Assembly: GCA_963836205.1 (NCBI GenBank)
Contig: CAWIIV010000012.1
Span: 64,001 to 128,000, forward strand
From: an uncultured Acidimicrobiia bacterium
GTDB taxonomy: Bacteria > Actinomycetota > Acidimicrobiia > Acidimicrobiales > AC-14
DNA: 64,000 nucleotides
Direction of reading: 5' to 3'
Shown: positions 1-64,000 of the stretch, one piece after another
Numbering within the stretch: position 1 is the stretch's first letter
Layout of the letters: each line of letters opens with the position of its first letter
The notes under the pieces: generated by a model
The model's database searches: none
The model's input: the letters and a program-made list of their open reading frames with translations, nothing else
What the model was told of the DNA's origin: nothing
Made by a program: the position numbers and the translations under genes

Positions 1-845
1 CGACGGCGTCGGGAAGATGGCGTGGGCGACCATGTCGCACACCGTTCGATCGGTGGCGTGGCCGAGCGCGGTCAGCACCGGGACCGGGCAGCCGGCGACG
101 GCCAGGGCCAGCTCCGGCGAGTCGAACGCGGCCAGGTCGCTGCGGGCGCCGCCGCCTCGGGCCAACAGGATCACCTCGACCTTCTGGGCGCATAGGCCCC
201 GCAGCGCCCGCTCCACCTGGGGGGCGGCCGACGGACCGCTCATCGCGGCCCGAGCCTCCAACACCTCGAAACCATGGCGCGACCGACCCAGCACCTCGAT
301 GACGTCGGCCGCGGCCCTGCCCCCTCGGCGCCCGAGACCAGTCCGATCCGCCGGGGAGCGGCGGGCAGTACGAGCGCCCGCTGCGACGCCATCGCCCCAC
401 TGGCCTCAAGCTCACGCACCAGGTCGTCGCGGGCGAGCACGGCCGCGCCCACCGCGATGCGGGGGTCGACCCCGAGGGCCACCATCCGCAGCGGGCCGTA
501 GGCGCCGTTGGACTCCAGCCGGCCGTAGACGGCGACCTCGAGTCCGTCGGCCAGCTCCACTCCTACTCTGGCCAGGACCTGGTCGATCTCGACCGCCGAC
601 TGGCGGAAGATGCCCACCGGCAGCACCGCCCGCACCGTGGTGGCGTCACGCTGGTACTCCACGAGCTCCAGCGACACGAAGCCCTTCCGCCGCCGCAGGC
701 TGCTGATGGTGCCTACCACCCACAGCTGGCGCATCCCGGCCGTGGCCAGCGCCGCATCCAGCCCCGCGTGCACCTGACTCACTGTCCAGGACCCAGGCGT
801 CTCAGCGCCCTGCGCCGGGTCGATCGCTCTCCCGCTCGCGCGCAT
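1..845 (-). CDS. xseA: Exodeoxyribonuclease VII large subunit-like protein (frameshift near 315; runs off left edge)
   Basis: N-terminal OB fold (WTVSQV...LWVVGTISS) and RRIGLVS. After a frame change it reads ILLARGGGARSDLAAFDSPELA...PVPVLTALGHATDRTVCDMVA..FPTPS, typical of XseA. RBS AAGGAGG at 851-857. Confidence 0.85.
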
Positions 846-872
846 CGCGTCCTCCTTACGCAGCCGTGCCGA

Positions 873-895
873 ATGGTAGAAGGCCCCTGCGACAA
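873..895 (-). promoter_or_regulatory. PafBC/RecA-NDp-type DNA-damage promoter
   Basis: Minus strand reads TTGTCGC-aggggccttc(10 nt)-TACCAT, matching TGTCGG-N10-TA-N3-T with one mismatch, about 28 bp upstream of the xseA ATG. Confidence 0.6.
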
Positions 896-941
896 CAAGG
901 GGCGGCCTCTGAGGCGAGGCAACGCGAGCCGAAGCCTCAGT

Positions 942-1622
942 TTACCTGCGCCCCTCCAGGTCCGGGGGGACCATTCGGTGCGCGGGCGGCTTGCGCAGGG
1001 GAGCGTGATCGCGTACCCACCCGGGGCACTTTCGTTTCACGACGGCCCAGCTCCTCCTGCCAGGAAGGTAGGGCGAATTGTCGAGCCGCCGGGCGATGAC
1101 GCCTTCGGCCCCGATCTCCTCGCACGCCTCGAAGAGCGCGTCGCCGTCGGGGAACTCGGTTGCCGTCACCCAGTGCCGACCGCCGAACTCAAGAGCTTCC
1201 AGCGACGCTCGGCGCTGCCGGTAGGCGTTGTCGAGGAGCAGACGCCCGTCGAGCCACAACAGGTCGAAGGCCACGAAGGTCACCGGCGTCGACCGGCGGC
1301 CCCGATCGATGGCCAGTGCTCCCGTCGCGTTCATCCGGCCGCCGAGGCGGTAGAAGCTGGGGGGCGACCCGTCGCCGGCGATGAGCTCCCCATCCAGTAC
1401 CGCCCGGTGGCCGTCGACCGCAGCGGCCGCGGCCGCCAGCTCCGGTACCGCCCGTTCGACGTGGCGGCCCGTACGGGTGACGAGGCGGATCTCTCCGGAA
1501 CAGCCGTCGATCAGCAGCTGCACCCGCCAGCCGTCGTTCTTGACGGCGTAGACAACCTCACCTGTCGGCACCGGTCCGGTGGAGACCAGCATTGGTGCGA
1601 TCCGGGGCAGGTCGGAGATCAC
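942..1622 (-). CDS. ATP-dependent DNA ligase catalytic domain (LigC/LigD-like)
   Basis: KNDGWR (KxDGxR), VLDGEL, FVAFDLLWLDG, EGVIARR, SPYLPGRRS motifs. Confidence 0.85.
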   Translation of the reverse strand: MISDLPRIAPMLVSTGPVPTGEVVYAVKNDGWRVQLLIDGCSGEIRLVTRTGRHVERAVPELAAAAAAVDGHRAVLDGELIAGDGSPPSFYRLGGRMNATGALAIDRGRRSTPVTFVAFDLLWLDGRLLLDNAYRQRRASLEALEFGGRHWVTATEFPDGDALFEACEEIGAEGVIARRLDNSPYLPGRRSWAVVKRKCPGWVRDHAPLRKPPAHRMVPPDLEGRR

Positions 1623-2105
1623 CGGCGAGCCACCACCCTTGCTCTACGTCGGATTCCGGGTCCCCGTCCCACACCCGTGCACCGTCCACGATCCCCTATA
1701 TGTCTCGCTCCCCGGCGACGGAAGATGCCTGTGGTGTCGTCGGGCCCGTCGCCCAGCCCGGTTCCCTGCTCGGCGCAACGCTCGAGTCGAGTGAGTCAGG
1801 CTCGACGCAGCAAATCCGAGCGACGCGGCGTGCCCGATCGCCGGCGCCACGTTCGAGTAGGTCGACGGCGGCAACTTCGGGCCACGCCAGGCGTTCCCGA
1901 TGAGCCTGCCAAGGTGCGCTCGAACGAGTTCACGAGGTTGACGTGGTGGTGGTCATACACGCCCGTGGGCATCGCCGCGAATGAACTGGGTAGTCGGGGA
2001 ACGCGGGGCCAGCACGCGCCGGACCGACCGCGGAGCCAGTGTGTCTGTAGGACACGGGGTTCAACGCCGCACGCGCTACTACCAGCACGCGTAGCGTCTC
2101 TGTTA

Positions 2106-2762
2106 GTGGACCTCTCAAACAGCTACGAGACAGCGGTCCCGGCGGACGTGCTTGCCCGCTATGACTGGCGAGAGACCCGCAATGCGGCGAGCATCATCCG
2201 CCACACGAACCCGGACGAGTTCGACGACTTCCTAGAGGTCCTGCGCGCCTTTACGCTCGACGAGGCCAGGGACATCCTGGTGGCCGGCAAGAACGAGAGT
2301 CTGACGGCCAAGTGGCTCAACCATGCGTTCCGAGCCCGAGGATGGCGAGAGGCGACCTATCAGGTCCAGCTCAGGGCGGAGTTGATCCTCAGGCCGTATC
2401 GGCTCGCAGGTGAGTTGAAGTCCCAGAGCCAGGTGTCCGAGGTCGTGACGTCGTCCTACCTGGTGGACAACGTGAAGGGACGGGTCGCTCTCGACGTCGA
2501 GTGGCAAGCGAAGGACGGCAACCTCGATCGAGACATCGCCGCGTACCGGTCCCTCTACGACGCGGGGATTATCGACGCAGCCTTGATTGTGACGATGACT
2601 CGAGCGGACCTACGGGCCATGGTGCTCGACGCCGACCCAGCGTCCAAGAAATTCGGCACCTCTACAACCACCAACGTGGAGATGGCCACGCCGAGACTGC
2701 AACGAGGCGACGGCGGTGGGTGCCCGCTCCTAATCGCCGCCATCTGCGCCCGGACGACCTAG
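2106..2762 (+). CDS. BglII/BstYI-family type II restriction endonuclease
   Basis: C-terminal third of the 768..2762 ORF, with GTG at 2106 and TAGCGT -10 just upstream. Motif LVDNVKGRVALDVEWQAKDGNLDRD and GDGGGCP tail. Convergent with the MTase. Confidence 0.75.
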   Translation: MDLSNSYETAVPADVLARYDWRETRNAASIIRHTNPDEFDDFLEVLRAFTLDEARDILVAGKNESLTAKWLNHAFRARGWREATYQVQLRAELILRPYRLAGELKSQSQVSEVVTSSYLVDNVKGRVALDVEWQAKDGNLDRDIAAYRSLYDAGIIDAALIVTMTRADLRAMVLDADPASKKFGTSTTTNVEMATPRLQRGDGGGCPLLIAAICARTT

Positions 2763-3397
2763 CGTGCGCCCCTATACATGGGGTGTTGCAGACCCCGGGG
2801 CGTCACGTCGGGGTCTGACTCGTTACCCCAGACTCGCCATCCCGGGGCGGGGTACCGCGCGAACAGCTCAAGGCGGGGTCCTGGTGAGCAGGCCTCGATG
2901 ACTGGATACAACTCGTCGGGCTTGCGCGAGTGCTCCCGCTTCTGCGTCTCGATCATGTTCACTTGGCGTCGGCCCGGAGGGAGCGTCCGCAGCTTGCCCC
3001 GCACCCCGAACAGGACCGGTTCCGTCACGTTGCGGAAGTAGAACCCGACACCCCGCCCATCGGGCCCGCCGTCCTTTCTCCTCTTCGCCCAGACGATCAT
3101 CGACTTGTAGGTGAAGCCCCAGGCCTCCATCACCGCCAGGCCCTCTGAGATCAGAGCGTTGGGCACCCAGAGGTAACAGTGAGACTGCCGAGCGACCACG
3201 TTCGCCACGGGAAGCGCGGCGATGTCCTTCCAGGTCATGGTGTCGTAGCGGCTCAGTCGGCGGTGCTCGGGAGCGACCTTGCCGGTTCGATTCTGAAAGC
3301 GCCACGGCGGGTCAGCAAGGATGGTGCCGAACGGTACGCCGCCCAGGCAGCCAAGCGTGAGGTCGGCGGCCTCAGTATCGACTGGAAGGGCGGTCAC
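2759..3397 (-). CDS. MT-A70 family adenine methyltransferase
   Basis: ILADPPW, CYLWVPN, WGFTYK, EHSRKP, LELFAR motifs. Confidence 0.9.
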   Translation of the reverse strand: MTALPVDTEAADLTLGCLGGVPFGTILADPPWRFQNRTGKVAPEHRRLSRYDTMTWKDIAALPVANVVARQSHCYLWVPNALISEGLAVMEAWGFTYKSMIVWAKRRKDGGPDGRGVGFYFRNVTEPVLFGVRGKLRTLPPGRRQVNMIETQKREHSRKPDELYPVIEACSPGPRLELFARYPAPGWRVWGNESDPDVTPRGLQHPMYRGAR

Positions 3398-3669
3398 TGC
3401 TCGCCCCGAATGTCAGCCAGGTGCTTGTTTCCAAGCCGAGGCACCCGCCAGCGGATCCAGCCGTCCACCGCCTTGAGTTCCAGAGCGAAGCGAGCCGCCC
3501 GCGAGGGCGAGCCGAACGTCCTGCCACCGACCGTGACTGACCCGTCTGCCTCCAGGACGCCGTCGATGTTCGGTTTCGACAGCCGCTGCAGAATCACTTT
3601 CTCCCCTGCCTGAAGGGCCCCCCTGTCGATCAAGTCCTTCACCGTCATCGTCCCTGTGGGTTTTGCCAT
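3394..3669 (-). CDS. Stand-alone RAMA/DUF4357-like DNA-binding protein
   Basis: DLIDRGAL..G...DGSVTV..FGSPSRAA....DGWIRWRV....LADIR pattern. 4-bp GTGA overlap with the MTase start. Confidence 0.7.
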   Translation of the reverse strand: MAKPTGTMTVKDLIDRGALQAGEKVILQRLSKPNIDGVLEADGSVTVGGRTFGSPSRAARFALELKAVDGWIRWRVPRLGNKHLADIRGEQ

Positions 3670-4011
3670 CCTGTCCCAACCTCTCGGTTGACCGCCCGGT
3701 AAATCTCTGGATCCGCAGATCTAACCCTACTGCCACCGGTCTAGCAATTGCTGGCATTCCCACAGTGAATGCCGAGGGTGTGACAACCTCAGGCGGCGAC
3801 GTGCGAACTGCGCTCCGTCCGCACCCGACGGGTCCCCCCCCGAGTGCCAGGCGTGAAGGCGAACTGACTCGCACACCTGATTACCCTGGCCGGAACTAGC
3901 GCGTGGCGCTCGACGAGCGTCTGCGCGAGCCCCGCGTTCAGTTCGGCACGGTTGTCCGCCGAAGGCGCCCGTCAACGGAGGCGGGTCGGTTGCTTCGTCC
4001 GGGCGCCGAGA

Positions 4012-5341
4012 TCATGGATTCGCCACCAGGTCATCAAGCTGCCTGTAGAAGCCGCCAAGATTGGAACTCGCGGAGAACCCGATGTCGAAGAACAAAATGG
4101 CGATATCGTCGCCGAATCCTCTAACGCGGTACGGAGGCGGTATCGTGTCCCCCGCATCCAGGGTGACCGGGTAGATGAGGCCGACCACAGCCGGCCGCCA
4201 TTGATCGTGACGACCATAGGATACGGCTTGGTAGACGTCGGTTCGTCCGATCCGTACCTTCCTTCCACCGAGCGCAAACTCAACGTCGCCCTGCGCCGAT
4301 GGCTTGTCGACCTCCTTGTACTTAGCGTCCAACAGCAGCCGCGTCGCCCCGACATCCAGGACGTAGTCAGGGTCCACCGGGCTCCGTTTGACAATCAGTC
4401 CCTGGTTGTCTAGAAGGTGCGCAGACGGCCGGGCCTTCACGAGCACCCCGCCCGACCACGCACTGAGCGCACCCCGGACGGCCTCCTGGAACAGCTTGCT
4501 TGCGTCCCAGAGAAAGGCGTCTTGGGTATGAGGTCCGCGCTCATCGCTCACGAAGAGGCCATTGATGATCGCTTGTGTCTTAGCGATGATCGGCGAATAG
4601 TGCCGCATGGCTCCTCGGAGTTGTAACCGCCGACAATCTGCTTGGGAGGCAGGGCGATCTGTCACGGTTGCGAGCAACGGTAGGATGCGGTTGCCCACGC
4701 GAGCGAGAGCCTGCCTCGCCGCCGGAATAGGGACTTCGGTCGCGAGCCTTAATGCCTTGCGTAATCCTGCCTTGAGCACCTGATTGGCCAGGTTGTCGTG
4801 CGTAGACTCGAAGAACTGGCACGGCACACTCTCTGCCTGGCCTCGGGCTAGGTGTCGACCGACGTAGTCGTGGACCAACATTCGGCCACGGACGCGCGCC
4901 TGGAGCACCTCCCGACGCAAGACGTAGTCTCGCCGAAGCCATCGCGGACGCGAACCGTTCAAGCTCGCCGATGTACCAGGCGAGCATGCAGGCCACAGGG
5001 TCGAGACGTAGCACCTTAAGATCGGCCTCCAGCGGTGTGATGGCTAGTACGTCCTTGACCCCTCCGAACGCCCAGTCAGCCATGAAGAACAGATCGGCGT
5101 CGATCTTCGGACGCAGGCGCACTTGGCGGCTCCGATCTGTGCCAACGAGCTTTGCCACACCGACGTAGCTACCTGCGCTGACGGCCCACGAACCCATACC
5201 CATTCCCAAGGGCCGCGCCACGCTCAGACGCAGGCTGGACCACGTCTCAGGAGGCACTGTTCCAATCAAGCTCTCGGGCGCGATCACCGTCTCGTGTTCC
5301 GCCGCCTCCAGTTCATCGTCGTCGAGCGACCACGAGCGCAT
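4012..5341 (-). CDS. mcrC: McrC-family PD-(D/E)xK nuclease (frameshift near 4960)
   Basis: Two ORF pieces: YVGV..RPKI..FFMADWA, then DNLANQVLK...PDYVL...LDAKYK...DVYQAVSY. Directly downstream of McrB. Confidence 0.8.
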
Positions 5342-5345
5342 TCGC

Positions 5346-7082
5346 CTAGAGCTGGGCAAGATGTCCGGCTAGGACGGCCCTGAGGTCGCCCTGCTTGGGT
5401 CGTTGACCGCCGGTGTGACCCACCGACGCAAGGAGTTGGTCCAGCCGGCCAGCGGCGAATCGTCCTTCGGCGGCGTACTCAAGTAGAAGGGGATACACCT
5501 CATACGCGAATCGTCGGGCGAGTGAGTCCAGCGCCTCGCTCGGCGTCAAAGCTGTTGGAGGTCGATCTGGCATAAAATAGGAGTGTCCGACCTGCAGATC
5601 GCGGAGTTCGGGTTCTTCGGCGAAAAGCAGGGCCACCGAGTCGAACAGGTGTAGCGCCGCAGTGCGATCCTCGGTGCCGACGAAGCCCGGCGCTTTCTCG
5701 ATCACACCGCGGTCAGCCTGAACGTCGATGAACACGAAGCGGCGGCGCAACGCGTAGTCGATCAACGCAATCGAGCGGTCGGCCGTGTTCATCGTCCCGA
5801 TGAGTCGAACGGAGGTGGGAAGCGTCAGAGTGGCCCGCCCGTCAACTTCATAGGGCGTGCCTACCGCTTCCCCCCGGTACTCGAGCGCGTAGATGAGCTC
5901 ACCGAAGATCTTGGAGATGTCGCCCCGGTTGATTTCATCGACGATAAGGACGATGTCGACATCGGCGCTGCGCGCCTCGAGTGCGGCCCCGAGGCTTGCC
6001 ACGAATCCGAGGATGCGGTTCTTCGCAACGAATGTCACCCCCCCGACGACGGTCTCGGCCTGCAGACCTCGCACGAAGTCCTCGTAGGTATAGGAGGGAT
6101 GAAACTGGACGATGTCCCAGACGGCGGGTGTTCCAGACTGGACTACCAGATCGGCTACCCGCTCCGCCGTGCGTTCATGACTTGGGAGTGAGTCGACCAG
6201 CGCACCGATACGGGCGAGTTCCGGGTCGGCCGCGACCAGCCAGCTCACGTACTGCCGGGCGACGTGGGTCTTTCCCACTCCCGGCGGACCCTGGAGGACT
6301 ACCTGGCCCTTGCGCCTCAGCTCGACATCCAGCTCCCGTAGCTCGGGGGGGAGCACCGACTGGGTCCGCCGCGGGACCGCCGTTATCACTCGACGAGACG
6401 CCGCGCGGAACTCCTGCTGCGTCAGGTTCAGCCAGTGATTCGCCCCAACTCCGAGGGCTAGGTCAACCGGATCGGAACCAGGAGCGGGGCGAATGTTGAG
6501 CTTCTCTAGCCGAGAGACGAGGTACGCCACCACGGCCGGGACCGCATGCGAGGTGGGCATTTCCGCGTCGATACCGATGATCGTCCCACCACGCTTACGC
6601 GGCACCACAAGACCCGCAGTCTCGAAGTAGCGCAGGAAGTTTGTCGCCGGCTTCCTGTCACCGAGCGCCGCCATCACGTGATCGACGTCAAAGACACTCG
6701 GGTCGAGCTTGCCGTCCTGCGTCGTCAGTACCTGTTCAACCACGTTAGCGAGGCGCGGGTCGGCTAGAAGCAGCGCCACCCACACGACCAGAGGAGCTTC
6801 ACGAGCGCGAGTGCGGCAGGCCTGTAGCAGTGGGTCGTCCCGAATTCGATCTCCATCAAAGCTGAACAGGTCGTCCGCCAACTCACCGTGAGCGTGGTCG
6901 GTGCCCTCCAGCACCCGCCGCCCCTCCAGCCTCGTCATGCCTGGCAGCACCTCGCCCAACTCCGCGACCAGCTCCTGGATCATGTAGTGCTTGGTCAGGG
7001 AGAGCTTGCCTGTGCCGATGGGACTCACAGGACCGCTCGACTCTCCGAGGGCGATTCGACGCTTCCGCTCCTCACTTTGCAC
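5346..7082 (-). CDS. mcrB: McrB-family AAA+ GTPase with unrecognised N-terminal domain
   Basis: GPPGVGKT, VQFHPSYTYEDFV, DEINRG, MNTADRS (McrB signature), DYALRRRF, VGHSYF. Confidence 0.9.
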   Translation of the reverse strand: MQSEERKRRIALGESSGPVSPIGTGKLSLTKHYMIQELVAELGEVLPGMTRLEGRRVLEGTDHAHGELADDLFSFDGDRIRDDPLLQACRTRAREAPLVVWVALLLADPRLANVVEQVLTTQDGKLDPSVFDVDHVMAALGDRKPATNFLRYFETAGLVVPRKRGGTIIGIDAEMPTSHAVPAVVAYLVSRLEKLNIRPAPGSDPVDLALGVGANHWLNLTQQEFRAASRRVITAVPRRTQSVLPPELRELDVELRRKGQVVLQGPPGVGKTHVARQYVSWLVAADPELARIGALVDSLPSHERTAERVADLVVQSGTPAVWDIVQFHPSYTYEDFVRGLQAETVVGGVTFVAKNRILGFVASLGAALEARSADVDIVLIVDEINRGDISKIFGELIYALEYRGEAVGTPYEVDGRATLTLPTSVRLIGTMNTADRSIALIDYALRRRFVFIDVQADRGVIEKAPGFVGTEDRTAALHLFDSVALLFAEEPELRDLQVGHSYFMPDRPPTALTPSEALDSLARRFAYEVYPLLLEYAAEGRFAAGRLDQLLASVGHTGGQRPKQGDLRAVLAGHLAQL

Positions 7083-7538
7083 ACGGTATCGAAGGCGCGC
7101 AACTGACCCACGCCAGGGGTCTCCTTCTAAAGCACTTCGAGCGGTCTGAATCTCCTCGTTCTTTAGGCGACCGTGTCAGCGAGCCCACAACGGAGGGCGC
7201 CCCGCTCGCCTGACGGCGGATCAGGCGAGCCGGGACGCCGCACGATCCTCCCAGATCTGCCGGGGCAGGACAACGTCTTCAGCCCCCGCCTCACTGAGTG
7301 TCGTTCCAGCGCGGGTCACGCACGGCGATAGTCGCCAGGTCCCGCCACCTCCGTATGGCACGGACCGGAAACGGGGGCGGCAAGTGTGCCGCGCAGGCAA
7401 GCCGCTGATCGCCGCCGCCACGTCGACGAGGCGTTGCTGCGGAGAGACACCGGAGGACCGAACGCGGGATTGCGCCGGCCCGTGCCTCACGGGCGACGAG
7501 GTCGGTCAGGATTGGTCGTTGTCCTGGCGGGCCGGGTA

Positions 7539-9047
7539 CTAAATGTTCTGGCATCCGGGGCCGCCGAGCGCTCGTACCGCCTCGTCGAGGCTGTCGACGC
7601 CGATCACGGTCATCAGGCCCGCGTAACGGCGGGCGAATTCGGCCTGGCCACCCGGCACGACGAGGAGCGATGCACCCGCCCGCTGCGCCGACGCGGCCTT
7701 GAACCGCAGCCCGACGATGGGACCCACGACGCCATCCGTGCCGATGGTCCCGGTAACCGCGATTGCGCGGCCGGCGGCCAACGTGTCCGGTCCGGTGGCG
7801 TCGACCAACCCAAGGGCGGCCGCCAGACCCGACGAGCTCTGCACCAGGCCGCTCAGGTCCACACGAGCAAAGCCGTCGCCGTCCACCAGCTCCACCGGGC
7901 GCCGTTCGAGCGACACCGCCCGCAGTCGAGGAGCTCCCTCGTCGCCCACCTCGACGGGCAGCGTGGCCTCGTGCGTCGCGCCCTCAGCCGAGCGGGTCTC
8001 GATGACGAGCGTTCCGTTTCCCCGCGCGCTCGCCGCGGCGTAGAGATCCTCGATGCCGTCGACGGGCCGGCCGTCTGCGCTCATAAGCTGGGCCCCCGAC
8101 GGGATCAGCCCGGTGCCGCCGAGCTGGGGATCGTGACGAGTCACGAACACGCCCCCGCCGCGAAAGGCGATGGGCCGCCCCACGCATGCGGATGCAGCCA
8201 CCACCGCGGAAGACTCCGCCAGCGTGCGACCGGCGAGGTCGCGGTCCCGGGAGCTGACCGGCCTGGTCCACGGCAGCTGCCAGTGTGCGTCCGCCGCGCT
8301 GTCGAGGGCAGCCCGGAGGAGAGTGAGTCCGGTGGCGGTGCCGTCGCTCACCGAGACGATCGGAATGCTGCCCGGCCGAGGCTCGGCGCCCTCGAGGCGG
8401 TCGCCAACGGCTACGGCATCGCCCGGCCCCTCGACGCTGGCTACGACAAGAGGCATCCGGACGAAACAGAACGCCAGGGAGGTGACGGCGAGTGCCGCGA
8501 ACAAGGTGCGGCGAACACCTGCCAGGCGAGCGGGAGTAGGACCGTTGACGACCATGCCCTCGTCGGACCGGGCCCGCAGCTCGTCCACCACCTCCTCGAT
8601 GGGAACGGGGAGGAAACACTGGTAAACGACCGGGGTACGCCGGGCCCTCCCGGTGTGGTCCAGTCGGGACCGGAGTGAGCGGCCGAGGAAGGTCTCGCGC
8701 ACCTCGACGCCGACGACGTCGCTCCACCTGGCGTGGCGTCGATCGAACATGAGCCCTTCGTCGTCCAGGCGCACGATGACCGGCGGTCGGAGAAGACGAC
8801 GAAGGGCCCACACCAGCATCACGACCGCGCCCACGCCGTAGCCGATGGCCACGGTTCTGGGCGCCGTGGGCGACAGCGCCTGCGACGCCAGCCCCCAGGC
8901 TAGGAACAGGAACATGCCTCCGACCCAGCGACGACAGCGCACGCAGTAAACGGCCGACGGATCGGCCACCTGGTGCGGCGCGGGCGAACTCATCGTCCCA
9001 TCAGCAGCACCATCGAGCTGCGACAGACCCGGCCCCCGGGCGGTCAT
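7539..9047 (-). CDS. Membrane-anchored PDZ / Lon-like (S16) protease
   Basis: N-terminal TM segments, PDZ-like ADGRPVDG, and C-terminal SSSGLAAAL, IAVTGTI..DGVVGPIVG...K, AGASLLVVP. Confidence 0.7.
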   Translation of the reverse strand: MTARGPGLSQLDGAADGTMSSPAPHQVADPSAVYCVRCRRWVGGMFLFLAWGLASQALSPTAPRTVAIGYGVGAVVMLVWALRRLLRPPVIVRLDDEGLMFDRRHARWSDVVGVEVRETFLGRSLRSRLDHTGRARRTPVVYQCFLPVPIEEVVDELRARSDEGMVVNGPTPARLAGVRRTLFAALAVTSLAFCFVRMPLVVASVEGPGDAVAVGDRLEGAEPRPGSIPIVSVSDGTATGLTLLRAALDSAADAHWQLPWTRPVSSRDRDLAGRTLAESSAVVAASACVGRPIAFRGGGVFVTRHDPQLGGTGLIPSGAQLMSADGRPVDGIEDLYAAASARGNGTLVIETRSAEGATHEATLPVEVGDEGAPRLRAVSLERRPVELVDGDGFARVDLSGLVQSSSGLAAALGLVDATGPDTLAAGRAIAVTGTIGTDGVVGPIVGLRFKAASAQRAGASLLVVPGGQAEFARRYAGLMTVIGVDSLDEAVRALGGPGCQNI

Positions 9048-9056
9048 GACGGCGGA

Positions 9057-10160
9057 TCACGACCTGCCCCCGGGGACCGGGAGCTCGCACCGTAGCGAAG
9101 CGGGCGGGACGCCCAGCCAGGAGCGAGCGGGTTGATCCGGGGTCACTGCACGGACGCGTCGGCCGGTGCCCCCCGGATTTCGATGACGTGGTAGGGGATG
9201 ATCGAGGGCTCGCCGGTCACCGGGCCTAGAGCCTCGGTGCGGGACGACGCCGAAGCCTGAGAACGTGTACGACCCCTCCCACACGACCGACAGCGCGATG
9301 CGGTAGTCGCCCTTCGTCTCCCACTTGTAGCGGGCGGCCGGCGCGTCTCGGGTACCGGGCCCGTCGGTGGTGAACCTCGGGCTGGGGTTGCGGATTGACT
9401 CGGTGTCGCCGGGCTGACGCATGTCCCACTGGTAGCGAACGGGATGAGCCCTGGTGGTCACCGTGTAGCCCCGGATCGCCACCGTCACCGACACCTCGGG
9501 GGGTGGGGGCGGGTCGATCCACAGAAGCATCTCGAGCCCAGTTAGCCCGGGCGCTTCACCCGCCGCACACCCTGCCGCCGGATTCGCTGGCCCCGGACTG
9601 GCGCTCGCCGGCGAACAGTTTCGGCCTGAGGGACTCAACATGAACGGCAGCTTCGGCAGCGGCGCCTCGGCGACGACTTCGGCGGCGCTGGGGGCTGGGG
9701 GCGGAGCGGATGTGACTCCGGCCTCTCCTGGCAGCTCACATCCCGTACTGGAGCTGACCACCTCGCCGTTTCTGGTATCAGTGAGCGTGTCCCGGTATGG
9801 CCGTCCCACCTCGCCGCTGGGCCCCGTGCAAGTGGGGGCGGGTCCGTCCAACGTCACCGGCAGGCCAGTCGTCGGATCGATCGTCGTCCTGATCGCCGCC
9901 GGATACTTATCGGGATAGGTCCGTGCCCACTGGTAGGGTGACTCGCCGGTGGTGCCCGACGATTCGGTGTCGTTCGAGCCGGTGCCGTCGGCGGGAGAAC
10001 CTGTGCTCTCCTCGTCCGGCACGCACACTCCCGCAGTGAGGTCACTGCTGCCTAACAACCCGACGCCATCTGGGCATGGAAGGGCGGCGACCGCTGTCGA
10101 CGCTGTCGACATTGCACCGATTACAAGCGTCAGCACCAATAGGACGCGCCGCGTTCTCAT
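9057..10160 (-). CDS. Secreted protein with PKD-like C-terminus (probable frameshift near 9240)
   Basis: Signal peptide, Cys pairs, GLTGLEMLLW..PVRYQW..YKWETKGDY..VVWEG. Part of the co-directional Tad operon. Confidence 0.6.
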   Translation of the reverse strand: MRTRRVLLVLTLVIGAMSTASTAVAALPCPDGVGLLGSSDLTAGVCVPDEESTGSPADGTGSNDTESSGTTGESPYQWARTYPDKYPAAIRTTIDPTTGLPVTLDGPAPTCTGPSGEVGRPYRDTLTDTRNGEVVSSSTGCELPGEAGVTSAPPPAPSAAEVVAEAPLPKLPFMLSPSGRNCSPASASPGPANPAAGCAAGEAPGLTGLEMLLWIDPPPPPEVSVTVAIRGYTVTTRAHPVRYQWDMRQPGDTESIRNPSPRFTTDGPGTRDAPAARYKWETKGDYRIALSVVWEGSYTFSGFGVVPHRGSRPGDRRALDHPLPRHRNPGGTGRRVRAVTPDQPARSWLGVPPASLRCELPVPGGRS

Positions 10161-10768
10161 GACGGGCCGGCCTGGTCAGTGAAGGGCGTGACCTCGAACA
10201 GTCGCCAATGAGCATCGGTCGCCGGTTCTCGCACCAGCGTCCAAAGCGAAGCTCCAGCCGGTGTACCCGGACTGTCCTGAATCACCTCGCCAGCTCCGTC
10301 CACCACACGAATACGTGGGGTCGGTCCGAAGCGGACGAACAACATCACCACGTTGTCAGCGGTGCGCTCCCGCAGCTGTACGAGTTCGACCGTTAGGTTT
10401 TCAGGCGGCGGGTCGTACCGCCAGCCCTTCGTCGCCAGGTTCGTAAGTCCCAGCTGACCTTCGGCGAAAAACTCGTAGCCGGGCACCTGAATTCTCTCTA
10501 GGAGCGCTGGGTCCGGGTGGGTGAAGAGCCAGTCCCTGTAGCTCACGATGCTTCGCACGATCGTGTCCCAGTCCTCGCCCGTGTTCCTAAGCTCCGGCGG
10601 CGCGTCCGGGTCAACGACGGACGGGGCGGTCGTCGCCGGCGCGTCGTCGCCCCCTTCGTCCGCGCCGCCACCGAAGACAATGAACGAGCCGATGACTACC
10701 ACCGCCAGCACGACCACGATGCCGATCCCGAGTGCTGTGCGGCTGCGCTGGCTGGGGCTGCTGCTCAC
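10157..10768 (-). CDS. Membrane-anchored hypothetical protein
   Basis: N-terminal TM helix, coding-like composition, 4-bp overlaps with both neighbours. Confidence 0.65.
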   Translation of the reverse strand: MSSSPSQRSRTALGIGIVVVLAVVVIGSFIVFGGGADEGGDDAPATTAPSVVDPDAPPELRNTGEDWDTIVRSIVSYRDWLFTHPDPALLERIQVPGYEFFAEGQLGLTNLATKGWRYDPPPENLTVELVQLRERTADNVVMLFVRFGPTPRIRVVDGAGEVIQDSPGTPAGASLWTLVREPATDAHWRLFEVTPFTDQAGPS

Positions 10769-11400
10769 GGGGCACCTCCGACTGATGCGTTACTGGCCGC
10801 TCGAGCGCGCACGGTCCACAGCCTCCAACTCTGGTCGGCTCCCTGGCGCATGACGACCTCCCAGCTGAACCTCTGGTCCGCCTCGCCCGGCCGACTCACC
10901 ACGACGTCGGCCATCACCACCTGCTCGCCCACTCGACTCCCGGCGCTGGTAGGTCCAATGGTTGCGTCGAAGCGGTACGGCGGCCCCGCCACCGGGCTGA
11001 TCTCTTCGCCGGCCAGCTGGGCGAATTGGGGTCCGCCGGCGTCGAAAGTGTCCCGCAGGGCGTCGAGGTCGCCGGTGGTGGCGAAGCGGGCCCAGTCCTC
11101 GAGCGCGGCCCAGGCCGCGGCCTCGGCCGGGGGAGCGACCACGACCGTGGTCGGAGCCGCGGTCGAGGCCGGCTCGGTCGAGGTCGGCACGGCCCCGCCG
11201 CCGCCGAGGCTACGGGCGACGGCCAGGGCGAGGGCCACGACCACCAGGATGGCCCCCCACCGCCGCCAGACGCTCGGCGACCGCCGCCGCTCGAAGCTCA
11301 CGACGTCCTCACCGTCGCCGTCGACCAGGTCCGGACCCGCGACCTCCGGCCGAGGCTCCGGCTCGTCGCCCAGCTCGCGGATGCCGAGCACCTCAGGCAT
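10765..11400 (-). CDS. Membrane-anchored hypothetical protein
   Basis: Single TM helix followed by a globular domain; coupled within the operon. Confidence 0.6.
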   Translation of the reverse strand: MPEVLGIRELGDEPEPRPEVAGPDLVDGDGEDVVSFERRRSPSVWRRWGAILVVVALALAVARSLGGGGAVPTSTEPASTAAPTTVVVAPPAEAAAWAALEDWARFATTGDLDALRDTFDAGGPQFAQLAGEEISPVAGPPYRFDATIGPTSAGSRVGEQVVMADVVVSRPGEADQRFSWEVVMRQGADQSWRLWTVRARAASNASVGGAP

Positions 11401-11403
11401 GTC

Positions 11404-11829
11404 TCATCCCGAGTAGCGGGGCTCGGCCACCGCCGTCACCTCCACCCGGATGGGCTCGCTCGTGACCAGGCGCAGCAGCGTGAGTTGCACCTGCTCCTGG
11501 GCCCGCACCGTGATCCGCTCCGGAGTGGCGATCACCTCCGACGCGCTGAAACGGGCGGTGTCGCTCTGCGCCGCCAGATTGGCCCACGCCGCGTCCTCGG
11601 CCCGGGCCGGGTCGAGGGCAACCGTCCCCTCCCGGAACGACGCCTCGTCGATCTCGGCCGCGCCGGCATGGGCGGCGGCGTCGACCGCGGCCGCCACCCC
11701 CGCCCGCTCGCTGAAGACCCGCCACAGATCGAGGGCGACGCCGGCGAAGGCGAGGAAGCCCACCATGAGCCCGAGGAACCACAGTGCCGCGAAGCCGCCC
11801 TCGCCTCGGCCCCGGCCCCGACCCCTCAC
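11404..11829 (-). CDS. TadG/Tad pseudopilin
   Basis: GEGGFAALW prepilin-type leader, hydrophobic helix, DAAAHAGA motif. GTG at 11829 overlaps the upstream stop. Confidence 0.75.
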   Translation of the reverse strand: MRGRGRGRGEGGFAALWFLGLMVGFLAFAGVALDLWRVFSERAGVAAAVDAAAHAGAAEIDEASFREGTVALDPARAEDAAWANLAAQSDTARFSASEVIATPERITVRAQEQVQLTLLRLVTSEPIRVEVTAVAEPRYSG

Positions 11830-12266
11830 GGCAGGCTCCGGTAGCCGCCGGCGGCCTCGGTGTGCGACGTCGTCCACGTCCAGGCCCCGGCGCTGGCCAA
11901 CCCGGGAACGGCGATGGCCGGCATGCGGATACCGACCGTCGCCGTCACCTCGCCGTCGCGCTCGATGGAGCCGGTGAACGCCACCGTTATCGCCCCGGCC
12001 GCCAGCCCGTAGTTGGCGGCCGCATCGACCGCGGCCGCCACCCCCGCCCGCTCCGCGTCCGGCCACGACGTCTGCTCCGCCGCGGCCTGGGCGCCGACTC
12101 GGGCCAGCGTGCGGGCGGTGCTGGCCCGCTCCGGCCACACCGTCACGCTGACGGTCACCATCGCCACCAGCACCAGCACGATCACCCCGACGGCCAGCTC
12201 CAGCGCCGCCTGGCCGGCCTCGGATTCGACCCGGGCCCGTCTGACGCCCGCCGTCACCACGCTCAC
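11826..12266 (-). CDS. TadE-like pseudopilin
   Basis: SEAGQAALE prepilin motif plus hydrophobic helix. GTG at 12266. Confidence 0.8.
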   Translation of the reverse strand: MSVVTAGVRRARVESEAGQAALELAVGVIVLVLVAMVTVSVTVWPERASTARTLARVGAQAAAEQTSWPDAERAGVAAAVDAAANYGLAAGAITVAFTGSIERDGEVTATVGIRMPAIAVPGLASAGAWTWTTSHTEAAGGYRSLP

Positions 12267-12649
12267 GGCAGCGCCGTCCGCCGGGCGGTGGCGGTGATGT
12301 CGAAGGTCCAGTCCGGGCCGGGGGCGATGGAGACGAAGCGGACCCGGGCCCGGGCCAGCACCCGTTCGCCGTCGTCGCTGCAGACGATCCTCACCTCTTC
12401 GCCCATGCGCCCGCCGAGCAGGCCCCCCAACGCCTGCGCCGCCCGCTGCTCGCAACGGGCGACGACGTCGTCGACCAACGAGCCGGCCCGGGCCCCCTCG
12501 TCGATGGCGGCCCGGACCACGCCCCGTCCGTAGGCGAACAGGGCCAGCTGCAGCAGCCAGACGAAGACCACCAGGGCGAGGACGTAGACGATGAGGGCCT
12601 GGAGCACGGCCTGGCCCCCCTCGTCCGCCCCGCTCCCGCCGGGGCCTAT
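12263..12649 (-). CDS. TadE-like pseudopilin (start uncertain)
   Basis: DEGGQAVLQ leader, hydrophobic helix, AIDEGARAGS. Confidence 0.75.
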   Translation of the reverse strand: MGPGGSGADEGGQAVLQALIVYVLALVVFVWLLQLALFAYGRGVVRAAIDEGARAGSLVDDVVARCEQRAAQALGGLLGGRMGEEVRIVCSDDGERVLARARVRFVSIAPGPDWTFDITATARRTALP

Positions 12650-12840
12650 GAGCCGATGGTGCTGTCGCGCACCCACGTCACGACATCGGCCATGAGCGTG
12701 CGGGCGGGAGGCAGGAAGGCCAGCAGCAGGATGATGCCGACCACGCCGATGGCGACGGACTGCATGACCTCCCCCACCCCTGCCTCGTCCCGGCGCACGC
12801 GTGCCGTCACCCACAGGACCAGGGTGATGATCGGGTCCAT
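12646..12840 (-). CDS. Flp-like major pilin
   Basis: 64 aa with RRDEAG leader then a hydrophobic helix. RBS AGGAGG and its own AT-rich promoter. Confidence 0.7.
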   Translation of the reverse strand: MDPIITLVLWVTARVRRDEAGVGEVMQSVAIGVVGIILLLAFLPPARTLMADVVTWVRDSTIGS

Positions 12841-12879
12841 CGTCCTCCTGTCCGCGGCGACGGGTCAGCGCCGACCGCT

Positions 12880-12950
12880 TCGTTGATTGTGGATAAGTGT
12901 AAAACAGATGCGGTAGTCGTATCTAGTAGGAAGTTAGCGTGGCTTATCCC
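12880..12950 (-). promoter_or_regulatory. AT-rich promoter of the pilin gene with a perfect DnaA box
   Basis: TTATCCACA on the minus strand (12888-12896), GGATAAG/CTTATCC inverted repeat (12891-12897/12943-12949), AAGTTAGCGT at 12931-12940. Confidence 0.5.
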
Positions 12951-12955
12951 GCCGC

Positions 12956-13896
12956 TCAGGGGCTCCCGAAGACCAGGCTGGGCAACGGCGGCACCAGGAA
13001 CACGAAGCACACCGGGGCCATGAACACGATGGTGACCAGCATCATGCGCAGCTGGCGGGCGGTGGCCTTGCGGTCGACCTCCTCCCGCCGCTCGGCCCGC
13101 AGGTCGTCGGCGACGGCCCGCAGCGACTCGGCCAGATCCCCGCCGGCCTGCATCCCCGCAGCCAGCACCCGGTAGAGGCGACCGGCCATGGGCTCGGGCG
13201 TCTCCAGGGCCAGGCGCTCCAGCGCCTCGGGCTCCGCTCGTCCGCTCGACACCCATTCCAGGGCCATGGCCAGCTCCTCGATCACTGGGCCGCGGCCCCG
13301 GCCGCGGACCTCGCGGATGGCCCCCACCGGGCCGTAGCCGGTGCGGATCATGACCGCCAGCAGCTGGGCCACCACGTAGAGGTCGACCCGCATCCGCTCC
13401 CGCCGGGCGTCGATGGCCTTGGCCACCCGGCTGCGCCAGTGGACGGCGCCGAAGAACAGCCCCGCCGCCCCCAGCAGCAGCACCCCCGCGGCCTTGGGCA
13501 GCCCCGGCTGGACCAGCCCGAGGGCCACCCCCGCCCCTGTGCTGCCCGCGGCCCACGCCAGCTGGCGCATCCGGTAGTGCTGGGCGGACAGGCCGGCGAA
13601 GCCAGCCTGTCGCAGGCGCAGTACCAGCTCCTCGTCGCTGCAGGCGTCGACCCAGCCGCTGAGCCGCCGCGCCCCGCGGCGGCCAGGGGACCGAAGACCC
13701 GGCCCAGGCTGGTGGTGGGGCTGTCCACCCCCAGCACCGCGCTCATGTCGGCCGAGCGCCCGAGGCGGCTGCGGGCCAGCTGGGCGTACGGCGCGACCAG
13801 GGGCGCGAGGCGCCGGGGCGGGCGCACCAGCAGGCCCATCGCTCCGGCCGCGGCCACGGCCGCCCCCAGCGCCGCGCACAGGACCTGGACGCTCAC
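12956..13896 (-). CDS. tadC: TadC / T2SS-F family membrane protein (frameshift near 13680)
   Basis: RLRQAG, TM helices, G.GPVIEEL, GGDLAESLR and a C-terminal TM. Follows TadB. Confidence 0.8.
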
Positions 13897-14790
13897 CGGA
13901 TCGGGACCGCCTCGCCGGCCGCCGCGAACACCCGCTCCTCGCCCGGGATGCGGGCCTGGCGGCGGACCACGGCCATGCCCCCGAAGCCCAGCGCCACGCC
14001 CACGCCGAGCACGACCACCCCCCCGGGGGTGCCGAAGAAGCTGCGGTACTCGGGCACGCTCATGCACAGCACGACGAGCAGGAAGTAGGGCAGCACCAGG
14101 ACCCCCCGGGCCGAGAGCCGGTCCATGAGCTGGCGGCTCTCGATGTGGGCCATCAGCTCGAGGTCGGCGGTGATGGCCCGGGCCTGGTCGGCCAGCAGGT
14201 CCAGGATGATGGCTGGGCCCCTGGTCGACCGACGCGATGAGCACGTCGAGGACGCGGTCCGACACCGAGTCGGCCAGGTCGTCGCGCACCGCCTGTAGTG
14301 CCGCCCGCTGGTCGAGGGCCGCGCTCAGGCGGCTGTAACGCACGAAGGCCGCTCGCAGGGGCAGCGGCCCGGTCCGGGCCAGCGCGACGAGGGACTGGTG
14401 CATCGACAGGGGGCTGGCCAGGCTGGCCGACAGGTGGCGCAGGGCGTCGGGCCAGGCCTTGGCCCGCAGTCGGGCCTTGTTCCGCCGCACGGAGGCGAAG
14501 TAGGTCCGGGGCAGCGCCGCCACCGCCAGCGCCGGCAGCAGAGCCACGGTGACGGTGCCGGTCAACGCCAGCAGCAGGACGAAGGCGACCAGGCCACCGC
14601 CGATGGAGGCACCCCAGAACTGGACGGGATTGACGTCGGCCCCGGCCTGGTCCAGCCACTGCTGGGCCCGGGGCCGGCGGGGGCGGCGGGGCCGGGCCCG
14701 CAGGCCGATTCCGTCGGGGCTGTAGCCGACGAGGATGCCGACCAGCAGATAGACGAACACGGCCGCGGCCAGCGCCGCCAGCAGCCTCAT
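13893..14790 (-). CDS. tadB: TadB / T2SS-F family membrane protein (frameshift near 14215)
   Basis: WLDQAG, WPDALRHL, C-terminal LPY...FFGTPGG. Follows the CpaF ATPase. Confidence 0.8.
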
Positions 14791-16130
14791 CGGGGCATCA
14801 CTTCGATCCTGCGCATGCGGCCCTCGAAGACCTTCTCCAGGCTGCTGCCCTGGTTGTGCAGCACTCGCTCCAGGCGCTCCCGCAGCCCGCCCGAGGGGTA
14901 GACGCCGGTCCAGCGCAGCGGGGCCCCGAGGTGGTCGCGAACGAAGAGGGGTTCGGTGGTGAAGCTGTGCTCGGCCCCCTGCATGGGCGGCACCGCTGCG
15001 ATCTCGAGCACCTGGCGGGTGATGGCGACGGCTCCGTCGCCCCCCTCCCGCAGGGCCAGGTCCTCCCGGTCGAGGTGCACCACGAGGTCGATGATGTCGG
15101 CGAACACCGACTGGATCTGGGCCGCGGGGACGTTCTCGCCGGCCAGCAGGGCCGTGTTGACCAGGGCGTTCATCGCCTCCCGGGGGCCGTTGGCGTGGAT
15201 GGTGCACAGCAGGCCGCAGCCGGCGTTGCCGGCCCGGGTCAGCTCGTAGGCCTCGGCCCCGCGCACCTCGCCCACCACCAGCACGTCGGCCCGCATGCCC
15301 AGGCACTGGTGGACGAGCTCGCGCAGGGAGATCTCGGCCTCGCCCTTGGAGCCGACGCCGACCTGGCGGGTCTTGTAGTAGTCGCCGTGGAACAGCGGCG
15401 CCGACAGCTCCCGGGTCACCTCGCAGCCCAGCACCCGATGGGCCGGGGGCATGGCCCGCACCAGGGCGTTGAGCATCGACGTCTTGCCCGCCCCCATGGG
15501 CCCGCTCACCAGCACCCCGGCCCGGATCTGGACCATGGCCCGCAGCAGCATGGCCGCCGAGCGCGTCAGCGAGCCCCGCTCGACCAGGGTGTCGAGGGTC
15601 TCGTTGCGCAGCGTGTACTTCCGAAGGGTGGCCGACAGCCGGTCGGAGATGGGCGGGATGATCACGCCCAGGCGCGCCCGCCCTCCCAGAACCTGGGTGG
15701 ACAGCATGGGCGTGCGCTGGTCCACGAAGCGCCCGGCGGTGCGCAGCAGGCGGTTGACGATGGCGGTCAGCTCCTCCTCGCTGGTGGGCTCGGAGACGTT
15801 CTCCAGGTTGCCGTTGGCGTCCAGGTACCAGACGTCGCCCCCCCGGATGAAGATCTCCTCCACGTCCCGGCGCTCCAGCAGGTCGGTCAGCACTCCCCAG
15901 TTGAGGACGGAGCGGATGAGGCGGCCGACCATGTCGGGGGGATCGGCCAGGGGCAGGCCCCCGAGTCCGGTGCGGGCCTCGCGCTGGTAACGGTCGACGA
16001 GGGTGCCGGCCAGCTCCGCGATGCGGCTGGCGTGCTCCTCGTTCTCGACGTCGAAGCTGCCTTCCCGCAGGGCGTCGAGCATCTGCTGGCGCAGCACCTC
16101 GTAGGCATCCCGTCCCGGTCCCCGGCTCAC
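14787..16130 (-). CDS. tadA: TadA/CpaF pilus assembly ATPase
   Basis: SGPMGAGKTS Walker A, LGMRADVLVVGEVRGAE, TIHAN motifs. GTG at 16130. Confidence 0.92.
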   Translation of the reverse strand: MSRGPGRDAYEVLRQQMLDALREGSFDVENEEHASRIAELAGTLVDRYQREARTGLGGLPLADPPDMVGRLIRSVLNWGVLTDLLERRDVEEIFIRGGDVWYLDANGNLENVSEPTSEEELTAIVNRLLRTAGRFVDQRTPMLSTQVLGGRARLGVIIPPISDRLSATLRKYTLRNETLDTLVERGSLTRSAAMLLRAMVQIRAGVLVSGPMGAGKTSMLNALVRAMPPAHRVLGCEVTRELSAPLFHGDYYKTRQVGVGSKGEAEISLRELVHQCLGMRADVLVVGEVRGAEAYELTRAGNAGCGLLCTIHANGPREAMNALVNTALLAGENVPAAQIQSVFADIIDLVVHLDREDLALREGGDGAVAITRQVLEIAAVPPMQGAEHSFTTEPLFVRDHLGAPLRWTGVYPSGGLRERLERVLHNQGSSLEKVFEGRMRRIEVMPR

Positions 16131-17371
16131 TGGACCCTCTCCCGCACCGGCACCAGCGCCGCGGCCAGGTCCTCGACGGCCTTGGCGAAGGGTCCCCGGC
16201 CCACCGGCGCCCCCCGCCAGCCGGCCTCCTCCACCCGGGGGTCGTCGGGCAGGAACCAAACGCCGGCCAGCAGGGCGGGGGCCATGTTCGAGCGCAGCGA
16301 TTCCTCCAGCTCGGCCCGCGCAAAGCGCGCCGACGGCATGCGGGCCAGCACCGCGTGCAGCGGTCGGGGACCGGCCAGGTCCTGGACCTCGGCCGCCCAG
16401 TCGAGCAGGGCCAGCGCACCCAGGCGGGTGGCGGGGCTGACCCCCACCACGGCGTCGGTGGCGGCGACCGTCGTACGGCTGGCGCCGAAGCGCTCCGGAC
16501 CCAGCCCGTCGAGCTCCTCCAGATGCGGCCCGCCCACCGCCACCACCCGATCCCAACGGGCGCGCAGTTCGTCGAGCAAAGCAGCCAGATCGGCGTCGCG
16601 CAGCTGGGCCCAGTCGGCGACGTTGGCCAGCCCGACGATGGCGTCCCACGCCACCGTTCCGCTGACCGCCCCGGTGCGGGTGGCCAGGGCCGGGGCGTGG
16701 GCGGCGTCGAGGTCGCCGTGGCGCAGCCAGTCGAGGGCGCTGAGCAGGTTGGGCTCGAGGCCGAAGCAGTAGCGCCGGGCCAGCGCCGGCCTGACCTCGT
16801 CGACGTCGACCACCACCGTGCGCTCGCCCCGGGCCACGAAGGCGCTGGCCAGGCTCCCGGCCACCTCGACGCCGGTGGGCTCGCCGCCCACGCCGACCAC
16901 GGTGATCAGGCGGGGCCCCCACCAGCCGCCCGGCGGCAGGCCCGGCTCCGGTGTCGCCGGCTCGATGCTGTCGAGGAGCATCCGCACCTCGTCGCCCAGG
17001 GCGGCGGCGGGGCCGAGGATCGAGATCTCCCGCAGCAGCGCCTCGGCCCCGGCGCCGGCGCCGACGGTGACGTCGACGCCGAGATCGTGCAGCGTGCGGC
17101 TGCCCGCGCCGTCGTCCTCGTCGGGATCGAAGACCCCGACGATGCCCACGCCCAACTCCCGTAGCCGGCGCACGCTGTAGCGGTCGAGCATGGAGGCCAC
17201 GTCGTCGATCACGACCACGTCGAAGGCGTCGTCGAACAGGGCCCGGGGCTCGCGCACCACCACCAGGCGCATACCCGACACGTGGTTGCGGACGTAGGCC
17301 TGCAACTCGCTGCGCCAGGCCCGGGTGCTGGCCACCACCGCCACCGTGAGCTCCGGCCCCGGCCCGCTCAC
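16127..17371 (-). CDS. TadZ/CpaE-like receiver + MinD-like protein
   Basis: N-terminal pseudo-receiver, degenerate P-loop, VVVDVD, FLPDDP. Lies between CpaB and CpaF. Confidence 0.7.
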   Translation of the reverse strand: MSGPGPELTVAVVASTRAWRSELQAYVRNHVSGMRLVVVREPRALFDDAFDVVVIDDVASMLDRYSVRRLRELGVGIVGVFDPDEDDGAGSRTLHDLGVDVTVGAGAGAEALLREISILGPAAALGDEVRMLLDSIEPATPEPGLPPGGWWGPRLITVVGVGGEPTGVEVAGSLASAFVARGERTVVVDVDEVRPALARRYCFGLEPNLLSALDWLRHGDLDAAHAPALATRTGAVSGTVAWDAIVGLANVADWAQLRDADLAALLDELRARWDRVVAVGGPHLEELDGLGPERFGASRTTVAATDAVVGVSPATRLGALALLDWAAEVQDLAGPRPLHAVLARMPSARFARAELEESLRSNMAPALLAGVWFLPDDPRVEEAGWRGAPVGRGPFAKAVEDLAAALVPVRERVQ

Positions 17372-17547
17372 CGCTTCCCCCGGCTCAGCCCGTCACCGCC
17401 AACCGGCGGTACTGACTCGGGCCGCCGCCCGCCTCGTCGTTGGCCGCCGCCGGCCCCCGAGTTCACGACCGCCCCGGCCATCACCGGGCAAAGGGAGGTG
17501 TCCGGGCCCAGCCGTGTCGCGCCGATCGGGTGCATGGTCGTACCCAC

Positions 17548-18240
17548 CTACCCGGCCGTGCCGGGGATCGGCTCCGCTCCCGTCGAGCGCAGCACCTCGA
17601 TCTTGCCGCCCCGGACGGCGCCGGCCAGGCGCAGGGCGGTGTCGGCGTCGACGGCCAGGGTGACGTAGAACTGGCCTCCGGCGGTGCCGGACAGCCCCGC
17701 GCTGCCCCGCCGGGGTGCGACGGCGATGACCTCGGCGCCCCGGACCACGTACTCCACCGCCCCGTCGGCGGCGATGACGTCGACCCGGTCGCCCACCGCC
17801 AGCTCACCCCCGACCGCATGCTCGGCCGCCACCGGCACGCTCATGGCCCGCAGGCCGCTTGGCCCCGCCGTCCCGGCCAGCGCACTCGGCAGCACCGGCT
17901 CGCCCGCCGCGATGCGCCGGGTGGCGACGCGTGCCCCGGAGGCCAGCTCGGCGGGAGCAAGGAGGCCGGGTCGCAGCGACGACGACGCGCTCAGCTCGAC
18001 GGTGCGCACGTCTTCGGGCCCCACCGCCGCGCCGGGAGCGATGTCGTGGGCGGCCACGGCCACGGGGACCGTCTGGCCCCGCTCCCGCAGGGCGCTGACC
18101 ACCAGCACGAAGGTCAACAGCCCGGCGACGATCATAAGGAGATGCCCGCTGGCCAGCCGGCTCCGCCACCGCCGGCGCGGCGGCGGCGCGTGGCAGACGG
18201 GAGCTGCCGGCGTCGCTGTGAGTTGGCCGTTGCTGGTCAC
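17548..18240 (-). CDS. cpaB: CpaB/RcpC SAF-domain protein
   Basis: VAVAAHDIAPG, RRIAAGEPV, RAMSVPV, LAVGDRVDVI. Confidence 0.85.
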   Translation of the reverse strand: MTSNGQLTATPAAPVCHAPPPRRRWRSRLASGHLLMIVAGLLTFVLVVSALRERGQTVPVAVAAHDIAPGAAVGPEDVRTVELSASSSLRPGLLAPAELASGARVATRRIAAGEPVLPSALAGTAGPSGLRAMSVPVAAEHAVGGELAVGDRVDVIAADGAVEYVVRGAEVIAVAPRRGSAGLSGTAGGQFYVTLAVDADTALRLAGAVRGGKIEVLRSTGAEPIPGTAG

Positions 18241-18364
18241 TGTCCGCTACCTCCCCCTAAAGGTTGCGAGATGGCGCTGGAAGATAGCTATGCGCCCTGA
18301 ACACATCAAGCATCCTCGGAACCGGTGCTACTTCTCCCTAACACCGCTGGGCTACCATCACGGC

Positions 18365-18676
18365 ATGACAAGCAGCGAGCCCGCCCCCCGGCGGGAGCGC
18401 AGGCCCAGTGTCGAGGCGGAAGGCGACTCGGCCGAGCGTCCCGAGGACGTTCTGCTGACCACGGCCCAGGTGGCCAAGATGCTCCAGCTGACGCCCAAGA
18501 GGGTCCTCGACCTGGTGAACGCCGGCATCCTCCCGGCCCACCGCCTGCCGGGGATGCGCCAGTTCCGGTTCTTCCGCCAGGCCATCCTGGACGCCTTCGC
18601 CGCCAACCCGGTCGGACCCGGGGAGGCCTCCGTCGAGGACGCTGAGGACACCGACACCGTCAACGCCGAACGATAA
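18365..18676 (+). CDS. Excisionase-like (HTH_17/BldC-type) DNA-binding protein
   Basis: LLTTAQVAKMLQL....VLDLVNAGILPAHR...QFRF. ATG at 18365, divergent from the Tad operon. Confidence 0.8.
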   Translation: MTSSEPAPRRERRPSVEAEGDSAERPEDVLLTTAQVAKMLQLTPKRVLDLVNAGILPAHRLPGMRQFRFFRQAILDAFAANPVGPGEASVEDAEDTDTVNAER

Positions 18677-19224
18677 AGCCAACCGCGGCCCGGGCCAGGA
18701 TCCGCTCCGGGCTCGGGGCCCGCCGGGCCAGGACGAGGTGGTCCCGGGCGACGACCAGCACCCGGCAGACCATCGACTCGAGGTCGGCACCGCCCAGCTC
18801 TACCTCTCGCCCCGTGGCCTCCAAGCCCTCGAGGCAGTCGGCGAAGGTGGCGGGGACGGTCCGACGCCGGGCTCGGCCCGCGCCCGGTGTCGGCTCGTGC
18901 AGCACCAGTTCGGTGACCGCGCTGAGCGCGATGTCGACGTCGCGCGCCACCCGAATCGCGCAGCACGGCCACATCCTGGCCGACATGCAGGATTGCGCCC
19001 ACGAAGCTCCGCCCGCCGATACGCACCCGCAGGCGTTGCCCCTTGTACATGGCCTCCAGTACGACATCGGCCAGGGTCTGTTCCTTGCGGGCGAGCTGTT
19101 CGCTGGCCTCCTCCAGGACTTCCTGCTCGTCGCGCAGCTCGGCCCGCAGCCGTCGCGATGACTCCGCCAGGTCGTCGGCCACCCCCTCCACGGCCATCAG
19201 CAACGTTGCCAACTGGCCGCCCAC
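18660..19224 (-). CDS. Hypothetical protein (frameshift near 18950)
   Basis: Coiled N-terminus, G.ILHVGQDVAVL, then continues in a second frame (DVDIALSAV...VARDHLVL). Confidence 0.55.
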
Positions 19225-19335
19225 CGTTCAAGCATCTCCCCGACCTCCCTGTGCGCCGCATGCACTACCTCTAAGCTATCTTAACAATAAGTTAGCGTAA
19301 GTTGCTACCGTCGAGTGCGGAGGAGGTAGCTCCCA

Positions 19336-20064
19336 ATGAGCCCTCGAGTGGGGCCGGGTCTGCGGCTGGCCGGACTGATCGGGTTCGAGGCGGCCGCGGT
19401 GACGCTGCTGTGGGGCGGGGATCGGGCCGGCCTCGGCCGCGTCAAGTGGTCCCGCCTCGGGCACTGGCTCAGCGGAGCCCCGCCCGAGGACGCCGTGCTC
19501 ATCGCTGTGCGGACCGTGGCCGTCGTCCTCGCCGCCTGGCTGCTCCTCAGCACCCTGGCCTATCTGCTGGCCCGCCTCGCCGACGCGCCCGGGCTGGTGC
19601 GCGGCGCCCGCTGGGCCACCATGTCCGGCGTCCGCCGGCTCGTCGATGCGGCCGTCGCCGTATCGGTTCTCGGCGGCGCCTACCTCGGCCCTCGCCCCGC
19701 CTTCGCCCAAGTCCCGGTCCCATCGCCGCTCGTCATCGAGCTCTCGGTGCCGGCCCCCCACCTCTACACGCCCGTCGCCGCCGGCGACGGGCCGCCGGCC
19801 GTCTCCGAAGTCATCGCCACGCCGGGGGCGACGGTCCAACAAACCTGGACCGTCGCCCCCGGCGACTGCTTCTGGACCATCGCGGAGGAGGCTTTGGCCC
19901 GTACCTGGGGCCGGCCGCCCACCGACGCCGAAATCGTTCCCTACTGGCAGGTGGTGATCGAGGGCAACCGGTCCGTGCTGGTGGATCGCGACGATCCCGA
20001 CCTGATCTATCCCGCACAGGACTTCAAGGTCCCGCCCCCGTCGTCCCCCGATGTCACCGGCTGA
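19336..20064 (+). CDS. Membrane protein with LysM domain
   Basis: TM helices, WTVAPGDCFWTIAE...DPDLIYPAQ. RBS GGAGG. Confidence 0.85.
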   Translation: MSPRVGPGLRLAGLIGFEAAAVTLLWGGDRAGLGRVKWSRLGHWLSGAPPEDAVLIAVRTVAVVLAAWLLLSTLAYLLARLADAPGLVRGARWATMSGVRRLVDAAVAVSVLGGAYLGPRPAFAQVPVPSPLVIELSVPAPHLYTPVAAGDGPPAVSEVIATPGATVQQTWTVAPGDCFWTIAEEALARTWGRPPTDAEIVPYWQVVIEGNRSVLVDRDDPDLIYPAQDFKVPPPSSPDVTG

Positions 20065-20133
20065 CTCCCCGCAAGACCCTCGCAAGGAAGGACGCCCCCG
20101 GCGGTCGGTCCCCGCCGTGATGCGTCGAGCCGG

Positions 20134-20258
20134 ATGGGCCATGGGGGAGGGGCGTCCTCCCCCGGGCCCATGGTTGGGGTGCGGGGTGCCCGGCCCGTCA
20201 AGGGGCTGCGCCGTGAGGGCGACACCCCACACCCTCACAACGGTCCCCTTGACCGGCC
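20134..20258. repeat. Two adjacent nested inverted-repeat hairpins (candidate oriT / single-strand origin)
   Basis: ATGGGCC..GGGGGAGG/CCTCCCCC..GGCCCAT (20134-20171). GGCC.GTCAAGGGG..GTGAGGG/CCCTCAC..CCCCTTGAC.GGCC (20192-20258). Confidence 0.65.
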
Positions 20259-20338
20259 TCGGTGGGCGGGAGTTGTTGACGACCCGAACGGGGCGCTGTG
20301 GGCCGGTGACCATGGCTGTCGCCGAAGCTTCGCCGAGA

Positions 20339-20593
20339 TCAGGGGTAGAGGTGGCGGAGCTCGCCCGGCTTCACCCGAGCCCGCTCGATGTACGCCTCGA
20401 CCTCCGATCGTCGGAGCCGGATCACTCGTCGATGCCTGATCCGGTGCGCCTCCGCCGGCAGCTCGTAGCGGTCAATCATGTTGAGGATGGTGCGCACCTG
20501 GACGCCGAGCATCCTCGCCGCCATGGGAGTGGTGATCCAGCCGTCGTCGTTGGCGGGCGCCGAGCCCGACTCAGGCATTCTCGACTCAGGCAT
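20339..20593 (-). CDS. Excisionase-like HTH protein
   Basis: WITTPMAARMLGVQVRTILNMIDRYELPA...RVIRLRRSEVEAYIE. Confidence 0.8.
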   Translation of the reverse strand: MPESRMPESGSAPANDDGWITTPMAARMLGVQVRTILNMIDRYELPAEAHRIRHRRVIRLRRSEVEAYIERARVKPGELRHLYP

Positions 20594-20869
20594 CCTCGAG
20601 TCCTTCCGCCAAGGCGATCAGCCGCGATCGAATCGCAGTCCGCCGTGCCGTCGCCTCGTCCTGGACTCGATCAGATCCACCATGAGGTCCAGAAAGGCGG
20701 TGGCGAGCTGTGCGGCCTGGCTGTCGGGTTCGTCGACCACCGCAAAATGTTATGGTCGTCTGGCCTTTGCGTGCAGCTCGTGGCCGCCCTTTTATCACTT
20801 TGCCGGGCGGGCGGCGACTAGCCTGCGGGTCATGCTCCGAGCTAATCAGCGACGCTACGTCATCGTGGA

Positions 20870-21622
20870 TTGCCTGGGCGCCCCGTTAGGCTGGCAGGGG
20901 CCGAGAATCGCCAAGGCAAACATGCGTACGTCGTGACAGCTCGTTTGAGCGCATGGGTAACGAAAGCGGCTCGGGAGCTGGTACGTCGAATCAAAAGCCG
21001 CTTTCGTCCACTCTGGGCCAAATTAGCAGCCTTGCTCGCCATCCTAGGAAGCATAACAAGCATATGGGCATTCATAGTTAGTTGGAGTAACCAGACAAAC
21101 CAGGTCCCTTCACCCCAGGAAGTCGCCCAGGCGATCGCCGAAGGAAATAGTTCGCCGTCATTCTTCGATGCTGACGGTGTTCGAATGTCTGTCAGGGCTG
21201 GTGCTCGGCTGGCTGGGAAGGACGTTCCGGTAGCGAGCACACTGACCGTGCGTCCTGGGGACCGTGTCACGATCGTCATTTCTGTTGAAAACCGAGATAA
21301 CGTCGCCAGCGGACCGGTAGCTGTATTGATTAAACTACCCGAGGGCGGACTCTCAGTAGTTCCTGACACAACGAAGAAGTATTTTGGCTCGTACGATGGC
21401 GAGGTGAGCACTCGCGATGTCGACGGTGTAGGACCAACTCTGATTGGACTTGGGTCTTATGGCGCGGGAGCCAGCGGGTTCTTAACATTTGATACGTTGC
21501 TTGAACCAAACTTTGTCTGTGGGCGAGCGTCTCTAGTAGCGGCCATCTTTGGGCGTTCGGCACTTCCTGCCGCTCAAGACGCGCGCAGCGAGGTAATACT
21601 GATCGTAGAGAACCTATGCTGA
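20870..21622 (+). CDS. Membrane-anchored hypothetical protein, lower GC (start uncertain)
   Basis: TM helix, then Ig/DUF11-like PGDRVTIVISVEN. Visibly AT-richer than the flanks. Confidence 0.55.
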   Translation: MPGRPVRLAGAENRQGKHAYVVTARLSAWVTKAARELVRRIKSRFRPLWAKLAALLAILGSITSIWAFIVSWSNQTNQVPSPQEVAQAIAEGNSSPSFFDADGVRMSVRAGARLAGKDVPVASTLTVRPGDRVTIVISVENRDNVASGPVAVLIKLPEGGLSVVPDTTKKYFGSYDGEVSTRDVDGVGPTLIGLGSYGAGASGFLTFDTLLEPNFVCGRASLVAAIFGRSALPAAQDARSEVILIVENLC

Positions 21623-21697
21623 CCAGGTAGTGGCCTATCAGGTCAAATAGCAAGGCTATGGTGACTACGCCAAGTGGAACAAGGAGTCCCATGTACA

Positions 21698-23374
21698 TCA
21701 GTGGACCGCTGGCGCCGACAACGACGTCTCGGCCCGCTTGCGAAGCTCGCCGTCCTCATACCAAGGGCGCAGTCGCAGCCGGGCCGGCGGAAGGTGTCCG
21801 TAGATCAGCACGCCCTCGCCCGGGACGACGCGGCGCAGGGCGTCGACGGGGGCGAGGCGGCGGTAGGTGGTCGACTCGGTGTTGGAACGCAGCCCACTCG
21901 CGTCGCGGGTAGTCGAGTCGCGGGCGACCTCCTCGTCCCCGCTCAGCCGGCTGACGTAGTCGAGGGCGCCGGGGTCGGAGATGCCCGACAGCAGCGCCTT
22001 GGCCCGGTGGTTGTTGATGATGGTCGGGGCCCGCTTGCCGTAACGGGCCTCGATCTGGGCCAGGTCCTGCCACACCGTGACCAGCTGCACGCCGAGGCCG
22101 GCAGCGGTCGACGCCAGCGTGTCGAGGTTGCGCAGGGGGGCGATGTTGGCCGCCTCGTCGAGAACGACGAGCAGGGGTGGATCGATCGGTCGCCCAGCCG
22201 CCGCCCGCCGGCCGACCGCGGCCAGGACCTGGTGGACGAGGGCGCCGAAGAGGGGCCGGAGCTGATCCTGATCGTCGCCCGGGGCCGAGATGTACAGGGT
22301 GTGGCTGCCCCCGTCGAGGAGGAGATCGGGGTGGATGTCGGAGCGCTCGGCGGAGGCGGCCACCGCCGGATCGGCGTAGGCCTCGAGGAGGATCTCGGCA
22401 GTGGTAAAGATCGAGGAACGCTGGCGCTCCTCCCGGCGCCAGTTGGCGTGGGCGGCACGCAGCGCGGCCCGGGGCGCCATCGAGCCCAGGATGTCGGCCA
22501 CCTCGTCGACCTCCTGGGTGTCGATCCACTCCACCACCCGGGCCATGTCCTCGGCGCCCAGCTTGGCCGCCAGCAGGTACGGCGCCAGCAGCTTCTTGGC
22601 TGCCTTGTGCCAGAAGTCGGCGTCCTCGACCCCGCCTGGGGTCTCGGCCGCGCTGACCAGCCACGCCGCCACCCGCCGGGCGCTGGCCCAGTCCTCGACG
22701 CCGCTCAGCGGCGTCCACCCCGCCGCCGACCGCCCGGTTGCCTCGGTCGGGTCGTAGAGCCACACGTCGCCCTGGGTGGCCCGCCAGCCGAGCGTGTTCG
22801 CCACCAGGTCGTCCTTGACGCTGGTGGCCAGCACCGGCCCCTGCCATTCCAGGATGGCGGGCACCGCGAAGCCGGTGGTCTTGTTGGTCTGGGTCGGGCC
22901 CAGGACGCACACGGAGTGGCGCGACTCGGTGGCCACCAGGTGGCGGCCCGAATAGCCGAGGATCAGCCGGCCCTTCTCCGGTTGGCCGACGACGAGGGCC
23001 CGCAGATCCCGACCCTCCGCCCAGCTCGCCCCCTCCCGCCGTCGGTCCCGGGTGAAGAGCCGCCGCACACCGAGGGCCAACGCCACGGCCGCCGCCAGGA
23101 GCACTGCGAGGGTCGGATAGAAGGCCCACGGCCCAGGAATGAGATTCTGATCGGGCGCCGGCCACGCCAGTGCGGGCTGGCCCGCGTCGCGGACCAGGCC
23201 GGCCAGGATCGACCCGGATTCTCCCGCTCGGGCCTGGGGCCAGGCCCCGCCCCACAGTCGGCCGGCCACCATCCCCGCTCCCCACACCAGCGTGCCGAAC
23301 CCGAACAGGCCGAAGAGCACCGCCAAGATCGCCCCGTCGTTGGACCTGGTCGGCGATGCCGACGGGGCGCTCAT
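21698..23374 (-). CDS. virD4: VirD4/TraG type IV coupling protein
   Basis: TM N-terminus, GPTQTNKTTG, GPVLATSVK, LDEAANIAP, VWQDLAQI...YG. Confidence 0.9.
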   Translation of the reverse strand: MSAPSASPTRSNDGAILAVLFGLFGFGTLVWGAGMVAGRLWGGAWPQARAGESGSILAGLVRDAGQPALAWPAPDQNLIPGPWAFYPTLAVLLAAAVALALGVRRLFTRDRRREGASWAEGRDLRALVVGQPEKGRLILGYSGRHLVATESRHSVCVLGPTQTNKTTGFAVPAILEWQGPVLATSVKDDLVANTLGWRATQGDVWLYDPTEATGRSAAGWTPLSGVEDWASARRVAAWLVSAAETPGGVEDADFWHKAAKKLLAPYLLAAKLGAEDMARVVEWIDTQEVDEVADILGSMAPRAALRAAHANWRREERQRSSIFTTAEILLEAYADPAVAASAERSDIHPDLLLDGGSHTLYISAPGDDQDQLRPLFGALVHQVLAAVGRRAAAGRPIDPPLLVVLDEAANIAPLRNLDTLASTAAGLGVQLVTVWQDLAQIEARYGKRAPTIINNHRAKALLSGISDPGALDYVSRLSGDEEVARDSTTRDASGLRSNTESTTYRRLAPVDALRRVVPGEGVLIYGHLPPARLRLRPWYEDGELRKRAETSLSAPAVH

Positions 23375-24645
23375 GCCGCCTCCCGTCGCATTCGCTCGTC
23401 GGTGTCGATGATGTCCCACTCGTCGTCGCCGACGACGTGGTCCACCACGTGCTTGTGGTGGGCGCCGACCTTCCACAGCCCGGCCGACGGCTCCAGGTCG
23501 GGGAGAAGCTGGGCCTCGCGCTGGGACAGGCCGAGGAGCTGCTCGGCGTTCTCCATCTCGTCGCTCGGCTGGCCGTAGATGACTCTGGTCTCGGTGTCGG
23601 CCAGCAGGCCCCGGGCCAGGCGCATCTGGCGCGACCCGTCGTCGCCCGCCGCTAGCAGGTCCGACAGCCGATGGATGACCACCACCAGCTGCACCCCCCA
23701 CAGGCGGGCCAGCTTGGCCAATGCCTGCAGCCAGCGGGCCACGCCCGGGTTGGCCAGCACCGCCCACGCCTCGTCGACGACGACGATGCGCTTGCCCGCG
23801 TCGGGCCGGGCGATGGCCGACTGCAGCCACGACGAGGCGCACGTCATGAGCAGCCCCAGGGCCTCGGAGTTGAAGACCTCCGACAGGTCCAGGACAACGG
23901 CGCCGTTCCAGTCGACGTCGATGTTGGTGGGCCCGTCGAACATGCCCTGCAGGTCGCCCTCGCACAGCCGGCGCAGCTCGAGAGCGACCTCCCGGCTGGC
24001 ACCGGCCAGGCGGTCGGCGGTGGTGTGCACGGAGCTGGCCATGGCCGACGACGGTGACAGGAGGGCGTCGACGACCTCGACCATGGTCGCCACCGAGTTG
24101 CTGCGCTGGTTGACCGCCTTGATGGCCAGGTCGCAGGCCGTGCGCTCCTCCGAGTTGAGCGTCCGGATCAGGCAGGCGCTGGCCAGGGACTGCAGCAGCA
24201 CCAGCTGGCGGCGCCGGACCTCACGGTCGCCCAGGTCGGCGGCCGCGGGGCCGGGGTCGAGGGGGTTGAGCCGGACGCCGCGCCCGGGGGCGATGCGGAT
24301 GGGCTCGACCCCGAGCGAGACCGCCAGCGGGCCGTACTCACCCTTGGGGTCGAGGATGGCCACCTTGCGCCCGAAGACCTCCTGGCGCTTCAGGTAGGTC
24401 TTGACCAGGCTGGACTTGCGCCGGCCGAGCATCCCCGCCACCAGCATGTTCGGTCCGGTGAGGACGCCGGCGTAGCCCCGGCGGCGATCGGGATACAGCT
24501 CCCACGGGTCGTAGCAGAACGACCCGCCCAAGCGGTCCCGGCCGATGTAGACACCGTCGCCCCCGAGGCTTCCGGCGCTCAGGAACGGGTACGCGGCCCG
24601 CAGGTTGGCGGTCGAGCAGCGGTGGGCGGACAGGCGCAGACTCAT
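23371..24645 (-). CDS. VirB4-like conjugation ATPase
   Basis: AYPFL, GPNMLVAGMLGRRKSS, ILDPKGEY, LNPLD, VVVDEAW. Confidence 0.85.
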   Translation of the reverse strand: MSLRLSAHRCSTANLRAAYPFLSAGSLGGDGVYIGRDRLGGSFCYDPWELYPDRRRGYAGVLTGPNMLVAGMLGRRKSSLVKTYLKRQEVFGRKVAILDPKGEYGPLAVSLGVEPIRIAPGRGVRLNPLDPGPAAADLGDREVRRRQLVLLQSLASACLIRTLNSEERTACDLAIKAVNQRSNSVATMVEVVDALLSPSSAMASSVHTTADRLAGASREVALELRRLCEGDLQGMFDGPTNIDVDWNGAVVLDLSEVFNSEALGLLMTCASSWLQSAIARPDAGKRIVVVDEAWAVLANPGVARWLQALAKLARLWGVQLVVVIHRLSDLLAAGDDGSRQMRLARGLLADTETRVIYGQPSDEMENAEQLLGLSQREAQLLPDLEPSAGLWKVGAHHKHVVDHVVGDDEWDIIDTDERMRREAA

Positions 24646-24808
24646 GGGGCTTGCCTCCGGCGTTGTTGGGTGACGATGTTGTGGACGATGGCGAACGGGC
24701 ACTCCTCCGCCCAGCGCAACAGGTCCTCCAGTCGCGACCGCGACCGCTGCGGGTCGGCCTCCGGCGCAGGTGCGGGCTCATCGGCTGGCCCGGGCCCGGT
24801 CCGATCGG

Positions 24809-26254
24809 TCATCGCAGGCCCCGGGCCAGGGGAAGGGCGCAGGCGAAGCCCAGGTCCTGCTGGCCGTAGAGGCGCCAGAGGCGCAACTGGCAACGATTGG
24901 CCAGGCGGATGGCATGGGTGGCCGTCGACTCCAACGTGTCGACATCGGGGGCGCTGACGGTCACGTAGGCGCTGAAGCGGAACTCACCGTGCCCGGCGGC
25001 CAGATCGGCCTCCCGCTGGGCCAGGGCCACGCCTTGGGCGTCGCGAAAGGCCGTCGGCACGTAGCCCTTGTTGTCCCGGATGCGCTGGTCGGCCAGGAAG
25101 GCGGTTCGGGCGTCGAGGACGTCGCGGGCGGCCTGGGCGGGTGGCACCGGCTCCATGACGATGCTGAGCGTCCGCGTGCCCCGGCTGTGCAGGAACATCG
25201 GCCCCAGGAAGTCGGCTCCCACCGGGATCCGGGGCCACTCCGCCACCCAGAAGGAGGCGTGGCACAGCCCGTCGGTCTCGTAGTGCGACCACGTCGTGCG
25301 GGCCTGGGCCGGCCAGGCATCGGCCAGGCAGGGTGGACGGCTCTCATCCAGGGCCCACGCGCCCGGTCGCAGGGCCACCTCGGGGTCGAAGCCGACCCGG
25401 AAGCAGCGCACGAGCTCCTCCGGACCCAGCACCCGGTCGATGCCGACCTCGGCATGGCGGGCCCGCTCGCGCAGGCTGAGCAGCTCCTGGGCCAGCATCT
25501 CGCACGCTCCGAGGTCGCCCCCGCCGGCACGGCGAACGGCGGGGGAGACCTGTGACACCGCGACCACCGCGAAGGCCTCGTGGCGCTGGCTGAGGGGCTG
25601 GGCGGTGTCGAGGAGGCGGGCGTAGGAGGCCCGCGACGCGGCAGTCCGCGGGCAGGGTTGCCGCCCGCTCCAGGTACCTGGCCATGGCGTCGCCGTCTTC
25701 GGGCAGGGTGCGCTCGAGCAACTGGAGGCGGTGGATGGACTCGTCGTCGACGCACCAGCCGTTGAGCACGTCGCCCCAGGCCCGCAGCAGCCGGTCCTGC
25801 TCGGTCCGGTCCACCAGGAGGAAGGAGCTGCCCCCGCAGCTCATCACTCCCAGATAGGTGCCGTGGATCTGATCGAAGACCACACCCACCTCGCCCTGGG
25901 CCAGGCGCACGGCGAAGAACTTCAGGTGCTCGAAGCCGGGCGGGTTGGCGCCGTCGCCGTCGCTGACCCAGTGCCGGGCCCGGCGGCCCCGGCGGCCGAG
26001 CCAGTACCGCACCGGGAACGAACCACTCCTCGACGAGGCGGCCGCCGATGCGCACGAAGCCGACGGCGAAGCCCGCCGCCAGCAGCGCCACGCCCCCCAC
26101 CATGCCGATGGTGATCGGCATCGTTCGGGTCAGCCCCACCGCCACGGTGCCGCACAGTCCCGAGCGCGGCCACCTGGAACCACGACATCCCCCCGACGGC
26201 CGAGGACTTCTGGAGGGGGCCGAAGTGGTAGGTCTGAACCCTGGCCTCAGCCAC
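24809..26254 (-). CDS. SCO6880/PrgI-like conjugation membrane protein (several frameshifts)
   Basis: QTYHFGPLQK N-terminus, SFLLVDRTEQDR..WG, LQLLERTLP, HASFWVAEWPR, GHGEFRFSAYVTV, ALPLARGL across three or four frames. Confidence 0.75.
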
Positions 26255-27631
26255 CAGCGCCGCCCCCCGGGGATGGCGGCGGGCTGGCCGGAGTCGGAGA
26301 CGGCGCCGTCTGGGCGGTGGCCTCGGTGGCCTGGCTGGCGGCCCGCGCGCCGGCGCCCGCGACCGCCATGGGCACGGTGGCCGCCGCCGCCGCCGCTCCG
26401 CCCGCGCCGGCACCGGACGCTGCCGCCGCTCCGCCGCCGCCTCCCGCCGCGCCACCCGCCATGGCCGAGATCCCGCCGCCCCCGCCGGCGTCGGCCATCG
26501 GGGCGCCGCCCGCCCCCGTCGGCGCCGCCCCTCCACCACCGCCGCTCCCGTTGCCACCGAGCAGCGCCTGGCCCCAGTACAGCGTCGACATCGTGGAGGA
26601 TCCCGCCTGCAGCGGACGTCGGGTCAGTCCCTCGGCCACGGCCAGGGTGCCGAGAGGGATGATGCTGAGCAGCACGTAGGGGGTGAACACGGCCACGGCC
26701 AGGATCCCGGCGCCGAGGATGAGGGCGGCCGGGTTGTCGCCGCCCTCGGCCACTGCGCTTGCGCCCACCGCCACCACCGCGGTGATCACGAACTTGGCCA
26801 GGATGATGGCCAGCAGCCCCTCGGCCAGCTTGCGCAGCCAGTGCGCAGTGGACTCCCACACCATCCCGGCGAAGCCCACCGGCAGGAACAGGGTGCCCAC
26901 CAGCACCGCCGCCTGGCGGACCACCAGTTCGATCCACAGCAGCAGGGCGCAGACGGCGATGACCAGGGCCACGATGAACAGGGCGAAGCCGACGAGCCCG
27001 CCGTTGCCGGTCAGCACCCCCGCCTCGAGCAGGTGGACGATGCCGGTGGCGAACTTCTCGCCGCTGCCGCCGATGGTGCCGCCCGACGAACCCCGACAGG
27101 TGGTCGGTGATCTCGACGAGCAGGCTGATGACGTAGGTGGCGAGCACCATGCCCACCGCCGCCGCCGGCAGCTTGATGGTGACGATCTTGACCACCCCCG
27201 CGGCGTCGTGGCGCAGCAGCGACCACAGGGCGGCGAGCAGGACGAGGGGCAGCAGGAAGGCCCCTCCCACCTGCAGCATGAGTTGGTAATTGGGCTCGAA
27301 CCAGCTGGCGTTGACGTCGGGCCTGGTCGAGCTGTCGATCGACTGCCCGACGAAGCCGACCACGCTCTTGGCCCCGGCCACCACCCACTCCGTGAGCTGG
27401 CCGAGCACGCCGCCGGCCACCCCCTCGACGCCGTCGGCCAGCAGGTTCGGCACCGCGGTGGCGACGGAGCACACCTGGTGGACGATGGGCGTCTCGGGAC
27501 AGGTCAGCAGCGGACCGTCGGGGTCGGTCTGCGCCTGGGCCGGCGCGGGCCACCACGACCGCGGCGGCCAACAGGATCAGGAGGAGCCCGATGGCTGCGG
27601 CGCGACAGCGCCGGTGCTCAGGCCGGGCCAT
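26247..27631 (-). CDS. VirB6/TrbL-like polytopic membrane protein (frameshifts near 27520 and 27090)
   Basis: LLWIELVVRQA, multiple TM helices, Gly/Ala-rich tail. Position within the T4SS operon. Confidence 0.75.
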
Positions 27632-28368
27632 AGCGATAGCTCGAGAATCCGGCCAGGGCCGCGATCGAGCTCCTCCGTGCCGGCCACCGGGCCCGACGTC
27701 GTCGCCGGCGTGGGACCGTCCGCCGAGCTCAGCGACCACAGGCGCCAGTCCCCGTCCACCCACTCGAGCTCCAGTGCCGTCGTCGTCCACGCCTCGCTGG
27801 GGCCACCGACGCCGGCGATCGACCACACGGCCGCCGCCCAAACACTGACCCGAGCCCGCTGCGGGGTGAAGGCGTCCACCCGGTAGGCGACGGGCAGGTT
27901 GCGCAGCACGGCCCGGGGTGCGCCCGACGACGACGCCGCGGTGCGGATGCGTTCCAGCAGTGCCGGATTGCCCACCACCGACGCCACCGTGCCCGCGCTG
28001 GCGTCCGGCACCAGCATTCGCCGCACCGCCATGTCGCGGGCCACCGGGTCCATCAGCAGCAGTCCCTCCGATGCCACCGTCAGATAGGCGGTGGCCGCCG
28101 CCGCCGCGCCCTGTTCGCTGTGGCCATAGCCGACGGGCACGCCCGCCTCGACCGATCGGGGGCCAGCATCGTCGGTCGCGCCGGGAGGAGCACCCACCGG
28201 GGTCGAGGAGGTCTGCCCCGGTCTGAGCTGGAGGGCGACGAGCACGCCGCCGAGGAAGGACACCAGAGCGACCACCGCTAGCCGCCTCCAGTCCCGGCCC
28301 GAACCCGATTGCGGCCGGCCGGCCCGTGCCGGCGCCGGGCGGGGACGGGCGAGCGACGGTGACCTCAC
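27577..28368 (-). CDS. Conjugation-associated bitopic protein (VirB8/TcpC-like)
   Basis: TM helix, GVPVGYGHSEQGAAAAA, LEWVDGDWRL, typical of actinobacterial ICE proteins. Confidence 0.65.
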   Translation of the reverse strand: MRSPSLARPRPAPARAGRPQSGSGRDWRRLAVVALVSFLGGVLVALQLRPGQTSSTPVGAPPGATDDAGPRSVEAGVPVGYGHSEQGAAAAATAYLTVASEGLLLMDPVARDMAVRRMLVPDASAGTVASVVGNPALLERIRTAASSSGAPRAVLRNLPVAYRVDAFTPQRARVSVWAAAVWSIAGVGGPSEAWTTTALELEWVDGDWRLWSLSSADGPTPATTSGPVAGTEELDRGPGRILELSLWPGLSTGAVAPQPSGSS

Positions 28369-28787
28369 TGGACCTGGCCCCCGAGGCCGACGGCGAATTT
28401 GACCAGACCGGCGGCGGCGGCGACCACCCCGGCGACAAGCGCGGCCCGGGCGACGCCTTCCTTGCCGTCCTGCACCTTGGCCATGTTGTGCTGCTGGGAG
28501 CCCCAACCCCACCGGCCGCCGTGGAAGGCCATCGCCCCCACGCAGCCGATGAGGATCATGCCCGCGCCCCAGTTCACGAGCTGCTGGAGCTGGGGACCGC
28601 CCGGTCCCTGGCCGGCGTCGGGGGAGTACTGGGCCCATGCCGCCGAGGCGTCGAGCACCAGGGAGCTCAGCCCCAGCCCGACGGCGCCGGCGGCCCGTCG
28701 CAGCCGAGCCGTCAACCGGCCGATCAAACCAGCGAATCGCCCGCCCCGGCTGCCGCCGTGGCCAGTCTCATCTACGAACCCGAACAC
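28365..28787 (-). CDS. VirB2/TrbC-like pilin
   Basis: Leader, PGGPQLQQLVNW, two hydrophobic helices. First gene of the T4SS operon. Confidence 0.6.
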   Translation of the reverse strand: MFGFVDETGHGGSRGGRFAGLIGRLTARLRRAAGAVGLGLSSLVLDASAAWAQYSPDAGQGPGGPQLQQLVNWGAGMILIGCVGAMAFHGGRWGWGSQQHNMAKVQDGKEGVARAALVAGVVAAAAGLVKFAVGLGGQVQ

Positions 28788-28799
28788 CTGTCCTCCCCT

Positions 28800-28930
28800 C
28801 CTGGGGCAGCAGCCCCAGCGTGTTGTCCACTAGCGGCGCCGCTGAACATCAGTTACGCTAAACAACCATAACAAACCGTAACTTTCTGTCAATTCTGCTG
28901 AAAAGCGCTCAGCGTGCGCTTTCAAGCGGT
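28800..28930. promoter_or_regulatory. Divergent AT-rich promoter region with inverted repeats
   Basis: CTGGGGC/GCCCCAG, AGCGGCGCCGCT palindrome, GTTACG..CGTAAC, TGAAAAGCGC..GCGCTTTCA, and DnaA-box-like TTGTCCACT (28823-28831). Confidence 0.5.
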
Positions 28931-28968
28931 GCGGCGCGAGCCGACGCCGGGCATCTGGGAGGGCCAAC

Positions 28969-30144
28969 CTGAAGCGCCTCGCCGTCGCCGGGGGCGCCAT
29001 CGCCCTGACCCTGCCGCTGGCCATGGCCTTCCTCGCCCTGGCCGCAGCCCAGCAGGCCGACGCCACCTGCAGCGGCTCCATCCCCGCGTCGGCCCAGCTC
29101 GACCCCGCCGCCCGCGAGGCCATCAACGCCCTCAAGCCCATGTACGAGCAGGTCGGACGGGACACGGGTCTCGCCTGGTCGGCGCTGGCCGCCGTCGACT
29201 ATCGGGAGTCCGGCAACGATCCCGACCGCTCCGCCCTCTCCGGTGAGCCCATCGGCGCCGCCAACCCCGACAACCCCGGCGTCACCACCACCACCAAGGC
29301 CGACAGCCTGCGACTGGCGGCCGACCACCTCAAGGCCATGGCCTCCTCCGTCTACGGGATCGCCCTCACCGCCGCCAGCCCGGGCCAGGACCTGCAGCTC
29401 GGCTTCCTGGCCTACAACCGGGGCTCCATCTACCGCGACGCGGGCGTCGGGCCCGAGCGCAGTCCCTACGTGATGAACCAGTCGCCCGGCTACGCCGACA
29501 TGGCCTGGCCCGAGATCCCGGGCGAGCCCCTGGCCGGGCGCACCGAGTACGGCCGCCTCGGTGCGTGGACGGTCTTCCTGCGCCTCGGTGGCCCCGGCGG
29601 CAGCTGCGCCGGGCTCAGCAACGTCGACGTGGTGAGGGTGGCCCAGCAGGAGCTGGCCGCAGGTATCGCCGAGGACAACCCCGGCAGCGACTGCGACTGC
29701 GGCGCCCCGATGAAGTACCAGGGCAGCACCGGCCCCGAGGACTGGTGCGCCGACTTCGTGTCGTGGGTGTTCCTTACCGCCGGCCACCCCTTCGACGGCG
29801 GCGTCGATGGCGTGCCCACCATCGGCAGGGGCTGGCGCCTGCCCGGCGTAGCCCAGCTGCGGGCCTGGATGATCGGCCACGGAACCTATGAGGAGCGGGC
29901 CGGCTACGGCCTGGCCGACGCCGCTCCGGGCGACGTCGTGATCTTCGGCGGGGGGACGGGCAGCCATACCGGCATCGTCGAGCGCGTCTCGGGCCTCGAG
30001 ACGCCCGACCCCGCCGACGACTTCCTGCATACGATCGAGGGCAACAGCGGCGACCGCGTCAGTCGACGGGACTACTCGGCAGCCGACAGCTACGTGTCCG
30101 GGTGGGGCGCCGGCCCCGGCGCCGCGGCGGCGGTCGCGGTATGA
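28969..30144 (+). CDS. Peptidoglycan hydrolase (lysozyme-like + CHAP), VirB1 role
   Basis: LAAVDYRES, WCADFVSWV, HTGIV, IEGN. In-frame CTG at 28969 after GGAGG; otherwise ATG at 29023. Confidence 0.85.
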   Translation: MKRLAVAGGAIALTLPLAMAFLALAAAQQADATCSGSIPASAQLDPAAREAINALKPMYEQVGRDTGLAWSALAAVDYRESGNDPDRSALSGEPIGAANPDNPGVTTTTKADSLRLAADHLKAMASSVYGIALTAASPGQDLQLGFLAYNRGSIYRDAGVGPERSPYVMNQSPGYADMAWPEIPGEPLAGRTEYGRLGAWTVFLRLGGPGGSCAGLSNVDVVRVAQQELAAGIAEDNPGSDCDCGAPMKYQGSTGPEDWCADFVSWVFLTAGHPFDGGVDGVPTIGRGWRLPGVAQLRAWMIGHGTYEERAGYGLADAAPGDVVIFGGGTGSHTGIVERVSGLETPDPADDFLHTIEGNSGDRVSRRDYSAADSYVSGWGAGPGAAAAVAV

Positions 30145-30614
30145 GGCGAGGTCTGCTCCGCTCCGCGCTGGCCGCCAGCGTCTTGGCCGTGCTGGCCGCG
30201 TGCGCCCCCCCGTCGAGCACCGGACCCCGCCCGGCGAGCCCGGCAACGGCGGGGGCAGAGCCCGAACCGACTGTCTCCCGAGCGCCGCCCCGGAGTAGCT
30301 CCGACACCATCTCGCCGGCCGATGTCGACCGCCAGCTCGCGGGCGTGGACGAGCTGGAGCAGACCGAACCCCTCACCCGCCGGCTGCCCCACGACAGCGA
30401 CCACTTCCGCGTCGACTACCGCCTCGACGACGAAGGCCGACTGGTGGTGGAGATCGAGCTGCGGGCCGTGCTCAACCGACCCGAGCAGCTGGCGGCCTAC
30501 GAGGACCAACTCCGGGCCTACCGGGGCGAGGCCCTCGCCTGGCTGCGCTCGGTCGGCGCCGATCCGGCCTCGCTTGACCTCCTCTACCGGCCCCCCGAGG
30601 CCGCCAGTTTGTGA
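30141..30614 (+). CDS. Lipoprotein
   Basis: MRRGLLRSALAASVLAVLAAC lipobox. ATGA overlap with the CHAP gene. Confidence 0.7.
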   Translation: MRRGLLRSALAASVLAVLAACAPPSSTGPRPASPATAGAEPEPTVSRAPPRSSSDTISPADVDRQLAGVDELEQTEPLTRRLPHDSDHFRVDYRLDDEGRLVVEIELRAVLNRPEQLAAYEDQLRAYRGEALAWLRSVGADPASLDLLYRPPEAASL

Positions 30615-30657
30615 TGCCCGGTTCGATCGCTGACCTCCCGAACAGAAGGAGCGCCCC

Positions 30658-30861
30658 GTGACCACCACCGACCGCAGCGCCGCCGCTGCGCCTGCGCCTG
30701 TCGCTTTCTCCCGACCCCGACACCTGCCCGACGTCGGCGCCGTCGCCGTCGTGCACCCGAAGCTGCCGCTCGCCACCGCCCGTGCCCTGCTCGACGCCGG
30801 CGTCGCTCGGCTGGGGAGTGCCGGCGATGTCGAGATCTGGGTCCGCTACCCGGGCCGGTAG
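30658..30861 (+). CDS. Small hypothetical protein
   Basis: RBS AAGGAG and GTG start. Confidence 0.4.
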   Translation: MTTTDRSAAAAPAPVAFSRPRHLPDVGAVAVVHPKLPLATARALLDAGVARLGSAGDVEIWVRYPGR

Positions 30862-30952
30862 GGCAGGCCGGTGGACCAGTCCCGGGCCCGAGCGCCCCCG
30901 TGCATGAGCGCCCCAACCAGACACAACAGCGACCCAAAAGGAGGGCAACAGC

Positions 30953-31303
30953 ATGAACAGCATCAACCTCGTCGGCCGCCTCACCCGAGACCCCGAGCTC
31001 GACGAGACCAAGGGCGGCACGCCCGTGTGCCGCATGCGCCTGGCCGTGTCCCGGCGCAGGAAGGACGGCAAGGACCAGGGCGCCGTCTTCGTCAACGTGG
31101 TGGCCTACGGCGGCCAGGCGACGGCCTCGGCCGACTACCTGACCAAGGGCCGGCAGGTCGCCGTCAGCGGCCGCCTCGAGTTCCGGGAGTGGTCGGACGA
31201 AGGCGGCGATGCCCACTCGCTCCACGAGGTGGTGGCCGACCACGTCGGTTTCCTCGGCAGCCCGCCGGCCAATGGCGACGCGGATGCAGGGGAGCCGGCG
31301 TGA
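30953..31303 (+). CDS. ssb: Single-stranded DNA-binding protein
   Basis: MNSINLVGRLTRDPEL, YLTKGRQVAVSGRL. Confidence 0.92.
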   Translation: MNSINLVGRLTRDPELDETKGGTPVCRMRLAVSRRRKDGKDQGAVFVNVVAYGGQATASADYLTKGRQVAVSGRLEFREWSDEGGDAHSLHEVVADHVGFLGSPPANGDADAGEPA

Positions 31304-31875
31304 GCGCCGGCAGACGGTCGGGTCGGCCGTCGACGACCCTCAAGCGCGACGACTGGGGGCCCTGGCGGCCCCCGGTCGAAGACCGGCTCCTGGCCTGCGA
31401 GGACTTCCTGGGCCGGCTCCGACGCAGCTTCGACGGAGAGATCGCCCCCGACCGTCACTATTTCGATGAGAAGGCCCACGGGCTGCGCGACGCGGCCCAG
31501 GCTCTCGTGGAGCGGGTCGAGGATGTCGAGTGGTGGCTGGGGACCTGCCCCGAGGATGTCGTGCTGACGGATCGGGACCCGGACGGCCCGACGTCCGTCA
31601 CCGACTGTGGTCGGGCCGTGGGCCATGTCGGGACCCACCAGGACGCGGACCTCTGCGCTGAGCGCCGGGTCCTGGTCGAGGTTCGCAGCGTGGTCCACGC
31701 CTTGCGGCAGGCGACCGACGGGCTCGCCTGGGGCCTGCTCACGGTTCGGGCCGAGGCCGGTGTCACCGACGCCGAGACGCTGGCTGCTGGACTGCGGCCC
31801 CTACAGGGCAGGCTCGACAAGGCGGTGTCAGCCGTTGCTGCCCTCGCCCCCCCGAGCGACGGGGAGGATCGGTGA
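31300..31875 (+). CDS. Hypothetical protein
   Basis: GTGA overlaps at both ends; contains C-x..CGRAVGHVGTH (possible Zn site). Confidence 0.55.
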   Translation: MSAGRRSGRPSTTLKRDDWGPWRPPVEDRLLACEDFLGRLRRSFDGEIAPDRHYFDEKAHGLRDAAQALVERVEDVEWWLGTCPEDVVLTDRDPDGPTSVTDCGRAVGHVGTHQDADLCAERRVLVEVRSVVHALRQATDGLAWGLLTVRAEAGVTDAETLAAGLRPLQGRLDKAVSAVAALAPPSDGEDR

Positions 31876-32864
31876 CCGCCCGCAGCCCAGCGACCGAGCA
31901 CGGCCACCAGCCCGGGGTCGGCGGCGGCCCGCCTCACGAGGCCCTGAGCGCGGCGCTGGACTACGCGGCCAAAGGCTGGCGGGTGTTGCCGGTGGCGGGC
32001 ATTGCCGACGCTGGCTGCGCCTGCGGCCGGGACTGCGACAGCCCGGCCAAGCACCCCCTCACCCACCGTGGTGTGCATGACGCCAGCACCGACCCCGTGC
32101 GCATCCGCCGCTGGTGGCACCGCTGGCCGGCGGCCAACATCGGCGTCGCCACCGGGGCTGCATCCGGCTTCGCGGTGGTCGACGTCGATCCTGACTCCGG
32201 TGGCCGCCGCTCGCTGGCGAAGGTTCGGGCGGCGGGCAGGGAGCTGCCCCCGACGCGCATGGCCTTCAGCGGCGGCGGCGGCTTCCACCTGTTTTACCGG
32301 CTGGACCAGGCGACGACTGTCGGCAACACCGTCGGGCGCCTCCCCGGCATCGCCGAACCCCTGCCGGGGATCGACCTGCGGGGCGAGGGCGGCTATGTGG
32401 TCGTGGCGCCCAGCCGCCACGCCAGCGGGCGCCACTACCGCTGGTCGCGTCGAGCCGTCGACATGGCCGCCCTGCCGCCGTGGCTGTGGCAGCCGCCCCC
32501 GCCCGCCGCCGTCCAGGTCCTGGCCCGGAGCCGGCTGAATTGGACCAGCGCCTACGGTGCGGGGGCCATGGCCGACGAGGTCGACGCCGTGTGCCGCCTC
32601 GTCGTGGGGCAACGCAACGACGGGCTGAACCGAGCCGCCTTTCGTCTCGGCCAACTGGTGGGCGGAGGCGAGCTCGCCGCCGATCTGGTGCACGACGAGC
32701 TTCTGGCCGCCGGGCTGTCGACAGGGCTCGGCGAGCGGGAGGCGGTCCGCACGATCCACAGCGGACTCCGGGCCGGCGAGCGGTCACCACGGCGGGCTCC
32801 CGACGCAGCGGCTGACGCACCTTCTCCTCTGCGATCTGCGTCGATTGGAGGGTCCAATGGCTGA
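31872..32864 (+). CDS. Bifunctional DNA primase/polymerase (Prim-Pol)
   Basis: KHP, ANIGVATG, VVDVD, SGGGGFHLFY, IDLRGEGGYVVVAPS, GQRNDGLNRAAF. Confidence 0.9.
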   Translation: MTARSPATEHGHQPGVGGGPPHEALSAALDYAAKGWRVLPVAGIADAGCACGRDCDSPAKHPLTHRGVHDASTDPVRIRRWWHRWPAANIGVATGAASGFAVVDVDPDSGGRRSLAKVRAAGRELPPTRMAFSGGGGFHLFYRLDQATTVGNTVGRLPGIAEPLPGIDLRGEGGYVVVAPSRHASGRHYRWSRRAVDMAALPPWLWQPPPPAAVQVLARSRLNWTSAYGAGAMADEVDAVCRLVVGQRNDGLNRAAFRLGQLVGGGELAADLVHDELLAAGLSTGLGEREAVRTIHSGLRAGERSPRRAPDAAADAPSPLRSASIGGSNG

Positions 32865-33171
32865 CCAACACGCGGGGCTCTGGCTCGACGTCGCCGGCGC
32901 CGCGGCCTACCTCGGTGTCAGCGAAGCCTTCGTCCGCCGAATCGTGCTCGAGCGTCGGGTCCGCTACTTCAAGGTCGGCAAGCTCCTCCGTTTCCGCCCT
33001 TCAGATCTCGACGCCTTCGTGGAAGTGGGCCGCTGTGACCCGGTCAGCCCGCGCTCCCACGCCCGGTCTCCTCAGCGGAGGGCTGGCGTCGGTACTACGA
33101 CACCGCGCCGAACCGCCGCGGACAAGCTCAGGACAGTTCCCGAGCAGCGAGGCACGTCCGCCGGGCCCTGA
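32857..33171 (+). CDS. Excisionase-like HTH protein
   Basis: LDVAGAAAYLGVSEAFVRRIV....YFKVGKLLRFRPSDLDAF. Confidence 0.85.
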   Translation: MADQHAGLWLDVAGAAAYLGVSEAFVRRIVLERRVRYFKVGKLLRFRPSDLDAFVEVGRCDPVSPRSHARSPQRRAGVGTTTPRRTAADKLRTVPEQRGTSAGP

Positions 33172-33239
33172 TACCGGGATCAGACCGCAGCCGGGGTGCC
33201 ACGTGCCGTGCCGCTTGACGAACGAATTCTCAGCGACGT

Positions 33240-33360
33240 TGGTGACGTGTTCGACCTCGACCCCACGCTCGGTCAACAAATCGTCGCGAATGGACAGGCC
33301 TAGGCGCAGGTACCAGACGACGGCCAGGGTGATGACCTCGGGCGGGGCGGAGCTCTGCAC
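33240..33360 (-). pseudogene. IS6-family transposase N-terminal remnant
   Basis: PPEVITLAVVWYLRLGLSIRD-DLLTERGVEVEHVT resembles the IS6 N-terminus (FPPEVITLAVRWYLRYGLSYRDVEELLAERGIEVDHVT) and is truncated. Confidence 0.75.
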
Positions 33361-33408
33361 GGGCGGAGACTGCGTCCCCTGCTGGGCGATGGATCTTGCG
33401 ACCGCCAG

Positions 33409-34438
33409 TCACGACCCGGCGGCGGCCAGCCGGACCAGGGGATTCGGGAGGTCGGCCTCGGTGAGGCTGTCGAGGATTCGATATCGCCCCGACGTCCGTT
33501 GCCAGGCGAGCCCGCCCTCGATCCAGTCGTGCAGGGTCCGGATGTACCGGGTGGCGTCGGCCCGGGTTTCGTTATGGAGACCGAGCTCCTCGTAACAGGT
33601 CGGGAGCTCGTCCTCGAGCCCTGTGATCTGTTCGATGAGGGACCGAAAGATCTCTCCGGCCTCGTCGGCGGCGTCCTGCAGAGTGCCACCGCGTTCGTAG
33701 AGCAGCGCGAGAACCGTGTTGTTGCGGACTCCGTGGACCAGGTCGGCCTCGAGGCCGAGGAGATCGTTGCCGACCGTGATCGCGTCGCTCACCGCGTTCT
33801 GCACACCGATCATCCGGCGGTCGGCGAGGAGGGCGTCCGGCAGTGCGTACCGACCGGCGAGCTCCCCGAGAGCGAAGCCGAACCGGGGGGCGGCGTTGTC
33901 CCGGCGGAGCAGGATCGAGCTGGCGACATCGTTCATGTATCGCCGCGAGCGAAGCGCCGCCTCGTCCTCGCAGCCGCGGTGGTAGTCGGTGAGGGTTCGC
34001 AGGAATCGGCGTTGCCAGGACGTCGAACTTCGCGCCGCCGTCCGCCTCCACAGGTCGCCAAAGGCGGCTGCGAGAGGAGTATCGGCGTGCTGCGGCCCGT
34101 GGTCACCGATCCCGAGCCAGGTGCGCACCGTCCAGAGCACCCGCTGGAACTCGTCGCGGTCGCACCACGCTCCCAGCGCCTCCAGGTAGTCATCGAAGAT
34201 GAAGGCGGTCGTCATCCCAGCCGACGAGGATGCGCAGCTCCGGCAGCGCTGCCTCCGGGTAGCAGCGGGCCGTCTGCTCGCCGAACCTGTGGGCGTCGTA
34301 GTGGGCCGCCGCCTTCTCGCTGGTCACGAGTCCGAACCGGCGCATGAAGGTGCGGCACTCCTGCTCCGCCTCATCAACGAGCGGGTTGATGCGGCTGGGG
34401 AACGGGGTGTTCAGCTCCGGGAGGGTGACGATTCCCAT
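33409..34438 (-). CDS. Class I terpene synthase (frameshift near 34215)
   Basis: PFPSRINP, ARCYP, FIFDDYLE, RRDN, NDLLGLEAD (NSE-like), WQRTSGRY. Confidence 0.85.
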
Positions 34439-34450
34439 GTTGTCAAGCCG

Positions 34451-35797
34451 TCACGGCCGTGCCTGGATGACCATGTCCAACGGTTGAGGCATCAGGGTGG
34501 CCCGCGGCGGGGCCTGGGTCGCCTGGTCTGGGACAGGGCGGAGCTGCCACCGGCCGGCGATGGCGGCGAGTGTGATCATGGCCTCGGTCATACCGAACTG
34601 GTCCCCGATGCACTTCCGACTGCCGGCGCCGAAGGGGATCAGCGAGCCGCGCTGGATGCCGTCGGCATGCTCCGGGAGCCACCGGTCGGGATCGAAGCGC
34701 TCGGGATCGCCGAACAACCGGGCGTCCCGATGAACCAGGTACGGACTGAAGACGATCATCGTGCCGGCCGCGACGGGGTGGCCGCCCAGCTCGCTGTCCT
34801 CGGTCGTGGTCCGGGTCAGGACCCAGATTGGCGGGTAGAGCCGGAGGACTTCGGTGATGGTACGCCGGGTGTAGTCGAGCCTGGCGAGATCCTCCGTGCC
34901 GGGAATACCACCCCGAAGCTCCCTGTCGATCTCATCGTGCAACTGGCGTTCGACGTCGGGATGGCGGCTGAGGAGGTACATCGTCCAGCTCAGCAGGTTG
35001 GAGGTCGTCTCGGTGCAGGCAGCCAGAAAGGTGACGACTTGGTCGTGGATCTCCTGATCGGTCAGTCCCTGTCCGCTCTGGTCGTCCCGAGTGGCGACGA
35101 GAAGGGACAGCAGATCTCCATGGTCGACGCCCGACGCCCGGTAGTCCCGGACGATGTCGTCGATGACGGCATGGACGCGCCCGACCGCCTGCTTGAAGGC
35201 GCGGTTGGCGGGGGTGGGAAGGGCCTGGAGGAACACGAGACAGGCGACGAAGCGCTTGAACGCACCCTCCGAGAAGATCGGCATCGACCGCTGGATCTCG
35301 GTCTCGGCGTCACGCCCGAGCTCGGTGGAGCAAAGCGTCCGGGCCCCCACTCGCAAGGTGAGGTGGTCCATCGTCGCCTTGACGTCGAGGGTCTGGCCGG
35401 GACGCCACGATGCGACGACCGACCCGATCTCCTCCTGCATCAACGCCACGTAGCCCGGGATTCGGGAGCGGTGGAAGGCCGGTTGCAGGAGCGCTCGTTG
35501 GCGCCGGTGCTCCCGCCAATCGCAGGTGACGAGGCTGTTCCCGAGGACGACGCGGGCGATGTCGAAGAGCCGCCCGCCCTTGTCGTAGACCTTCGGGCTC
35601 GCCAGGACCTCCTGCACCAGGTCGGGGTGACACGTCACGTACGCCCACTGGGGGCCGAGCCGAATCTCGACGAGATCGGCGCACGACCGGAGGGAGGTGA
35701 GGAAGTCCAGCGGCCGGCGCCGGAACTGCAGGGCATGGCCCACCATCGGACGTGCCCCGGGAGCGACTCCCGCCGTAAATGAGCTCGCAGTTGCCAT
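34451..35797 (-). CDS. Cytochrome P450 (terpene-oxidising CYP170/CYP183-like)
   Basis: FLAACTETT, EVLRLYPP, FDPDRW, PFGAGSRKCIG heme Cys. 12 bp upstream of the terpene synthase. Confidence 0.92.
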   Translation of the reverse strand: MATASSFTAGVAPGARPMVGHALQFRRRPLDFLTSLRSCADLVEIRLGPQWAYVTCHPDLVQEVLASPKVYDKGGRLFDIARVVLGNSLVTCDWREHRRQRALLQPAFHRSRIPGYVALMQEEIGSVVASWRPGQTLDVKATMDHLTLRVGARTLCSTELGRDAETEIQRSMPIFSEGAFKRFVACLVFLQALPTPANRAFKQAVGRVHAVIDDIVRDYRASGVDHGDLLSLLVATRDDQSGQGLTDQEIHDQVVTFLAACTETTSNLLSWTMYLLSRHPDVERQLHDEIDRELRGGIPGTEDLARLDYTRRTITEVLRLYPPIWVLTRTTTEDSELGGHPVAAGTMIVFSPYLVHRDARLFGDPERFDPDRWLPEHADGIQRGSLIPFGAGSRKCIGDQFGMTEAMITLAAIAGRWQLRPVPDQATQAPPRATLMPQPLDMVIQARP

Positions 35798-36338
35798 ATC
35801 AGGTCGCCTATCCACGATTCGCTCGTGCCCTGTCACCACCCTACAGAGGTGGGTGTCCCTCTGCCGCGGTTTACACCCGCCGACATGCGTGGTCACCCAC
35901 CGGGCGGCTCACCCGGAACAGCACGGCTACTCGACCCCTCAACGTCGCCGTGCTGTCCCGCGGGCGTGGACCCGGCCTGCCGGGCCGCGCCCGGCTGGCG
36001 AGCCGTGACCGGTCCTGACCGGGCGTTGGGCTCAGGCTGGTCGCACGACCGACATCCTGGACGCGTACTCGGCCAACAGCTTGTTCAGCACGTGCCACGA
36101 CAGGTCGGATTAGGTCCTGAAGGTCCTCTTGTCGTGGGAGATCTCGTCGACATGATCGAAGTCGTTACGGCCGCCGGGCTGGGCGGGCTTGTCGAGAGCT
36201 GGCGGACCGAGGTCACGACATGCGGGGTGATCCACCACGTCGTCCTGGGGATTCCAAGGTTTCATCCCGAAAATGCGTTCTTCGGATGGCCGTTTGTCGA
36301 CGAACCCCAATTGCATATCAAGAGGTGGTTGCCCACAT

Positions 36339-37307
36339 CTACCGAGGAAGGATCACGGACAGAAGACCGGCTGTCAAGGGAGCTAAGATAGCGACGCCCG
36401 ACTGGAATTGCTCCGCCGGCCTGATCCCGAGCCGCAGGAGCGTCACGAGATTTTCTCGTCCGGAGTACCAGTCTGCAGTCGGCTCGGTCTTCGGCACAGG
36501 ATAGCGTTTGCCGACGAATGCCTCACCAACCGACTCAAGCCTGACGTAGACAGGCACGTAGATCAGTGCTACGAGAGCCGTGAAGAGCAGCCCGTACAAA
36601 ACCACTGCTATTGACGGAAACTCAATAGGGACCTCGAACCTTTTGCCCCAAGCGATCACTGCATTGCGCTGCGCACCTGCGGCTAGGGTAACGGCCGCGA
36701 CGATCGCCCCGAGAACGGCGAGCAGGCGCTGCAGGACCGAGCGAAGATGCATGAGGTGTACGACGATCCGGGCGTCAAGGCCGGACCATTTATCCGTCGT
36801 TTGTTCGACGGCGATGCCCACACGGTGCAGCGCCGCGGCAACCGACCAAATGCCAATGATCGGGGGTCCAGCGGCGAGGAACCCCAGGATGGTCAATAAC
36901 TGGATCCGTGAGGCGTAAGGGTCGAGTACCGCAGGCCGCCAAGAGGAGGCGTTCAACCCAAGACTCCCGGCTACGACGATCGCCAATCCGAGGTGGAGCG
37001 CTAAGAGCTTTCCGCGAGGAACTCTGTACCCGGCCCAGATCCGCCGCAGCGCGGACAGCGAAATAGGAAACAGCACGGCCCAGAGCGCGGACTGTGCGGC
37101 AATCATCGTAGCCCACACCCCGAATTCGGGAACATCGCGCAACGAGTTCCCCCGGTCAGGCACCGAGTTGACCGTCGCGTAGCCGATGATAAGGCCCACG
37201 AAGGTAAGGGCCAACGCCATCGCCGCGTCGCGTGGCGCGGCTGGGAGGCGGAGCTCCGGATCACCCAACTCGCCAAGGTCAGGCGACCCGCCGACATGCT
37301 CCGACAC
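36339..37307 (-). CDS. Polytopic membrane protein of unknown function
   Basis: About 7 hydrophobic helices; divergent from the KAP-TIR gene. Confidence 0.7.
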   Translation of the reverse strand: MSEHVGGSPDLGELGDPELRLPAAPRDAAMALALTFVGLIIGYATVNSVPDRGNSLRDVPEFGVWATMIAAQSALWAVLFPISLSALRRIWAGYRVPRGKLLALHLGLAIVVAGSLGLNASSWRPAVLDPYASRIQLLTILGFLAAGPPIIGIWSVAAALHRVGIAVEQTTDKWSGLDARIVVHLMHLRSVLQRLLAVLGAIVAAVTLAAGAQRNAVIAWGKRFEVPIEFPSIAVVLYGLLFTALVALIYVPVYVRLESVGEAFVGKRYPVPKTEPTADWYSGRENLVTLLRLGIRPAEQFQSGVAILAPLTAGLLSVILPR

Positions 37308-37339
37308 TTGAGAAGTATGGGGCCGGCGTCAAGAACGTC

Positions 37340-37450
37340 GCGCTGACGACCGAGGAGATCATGGTTTGACCCGGCAGTCGTGACGATGGCCGTCGGGACT
37401 TGGTCGACAGCAACCTGCTCCTGGATGTGCTGACGGAGGCCGACGCCAGG
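37340..37450 (+). pseudogene. Remnant of AbrB-antitoxin / VapC (PIN) toxin pair
   Basis: LTTEEIM (antitoxin C-terminus-like) followed by LVDSNLLLDVLTE (PIN N-terminus), then homology is lost. Confidence 0.5.
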
Positions 37451-37520
37451 CTCGGGTGTCGGCGAACGCGCTGGCGCAGGCCGGGCAATCGGATCGCCCC
37501 GCTGCGATGCCCACCACACG

Positions 37521-39917
37521 GTGCGGACCGCGAACGGATTCCCTCGCGGTCCCATGCATCGTCGTATCGAAGGGCTTACTCTTCTTTCTGTGGCGGCGGC
37601 CGACGGTCCATCCCGTGACGGGGACGACGCGTCCGAGGACGCGCCGTTCACTCTCCTGGGCGACCAGCCTTACGAGTTGGACCGGGATCCCCTGGGTTTC
37701 GACGCCCTCGTCAGCGACCTTGCCGACCTTGTACTCGAATCCCGGGGCTCGACCCCGTTCACGTTGGGGCTGGACGCAGGTTGGGGAATGGGCAAGAGCT
37801 CGCTTATGCGGAAGCTCCGCTCCACGCTGGACGGCTACGACAATGTCACGACCGTGTGGTTCAACGCATGGACCTCCGAGGGCAACAGTGTGCTGGAGGG
37901 GCTCATCAAGTCGGTGCTCGACAGGATCGATCCGAACATCCTGCGCCGCAGCCTCCGCCGGCAGCATCTCGTTCGGGGTTTCCGGCTCACAGTGACCGTT
38001 GTCGCTAGCGTGCTTCGACTCGGGAATCTCGTCGACCGGATCTGGGAGCGGATCTCGATCGACCCTCGCGCCCGCAATGAAATGGCCGAGCTGATGAAAC
38101 TCGCCATGTCAGACTGGATGGCCCGAAGCCGGCAGCCGCAGGGCCGGGTGCTCGTCGTGTTCGTCGATGATCTCGACCGCTGCTCGCCTGCCAGCGTGTT
38201 CCAGGTGTTCGAGGCAATTAAGCTATACCTGGACACGAGCGGATTCGTTTTCGTCCTCGGATATGACTCGTCCATAATCTCGGAGGCCATCCTCGAGGAG
38301 AAGAAGTACAGCAAGCAGATTACGAGCCGGGACTACCTCGAGAAGATCATTCAAATCGGCTACCGAATCCCTATCGCCGACGACGAACATGCCAAGGCTC
38401 TGGTTGAGGAATACCTCGACTCCTCGAACACCTCCCACCTCTTCGATGATTCACTTAAGGCACTCGTAGTCGATCGCAACGACCGGAATCCGCGACGAAT
38501 AAAGCGGTTTATCAACGGCTTCATCCTGCAGTACGGCCTAGACCGGGACTGGGCGGAGCTTGGGGCCGCGAATCTGGTCAAGGTCGAGATTCTGCGCGTC
38601 TACTTTCCCGACTTCGCCCGATTGCTGGGAGGTTCGGGTCCGGCCGACACAATCACCGAGTTCTTGGAATACGTCGAGACGAGAACCTTCCTGAGGCAGG
38701 AGCTCCAAACGGAAGGGCCGAGGTGGGGCCGGGTCAGTGAGGTCTTGGCCTCCCACCACGTCGCAATCGGTCCCGATGGCGAAACGCCGCGGTCCCACCG
38801 CGACCTCCTCCATGCGCTCGAGCAAGAACTGCCCGAAGCCTTTCCGGCCGCTGTTCAGGACGCGAACTTCGTAGCCCTGCTCCAGAGCTTTCCACCCGAG
38901 GCCGATAGGGGTCGGCTCCGCGAGAAGCTCGAGGGCCGGTACGTCCCCCTGTTCAGGCCATCGAGGCTGGTACTGCGGACCGATGGCGGGGGCGACGCGA
39001 AGGAGTTCAACTTTGCCGGGGTGAAACTGCTGTGGATCGACGACAAGCCAGAGCGCAACGCTGCGTTAGCGGCGGCAATCGAGCAGTTCGGCGGCGAGGT
39101 CCACTCCGTGGGCGACTTCGAGGGCGCCGCCGAGTTGCTCCGTTCGGGCGGTGCGATCGACGTGGTGATCGCGGAGATGTCGGGGCGCGGTAGCAACGAT
39201 GCCGGCCTTGGGCTCGTGGGCCGGCTTCAGGAGGAGCGGCTCTTCCGCTGCGCCCTCGTCTTCTATACCGCCCGCGTAACGCCCGCGCGACGTGACGCCG
39301 CTGCAAAGCTGGGCGCGCTCGGGGTCACCAACGATCCGTCGCAGCTGCTTACCCTGCTGACTCGGGCTTTGGCTGCGCCATTGGCCACTGAGTCGCCCGT
39401 CCCTGCGGAGAAGGTGCGCCGGGGACGGAGTCGCACGAGTGCACACCTCCCCAGGGTGTACATCAGCTATCGCCGGGAGGATTCCTCGGGATACGCCGGT
39501 CGCCTCTACGACCAGTTGGCCTCACGAGCTCAACGAGGGACGGTCTTCCGCGACGTGGACTCAATTGCACCCGGCGTCGACTTTTCCCAGGCTGTGAGGA
39601 GCGCCGTGCTGGAAGCGGACGCGCTGGTCGTCGTGATTGGCTTGTCCTGGCTCGACGGGACCGATGGGTCGGGACGACGTCGGCTGGACAATCCCGACGA
39701 CTTCATTCGCCTTGACATCGCCGCGGCGTTGACCTCCAACATGCTTGTGATCCCAGTCCTGGTTGAAGGAGCGGCCATGCCCAGGCCGGATGAGCTTCCG
39801 ACGAATATCAGTGATCTGGCCAGACGTAACGCGGTCGAGCTCTCCGACGAGCGCTGGACATATGACGTCGACCGTCTGGTCGACGTACTCGAAAACTTCG
39901 CGGAGAGGACCGCGTGA
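37521..39917 (+). CDS. KAP-family P-loop NTPase - atypical receiver - TIR domain fusion
   Basis: GWGMGKSS, VWFNAW, VVFVDDLDRC, YLEKIIQ, NPRRIKRFIN; LLWIDD...VVIAEM...VFYT; VYISYRREDS...VFRDVDSI.PG.DF...VIPVLV. Confidence 0.88.
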   Translation: MRTANGFPRGPMHRRIEGLTLLSVAAADGPSRDGDDASEDAPFTLLGDQPYELDRDPLGFDALVSDLADLVLESRGSTPFTLGLDAGWGMGKSSLMRKLRSTLDGYDNVTTVWFNAWTSEGNSVLEGLIKSVLDRIDPNILRRSLRRQHLVRGFRLTVTVVASVLRLGNLVDRIWERISIDPRARNEMAELMKLAMSDWMARSRQPQGRVLVVFVDDLDRCSPASVFQVFEAIKLYLDTSGFVFVLGYDSSIISEAILEEKKYSKQITSRDYLEKIIQIGYRIPIADDEHAKALVEEYLDSSNTSHLFDDSLKALVVDRNDRNPRRIKRFINGFILQYGLDRDWAELGAANLVKVEILRVYFPDFARLLGGSGPADTITEFLEYVETRTFLRQELQTEGPRWGRVSEVLASHHVAIGPDGETPRSHRDLLHALEQELPEAFPAAVQDANFVALLQSFPPEADRGRLREKLEGRYVPLFRPSRLVLRTDGGGDAKEFNFAGVKLLWIDDKPERNAALAAAIEQFGGEVHSVGDFEGAAELLRSGGAIDVVIAEMSGRGSNDAGLGLVGRLQEERLFRCALVFYTARVTPARRDAAAKLGALGVTNDPSQLLTLLTRALAAPLATESPVPAEKVRRGRSRTSAHLPRVYISYRREDSSGYAGRLYDQLASRAQRGTVFRDVDSIAPGVDFSQAVRSAVLEADALVVVIGLSWLDGTDGSGRRRLDNPDDFIRLDIAAALTSNMLVIPVLVEGAAMPRPDELPTNISDLARRNAVELSDERWTYDVDRLVDVLENFAERTA

Positions 39918-40074
39918 ACGAGACGGCCATCGATCTTGCCGCCCAGACGGAACCGAGCCTCGCCAGGGTCGTTCGAGAATGTGAGTGGTGCCCAAGCCAC
40001 CGGTCACCACTCACCCCGCACCCGTGTCGATCGCTGCCGGGCGATCGCATCCCCACAGGTGTCCGGCGCTCAGA

Positions 40075-40096
40075 AAATCCGCAACAAATCCGCAAC
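40075..40096 (+). repeat. 11-bp tandem direct repeat, probable integrase arm-type sites
   Basis: AAATCCGCAAC x2, about 105 bp inside the att core. Confidence 0.65.
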
Positions 40097-40200
40097 ATGA
40101 TTGCGCGTGACAGAGCGCAACAGAGAGCAAGAGGGTGGACCAGAAACTGCCCCTCACCAGGACTTTCGCAGAACGGGCCAAGTCAGAGACGTGCGTCCCG

Positions 40201-40249
40201 GCTGCCTTCTAAGCAGCGGGTCGCAGGTTCGAGTCCTGCCGGGGGCGCC
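40201..40249 (+). tRNA. 3' fragment of tRNA-Arg(UCU) = att site (not an intact tRNA)
   Basis: GCTGC-CTTCTAA-GCAGC anticodon arm, GCAGG-TTCGAGT-CCTGC T arm, CGGGGGC-G-CC acceptor 3' strand. No D arm or GCCCCCG 5' strand upstream. Confidence 0.88.
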
Positions 40250-40705
40250 GGTGGAAGTCCAGGTCAGACTCCCATGCCTTGCTGCCGCGAGCATGTGACG
40301 GCCGGACGACACCGAAGAGATCCCCGCTCCGGAGCGCTACTCGCCTGCCGGTCAGAGTGACGAAGTGGCCCAGCGCAGCCTGAGCCTGGCTCGCCGGCAG
40401 CTGCAGATCCTCGACGATGCCCTGGCGGACAGGCGGGCGAGCGAGCCTCATGACGACGAGCGCTTCGCCTGCCCGAAAGGCGGCGAGGGCCTCGCGGGAG
40501 GAGGCCGCTCCCGCTTGGTCCGCGTCAGCGCCCCGTCCGACATTGATGCGTGCCGGTCCGATGAACGGAAAGGCCGCGGGGAAGTCCACGCCGAGCCGGG
40601 CTCGATCATCTCCCGCACGGGGTTCCGCCCCGTTGCGGCGGTATTCTCGTGACAACCGAACGCGAGGGCATACAGCGTCCCTCGTGACATACGAGAGGCA
40701 AACGT

Positions 40706-42756
40706 ATGCGGCGGACTCATGTGGGTGGCCTGTCATTCGTCGTTCTGTCTTGCCTGTCGGCCTCCGGGATGAGTCTCGCCGGGGCCCAGGTCGGCGGCGG
40801 GACACCCATACCGAATGCAGCCGGAGCGACCGCCACCGACGCGGTGAGATTCCGGCACGAGTTCGGACTCGAGGCGACTCCCGAGCACGTCCTGGCGGTC
40901 GCCAGGGGCCAGCGGGGCCCGACCACGGCGGAGTACGGACTTCCGCTGACGTCGGCCGAAGCGGCGAAGATCGCGACCCAGACACGGATCGATGGTCGCC
41001 TGGGCGCCGCCCAGCTGAGCCTGGCCGATGAGCTGAAGGGCCGCTTCGAGGGCCTTTGGATCGACCACGCCGCGGGAGGCATCGTCCATGTGGCCGTGAC
41101 GGGCGATCCCGCCACCGCGGGCGGAGAGACGCTGCGGGCGCTGCGGGGCCCGACCCAGGTGGTCGTGTCGTCGGCGCCGGTCACCCTCGACCAGCTCAAG
41201 GCCACGCAGGCCCGAGTCTCCACCGGCACCAGCCGGGTCACCACCGCCACGGTCGTCCAGTCCTACATCGACGTCCGCACGGCCGAGGTCGTCGTCGGAG
41301 TCGACCGCGAGCCGGAGAAGGCGAGGGACGAGATCCGGCTCCTGGCGGCCAGCGATCGGGTGCGGACGGTCAGGGTTCCGGCCCCCGGGCCCCTCGACCG
41401 GTCCACCAACTTCCCGCCCGTGAAGGCGGGACTGCAGATCAACTCCCCGACCGCGCGGTGCACTTCCAGCATCGGGACCCACATCCAGGCCCAGCGCTTC
41501 GTGCTCACCGCCGGCCACTGCGAGACCTCCGGCCCGGGGGCGACCGGCTCCGCATGGAGTGTCGGTTCGTTCGCCGCCTTCGGGACCATGGTCGGCAACA
41601 ACTTCGTGAACGGCACCAACGCCGACGCCGCCGCCATCACCGTGTCGGCGGGCGACTCGGGTGGCGTGTCGTGCGTCTACCACAGCGACGGCGACTGTCG
41701 CCGCGCCATCGGGTACATCGACCCCGTGATCGGCCAACTGGTGTGCTTCTCGGGCTCCAGTACGAACGGGATCGGTTGCGGGACGGTTGTCTCGACCACG
41801 TTCTCGGGGACCTACACCGGCCAGGGGGTGTCGTTCAACAACCTCCACCTGGCCACCGCCTGCCCCATCCCGGGGGACAGCGGCTCGCCGGTGTTCTCGA
41901 CCGAGGGTTCCCTCGATGTCTCCCACGGCATCCTGTCGGGCGTGGCCCAGGGGGGCGACGGCGGTTGCCAGATGACCTACTCGCCCTGGAGCCAGATCTC
42001 CTTCGCGCTCGGGCTGCGCCCCGAATGGACATCGGTCGGACGGGACTCGATCGGGGTGCACCGGCCCTCGGCGGTCAGCTTCTACCTCACCGACAGCCTG
42101 GGATCGGGAGCACCCACCGAATACGTGGCGTCCTTCGGCCTGAGCACCGACATCGCCGTGAGCGGAGACTGGGACGCCGACGGCCGGGACTCGATCGGGA
42201 TCTTCCGCCCGTCGGAAGGGCGCTTCTACCTCTCCAACTCTCGCTCCGGCGGCCCTCCGGCCAACTACGCGGTGCTGTTCGGCGCGGGGTCGGACATCCC
42301 GGTCACTGGCGACTGGGACGGCGACGGCCGCGACAGTGTGGGCGTCTTCCGTCCGTCGACCGCCCACTTCTACCTGACCAACAGCTTCGCCGCCGCCGCC
42401 CCGACGAACTACGACGTCCTGCTCGGGGATCGGGCGATCGGCCAGTGGCCGGTGACTGGGACGGCAACGGCTTGTCGTCGCCCGGGATCTTCCGTCCGTC
42501 CGAGGCTCGCTTCTACATGACCAACTCGGTGGCCGCCTTCCCCGCGACCCACTACCAGGTGTACTTCGGCATCGGCAGCGACACGCCGGTGGCGGGGGAC
42601 TGGGAGGGGGACGGGCGCTCGTCGCCCGGGGTGTACCGGTCGAATATCGACCGGTACTACCTCACCAACAGCTTCGCCCCGGCGGCGCCGGCCCATTACA
42701 ACGTGCCCTTCGGCGGCGGCAGCGACGTTCCGCTCGTCGGCACCTGGGACGGCTGA
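40706..42756 (+). CDS. Secreted S1 (alpha-lytic/streptogrisin-like) serine protease with FG-GAP-like repeats (frameshift near 42430)
   Basis: Signal/propeptide, TAGHC, GDSGS, repeated GDWDGDGRDSxG(I/V)FRPS units. Confidence 0.85.
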
Positions 42757-42908
42757 CTGCAGCCCTCACCGGTCTTCGTCGAACGGTGCCTCCGGCGGCG
42801 CGGCCCGCTCCGGCCACCCAGGTGGTCACGCCCTTGACGATCGTGTTTCCTTATCCTTGATGGTTGGTTGCGCACCGGAGGGATCTGCCTCGACCAAAGG
42901 GGGTCGTA

Positions 42909-44129
42909 GTGAACGTCCGACTCAGGCACTTCGCACGTCGTGGGATCGGGATCGCCACCGTGGCGGTGATGCTGGCCGCCTGCGGCAGCGACTCCGATGA
43001 CGACTCCGCCACGACGGACACCACGACGGGTGGCGGGACGGCGGTCAACATCACCGCATCCTCGTTCACCAGCGATTTCTCGGCCATGGCCCAGCTCAAG
43101 GACCTGGCCGCCCGGGGCGAGGGGATGATCGCCGTCCTCCTGCCCGACACCACCACGTCGGCCCGGTACGAGTCGTTCGACCGTCCCTACCTCACCCGGG
43201 CCTTCGAGGCGGCCGGGCTCTCGTCGAGCGACTTCAAGATCGACAACGCCCAGGGCAGCGCCAGCACCATGCAGACCCAGGCCGAGGCGGCCATCACCCA
43301 GGGAGCCAGCGTCCTGCTCGTCGACGCGCTCGACTCGGGCAGCGGCGCCGCCATCGAGGCCAACGCCGCCTCCAAGGGCGTGAAGGTCATCGACTACGAC
43401 CGGCTGACCAAGGGCGGGTCGTCCGACCGGGTCTACGTCAGCTTCGACAACGTCAAGGTCGGCCAGCTCATCGGCCAGGGCGAGATCGACTGCATCTCGG
43501 CGTGGAACGTCGCCAACCCCAACGTCCTCATCATGAACGGCGACCCCACCGACAACAACGCCAGCCAGTTCGCCGAGGGCTACAACGGCGTGCTCAAGCC
43601 CCTCTTCGACAACGGCACCTACGTCAAGGTCGCCGAGCCCCCGGGCACGTGGACCCCGTCGGTGGCGGCCACCACCTTCCAGCAGCAGCTGACGGCCCAC
43701 CCTGCGACCAACGCCGTCGTCACGCCGAACGACGACAACGCCAACGCCGTCATCGCCGTCCTTCAGTCGCAGAACGTGCCGGCCAAGACCTTCCCCACCA
43801 CCGGCCAGGACGCATCCCTCAGCGGGCTGCAGAACATCCTCAAGGGCTACCAGTGCGGGACGGTCTACAAGCCGATCTACCTGGAGGCCCAGGCCGCAGC
43901 CGCGGTCGCCATCTACCTGCGGGCCGGTGAGACCCCACCTGCCGCCCTCACCAACGGCACCACCGAGGACTCCGACGCCGGCACCGACGTCCCCTCGGTG
44001 CTCCTGGCCCCGGTGTGGGTCACCGCCGAGAACATGGCCTCCACCGTGGTCGAGGACGGGGCGGTCAAGGTGTCCGACCTCTGCATCAGCGAGCTGACCG
44101 CCGCCTGCACCGCTGCCGGCATCAGCTAG
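42909..44129 (+). CDS. Sugar (xylose-type) ABC transporter substrate-binding lipoprotein
   Basis: LAAC lipobox, LLPDTTTSARYESFDRP, VIDYDRL, YVSFDN, TTGQDA. Confidence 0.9.
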   Translation: MNVRLRHFARRGIGIATVAVMLAACGSDSDDDSATTDTTTGGGTAVNITASSFTSDFSAMAQLKDLAARGEGMIAVLLPDTTTSARYESFDRPYLTRAFEAAGLSSSDFKIDNAQGSASTMQTQAEAAITQGASVLLVDALDSGSGAAIEANAASKGVKVIDYDRLTKGGSSDRVYVSFDNVKVGQLIGQGEIDCISAWNVANPNVLIMNGDPTDNNASQFAEGYNGVLKPLFDNGTYVKVAEPPGTWTPSVAATTFQQQLTAHPATNAVVTPNDDNANAVIAVLQSQNVPAKTFPTTGQDASLSGLQNILKGYQCGTVYKPIYLEAQAAAAVAIYLRAGETPPAALTNGTTEDSDAGTDVPSVLLAPVWVTAENMASTVVEDGAVKVSDLCISELTAACTAAGIS

Positions 44130-44133
44130 CGCG

Positions 44134-44940
44134 GTGACGACGGACGTCGTTCCCGAAGCAGCGCCCCCGGCCCCCGCCGGTGCCGGGGGACCGCTGCTCC
44201 AGCTCCAGGGCCTGCAGAAGCACTTCGGGGCCGTCCAGGCCCTCACCGACGTCACCCTCGACGTGCCTGCGGGCCAGGTCACGGCCCTGGTCGGCGACAA
44301 CGGGGCCGGCAAGTCGGTGCTCATCAAATGCATCTCGGGCATCCACAGCCCGGATGGCGGCCAGATCCTGTGGGAGGGGAGGCCGGTCCAGCTCAAGAGC
44401 CCGCGGGACGCGGCCGCGCTCGGGATCGAGACCGTCCACCAGGACCTGGCCCTGTGCGACAACCTCGACATCGTCCAGAACATGTTCCTCGGCCGGGAGA
44501 AGGTGCGGCACCTGGCCCTGGCCGAGGAGGACATGGAGAAGGCGGCGGGGGCCACCCTGAGCAGCCTGGCGGTGACCACCGTGCGCTCCATCCGCCAGCC
44601 GGTGGCGTCGCTCTCGGGGGGCCAGCGCCAGTCGGTGGCCATCGCCAAGGCCGTGCTGTGGAACTCGAAGCTGGTGATCATGGACGAGCCCACCGCGGCC
44701 CTCGGCGTGGCCCAGACGGCGATGGTGCTCGGCCTCGTCCGGCGGCTGGCCGACCGGGGGCTGGCGGTGATGATCGTGTCCCACAACATGAACGACGTGT
44801 TCGAGGTGGCCGACCGGATCGCGGTGCTCCGCCTGGGGAAGATGGTGGCAGTCAGGGCCGCGGCCGAGCTCGACCGGCAGATCGTGGTCGACCTCATGAC
44901 CAGCGGCGTGTCGACCCGGAGCAACGGGGGTGGCGGGTGA
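44134..44940 (+). CDS. Sugar ABC transporter ATP-binding protein
   Basis: GDNGAGKS, LSGGQRQ, IMDEPTAALG. Confidence 0.92.
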   Translation: MTTDVVPEAAPPAPAGAGGPLLQLQGLQKHFGAVQALTDVTLDVPAGQVTALVGDNGAGKSVLIKCISGIHSPDGGQILWEGRPVQLKSPRDAAALGIETVHQDLALCDNLDIVQNMFLGREKVRHLALAEEDMEKAAGATLSSLAVTTVRSIRQPVASLSGGQRQSVAIAKAVLWNSKLVIMDEPTAALGVAQTAMVLGLVRRLADRGLAVMIVSHNMNDVFEVADRIAVLRLGKMVAVRAAAELDRQIVVDLMTSGVSTRSNGGGG

Positions 44941-46250
44941 CCAAGGTCGAGGGGCCCGAGTCGGCCGACGGCGTGGTCGCGGTGGAGGCCGAGGAGGAGC
45001 TGTCGGAGGCGGCCGCCACCCAGTCCGACCTGGCCGTCGCCCCCGAGATCCTGGCCAACTCCCTGGGCGAGTACCTGCGGGCGGCGCTGGCCCGGGTGAA
45101 GGCGGGCGATGCCGGCGTGCTGCCGGTGGTGGCCGGGCTCATCCTCATCTCGGCTCTGTTCCAGACCCTCAACTCCAACTTCCTCACCTCCGGAAACATG
45201 GTCAACCTCCTGATCCAGGGGGCGGCCTACATGCTCCTGGCCATGGGGATGGTGTTCCCGCTGCTGCTGGGCGAGATCGACCTGTCCATCGGGTTCGTCA
45301 GCGGCATCGGCGGGGTCGTCATGGCCGAGCTGGTCCGGCAGTCGATGGGCTGGCCCTGGTGGGCGGCCGTCGTCGTCGCCCTCCTCGTCTGCGCCGCCAT
45401 CGGCGCCGTCCAGGGGACGATCATCACCCGCCTGGGCCTGCCCGCCTTCGTCGTCACCCTGGCCGGCCTTCTCGGCTGGCAGGGCGTGATGCTCATAATC
45501 CTCGGCACCGGCGGATCGCTGCCCATCAACGACAAGGTCATCAACAACCTGGCCAGTGGCAGCCTCACGCCGGCGGCGGGGTGGATCGTCATCCTGGGGA
45601 TCGTCACCGTCTTCGCGGCCCGGATGTGGGTGCGCGACCGGCGCCGGCGGGAGAGCGGCCTGGTGACGCCGCCGGCCAGCGTGACGTTGCTGAAGATCGG
45701 CGCCGCCTACCTGGCCGGCATCGCGGTGGTGGTCGTGTGCAACGCCGACCGGGGCCGGCTGGTGCCGATCAGGGGGCTGCCGTGGGTGGTGCTGATCGTG
45801 CTCGGCGTGCTCACCATGTGGACCCTGCTCCTGGGACGGACCACGTTCGGCCGCTACATCTACGCCATCGGCGGCAACCCCGAGGCGGCCCGCCGGGCCG
45901 GCGTGAACCTGGCCTGGATCCGGACGCTCGCCTTCACCCTGGCGTCGTTCACCGCCGGCATCGCGGGCATCGTCTACGCCTCCCGGCTGCGGTCGGTGTC
46001 GACGTCGTTGGACGGGGGAACCCTCGTGCTCTACGCGGTGGCCGCCGCCGTCATCGGTGGGACGAGCCTGTTCGGGGGCCGGGGCAAGGCCATCCACGCC
46101 GTGCTCGGGGGGCTGGTGATCGCTGCCATCGACAACGGGATGGGCCTCCAGGGGTACAGCGCGGCCAGCAAGTACGTGGTGACCGCCCTCGTCCTGCTGG
46201 CCGCGGTCACCATCGACGCCGTCGCCCGCCGGGGCCGCACTGCCCGCTGA
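44937..46250 (+). CDS. Sugar ABC transporter permease
   Basis: GEIDLSIG, PAFVVTLAG, AIGGNPEAARRAG, VIGGTSLFGGRG. Confidence 0.92.
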   Translation: MTKVEGPESADGVVAVEAEEELSEAAATQSDLAVAPEILANSLGEYLRAALARVKAGDAGVLPVVAGLILISALFQTLNSNFLTSGNMVNLLIQGAAYMLLAMGMVFPLLLGEIDLSIGFVSGIGGVVMAELVRQSMGWPWWAAVVVALLVCAAIGAVQGTIITRLGLPAFVVTLAGLLGWQGVMLIILGTGGSLPINDKVINNLASGSLTPAAGWIVILGIVTVFAARMWVRDRRRRESGLVTPPASVTLLKIGAAYLAGIAVVVVCNADRGRLVPIRGLPWVVLIVLGVLTMWTLLLGRTTFGRYIYAIGGNPEAARRAGVNLAWIRTLAFTLASFTAGIAGIVYASRLRSVSTSLDGGTLVLYAVAAAVIGGTSLFGGRGKAIHAVLGGLVIAAIDNGMGLQGYSAASKYVVTALVLLAAVTIDAVARRGRTAR

Positions 46251-47325
46251 CGGCGAGCCCGAGCCCGTCCGGGTCGCGCTCGTCGGCTACGGGTTCGCGG
46301 GGGAGACGTTCCACGCCCCGTTCATCGAGGCGGTCGGTGGTCTGGAGCTGGCCGCCGTCGTCACGTCCGACCCGGCCCGGCAAGCCCGGGCGGCGGCGGC
46401 CCATCCCCGGGCGACGTTGCTCCCGAACGCCGACGAGCTGTTGGCCGCGGCCGGCGGACTCGGCGTCGGGTTGGTCGTGGTGGCCGCACCGAACCGGGCC
46501 CACGTCCCCGTCGCCCGGGCGGCCCTCGCCGCGGGGCTGGCCGTGGTGGTCGACAAGCCCCTCGCCCCGACCGCGGCCGAGGGGTGGGACCTGGTGGCTG
46601 AGGCCGAGCGGCGGGGACTGCTGCTGACGGTGTTCCACAACCGCCGGTGGGACGGCGACTTCCTCACCGTCCGCCGCCTGGTCGACTCGGGGGCGCTGGG
46701 GGAGGTGTGGCGGTTCGAGTCCCGGTTCGAGCGCTGGCGGCCGGAGCGGCCGGCGGACGCCTGGCGGGAGCGAGCCGACCCTGGTGAGGGCGGCGGGATC
46801 CTCCTCGACCTGGGCAGCCACCTCGTGGACCAGGCGCTCGTGCTGCTCGGACCGCCGACCTCGGCGTACGCCGAGGTGGCCCGCCGGCGACCGGGGGCCG
46901 AGGTCGACGACGACGTGTTCGTGGCCCTCGAGCACGGTGGGGGAGCGTGGTCGCACCTGTGGGCGAGCTCGGTGGCGCCCCGGGCCGCCCCCCGATTCCG
47001 AGTCCTCGGGTCGGTCGCCGGCTACGAGGTGTGGGGCATGGACCCCCAGGAGGAGGCGCTCAAGCGGGGCGAGCATCCCGGCGGGCCCGGCTGGGGGGCG
47101 CCGGCGCCCGAGCGACGGGGGACGCTCGGGGCCGGGGACCAGACGGTGGCGGTGCCGACCGAGGCCGGTGACTACGGCCGTTTCTACGAGAGCGTGGTGG
47201 CATCGCTCCGCTCCGGTGGGCCGCCGCCGGTCGACCCCCGGGACGCGGTCCGCACGCTGGAGGTGCTCGACGCCGCCCGGCGGAGCGCGGCGACGGGTCA
47301 GACGGTCACGCTCGATTCCCGGTAG
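46240..47325 (+). CDS. Gfo/Idh/MocA oxidoreductase (start uncertain)
   Basis: In-frame VRVALVGYGFAG upstream of the called ORF, VVDKP, FHNRRWDGDF, GILLDLGSH. Confidence 0.88.
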   Translation: MPADGEPEPVRVALVGYGFAGETFHAPFIEAVGGLELAAVVTSDPARQARAAAAHPRATLLPNADELLAAAGGLGVGLVVVAAPNRAHVPVARAALAAGLAVVVDKPLAPTAAEGWDLVAEAERRGLLLTVFHNRRWDGDFLTVRRLVDSGALGEVWRFESRFERWRPERPADAWRERADPGEGGGILLDLGSHLVDQALVLLGPPTSAYAEVARRRPGAEVDDDVFVALEHGGGAWSHLWASSVAPRAAPRFRVLGSVAGYEVWGMDPQEEALKRGEHPGGPGWGAPAPERRGTLGAGDQTVAVPTEAGDYGRFYESVVASLRSGGPPPVDPRDAVRTLEVLDAARRSAATGQTVTLDSR

Positions 47326-47502
47326 GCGGGTGGGGGCCGGTGCCGGGAGGACCGAGGTCGAGGCTGGATGGGTTTGGGTCTGGGAGACTTCCGCTGCTCT
47401 CCGCTGGGGTGAGCAATCTGAACGTTGGGTAACGCGCAAGTGCCGTACTGGCACGACGAGGCTGTCTCGATCCGTGCCGTTCCTGGCCAAGGAGGTCCAC
47501 TG

Positions 47503-49179
47503 ATGACACCACTCGGGGCGCCCATCGGATCCAGACTGGGTCGACGGGTCGGGCGAGGTGCCCGCCTGGTCGTGATCCTGGCGGCCGTCGCCATGCTCGC
47601 CGCGGCCTGCGGCTCCGACGACGACACGTCGACGGGCGCGTCAGGGGGCGAGGAGTCTGGCGGTGTGTTCCGAATCCCGATCGGCGAGCCGAGGGCGATC
47701 GACCCCTTCAACGCCCGCGAGTCCGAGGGCCTCGACGTCGCCCGCTCGATCTTCGTGGGCCTGGTCACCTTCGACGGCAACGCCGAGCTGAAGATGCTCC
47801 CCGGCGTGGCCGAGACGTGGGAGCCCAACGACGCCTGTACCCAGTGGACCTTCCATCTCCGTGACAGCCAGTTCTCCAACGGCGAGCCCGTCGACGCGGC
47901 CGCCTTCATCCGGGGCTGGACCCGCTCGGCCGACGCCAAGTCGGCCTCCCAGGTGTCCTATCACCTGGCCGGCATCGAGGGTTACGACGCGCTCCACGGC
48001 GACCCCCAGACCTCCACCACCTTCTCCGGCCTGTCCGCCCCCGACGCCAAGACCCTCGTCGTGCGCCTGAGCTCGCCCGACTGCGAGTTCGACAAGAAGA
48101 CGCTCGTGTCGCCGATGAGCCCGGTGCCGACGGTGGCGGGCGCGGCCGACAACCAGGTGTTCAACGAGGCGCCCATCGGCAACGGGCCGTTCATGATGAA
48201 GCCCGGCACCAAGTGGGAGCACAACCAGAGCATCACCCTCGTCCGCAACGACACCTACTTCGGGCCCAAGCCGTTCCTCGACCAGATCGACTTCACCATC
48301 TTCCCGGCCGAGGGCCGCCTCGAGGCCGAGTACCGCGCCTTCACCGCGGGCGAGGCCGACTTCGCCCGCATCCCGCCCACCCTCTTCCGCCAGGCCAAGG
48401 CCACCTATGAGCCCCAGGGCTCGTTCTTCCAGTTCGAGGGCTTCGGCATCAACTACCTGGTGGCCAACAACGCCGATGGCCCCATGGCCAACCCCGACGC
48501 CCGCAAGGCGGTGTCGATGGCCCTCGACCGTGCCGCCATCGCCGAGGGGGTGTACCAGGGGTCGTTGTCCCCGGCCAGCGCCCTGCTCTCGCCCCCCTTC
48601 GGGGAGTTCTTCCAGGACGGGGTGTGCGGCGAGTCCTGCACGTTCGACGAGGCCAAGGCCAAGGAGGCGGCGGCCAGGGGTGGCCTCACCGCCGGCACCC
48701 ACATCCGGCTTCTCTACAACAACGACGGCGGCCACGAGGCATTCGTGCAGGCAGTGCAGGACCAGCTGCAACGGACGCTGGGTGTGGTGGTCGATCTCGA
48801 AGGCGTGCCCTTCGCCGAGAGCCTGACCAAGCAGGACGAGGGTGCATTCGATCTGGCCCGGTCGGCGTGGACGGCCGACTACCCCACGCCCGACGCCACC
48901 CTCTACCCGTTGCTGTACAGCACCTCGGCCGACAACCAGGGCAAGTACTCGAACACCACTGTCGACGACCTGGTGGTGACGGCCCGGGCCACCAAGGACG
49001 CGGCGGCGCGCCTGAGCCAGCTGAAGGAGGCCGAGAAGATCGCCATCGGCACCGACCTGGGCAAGATCCCGATGTTCTACCGGACCCAGTACCGGGTCTT
49101 CGACTCCGACAAGTGGACCGGCGTCGACGTCGACTACACCGAGACGGCCACCTTCGCCACCATCCGGCTGAAGTCCTGA
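47503..49179 (+). CDS. Peptide ABC transporter substrate-binding lipoprotein
   Basis: LAAAC lipobox, WTFHLR..FSNGEPV, PIGNGPF, WTADYP. Confidence 0.9.
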   Translation: MTPLGAPIGSRLGRRVGRGARLVVILAAVAMLAAACGSDDDTSTGASGGEESGGVFRIPIGEPRAIDPFNARESEGLDVARSIFVGLVTFDGNAELKMLPGVAETWEPNDACTQWTFHLRDSQFSNGEPVDAAAFIRGWTRSADAKSASQVSYHLAGIEGYDALHGDPQTSTTFSGLSAPDAKTLVVRLSSPDCEFDKKTLVSPMSPVPTVAGAADNQVFNEAPIGNGPFMMKPGTKWEHNQSITLVRNDTYFGPKPFLDQIDFTIFPAEGRLEAEYRAFTAGEADFARIPPTLFRQAKATYEPQGSFFQFEGFGINYLVANNADGPMANPDARKAVSMALDRAAIAEGVYQGSLSPASALLSPPFGEFFQDGVCGESCTFDEAKAKEAAARGGLTAGTHIRLLYNNDGGHEAFVQAVQDQLQRTLGVVVDLEGVPFAESLTKQDEGAFDLARSAWTADYPTPDATLYPLLYSTSADNQGKYSNTTVDDLVVTARATKDAAARLSQLKEAEKIAIGTDLGKIPMFYRTQYRVFDSDKWTGVDVDYTETATFATIRLKS

Positions 49180-49198
49180 CCCGGAGGGTCCACGAGCG

Positions 49199-50128
49199 AT
49201 GACGAGGTATGTCGTCCGGCGAATGCTGCAGATGATGCTGGTCCTGTTCGGGGCCAGCATCGTCCTCTTCGTCTGCCTGTTCGTCGTCCCCGGCGACCCC
49301 ATCTCCACCCAGCAGGGCGAGGGTCGCCGGATCGACTCGTCCACCCGCCAGGTCCTGGAGCGTCGGTACCACCTCGACCAGCCGCTGCCGACGCAGTACG
49401 TGCACTACGTCGGCCGGCTGGTCCAGGGCGACATGGGCGAGTCGTACACCTACCGGCGGTCGGTGAACGAGATCCTGGGCCAGAAGCTGGGCAACACCGT
49501 CAAGCTGGGACTGGCCGCCATCGCCCTGGAGATCGCCATCGGGGTGGTGGCGGGGGTGATCGCGGCCGTCTTCCGGTATTCGTTCCTCGACGTCCTGGTG
49601 ACCCTCTCCACCACCCTCGCCATCGGGTTCCCCACGTTCGTGATCGGCCTCGCCCTGCAGCAGGGATTCGCCATCAAATGGGGCCTCCTCCCACTCCAGG
49701 GGGCCAACGGGGGGCTGCGGTCGCTCATCCTGCCCGCCCTCACACTGGCGTCGGTCGACGCCGCCCTGGTCGCTCGCCTCATGCGGGGCTCGATGCTCGA
49801 GGTGCTGCGGGCCGACTACATCCGGACGGCCATGGCCAAGGGGCTGTCGAAGCGGGTCGTGCTCCTCAAGCACGCCCTGCGCAACTCGATCATCCCCGTG
49901 CTGACCTACCTCGGGATCACCTTTGGCACCCTGCTCGGCGGGGCCGTCATCACCGAGACCATCTTCAACTGGGACGGCGTGGGGCTGGCCCTGGTGGGGG
50001 CCATCCAGACCCAGGACAACCCCATCGTGCTCGGCGTGGTCACCTACGGCGTGGGCGTGTTCGTCCTGGTGAACCTGCTCGTCGACCTGTCGTACGCGGT
50101 GCTCGACCCGCGGATTCGGTTGTCGTAG
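49199..50128 (+). CDS. Peptide ABC permease (OppB-like)
   Basis: VPGDP, DYIRTAMAKG, GAVITETIF. Confidence 0.92.
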   Translation: MTRYVVRRMLQMMLVLFGASIVLFVCLFVVPGDPISTQQGEGRRIDSSTRQVLERRYHLDQPLPTQYVHYVGRLVQGDMGESYTYRRSVNEILGQKLGNTVKLGLAAIALEIAIGVVAGVIAAVFRYSFLDVLVTLSTTLAIGFPTFVIGLALQQGFAIKWGLLPLQGANGGLRSLILPALTLASVDAALVARLMRGSMLEVLRADYIRTAMAKGLSKRVVLLKHALRNSIIPVLTYLGITFGTLLGGAVITETIFNWDGVGLALVGAIQTQDNPIVLGVVTYGVGVFVLVNLLVDLSYAVLDPRIRLS

Positions 50129-50131
50129 GCG

Positions 50132-51091
50132 ATGTCGAACACTGCTCTTCCGCCCACGGTCGGTCCCTCCGGCGTCGGGGAGGTCACCCTGGAGGCGGGC
50201 GCCGGCGGGTTCGGCGCGGCCGAGTCCCAGGCCACCGCCCTCGGCATCCGGGTCCAGACCCAGTTCGGCGACATCCGGCGGCGGTTCTTCCGCAACAAGC
50301 TGGCGGTGGTCGGACTGGGGATGGTGGCCGTCGTGTTCGCCGCCGCCGTGCTCGCCCCCCTGCTGGCGCCCTTCGACCCCAAGGCCCAGGACCTGGCCAA
50401 CACACTCGGCTCCCCGTCGTCGGCCCACTGGCTGGGCACGGACGAGCTCGGGCGCGACGTGCTGAGCCGGATCCTCTACGGCACCCGGATCGCGGTGGTC
50501 GTGGGCCTGGCCACCATCCTGCTGGCCCTGGTCATCGGGGTGGTTCTGGGGGCGCTGTCGGGCTACCTGGGCGGGGCGTGGGACGCCGTCATCATGCGCG
50601 TCGCCGACGTGTTCTTCGCCTTCCCCCTTCTCATCGGCGCCATCGTGATCGTGCTGGTGGTGGGCCGGGGCCTCACGCCGGTGGTCCTCGCCCTGGGGAT
50701 CTTCAGCTGGGCCACAGTCGCCCGCCTGCTGCGCAGCTCGATCCTGTCGGTGCGGGAGAGCGAGTACGTGGAAGCGGCCCGGTCGCTGGGCGCCAGCCGG
50801 TTCCGGATCGTCACCCGCCACGTCCTGCCCAACTCGATGGCGCCGGTGCTCGTCTTCGCCATGGTGAGCGTGGCCACCGCCATCGTGGCCGAGGCGTCCC
50901 TCAGCTACCTGGGCGTCGGTCTGCCCCCCGACGTCCCCGACTGGGGGAACATGATCTCGGCCGGGAAGGACTACTTCGGGTTCAAGGACTTCCTGTGGTT
51001 CTTCCCGAGCCTGGCGGTGGTGTTCACGGTTCTCGGGTTCGTGTTCGTGGGCGACGGGCTCCGAGACGCCCTCGATCCGCGGCTGCGGTGA
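50132..51091 (+). CDS. Peptide ABC permease (OppC-like)
   Basis: [32 protein letters not shown]. Confidence 0.92.
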
Positions 51092-52152
51092 GCCTCGATA
51101 CCGCCGCCGCCGCCGGCGGGGCCGGCGGGGCCGGTGCCGGCGAGCCGCTGCTGCAGGTGGACGACCTGCGGGTCCACTTCCACACCGACGGCGGCGTGGT
51201 CAAGGCGGTCGACGGCGTGAGCTGGTCGGTCGGCCGGGGCGAGACGCTGGGCATCGTGGGCGAGTCGGGGTCGGGCAAGTCGGTGTCGGCCCTGGCCGTC
51301 ATGGGCCTGGTGCCCGTCCCGCCCGGGAGGTTCGAGTCGGGGCGGATCGTGTTCGGCGGCCGCGACCTGCTGACCACGGGGGAGAAGGAGCTGCGGGCCA
51401 TCCGGGGCAAGGAGATCTCGATGATCTTCCAGGACCCGCTCACGTCGCTCAACCCCGTCTTCAAGATCGGCCACCAGATCGCGGAGGTCATCCAGGCCCA
51501 CGAGAAGGTGGGTCGGGTGGCGGCCCGGCGGCGGGCGGTGGAGCTGCTGGGCGAGGTCGGCATCCCCAACCCGGCCCAACGGGCCCAGGAGTACCCCCAC
51601 CAGTTCTCGGGCGGGATGCGCCAGCGGGCGCTGATCGCCATGGCTCTGGCCCTCGACCCGGCCGTGCTGCTGGCCGACGAGCCCACGACGGCCCTCGACG
51701 TCACCGTCCAGGCCCAGATCATGGACCTGCTCCTGCGTCTACAGGCGCAGCGGGGCACGGCGGTGGTGCTCATCACCCACGACCTGGGGCTGGTGGCCGG
51801 CCATGCCGACCGGGTGGTGGTGATGTACGCGGGCCGGGTGGCGGAGACGGCCGGCGTCGACGACCTCTACTACCGCCCCCGCCACGCCTACACCCTGGGC
51901 CTGTTGTCGAGCCTGGCCCGGCTCGACCGGCGTCGCTCCGAGCGGCTGCGGCCGATCGTGGGCCAGCCGCCGAGCCTCATCCGGGTGCCGCCGGGATGCG
52001 CGTTCCATCCCCGCTGCCCGTTCGCCACCGACGTCTGCCGCCAGGACCGGCCCGAGCTGTCGGCCCAGGCCGACGCCGGGGCCGGCCACTTCGCCGCCTG
52101 CCACCACGCCGACGAGGTGGCCCAGGCGCCGGCGGCGGTGGTGGCGACGTGA
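51088..52152 (+). CDS. Peptide ABC ATP-binding protein (OppD-like)
   Basis: [36 protein letters not shown]. Confidence 0.92.
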
Positions 52153-53267
52153 GTACCGCCGAGACGGCCGAGACGGTCGTGCCCGCGGCCGCGGCCGAGT
52201 CGGTGGCTGTGCCCGCGCCGGCCGGGGCCGGGGCCGGAAAGGGGGAGGCGGAGGCCACGGGCGGGCCGCTGCTGGAGGTCGTCGACCTGGTCAAGCACTT
52301 CCCCGTCCGGGCCGGGATCGTGTTCAAGCACTCCATCGGGTCGGTGAAGGCGGTCGACGGGGTCTCCTTCGCCATCCGCCGCGGGCAGACGTTCGCGGTG
52401 GTGGGCGAGAGCGGGTGCGGGAAGTCGACCACCGCCCGGGCGATCCTCCGCCTGCTCGAGCCGACCTCGGGGTCGGTGCGCTTCGACGGGGAGGATGTGA
52501 CGGGTGCCGGGCCCAGCCGGATGCGCCACCTGCGGCGGGAGATGCAGATGATCTTCCAGGACCCCTACGCCAGCCTGAATCCGAGGATGACCGTCCGCAC
52601 CATCCTGGGCGAGCCGTTCAAGATCCACGGCCTGCCCGAGGAGGGACGGGTCGACGAGCTGCTGTCGTTGGTGGGCCTCTCGCCCGAGCACGCCCGCCGC
52701 TACCCCCACGAGTTCTCCGGCGGCCAGCGCCAGCGGGTGGGCATCGCCCGGGCCCTCGCCCTCGATCCCAAGCTGGTGGTGTGCGACGAGCCGGTGTCCG
52801 CCCTCGACGTGTCCATCCGGGCCCAGGTCCTCAACCTGCTGGAGGACCTTCAGGACCAGCTCGGGTTGACGTACCTGTTCATCGCCCACGACCTGAGCGT
52901 CGTCCGCCACATCGCCGACGAGGTGGCGGTGATGTACCTGGGCGCCATCGTCGAGGTTGCCGGGCGGGACGAGCTGTTCGAGCAGGCCTCACACCCCTAC
53001 ACCCAGGCCCTCATCTCGTCGGTGCCGGTGCCCGACCCCATCCGGGAGCGCAGCCGCAAGCGGATCCTCGTCACCGGCGACCCGCCCAGCCCGGTCAACC
53101 CGCCGAGCGGGTGCCGGTTCCGGACCCGCTGTCCCAAGTTCGCCGACGAGCTGTCGGAGGGCGAGCGCCAACGGTGCGTCGACGAGCGCCCCGCCCTCGT
53201 GGTGCGGGACGGGAGCGCCGGCCATCCGTCGGCCTGCCACTACGCCGAGGCCCGCAAGCTGGTGTAG
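52149..53267 (+). CDS. Peptide ABC ATP-binding protein (OppF-like)
   Basis: [36 protein letters not shown]. Confidence 0.92.
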
Positions 53268-53329
53268 CGGACCGGAGCCGCCCTCCCGCGGCCGTGGCCG
53301 TCTACTGTGCGCCGGGACTCTACGGGAGG

Positions 53330-54666
53330 TCACGACCACGGCCAGCCGCCACATCGGTGTTTCCATCTCGGGGGGCGGGCACCGGGCCAGCCTGTTCGGC
53401 CTGGGCGCACTCATCTACCTTGTCGACGCGGGGAAGGGACCCGAGATCTCCTGCGTCTCGTCGGTGTCGGGCGGCTCCATCACCAACGGCTGGGTGGGAC
53501 TCAAGACCGACCTTTACGTGGCCGCGTCGGGCGACTTCCGCTCCGACATCGCCCCGCTGGCCAGGGCGGTCTCCACCGGGGGCACCCTGTGGCGGGCCCC
53601 GCTGACCTGGGCCTATCTGATCCTGATGGGCGCGATCCTGGCGTTGGCAACGGTGCTGTGCTTCCCCCTCGAGGGGGTGGCGGCACTGGCGGTGTGGCTG
53701 GTGGCGTTGGTGGTGGTCGGGTGGCTGGCCCGGCAGCGGGCGCTGGTGGCGGCCCACGCCTTCGACCAGGTTCTGTTCCACGGCGCCGAGCTGGGCCGGC
53801 TGAACCCCAACACCGACCACGTCATCTGCGCCTGCGATCTCCAGTCGGCGGAGGACGTGTACTTCTCCGGACGCTTTGTCCACTCCTACCGGCTGGGCTG
53901 GGGCGTGCCGGGCGACCTGCGCCTGTCGCGGGCCGTCCAGGCCTCGGCCTGCCTGCCGGGTGCCTTCGCCCCGGTGGTGCTGCCGATCGAGCGCCACCGC
54001 TTCTCGCTGGCGGGGGCGGGCGACGAGCCGCTCACCCGCATGCTCCTCACCGACGGCGGCGTCTACGACAACATGGCCACCGAGTGGCCGCTCAACCTGC
54101 GCAGCCGGGCCCGCTCGGGCGCGGCACCCGAGCCGCCGCCCCACGAGGTCGACGAGGTGGTGGTGGTGAACGGCTCGGCCGGTGGCGACGTGACCACTCG
54201 CAGGTCGGTCACCGTGCCCGTGCTGGGCGAGATCACGTCGCTGCTGGCGGTGAAGGACGTCCTGTACGACCAGACCACGGCCGTGCGCCGGCGCCTGCTC
54301 GACGTCCGCTACCGGGCCACCCGGGCCGGGATTCGCGACGACAACGTCCGTCTCGCGGGGGGGACGGTGCAGATCGACCGCTCGCCGTACGAACTGCCCC
54401 GCACCTTCCTCTCCGGGGGCGACGACCTCGCCCGGCGGGCGAAGGCGGCCCTCGAGCGGCTCACCCCTGGCGAGGAGGCGGCGTGGGCCGCCGACGCCGA
54501 TGCCAACCGGCGGGTCAAGACAGCCCTTTCCAAGATCCCGGCCGACCGGGCCGCCCGCATCCTGCGCCAGGCCTACGTGCTGACCATGGTGAACATGCAC
54601 GTGCTCCGGGATTACCCGCTGCTGCCCATCCCGGCCGTCGCCGAGTTCGAGAAACTGGTGGTGTGA
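53330..54666 (+). CDS. Patatin/cPLA2-like phospholipase with two TM helices (start uncertain)
   Basis: SGGGHRASLF oxyanion motif, SSVSGGS nucleophile, ASACLPGAF, DGGVYDN. Confidence 0.85.
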
Positions 54667-57616
54667 GCCCGGCCGACGCCGACAGGGATGTCGCCCGGGT
54701 GCTGGCGGGGGTGCTGGCGGCCGGAGGCTTGGGGGTCGACGACGTGTCCGGGGCCGTGGCTGGCGGCCTGCTGGAGGAGGAGATCGGAGTGTCGTCGCGC
54801 TGGATGCCGGGTGAGCTCGGCGGCGACGACCCGACCGGCGTCTACGTGTTCGAGGCCATGCGCCCGGTCGCCCGGTGGACGACCCCGTCCGACGAGCTGG
54901 TGGCCGAGGTGGCCGTGAGGATCGGCGCGGCGAGTGGCCGGCGGTTGGTCAGCCCGGCCCGGGGAGGATGGGGCCGTCCCGTCCTGCGGCTGGCGGTCGG
55001 TGGCCTCGACGACGCGGCCGCGCTTCGTCGCATGGGTTCGGTGGCCGGCCTCCGCCTCGTCCCCCATGTGATGCGGACGGCGCACCGGGTCTCGTGGCGG
55101 TGGCCGCTGCGGGTCGGTGTCCTTGCCGGGCCGAAGGCGACGGAGCACGTCAGCCAGATCACCGGGCACCACGACAACCTCTTCTCCGTAACGATCGTGG
55201 AGCCGTCGTCGGCACCGGTCGAGCTCGAGATCCTCGTCCTTCCCGACGCCGCCGCCGAGGTGCCGGACGGGGTGTGGGCGGCCTGCGTGCTCGTGTCGGG
55301 GGGCGGGGGCGGCGAGGTCGTCCAGCAGGTCGAACGGTTGGACCCGGCCGCGATCGTGATCGCCCAGTCGAGCGACCTGGCCTGGTTCCGCTACCTGATC
55401 GCGGAGCTGTCCCACGACGAGCCCATCGACGTGGCCGTCACCGTGGGCTGCCCGGACGACGTCGTGGTCGTCGCCGACCAGTCCCTCCTCTCCTTGACCA
55501 TGCCGCGGTTCTGGGCCCTGCGATGGATCGAGGAGCTCGACCGACTCGACCCGTCCACCATGGTCGGCGGCACGCCCGTCGGGACCATCGTCGAGGAGAT
55601 GCGGACCCTCGTCGCCGGCGGCAGCTTCCGCTTCGAGAGCGACTCGTCCACCGAATTGTCCGACAAGGTCAGACGGGTGGACCCGGACGGGGTCGGCGAG
55701 CTGACGATCGTTCGCCACCGAGTCGCCATGGCCGAGGCCCTGCCGCCGGACGAGGGGTCCAGCGGGGACGAAGCGACGGCCAACGGCGGCGGTCCCCCGG
55801 CCGGCGAAGGCGACGCCATGGCCGACGGCGGTGATGCGTGGGTCGGCGAGGGCGGCGGTGCCCCACCGGGCGGCGGCGCCCCACCGGGAGGGGGCGCCCC
55901 ACCGGGAGGCGGTGCGCCGGGCGGCGGCGCCCCACCGGGAGAGCGGCGCGCCACCGGGAGGCGGTGCGCCACCGGGAGGCGGCAGGCCGGGCGAGGAGGT
56001 CGATCGGGGCGTCCTCCCGGGCAGCGCCGAAGGCGGCGGCGCCGGCCCGGTGGAGGCCCCGGCACCCGACACCCGCCGGGTGCAGACCCAGTTCGTCGAT
56101 CCCGGCACGAAGAAACCGGTGCCCGACCGGTTCGTGGCCGGTGCCGTCCACCACCTGCGGGTCCGGATCGCAGCCAGGTTGGCGGAGGAGGCGGTGGGGG
56201 CCGACGCACCGTTCGTCAACCCCACGCCGGGACGGGAGGCCGAGCTGCTCGTGGAGGTCATCGCCGGCGACACCCACGCCCGGCGCCAGCTCACCCTCCC
56301 CGCCATCGGCGACTCCAAGTGGACCAGGGTCGTCCCCTTCGTAGTCCCCGCCGACGCGTCCGAGTTCGAGGTGATCGTCCAGATCTGGTTCGCAGGACGG
56401 GTGGTGCAGAGCCTCGTCCTGTCCGGACCGGTCGGCGGGGCCGGGGGCCTCCACCTGAGCGTCGACGCCTCCACCCCCGCGGCCGATGTCCACGACATGA
56501 GCCCGGCCGGCGCCTCCTTCACGATCGTGCCCGGACTCGGGGGCGAGCCCCGGCTCTTCGACCTGGCCCAGGCCAACCTGATCACCTCGGCCGGCATAGC
56601 CCGGGCCGTGGCCGAGGTCCGGTCGGCGCTGCTGGCGGCCTTCCTCGACCCCCCGACCTCGCTGGAAGGCGGCGGCGGGCGTGCTCATCGAGCTGGCCCT
56701 GAGCGGCAGGGATCTCTACCTCCAGCTGCAGGCGGCCACCTACGACGACGCCGAGTGGATCCACGTGTCGTCGTTCGGCGGTGCCGACCTGCCGGTGGAG
56801 CTCGTCTACACCCACCTCGCCCCCGACGATGCCACCGTCCCGGTGTGCCGGCCGGCTCTCGCGGGGGCGTTGGAGTGCGCCGACGACTGTCCCGACAAGG
56901 GCAACTCCGACTGCGTTTGCCCGTTCGGTTTCTGGGCCACCAGCAAGGTGATCGAACGGCGGGCCCACACCGACGGACGCACGAGCCCCACGGCCGGCGC
57001 CCAGCGGTCGGTCCCGATCCTGACCCTGGGTGCGGCCGGGGTGTCGGTGAAGGCCGACGAGGTCGACCCGACGTCGAGCTCTCGCATCCTGACTGCGGTG
57101 GAGTCGGCGGTGGCGGCCGGCGGGTTCCACCGGGTCACGACGTGGGCCGACCTGAAACCGCTGGCCAAGCTCCCGGCCCAGTTGCTCGTCCTCATCACCC
57201 ACACCGTCCCCGGCAACCCGCCGCAGCTCCAGCTCGGAACCGACATCCGTGGCCTTCGCTTCATCGACACGAACTACGTGAACCTGGGGACGCCCCGCGT
57301 CCCGGGGCCGGTGGTGCTGGCCATCGGCTGTGACACCGAGGCCCTGGAGGCGGGTTTCTCCGACTACCCGGGACGGCTGATCGGGGCGGGGGCGGAGGTG
57401 GTGGTGACCGCCATCTCGCCGGTTCCGGGCAAGACGGTGGCCGACTTCGTGGTCCGGTTCTTCGAGGCCCTGCCCGGGTACCTGGCCGCGCCGGGCATCC
57501 ACCGCTTCGGTGAGGTGCTCACCGCCATCCGTCAGCGGACGATCGCCCAGGGCGACGTGCTCGGCCTCGCCCTGGTCGCCGCAGGTGACGCCGACGTCGC
57601 CCTGGTGGGGACCTAA
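54663..57616 (+). CDS. Large multidomain protein with C-terminal CHAT (caspase-clan) protease domain (frameshifts near 55942 and 56670)
   Basis: Three consecutive ORF pieces. C-terminus has LPVELVY, CPFGFW, LVLITH (His), VVLAIGCDT (Cys), GAEVVVT...FF..L. Confidence 0.7.
55851..55983 (+). repeat. About 7 copies of an 18-bp coding tandem repeat (GGGAPP)
   Basis: GGNGGNGGNGCNCCACCG units, one shortened and one with an indel. Confidence 0.85.
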
Positions 57617-57622
57617 CGCCCG

Positions 57623-58696
57623 GTGCTCACCGTCGAACTGCTGCCGGCCGGCTACGGCGACGCCGTCCTCGTCACCTACGGCGACCCGGCCACGCCCCAC
57701 CGCCTGCTCGTCGATGGCGGCCAGTCGGGCAGCTTCCCCGCCGTGGCCGCCCGCCTGCGCTCCTTCAACGGGCCCATCGACCTGCTGGTGGTCACCCACG
57801 TCGACACCGATCACGTCGGAGGTGCGGTCCGGCTCCTCGACTCGGGCGCGCTGGCCGCCCGCTTCGGCGGCATCTGGTTCAACGGCTACGTCCACCTCGA
57901 CCGCTTCTCGGGCCTGCTCGGGCCCATCCACGGCGAGCGCCTGACGGACCGGATCGTCAAGCTGGGCCTGCCGTGGAACGAGGGCTGGCCCGATCCGATG
58001 CAGGACGGGATCGGCGGGCCGGTCGTGGTGCGCGACGTCCCCCCGGTGATGGAATTGCCGGGCGGGGCCACCGCCACCGTCCTGTCCCCGACACCCCAGA
58101 AGCTGGCCAGGCTGCTGCGAGTGTGGAAGGAGGTGGTGGAGGCGGCCGGCCTGCGCCCCCGGGTGAAGGCCACCGAGGAGGCGGAGCCGGCGGTGGTGGC
58201 GCCCGGCCTCCTCGGCGGGGTGAGCCTGGCCGACCTGGCCCGACTCCCCACCGGCGCCGACACCGCCGAGGCCAACGGGTCGAGCATCGCCTTCATCTTC
58301 GAGTTCGAGGGGGTCCGGGTCCTCCTCGGGGCCGACGCCCACCCCGACGCCCTCCTCGCCGGGCTCGCCCACCTGGCCGCCGCCGACGGGAAGGTCCGCC
58401 TCGACGCCTGCAAGCTGCCCCACCACGGGAGCAAGGGCAACGTCACCAAGGCCCTGGTCGAGGCCCTCGACTGCCCCCTGTGGTTGGTGTCCACCAACGG
58501 TCGCCGCTTCCACCACCCCGACGACGTCGCCCTGGCCCGGGTGATCTCCGGCGGGCCCGACCGGCGCCTGGTGTGGAACTACCGCAGTGACCGTTTCCAG
58601 GCCTTCACCGCCGACTACCCGCCGGCCACGTCGGGCTACTCGGTCGAGGTCCCCGACGACGGGGTCGAGGGGATCACCGTCCGTCTGGCCGACTGA
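57623..58696 (+). CDS. ComEC/Avs1a-like metallo-beta-lactamase-fold hydrolase
   Basis: [46 protein letters not shown]. Confidence 0.88.
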
Positions 58697-58806
58697 ACCG
58701 CGCTTTTCCCGGACCGGTCGAATCGGGACGGGCGATGTCGTAGAATGGTTGGCGGTCCGCCCCGTGTTCGCGGCCAGGCGTACCACCATTCGAAAGGCTT
58801 CTTCTC

Positions 58807-60633
<1,827 letters not shown>

Positions 60634-60716
60634 AGCAGAGCGACCGCAACCGGTGACGTTTTTGGTGCCCCTGAGCCCCGAACGTGTCACCAGTTCGAGA
60701 TGGGCGACCGGGCGAC

Positions 60717-61367
60717 TCAGACCCGTCCGGCCCCGGTCTTGAGCGCCCGCCAGGTGTTCCGGCCGACGAACCCGTCGACATCGAGTCCGCGGGATGCCTG
60801 GTAGGCCCGCACCGCCCCGTCGGTGGCCGAGCCGAAGACCCGGAAGTCGTCGCCGGGCTGTTCGAAGCCGGCCCGGTCGAGGAGCTCCTGGAGGTGGCCG
60901 ACGGCCTCGCCCGTCGAACCCAGGAACAGCATGGGCTCCTCCTGGCCGACAGGGGTGACGGGGGTTTTGGTCACGGGTGACGTGGAAACGGTCTCGTCGA
61001 CCGACTGGCACGCGGGACGGACCGCGGCCACGAACTGCCGGTAGGCGCCCGAGGAGAAGATCGACCAGGGGCTGAACGACCGGCCGTGGCCGCTGATCTC
61101 CCAACCCGCCTCCGCGTTGTGGCCGGGATCGCGATTGGCCAGCTCGTCCCGGACGCCGTCCGTGCCCTTCTCCGTCCGGAGAGAGCGGATCTGGAGCAGG
61201 CCCACGCTCGGGCCCCATGTCTCGTCCTGGAGGCCCGTGTCGCCCACCGCATCGGCGTCGAACCCGCTCTCGCCCTTGGCGATGGCCACGATCGTCACCA
61301 GCGCTTCTCCGCTGAACCCCGCCTTGTGGCAGAAACCGGCGACGTCCTCCGCCGACAGCACGCTCAT
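60717..61367 (-). CDS. Transglycosylase SLT-like + peptidoglycan-binding domain protein
   Basis: AIAKGESG, GLLQI, FSPWS, FGSATDGAVRAYQASRGLDVDG.VG. Confidence 0.85.
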   Translation of the reverse strand: MSVLSAEDVAGFCHKAGFSGEALVTIVAIAKGESGFDADAVGDTGLQDETWGPSVGLLQIRSLRTEKGTDGVRDELANRDPGHNAEAGWEISGHGRSFSPWSIFSSGAYRQFVAAVRPACQSVDETVSTSPVTKTPVTPVGQEEPMLFLGSTGEAVGHLQELLDRAGFEQPGDDFRVFGSATDGAVRAYQASRGLDVDGFVGRNTWRALKTGAGRV

Positions 61368-61527
61368 CTCGTCCTCCCCCGATCGCGTTGGGCGATTCGC
61401 GTCGGCCGCCTGGCGAAGGGGAGTCCGCCGTCTCACCTCCGCCAGGGCGGCCGTACATCAAGGAAGAGTCGGACGGGCGGGCCCTGATACATCCCCCCGC
61501 CGAGAAACCCGGCCCGGGGAGTGTTGC

Positions 61528-62820
61528 CTACCTGCGGCGGCGGCGGGCGCCCATGGTCCGCAAGGTGCGGGTGCGGGCCTGGGTGGCGGTGATCGTCGAG
61601 CCGCCGGAGTCGCCGTCGCCGGCGCCGTCGGTGCCCGTGGCCTCGTCGGGCATGGGCGCCCACTCGGGGGACAGCAGCTCGGACAGGCGGGCGTCGTTGG
61701 AGAACAGCTCGACGACCGGCTGGCGGATGCCGAGGCGGCGGCGCATGCGCTCGCTCTCCAGCTGCTGGTCCCAGAGGAGGAGGCTGACGGCCACGCCGGT
61801 GGCGCCCGCCCGGGCGGTGCGGCCCGAGCGGTGGATGTAGGCGGTGTGGTCCTCGGGCGGGTCGTAGTGCACGACCACCTCGATGCCGTCGACGTCGAGC
61901 CCGCGGGCGGCCACATCGGTTGCGACCAGCACGCCGAGCCCGTCCTCCCGGAAGTCGCGGAGGGCGCGCAGGCGGGCGTTCTGGGCCAGGTCGCCGTGGA
62001 GCACGCCGGCCTTGACACCCTCCCGCCGCAGCTGGAGCTCGAGGCGGTCGGCGCCCCGCTTGGTGCGGCAGAAGAAGAGCGTGCGGCCGGCGCCCTTGGC
62101 GATGGCGGCCGCCACCTTCACCTTGTCGAGCTCGTGGACCTTGAGGAAGCGGTGCTCCATCTGCTCCACCGTCGGCTGCACCGACTCGACTTCATGGCGG
62201 ACCGGGTCGTTGGTGTAGCTGCGCACCAGGCGGTCGATCTCGGAGTCGAGGGTGGCGGAGAAGAGCATGGTCTGGTGCTCGGAGGCGATGCGGTCGAGCA
62301 GCCACACCACCTGGGGCATGAAGCCCATGTCGGCCATTCGGTCGGCCTCGTCGAGGACGAGAACCCGCACGTCGGCCACCGACACGTCGCCCCGCTGGCA
62401 GAGGTCGATGAGGCGGCCGGGGGTGGCGACGACGACGTCGTGGCCCTTGCGGACGGCCTTGATCTGGCGGTCCATCGGGGTGCCCCCGAACACGGCCGTC
62501 ACCGAGCGGTCGGCGGCGTGGCCCAGGGGGATGAGGACGTCGCGCACCTGCACCGCCAGCTCCCGGGTGGGGACGAGGATGAGGCCCGTGGGCCGGCCCG
62601 GCTTGGCCTTGGGGACGGTCATGAGGAGGGGGAGGCCGAAGGCCAGGGTCTTGCCCGACCCGGTCTTGGCCTTGCCGCACACGTCGCGGCCGGTGAGGGC
62701 GTCGGCGATGGTGAGGGCCTGGATGGGCAGGGGAGTGGTGATGCCGGCCGTCTGGAGGGCGGTGACGAGACGGGGCGACACCCCCAGCCCAGCGAACGTG
62801 GGCGCGTCGGAGGTGCTCAT
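61528..62820 (-). CDS. DEAD-box RNA helicase
   Basis: AKTGSGKT, PTRELA, TPGR, DEAD, SAT, ARGLD, HRSGRTAR. ATG at 62820. Confidence 0.95.
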   Translation of the reverse strand: MSTSDAPTFAGLGVSPRLVTALQTAGITTPLPIQALTIADALTGRDVCGKAKTGSGKTLAFGLPLLMTVPKAKPGRPTGLILVPTRELAVQVRDVLIPLGHAADRSVTAVFGGTPMDRQIKAVRKGHDVVVATPGRLIDLCQRGDVSVADVRVLVLDEADRMADMGFMPQVVWLLDRIASEHQTMLFSATLDSEIDRLVRSYTNDPVRHEVESVQPTVEQMEHRFLKVHELDKVKVAAAIAKGAGRTLFFCRTKRGADRLELQLRREGVKAGVLHGDLAQNARLRALRDFREDGLGVLVATDVAARGLDVDGIEVVVHYDPPEDHTAYIHRSGRTARAGATGVAVSLLLWDQQLESERMRRRLGIRQPVVELFSNDARLSELLSPEWAPMPDEATGTDGAGDGDSGGSTITATQARTRTLRTMGARRRRR

Positions 62821-63025
62821 GGGGTGCGTGGGTGCTCCTGTTCGATGTCTAGGACGGTGGGTCGTCCCGGCATCGCTGGGGACCGCAGGCGGCGGCCAGC
62901 AGGAGGAAGGATGACCCCGGACACGACCCACTAGGCCGCATCCGCCTCCCAGTGTAGCTGGCACCGCCACCCAAGGTGCCCATCCCGATGTGAGTTTCCT
63001 CACGCGAAGTGGTAAGCACCATGGC

Positions 63026-63871
63026 GTGAGGCGAGTGACCGGTGTCCTCGGCCTGGCGGGGGCCCTCGTTCTATCCGTGCTGCTGGTGGTCCCGACGGGG
63101 GCAGGTGCGTTCACCCCACCCGCCAACCGGTGGGCCCTGCTGATCGGTGTCGACCAGCACCAGGGAGGCACCCGTTCCAACTTCGGGGGCAAGGCCGACG
63201 TCGCCGACATGCGGGAGGCGCTGATCCGCAACGGGTTCCCGGCCGACCACATCCGGACGCTCACCGACGGAGGGGCCAAGGCGGCCGACGTCCGGGCCGG
63301 GCTGGCGTGGCTGGTGGCCAACAGCAACCCGAGCACCTTCTCCGTGTTCTCGTTCTCCGGCCACGTCCTGCAGCGGGGGACCACCGAGTACCTGTGGCCC
63401 AGCGACAACGCCCACATCCCCGACACCGAGCTGGCGGCGTCGTTCAAGGCCATCCAGGGGCGGGCGTGGATCAACATCGCCGGCTGCGAGGCGGCCGGCT
63501 TCGACGAGGGGGTGGCTGGGCCCACCCGCCTGTTCACGGCCGCGTCACAGGCCAACGAGAAGGGCTACGAGCTGCCGTCGGCCAACGCGTCGGTGTTCTC
63601 CATGTACATGGTGCGCCGGGGGATGCTCTCGGGGGAGGCCGACTTCAACCGCGACGGTCGGGTGTCGGTGCAGGAGGGCTTCCGCCTGGCTGCGGAGAAG
63701 GCGCCCGCGTTCACCGCCACCCAGGCCCAGGGTCCGCAGCACCCCTACATCGCCGGCGGCTTCGGCGAGCTCTTCCTCGACGATCCGTTCCCGGTAGGCC
63801 CTCCCGTCGCGCCCGGAGCTCCCGCGGCACCGGCCCAGATCTGCTTCCTGATCTTCTGTCGCCCGGCGTAG
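63026..63871 (+). CDS. Secreted caspase-family (C14/CD clan) peptidase
   Basis: Signal peptide, WALLIG, FSFSGH (His), IAGCEAAGF (Cys), ADFNRDGRVSVQE. Confidence 0.8.
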   Translation: MRRVTGVLGLAGALVLSVLLVVPTGAGAFTPPANRWALLIGVDQHQGGTRSNFGGKADVADMREALIRNGFPADHIRTLTDGGAKAADVRAGLAWLVANSNPSTFSVFSFSGHVLQRGTTEYLWPSDNAHIPDTELAASFKAIQGRAWINIAGCEAAGFDEGVAGPTRLFTAASQANEKGYELPSANASVFSMYMVRRGMLSGEADFNRDGRVSVQEGFRLAAEKAPAFTATQAQGPQHPYIAGGFGELFLDDPFPVGPPVAPGAPAAPAQICFLIFCRPA

Positions 63872-64000
63872 GGGACGCCGTCGGCGGCTGGTGCCGCGGC
63901 GCCGCCGGTCGGGCCGGTACCATCTACCCGAGGTCGGCGGATCGGATCGGACGCACTTCGTCGGGGGGACGCATGGCGACTTTCGACGGCGGGTGGTCGG

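Follow-up and report, generated by a model that had tools for sequence, protein, structure and literature searches.

A probable canu-like operon built on a CHAT-type protease whose gene is split by two frameshifts

Three adjacent genes in the window, by which we mean the whole 64,000-nucleotide stretch of DNA analysed here, probably form an abortive-defence operon of the canu-like (caspase-nuclease) kind, in which the protease is of the CHAT type. The best reading is a protease-gated pro-nuclease module with an optional second, membrane-attacking effector. As sequenced, the protease is a pseudogene, because two +1 frameshifts part its sensor portion from the CHAT domain, and the operon is inactivated in this genome unless the frameshifts are sequencing errors. 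For the CHAT-linked family as a whole, we infer cleavage, nuclease activity, phage defence and trigger. The features of the operon are as follows.

53299-53340, +: upstream region of the patatin gene (DNA alignment of the window, L001, L002, L004 and L005)
53338-54666, +: patatin-like phospholipase gene (Pfam PF01734)
53371-53385, +: patatin GGGxR motif
53467-53469, +: patatin nucleophile Ser44 in SVSGG
54052-54060, +: patatin DGG motif
54663-57616, +: CHAT-type caspase-like protease gene, in three frames (homologue colinearity, fold, relatives)
54663-55941, +: protease piece 1, frame 0 (58% identity to P0002 residues 1 to ~410)
55850-55995, +: 18-bp tandem repeat, ~7.6 copies, encoding GGGAPP units in the linker (TRF)
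55943-56665, +: protease piece 2, frame 1 (67% identity to P0002 residues ~400-634)
56666-57616, +: protease piece 3, frame 2 (89% identity to P0002 residues 632-945)
57623-58696, +: MBL-fold hydrolase gene (Pfam, NCBIfam, PADLOC models)
57797-57814, +: MBL HxDxDH motif
57917-57922, +: MBL putative protease site L99-G100 (loop and conservation)
58211-58216, +: MBL putative protease site L197-G198 (loop and conservation)
58421-58426, +: MBL HH motif

Operon layout and the split protease gene

As originally predicted, the three co-directional genes stand between an opp operon and typA (oppF ends at 53267; typA spans 58807-60633), a setting that is common to the nearest relatives of the locus and unlike a typical defence island. 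The predicted junctions were likewise recovered, with the patatin stop codon TGA (54664-54666) and the protease GTG at 54663 sharing a GTGA overlap (54663-54666) and a 6-bp gap (57617-57622) between the protease and MBL genes. Inspection of the ORF list together with Pfam, PADLOC and NCBIfam revealed no STAND NTPase, trypsin-like protease, cyclase or gasdermin gene in or adjoining the operon.

The open frame of ~980 aa that had been predicted for the protease is not one ORF. Its reading is split over three frames by two single-base +1 frameshifts, at ~55942 and ~56666, GC3 changes frame at both positions, and the three pieces are colinear with the intact 945-aa homologue P0002, whose Met1 aligns with the GTG at 54663. 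Three relatives (L001, L004 and L007) carry the protease as a single long ORF. Piece 1 contains an N-terminal alpha/beta domain with WRWPLRVG and ELSHDxPxDVA motifs and the start of a disordered Gly/Pro linker, corresponding in the AF2 model of P0002 to confident residues 1-353 and to residues 356-414 with pLDDT<50; this piece gave no Pfam, PADLOC or NCBIfam match and no usable ESM Atlas match. The linker itself had been predicted and is present, and the first frameshift lies within its tandem repeat, where an extra base at ~55942 (ggaGAGcgg) moves the reading from frame 0 to frame 1. Piece 2 covers the linker end, an all-beta (Ig-like) domain (strands at 424-595 in the P0002 model) and a helical lead-in, and is followed by one additional base somewhere in 56665-56680 (the simplest reading is an A at 56666/56667), which shifts frame 1 to frame 2. 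Piece 3 holds a Cys cluster (C56, C66, C70 and C80 of the piece; 56846-56920) as well as the catalytic His174 (57200-57202) and Cys217 (57329-57331), which are invariant among family members. With their protease gene in this state, the patatin and MBL genes are intact but unlicensed in this genome.

Searching with piece 3 retrieved 1245 cluster representatives at E<=1e-3, mostly of ~900 aa and matched in their C-terminal part. The Pfam CHAT model matches 9 of 53 family members and does not reach E<=0.01 on the C-terminal piece from the window, so the CHAT call rests on relatives and fold. In the AF2 model of P0002, the top Foldseek match was to Csx29 TPR-CHAT chains (E 4e-7; 8eex_B), and other matches included separase, gingipain, SAVED-CHAT (8tl0) and caspases. 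Sequence and model thereby support a CHAT/caspase fold with a His/Cys dyad for the C-terminal domain; of the predicted His/Cys CHAT domain, the fold and the two residues held and direct recognition by Pfam did not.

The MBL and patatin products

The MBL product of 357 aa matches Pfam Lactamase_B (E 1.3e-8) and NCBIfam Avs1a (E 1.9e-50, yet at 171.8 bits against a cut-off of 420), and the PADLOC models that match it are LmuA (8.6e-56), Avs1a (2.2e-34) and RTasMBL (2.7e-33). The THxDxDH, HHGS and STNG motifs by which it had been recognised are confirmed and, as THVDTDH, HHGS and STNG, conserved in the family. Its AF2 model (pLDDT 89, pTM 0.90) falls below 50 only at residues 95-100 and 178-195, low-confidence loops that carry or abut L99-G100 and L197-G198; among MBL relatives, L197 and G198 are invariant and L99 and G100 are conserved in at least 90%. 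The best PDB fold match was the ComEC MBL domain (9ic4, E 1.4e-11). The closest comparison with a C14 caspase locus is on plasmid pNK84, where a Peptidase_C14-hypothetical-MBL locus with a CanABC-like layout lies beside IS5 and encodes an MBL 37% identical to that of the window (E 4e-60), the second Leu-Gly site falling in a gap of the BLAST alignment. By sequence, the MBL belongs to the Avs1a/HamM/CanC pro-nuclease family. The two modelled Leu-Gly loops match, by analogy, the ‘dual gating insertions’ of CanC, the correspondence of L99-G100 and L197-G198 to KaeCanC G104 and G189 having been read by eye from the printed supplement.

For the patatin gene, the predicted start at 53330 was not upheld, there being no ATG, GTG or TTG at that position. 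The patatin frame has no canonical start from 53267 to the GGGxR motif, and in-frame ATG, GTG or TTG codons are absent in all five aligned sequences (the window, L001, L002, L004 and L005). An ACG at 53338-53340, invariant in these five sequences, stands 8 nt after a Shine-Dalgarno-like GGGAGG (53324-53329) and is the likely non-canonical start, from which the product would have 442 aa. Further upstream, the alignment of the window and its four relatives shows a conserved CGTCTACTGT at 53299-53308, a 10-mer without enrichment in the window. The product matches Pfam Patatin (PF01734; E 1.1e-7, 32.7 bits against a cut-off of 27.7), and the description of a TM-containing patatin with intact SVSGG and DGG proved accurate, as SGGGHRA, SVSGG and DGG are invariant across 26 related patatins (S11-G14, R16, S44-S47, D239-G241) and a two-helix hydrophobic hairpin is inserted at ~residues 87-133 (~53596-53736; KD19 up to 2.46). 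Hydropathy of the relatives confines this insertion to an actinobacterial subclade. Neither hydropathy nor the alignment of 26 sequences revealed a recognisable cleavage motif or gating insertion in the patatin, and the Pfam spans of short 336-aa proteobacterial patatins leave no obvious gating insertion in the patatin domain. The PADLOC scan that had been suggested matched the MBL and gave no model for the patatin, as for protease piece 1.

Related loci, proposed mechanism and alternative explanations

Across 80 surveyed loci, all found through the CHAT domain and drawn from at least nine phyla (among them Actinomycetota, Pseudomonadota, Acidobacteriota, Chloroflexota, Bacteroidota, Verrucomicrobiota, Gemmatimonadota and Myxococcota), the CHAT protease is followed directly by an MBL homologue on the same strand in 78, and one of the two exceptions, L029, has the MBL and CHAT domain in a single ORF. 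From protease stop to MBL start the median distance is 5 nt (range -14 to +60), with overlap in 24 pairs. What the loci conserve as their core is the pairing of CHAT protease and MBL. A lipase is present in 37 loci (patatin in 26, Tle1-like PF09994 in 10, PLD, as PLDc_2, in 1) and absent from 32 loci with full flanks (both at least 1.5 kb), and most of these lipase genes are same-strand neighbours immediately 5' of the protease or 3' of the MBL. Of the three genes expected to co-occur in other genomes, protease and MBL do so; as a unit the trio does not stand, the lipase being an accessory, swappable between three lipase families. In the MBL tree, gammaproteobacterial loci are nested in an actinobacterial clade on a 100* branch, which implies cross-phylum transfer. 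Among the neighbours, only 13 of the 66 ORFs scanned match PADLOC models at E<=1e-6, several of them generic enzymes, and defence genes include SoFic, NsnC and extra CHAT or caspase genes, with TIR/WD40 proteins as neighbours on a Mycobacterium plasmid. Within the plasmid collection none carries the CHAT domain, and within the phage collection none carries the MBL.

In an intact version of the operon, a protein of 890-985 aa would sense an infection or stress signal through its N-terminal alpha/beta and Ig-like domains and would probably oligomerise. Its CHAT His/Cys domain would then cleave the MBL zymogen, translated along with it, within two exposed loops at or beside Leu99-Gly100 and Leu197-Gly198, a proposal based on the Leu-Gly conservation, the model and the published mechanism of CanC, VcMBL and HamM. 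By analogy with homologues for which this was shown, the cleaved MBL would act as a Zn-dependent nuclease on dsDNA, and the cell would be killed or arrested. Gene neighbourhood suggests that the upstream membrane-inserted patatin may be a second effector that is accessory to this module, a place that a Tle1-like or PLD lipase would take elsewhere. The original prediction had the large protein proteolytically activating its effectors; pairing, fold and homologous zymogens support the nuclease arm, and neighbourhood is what links the patatin.

Sequencing or assembly errors could also account for the frameshifts, leaving the operon intact and functional in the organism, and both do fall where the sequence is repetitive and very rich in GC (the GGGAPP repeat in one case, a GGC run in the other), while the three pieces have no other lesion, a coding-type GC3 of 0.92-0.93 and intact catalytic residues. 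Among the relatives, several MAG loci (L002, L012) likewise have a split appearance, so such errors occur in MAG data. We nevertheless consider this explanation rather unlikely, as the extra base of the first frameshift is not a homopolymer-length change, and a pair of frameshifts within a single 3-kb gene, when none was seen in the rest of the 64 kb, points to real decay: a GC3-based pass over the whole window indicated no other, and the 29 adjacent same-strand segments checked belong by Pfam to different families or to none, never to consecutive parts of one. Somewhat more room must be given, though we lean against it, to a functional unit of CHAT protease and MBL only, with the patatin, Tle1-like or PLD gene an independent neighbour or separate defence gene. 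The full-flank loci lacking a lipase and the lack of a recognised cleavage motif or gating insertion in the patatin are consistent with this, as are the patatins of L009 and L039 on the opposite strand and those of L006, L008 and L037, which are part of a different adjacent trio (in L008 and L037 a second trio, patatin - putative metallopeptidase - MBL, adjoins the CHAT-MBL pair). That same recurrence of the patatin-protease-MBL order with a different putative protease argues against it, however, together with the GTGA overlap in the window and ~30 loci with same-strand adjacency, in which three unrelated lipase families occupy the same two positions, a pattern of effector swapping. Lipase labels also cluster on the MBL tree, yet they need 18 changes on what is a quick tree with modest support.

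A module that is not antiviral, acting instead as a stress, developmental or housekeeping proteolytic switch, or with an MBL that is not a nuclease, appears quite improbable. In its favour, the nearest clade keeps the locus at the opp/typA position on the chromosome, neither PADLOC nor the plasmid and phage collections contain the family, and protease-effector modules fused to DnaK-like chaperones hint at non-phage roles in the available part of Evans et al. Against this, the MBL is a homologue of pro-nucleases whose defence role is experimentally proven, and it retains both loops and every metal-binding motif; cross-phylum transfer is implied by its tree, and some neighbours are defence genes. 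Membership in AVAST type 1, CBASS or a gasdermin system has almost no likelihood and is refuted by gene content. The MBL does match Avs1a models, although its score is under half of the family cut-off, and patatin is an effector type in CBASS, as the available text of PMC13069673 describes, although the patatin here has no PADLOC match. The earlier analogies with these systems thus survive as resemblance and fail as membership.

Comparison with known systems

The trio had been taken as unnamed, yet its protease-MBL pair is a kind already named twice in 2025, as canu loci and as ‘MBL clade 2 with caspase-like proteases’. In the available portions of the sources, protease-associated MBLs fall into three clades, one with caspase-like proteases (10.1101/2025.11.14.688446), and experiments have shown that homologous MBLs are DNases made as zymogens, which a partner protease activates (10.1101/2025.11.14.688446; PMC12799240). 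In VcMBL, cleavage at two sites yields a Zn2+ dsDNase (10.1101/2025.11.14.688446). In canu, described in Science 2025, CanAB turns CanC into a nuclease, and CanC has ‘dual disordered insertions’ with conserved glycines, of which G104K or G189K ablates defence (PMC12799240).

KaeCanABC of Klebsiella aerogenes, the canu prototype, shares with the window an MBL pro-nuclease gene directly 3' of a clan-CD (caspase-like) protease gene, and its nuclease, as far as the source describes it, is alike in size (~356 aa), in THxDxDHxGG, PHH.S and ST.G..HPD motifs and in two disordered loops with conserved Gly. The proteases differ: here alpha/beta and Ig-like domains precede the CHAT domain in a single chain of 890-985 aa, whereas the canu protease is described as a C14/MALT1-like caspase of 390 aa that has its Ig fold at the C-terminus, and hhalign found no sequence relation between the protease and the C14 caspase of the CanABC-like locus (probability 0.9%). 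The window locus also lacks a CanB-like partner, and CHAT-MBL loci often have an attached lipase gene. The available text calls canu loci ‘variable in organization’ and mentions TPR and Ig-like domains in them, so that paper may already cover loci of the CHAT type (PMC12799240).

AVAST (Avs1, 2, 4), Hachiman (HamMAB), Lamassu and DRT use the same MBL zymogen family with two-site cleavage to a Zn2+ dsDNase, according to the accessible parts of both sources (10.1101/2025.11.14.688446; PMC12799240). There, the MBL is described as lying 5' of a serine protease that has a known sensor as its fusion partner (STAND, HamA, LmuA), with Ile at P1, whereas the window MBL has Leu-Gly as its candidate sites and lies 3' of a cysteine protease with a putative sensor domain. 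The CHAT proteases of type III CRISPR systems (Csx29 TPR-CHAT ‘Craspase’ and SAVED-CHAT) are the best structural matches and share the His/Cys dyad, but the window has no CRISPR context, TPR or SAVED domain, substrates differ, and sequence similarity is too low for a Pfam CHAT match to the window piece. CapV, the CBASS patatin effector, is also a patatin-like phospholipase, and it serves defence by attacking membranes, as proposed here; it differs in that the window has no cyclase or nucleotide-sensing domain and no PADLOC patatin match, and in that patatins of the actinobacterial subclade have a TM hairpin inserted in the catalytic domain. For the proposed lipase arm, the precedent is LcCaspase and LcHydrolase of Lysobacter capsici, in which, as the available text reports, a caspase-like protease licenses a lipase-like death effector, a ~33 kDa alpha/beta-hydrolase zymogen cut at Arg-Gly (10.1101/2025.11.14.688446). 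The two are likened by description, the lipases here being patatin, Tle1-like (PF09994, 355-389 aa) or PLD, and standing beside the MBL rather than replacing it.

Organization of the operon and its surroundings

Three plus-strand genes lie between the oppBCDF genes and typA in this window, which has a G+C content of ~72% and coding frames that are evident from third-position GC. The original prediction of a real operon is borne out by this arrangement together with the GTGA overlap that joins the first two genes and the 6-bp gap that separates the second from the third.

Features of the operon region (window positions)
49199-53267, oppBCDF genes, upstream of the trio
53338-54666, plus strand, gene 1, patatin (probable start at 53338); its TGA overlaps the GTG at 54663; Pfam Patatin, E 1.1e-7, above cut-off
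54663-57616, plus strand, gene 2, CHAT-type protease gene in three pieces
55850-55995, tandem repeat of the disordered linker, 18 bp, ~7.6 copies, GGGAPP units
~55942, plus strand, frameshift 1, inside the 18-bp GGGAPP tandem repeat of the linker
56665-56680, plus strand, frameshift 2, within a GAAG/GGC run
57623-58696, plus strand, gene 3, metallo-β-lactamase (MBL)-fold hydrolase; Pfam Lactamase_B match; starts 6 bp past the gene 2 stop
58807-60633, typA, downstream of the trio

The first gene encodes a patatin-like phospholipase (PF01734; 32.7 bits against a cut-off of 27.7) whose GGGxR oxyanion motif, GxSxG nucleophile motif and DGG aspartate are invariant in 26 sequences, with the first glycine of GxSxG replaced by serine. 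A transmembrane hairpin is confined to an actinobacterial subclade, and no PADLOC model matched the window patatin. No ATG, GTG or TTG occurs in the patatin frame between the oppF stop and GGGxR, and the four nearest relatives are likewise without one. In the window and in the related loci L001, L002, L004 and L005, a conserved GGGAGG is followed 8-9 nt on by an invariant ACG (53338 in the window), which, judging from the sequence, is probably a non-canonical patatin start. More distant relatives (L007, L010 and L014) use ATG or GTG.

A scan of positions 53000-59000 for promoters and terminators found nothing, an inverted-repeat scan returned three weak pairs, all within coding sequence, and a conserved 10-mer upstream of the patatin gene showed no enrichment across the window. 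The position between opp and typA is kept by the nearest relatives of the window, which are Acidimicrobiia MAGs. Elsewhere in the window, third-position GC is weaker in the first ~10 kb than in the remainder, a Tad/Flp pilus-type operon (TadE/G-like protein, T2SSF, T2SSE ATPase) occupies ~11400-17400 on the minus strand, and the stretch from ~18000 to 33000 holds genes characteristic of integrative conjugative elements (ICEs).

Genes of the ICE-like region (window positions)
21719-23341, minus strand, T4SS coupling protein
23395-24639, minus strand, TraG-like P-loop ATPase
30938-31255, plus strand, SSB
31896-32759, plus strand, Prim-Pol

Fold of the large protease and its two frameshifts

Searches of the three protease pieces against Pfam, NCBIfam and PADLOC gave no match apart from BovA at E 0.042, which was taken as noise. 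When the C-terminal 311 residues served as query in an exhaustive phmmer search, 1245 cluster representatives (50% identity) were retrieved at E≤1e-3, 865 of them at E≤1e-10; the majority are ~900 aa long and are matched in their C-terminal region. The Pfam CHAT family (PF12770) matches 9 of 53 aligned relatives, the best at 2.6e-9, and does not match the window piece at E≤0.01. His174 and Cys217, numbered within the C-terminal piece, are invariant in alignments of both 53 and 20 sequences, as is the cysteine cluster that precedes them. An AlphaFold2 model was built from 77 sequences for P0002, an intact 945-aa homologue that is 89% identical to the window protease in the C-terminal domain (pLDDT 87, pTM 0.71). 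In this model, an alpha/beta domain at the N-terminus (1-353) is joined through a disordered linker (356-414) to an all-beta domain (~424-595), after which come helices and a second alpha/beta domain at the C-terminus. In a Foldseek search of the PDB with this model, the Csx29 TPR-CHAT chains of Craspase ranked top (E 4e-7), followed by separase, gingipain, SAVED-CHAT and caspases, with 19 matches at E≤1e-3. The CHAT matches in relatives, the invariant dyad and the fold of the model together show that the CHAT domain with His and Cys originally assigned to the C-terminus was called correctly, Pfam being blind to it on this sequence alone. No recognizable relatives of the N-terminal domain were found in Pfam, NCBIfam, PADLOC, PDB sequences or the ESM Atlas, where a search with the N-terminal piece gave no usable match. 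The CHAT family profile matched no PDB sequence, and a tblastn search of plasmids with the CHAT piece returned nothing.

The protein of ~980 aa that had been predicted exists as a gene colinear with P0002 but not as a single open frame, as the coding sequence is broken by two frameshifts. The reading frame is 0 for the N-terminal part, which begins at 54663, then 1 for the middle and 2 for the C-terminal part, and these pieces align with residues 1-~410, ~400-634 and 632-945 of P0002 at 58, 67 and 89% identity, respectively. One extra base accounts for each break, and the alignment to P0002 revealed no further lesions in the three pieces. Translation of this sequence from 54663 would yield the N-terminal domain and then out-of-frame residues up to a stop at 56702, without the CHAT domain, and the reading frames of the patatin and MBL genes are intact. 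The GGGAPP repeat that holds the first break is absent from P0002, the closest intact homologue.

Either the system has been mutationally disabled, leaving two latent effectors beyond licensing, or the frameshifts are errors. That the two extra bases arose in sequencing is conceivable, since both sit in very GC-rich repeats, but we consider it the less probable account: a pass across the window based on third-position GC indicated no other frameshift, Pfam searches of 29 same-strand segments returned different families or none, and the first insertion does not change the length of a homopolymer. The suspicious same-strand runs that resembled further frameshifts proved to be separate genes of the Tad-pilus operon and the ICE-like element; the Tad-pilus genes mimic frameshifts because they are closely packed in changing frames. 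Two further readings of the GGGAPP repeat, as a site of programmed frameshifting or of phase variation, were considered and rejected: the two +1 shifts do not compensate one another, the relatives are single open reading frames without repeat expansion, and the extra base is not a whole repeat unit. Taken as a disabled system, the window copy mainly records the decay of such a module with its latent toxins left intact.

Protease-MBL pairing and the associated lipases across genomes

The extent to which the trio is kept was assessed in one genome per species, using a locus search built from 20 closer sequences that gave 95 relatives; the counts below refer to the best 80 of these loci. In 78 of these 80 loci, an MBL homologue lies directly downstream of the protease gene on the same strand, with a start between -14 and +60 nt relative to the protease stop (median 5 nt; 6 bp in the window) and 24 overlapping pairs. 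The phyla represented are Actinomycetota, Pseudomonadota, Acidobacteriota, Chloroflexota, Bacteroidota, Verrucomicrobiota, Gemmatimonadota and Myxococcota. One of the two exceptions, an Anaeromyxobacteraceae MAG contig (L029, 2698-6477), carries a single 1259-aa open reading frame with Pfam Lactamase_B at residues 275-331 and the CHAT domain C-terminal in the same frame, a natural fusion of the two partners. In the other (L059), the MBL gene is 2 kb distant on the opposite strand. In a tree of the MBLs obtained by a quick search, the gammaproteobacterial loci L006, L008 and L009 are nested in an actinobacterial/Acidimicrobiia clade as sister to the group of the window, and the branch enclosing them is fully supported. 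This nesting implies that the module moves between phyla, although so quick a tree is to be read with care.

A profile search of the same best 80 loci identified a patatin in 26 and a Tle1-like lipase (PF09994) in 10, and Pfam confirmed all of the open reading frames that were scanned (7/7 patatin and 5/5 Tle1-like). A PLD-type gene takes their place in one locus (L057), no lipase is present in 32 loci whose flanks reach 1.5 kb or more on each side, and 11 are too short to judge. The patatin gene lies upstream of and abuts the protease gene in 16 loci and follows the MBL gene in 5, and the Tle1-like gene follows the MBL gene in 6, precedes the protease gene in 2 and is convergent in 2. Intact examples occur in Thauera or Azoarcus-type loci with a patatin (L069 and L076), in Arenimonas metalli with a Tle1-like lipase (L027) and in a locus that lacks a lipase (L022). 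Lipase types cluster on the quick MBL tree, yet 18 changes are needed to explain their distribution. The predicted trio thus holds for its protease-MBL pair but not for its patatin, and is better described as a lineage-specific elaboration of a two-gene core.

In two loci (L008 and L037), the CHAT-MBL pair adjoins a second trio, headed by the patatin and followed by a 584-647-aa protein and another MBL of the same superfamily. The 584-647-aa protein has a weak thermolysin-type match in the HEXXH region (E ~0.008), and this second trio may be a metalloprotease-based analogue of the patatin-CHAT-MBL trio.

Second trio beside the CHAT-MBL pair (locus positions)
L008, 1897-6256
L037, 13464-17974
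L006, 2088-6408 (probable)

Other protease genes were also observed next to the pair, namely additional CHAT-domain proteins downstream in L049 and upstream in L057, L059 and L062, and a Peptidase_C14 caspase in L037 (12253-13257, minus strand). These genes hint at protease cascades or paralogous systems.

Proposed licensing of the MBL and comparison with named systems

The window MBL matches the NCBIfam Avs1a model at E 1.9e-50, yet its 171.8 bits fall short of the equivalog cut-off of 420. PADLOC, which has no model for the protease and gave no match to the patatin, matched the MBL to LmuA (8.6e-56), Avs1a and RTasMBL, which are the models for MBL partners of protease-bearing Lamassu, AVAST and DRT systems. 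Across 51 CHAT-linked MBLs, the metal-binding residues (H59, D61, D63, H64, D238, H267, H268 and H298) are invariant, as is Leu197-Gly198, and Leu99-Gly100 is conserved in at least 90%. The AlphaFold2 model of the window MBL (pLDDT 89, pTM 0.90), for which the ComEC nuclease domain is the closest solved fold, drops below pLDDT 50 in just two loops, residues 95-100 and 178-195, which carry or abut the Leu-Gly pairs.

A tblastn search of phages with the window MBL returned nothing, and plasmids gave 60 records at 30-37% identity. In the best of these, Caballeronia pNK84, the MBL gene directly follows those for a Peptidase_C14 caspase and a hypothetical protein, beside an IS5, and its product aligns with the window MBL across 353 residues at 37% identity (E 4e-60). 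On the Mycobacterium sp. JS623 plasmid pMYCSM01 (L081, 100445-113533), the gene for an MBL of the same family comes after those for two large proteins that lack annotation (836 aa, with TPR matches, and 798 aa). Neighboring genes encode a caspase family protein, a WD40 protein and a TIR-domain protein, and the stretch has the appearance of a defence island carried by a mobilizable plasmid.

Homologous MBLs have been described as inactive pro-nucleases that become dsDNases after two cuts by a partner protease and thereby shield the population from phage (PMC12799240; 10.1101/2025.11.14.688446). Among them, VcMBL is a zymogen that two cuts by the Avs2 protease convert into a Zn2+-dependent dsDNA nuclease (10.1101/2025.11.14.688446). 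In the CHAT-MBL pair, the N-terminal and Ig-like domains of the protease would sense a trigger and drive oligomerization, and the CHAT domain would cut the MBL at the Leu-Gly sites. The same switch could also control the lipase as a second effector, directed at the membrane; the caspase-activated alpha/beta-hydrolase of Evans et al. (10.1101/2025.11.14.688446) is a precedent for a lipase-like effector licensed by a protease. Where the original prediction had the large protein activate a membrane lipase and/or a nuclease by proteolysis, its nuclease arm appears essentially right given the gene pairing, the folds and the homologous MBLs, and its lipase arm lacks a recognized gating element, as neither hydropathy nor conservation over 26 sequences revealed one in the patatins. 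A more tentative reading is that one CHAT protease licenses two executioners at once: an MBL pro-nuclease that destroys DNA, together with a phospholipase that destroys the membrane and can be exchanged between the patatin, Tle1-like and PLD types.

If true, this would be a two-armed, caspase-style bacterial death programme, and the same gene order around an unrelated putative metalloprotease (L008 and L037) would make the combination of lipase, protease and pro-nuclease a convergent design. Protease-gated effectors are a main logic of bacterial immunity that was recognized only in 2025, and the modules studied experimentally so far are of the trypsin type, apart from one small C14-caspase system. 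The CHAT-protease family is large (1245 representatives) and spread over many phyla, and current defence finders would probably miss it because PADLOC and NCBIfam have no model for the protease and its N-terminal and middle parts go unrecognized by Pfam, NCBIfam and PADLOC. In addition to a putative sensor domain, the family offers a second, structurally distinct caspase-like activator of the same pro-nuclease, and with it a handle on protease-substrate co-evolution (Leu-Gly here versus Ile or Gly elsewhere). Loci with and without a lipase form a natural series for asking whether one protease drives two effectors.

Membership in AVAST type 1, CBASS, gasdermin and Lamassu systems was rejected because the partner genes are absent. 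No protease piece contains the STAND or trypsin domain of AVAST type 1, for which the Avs1a score is also too low. CBASS of the patatin/CapV type is not supported, as there is no CD-NTase cyclase, the neighbors of the patatin gene are oppF and the CHAT protease gene, and PADLOC gave no match. For a gasdermin-protease system, the protease gene is flanked solely by those for the patatin and the MBL, and no gasdermin family was found among the neighboring open reading frames scanned (57 with Pfam, 66 with PADLOC).

The original view that the trio belongs to no named system survives for the trio, which is undescribed in the searched literature, but not for the protease-MBL pair, which is of a kind published in 2025. 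The literature search on the trio or a CHAT-MBL pair returned only two protease-MBL papers from that year (PMC12799240; 10.1101/2025.11.14.688446). CHAT, patatin and phospholipase are absent from the main text of both, and "lipase" occurs once in the text of Evans et al., in an HHpred remark on LcHydrolase (10.1101/2025.11.14.688446). Within the text searched, no description was found of the lipase arm, the recurrent patatin-protease-MBL arrangement, the Leu-Gly sites or the sensor domain.

Evans et al. divide the protease-associated MBLs into three clades, whose partners are trypsin-like, caspase-like and subtilisin-like proteases (10.1101/2025.11.14.688446), and the caspase-nuclease, or canu, loci were described by Tuck et al. 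(Science; PMC12799240). In the prototype KaeCanABC, the caspase gene precedes the nuclease gene, and CanC is converted into a nuclease by CanAB. Conserved glycines mark the two disordered gating insertions of CanC, and G104K or G189K abolishes defence against T4 (PMC12799240). The operon resembles canu and MBL clade 2 in having an MBL of the Avs1a/HamM/CanC family whose metal-binding motifs are intact, a nuclease gene that directly follows a caspase-family protease gene across genomes, and two disordered insertions with conserved glycines at the putative cleavage sites. Matched by eye to the printed KaeCanC sequence, LEGLG104A...ERL resembles SGLLG100P...ERL of the window, and LESMG189A resembles PGLLG198G. 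In contrast, there is no CanB-like partner, as judged by the lack of similarity to the CanB-like protein of the CanABC-like locus on pNK84, and the CHAT family profile is unrelated to the C14 caspase of that locus (hhalign probability 0.9%). The window protease is CHAT-type with a beta domain ahead of the catalytic domain, whereas CanA is described in the text as C14/MALT1-like with a C-terminal Ig-like fold. The core of the operon is a CHAT-type variant of the kind of system published in 2025.
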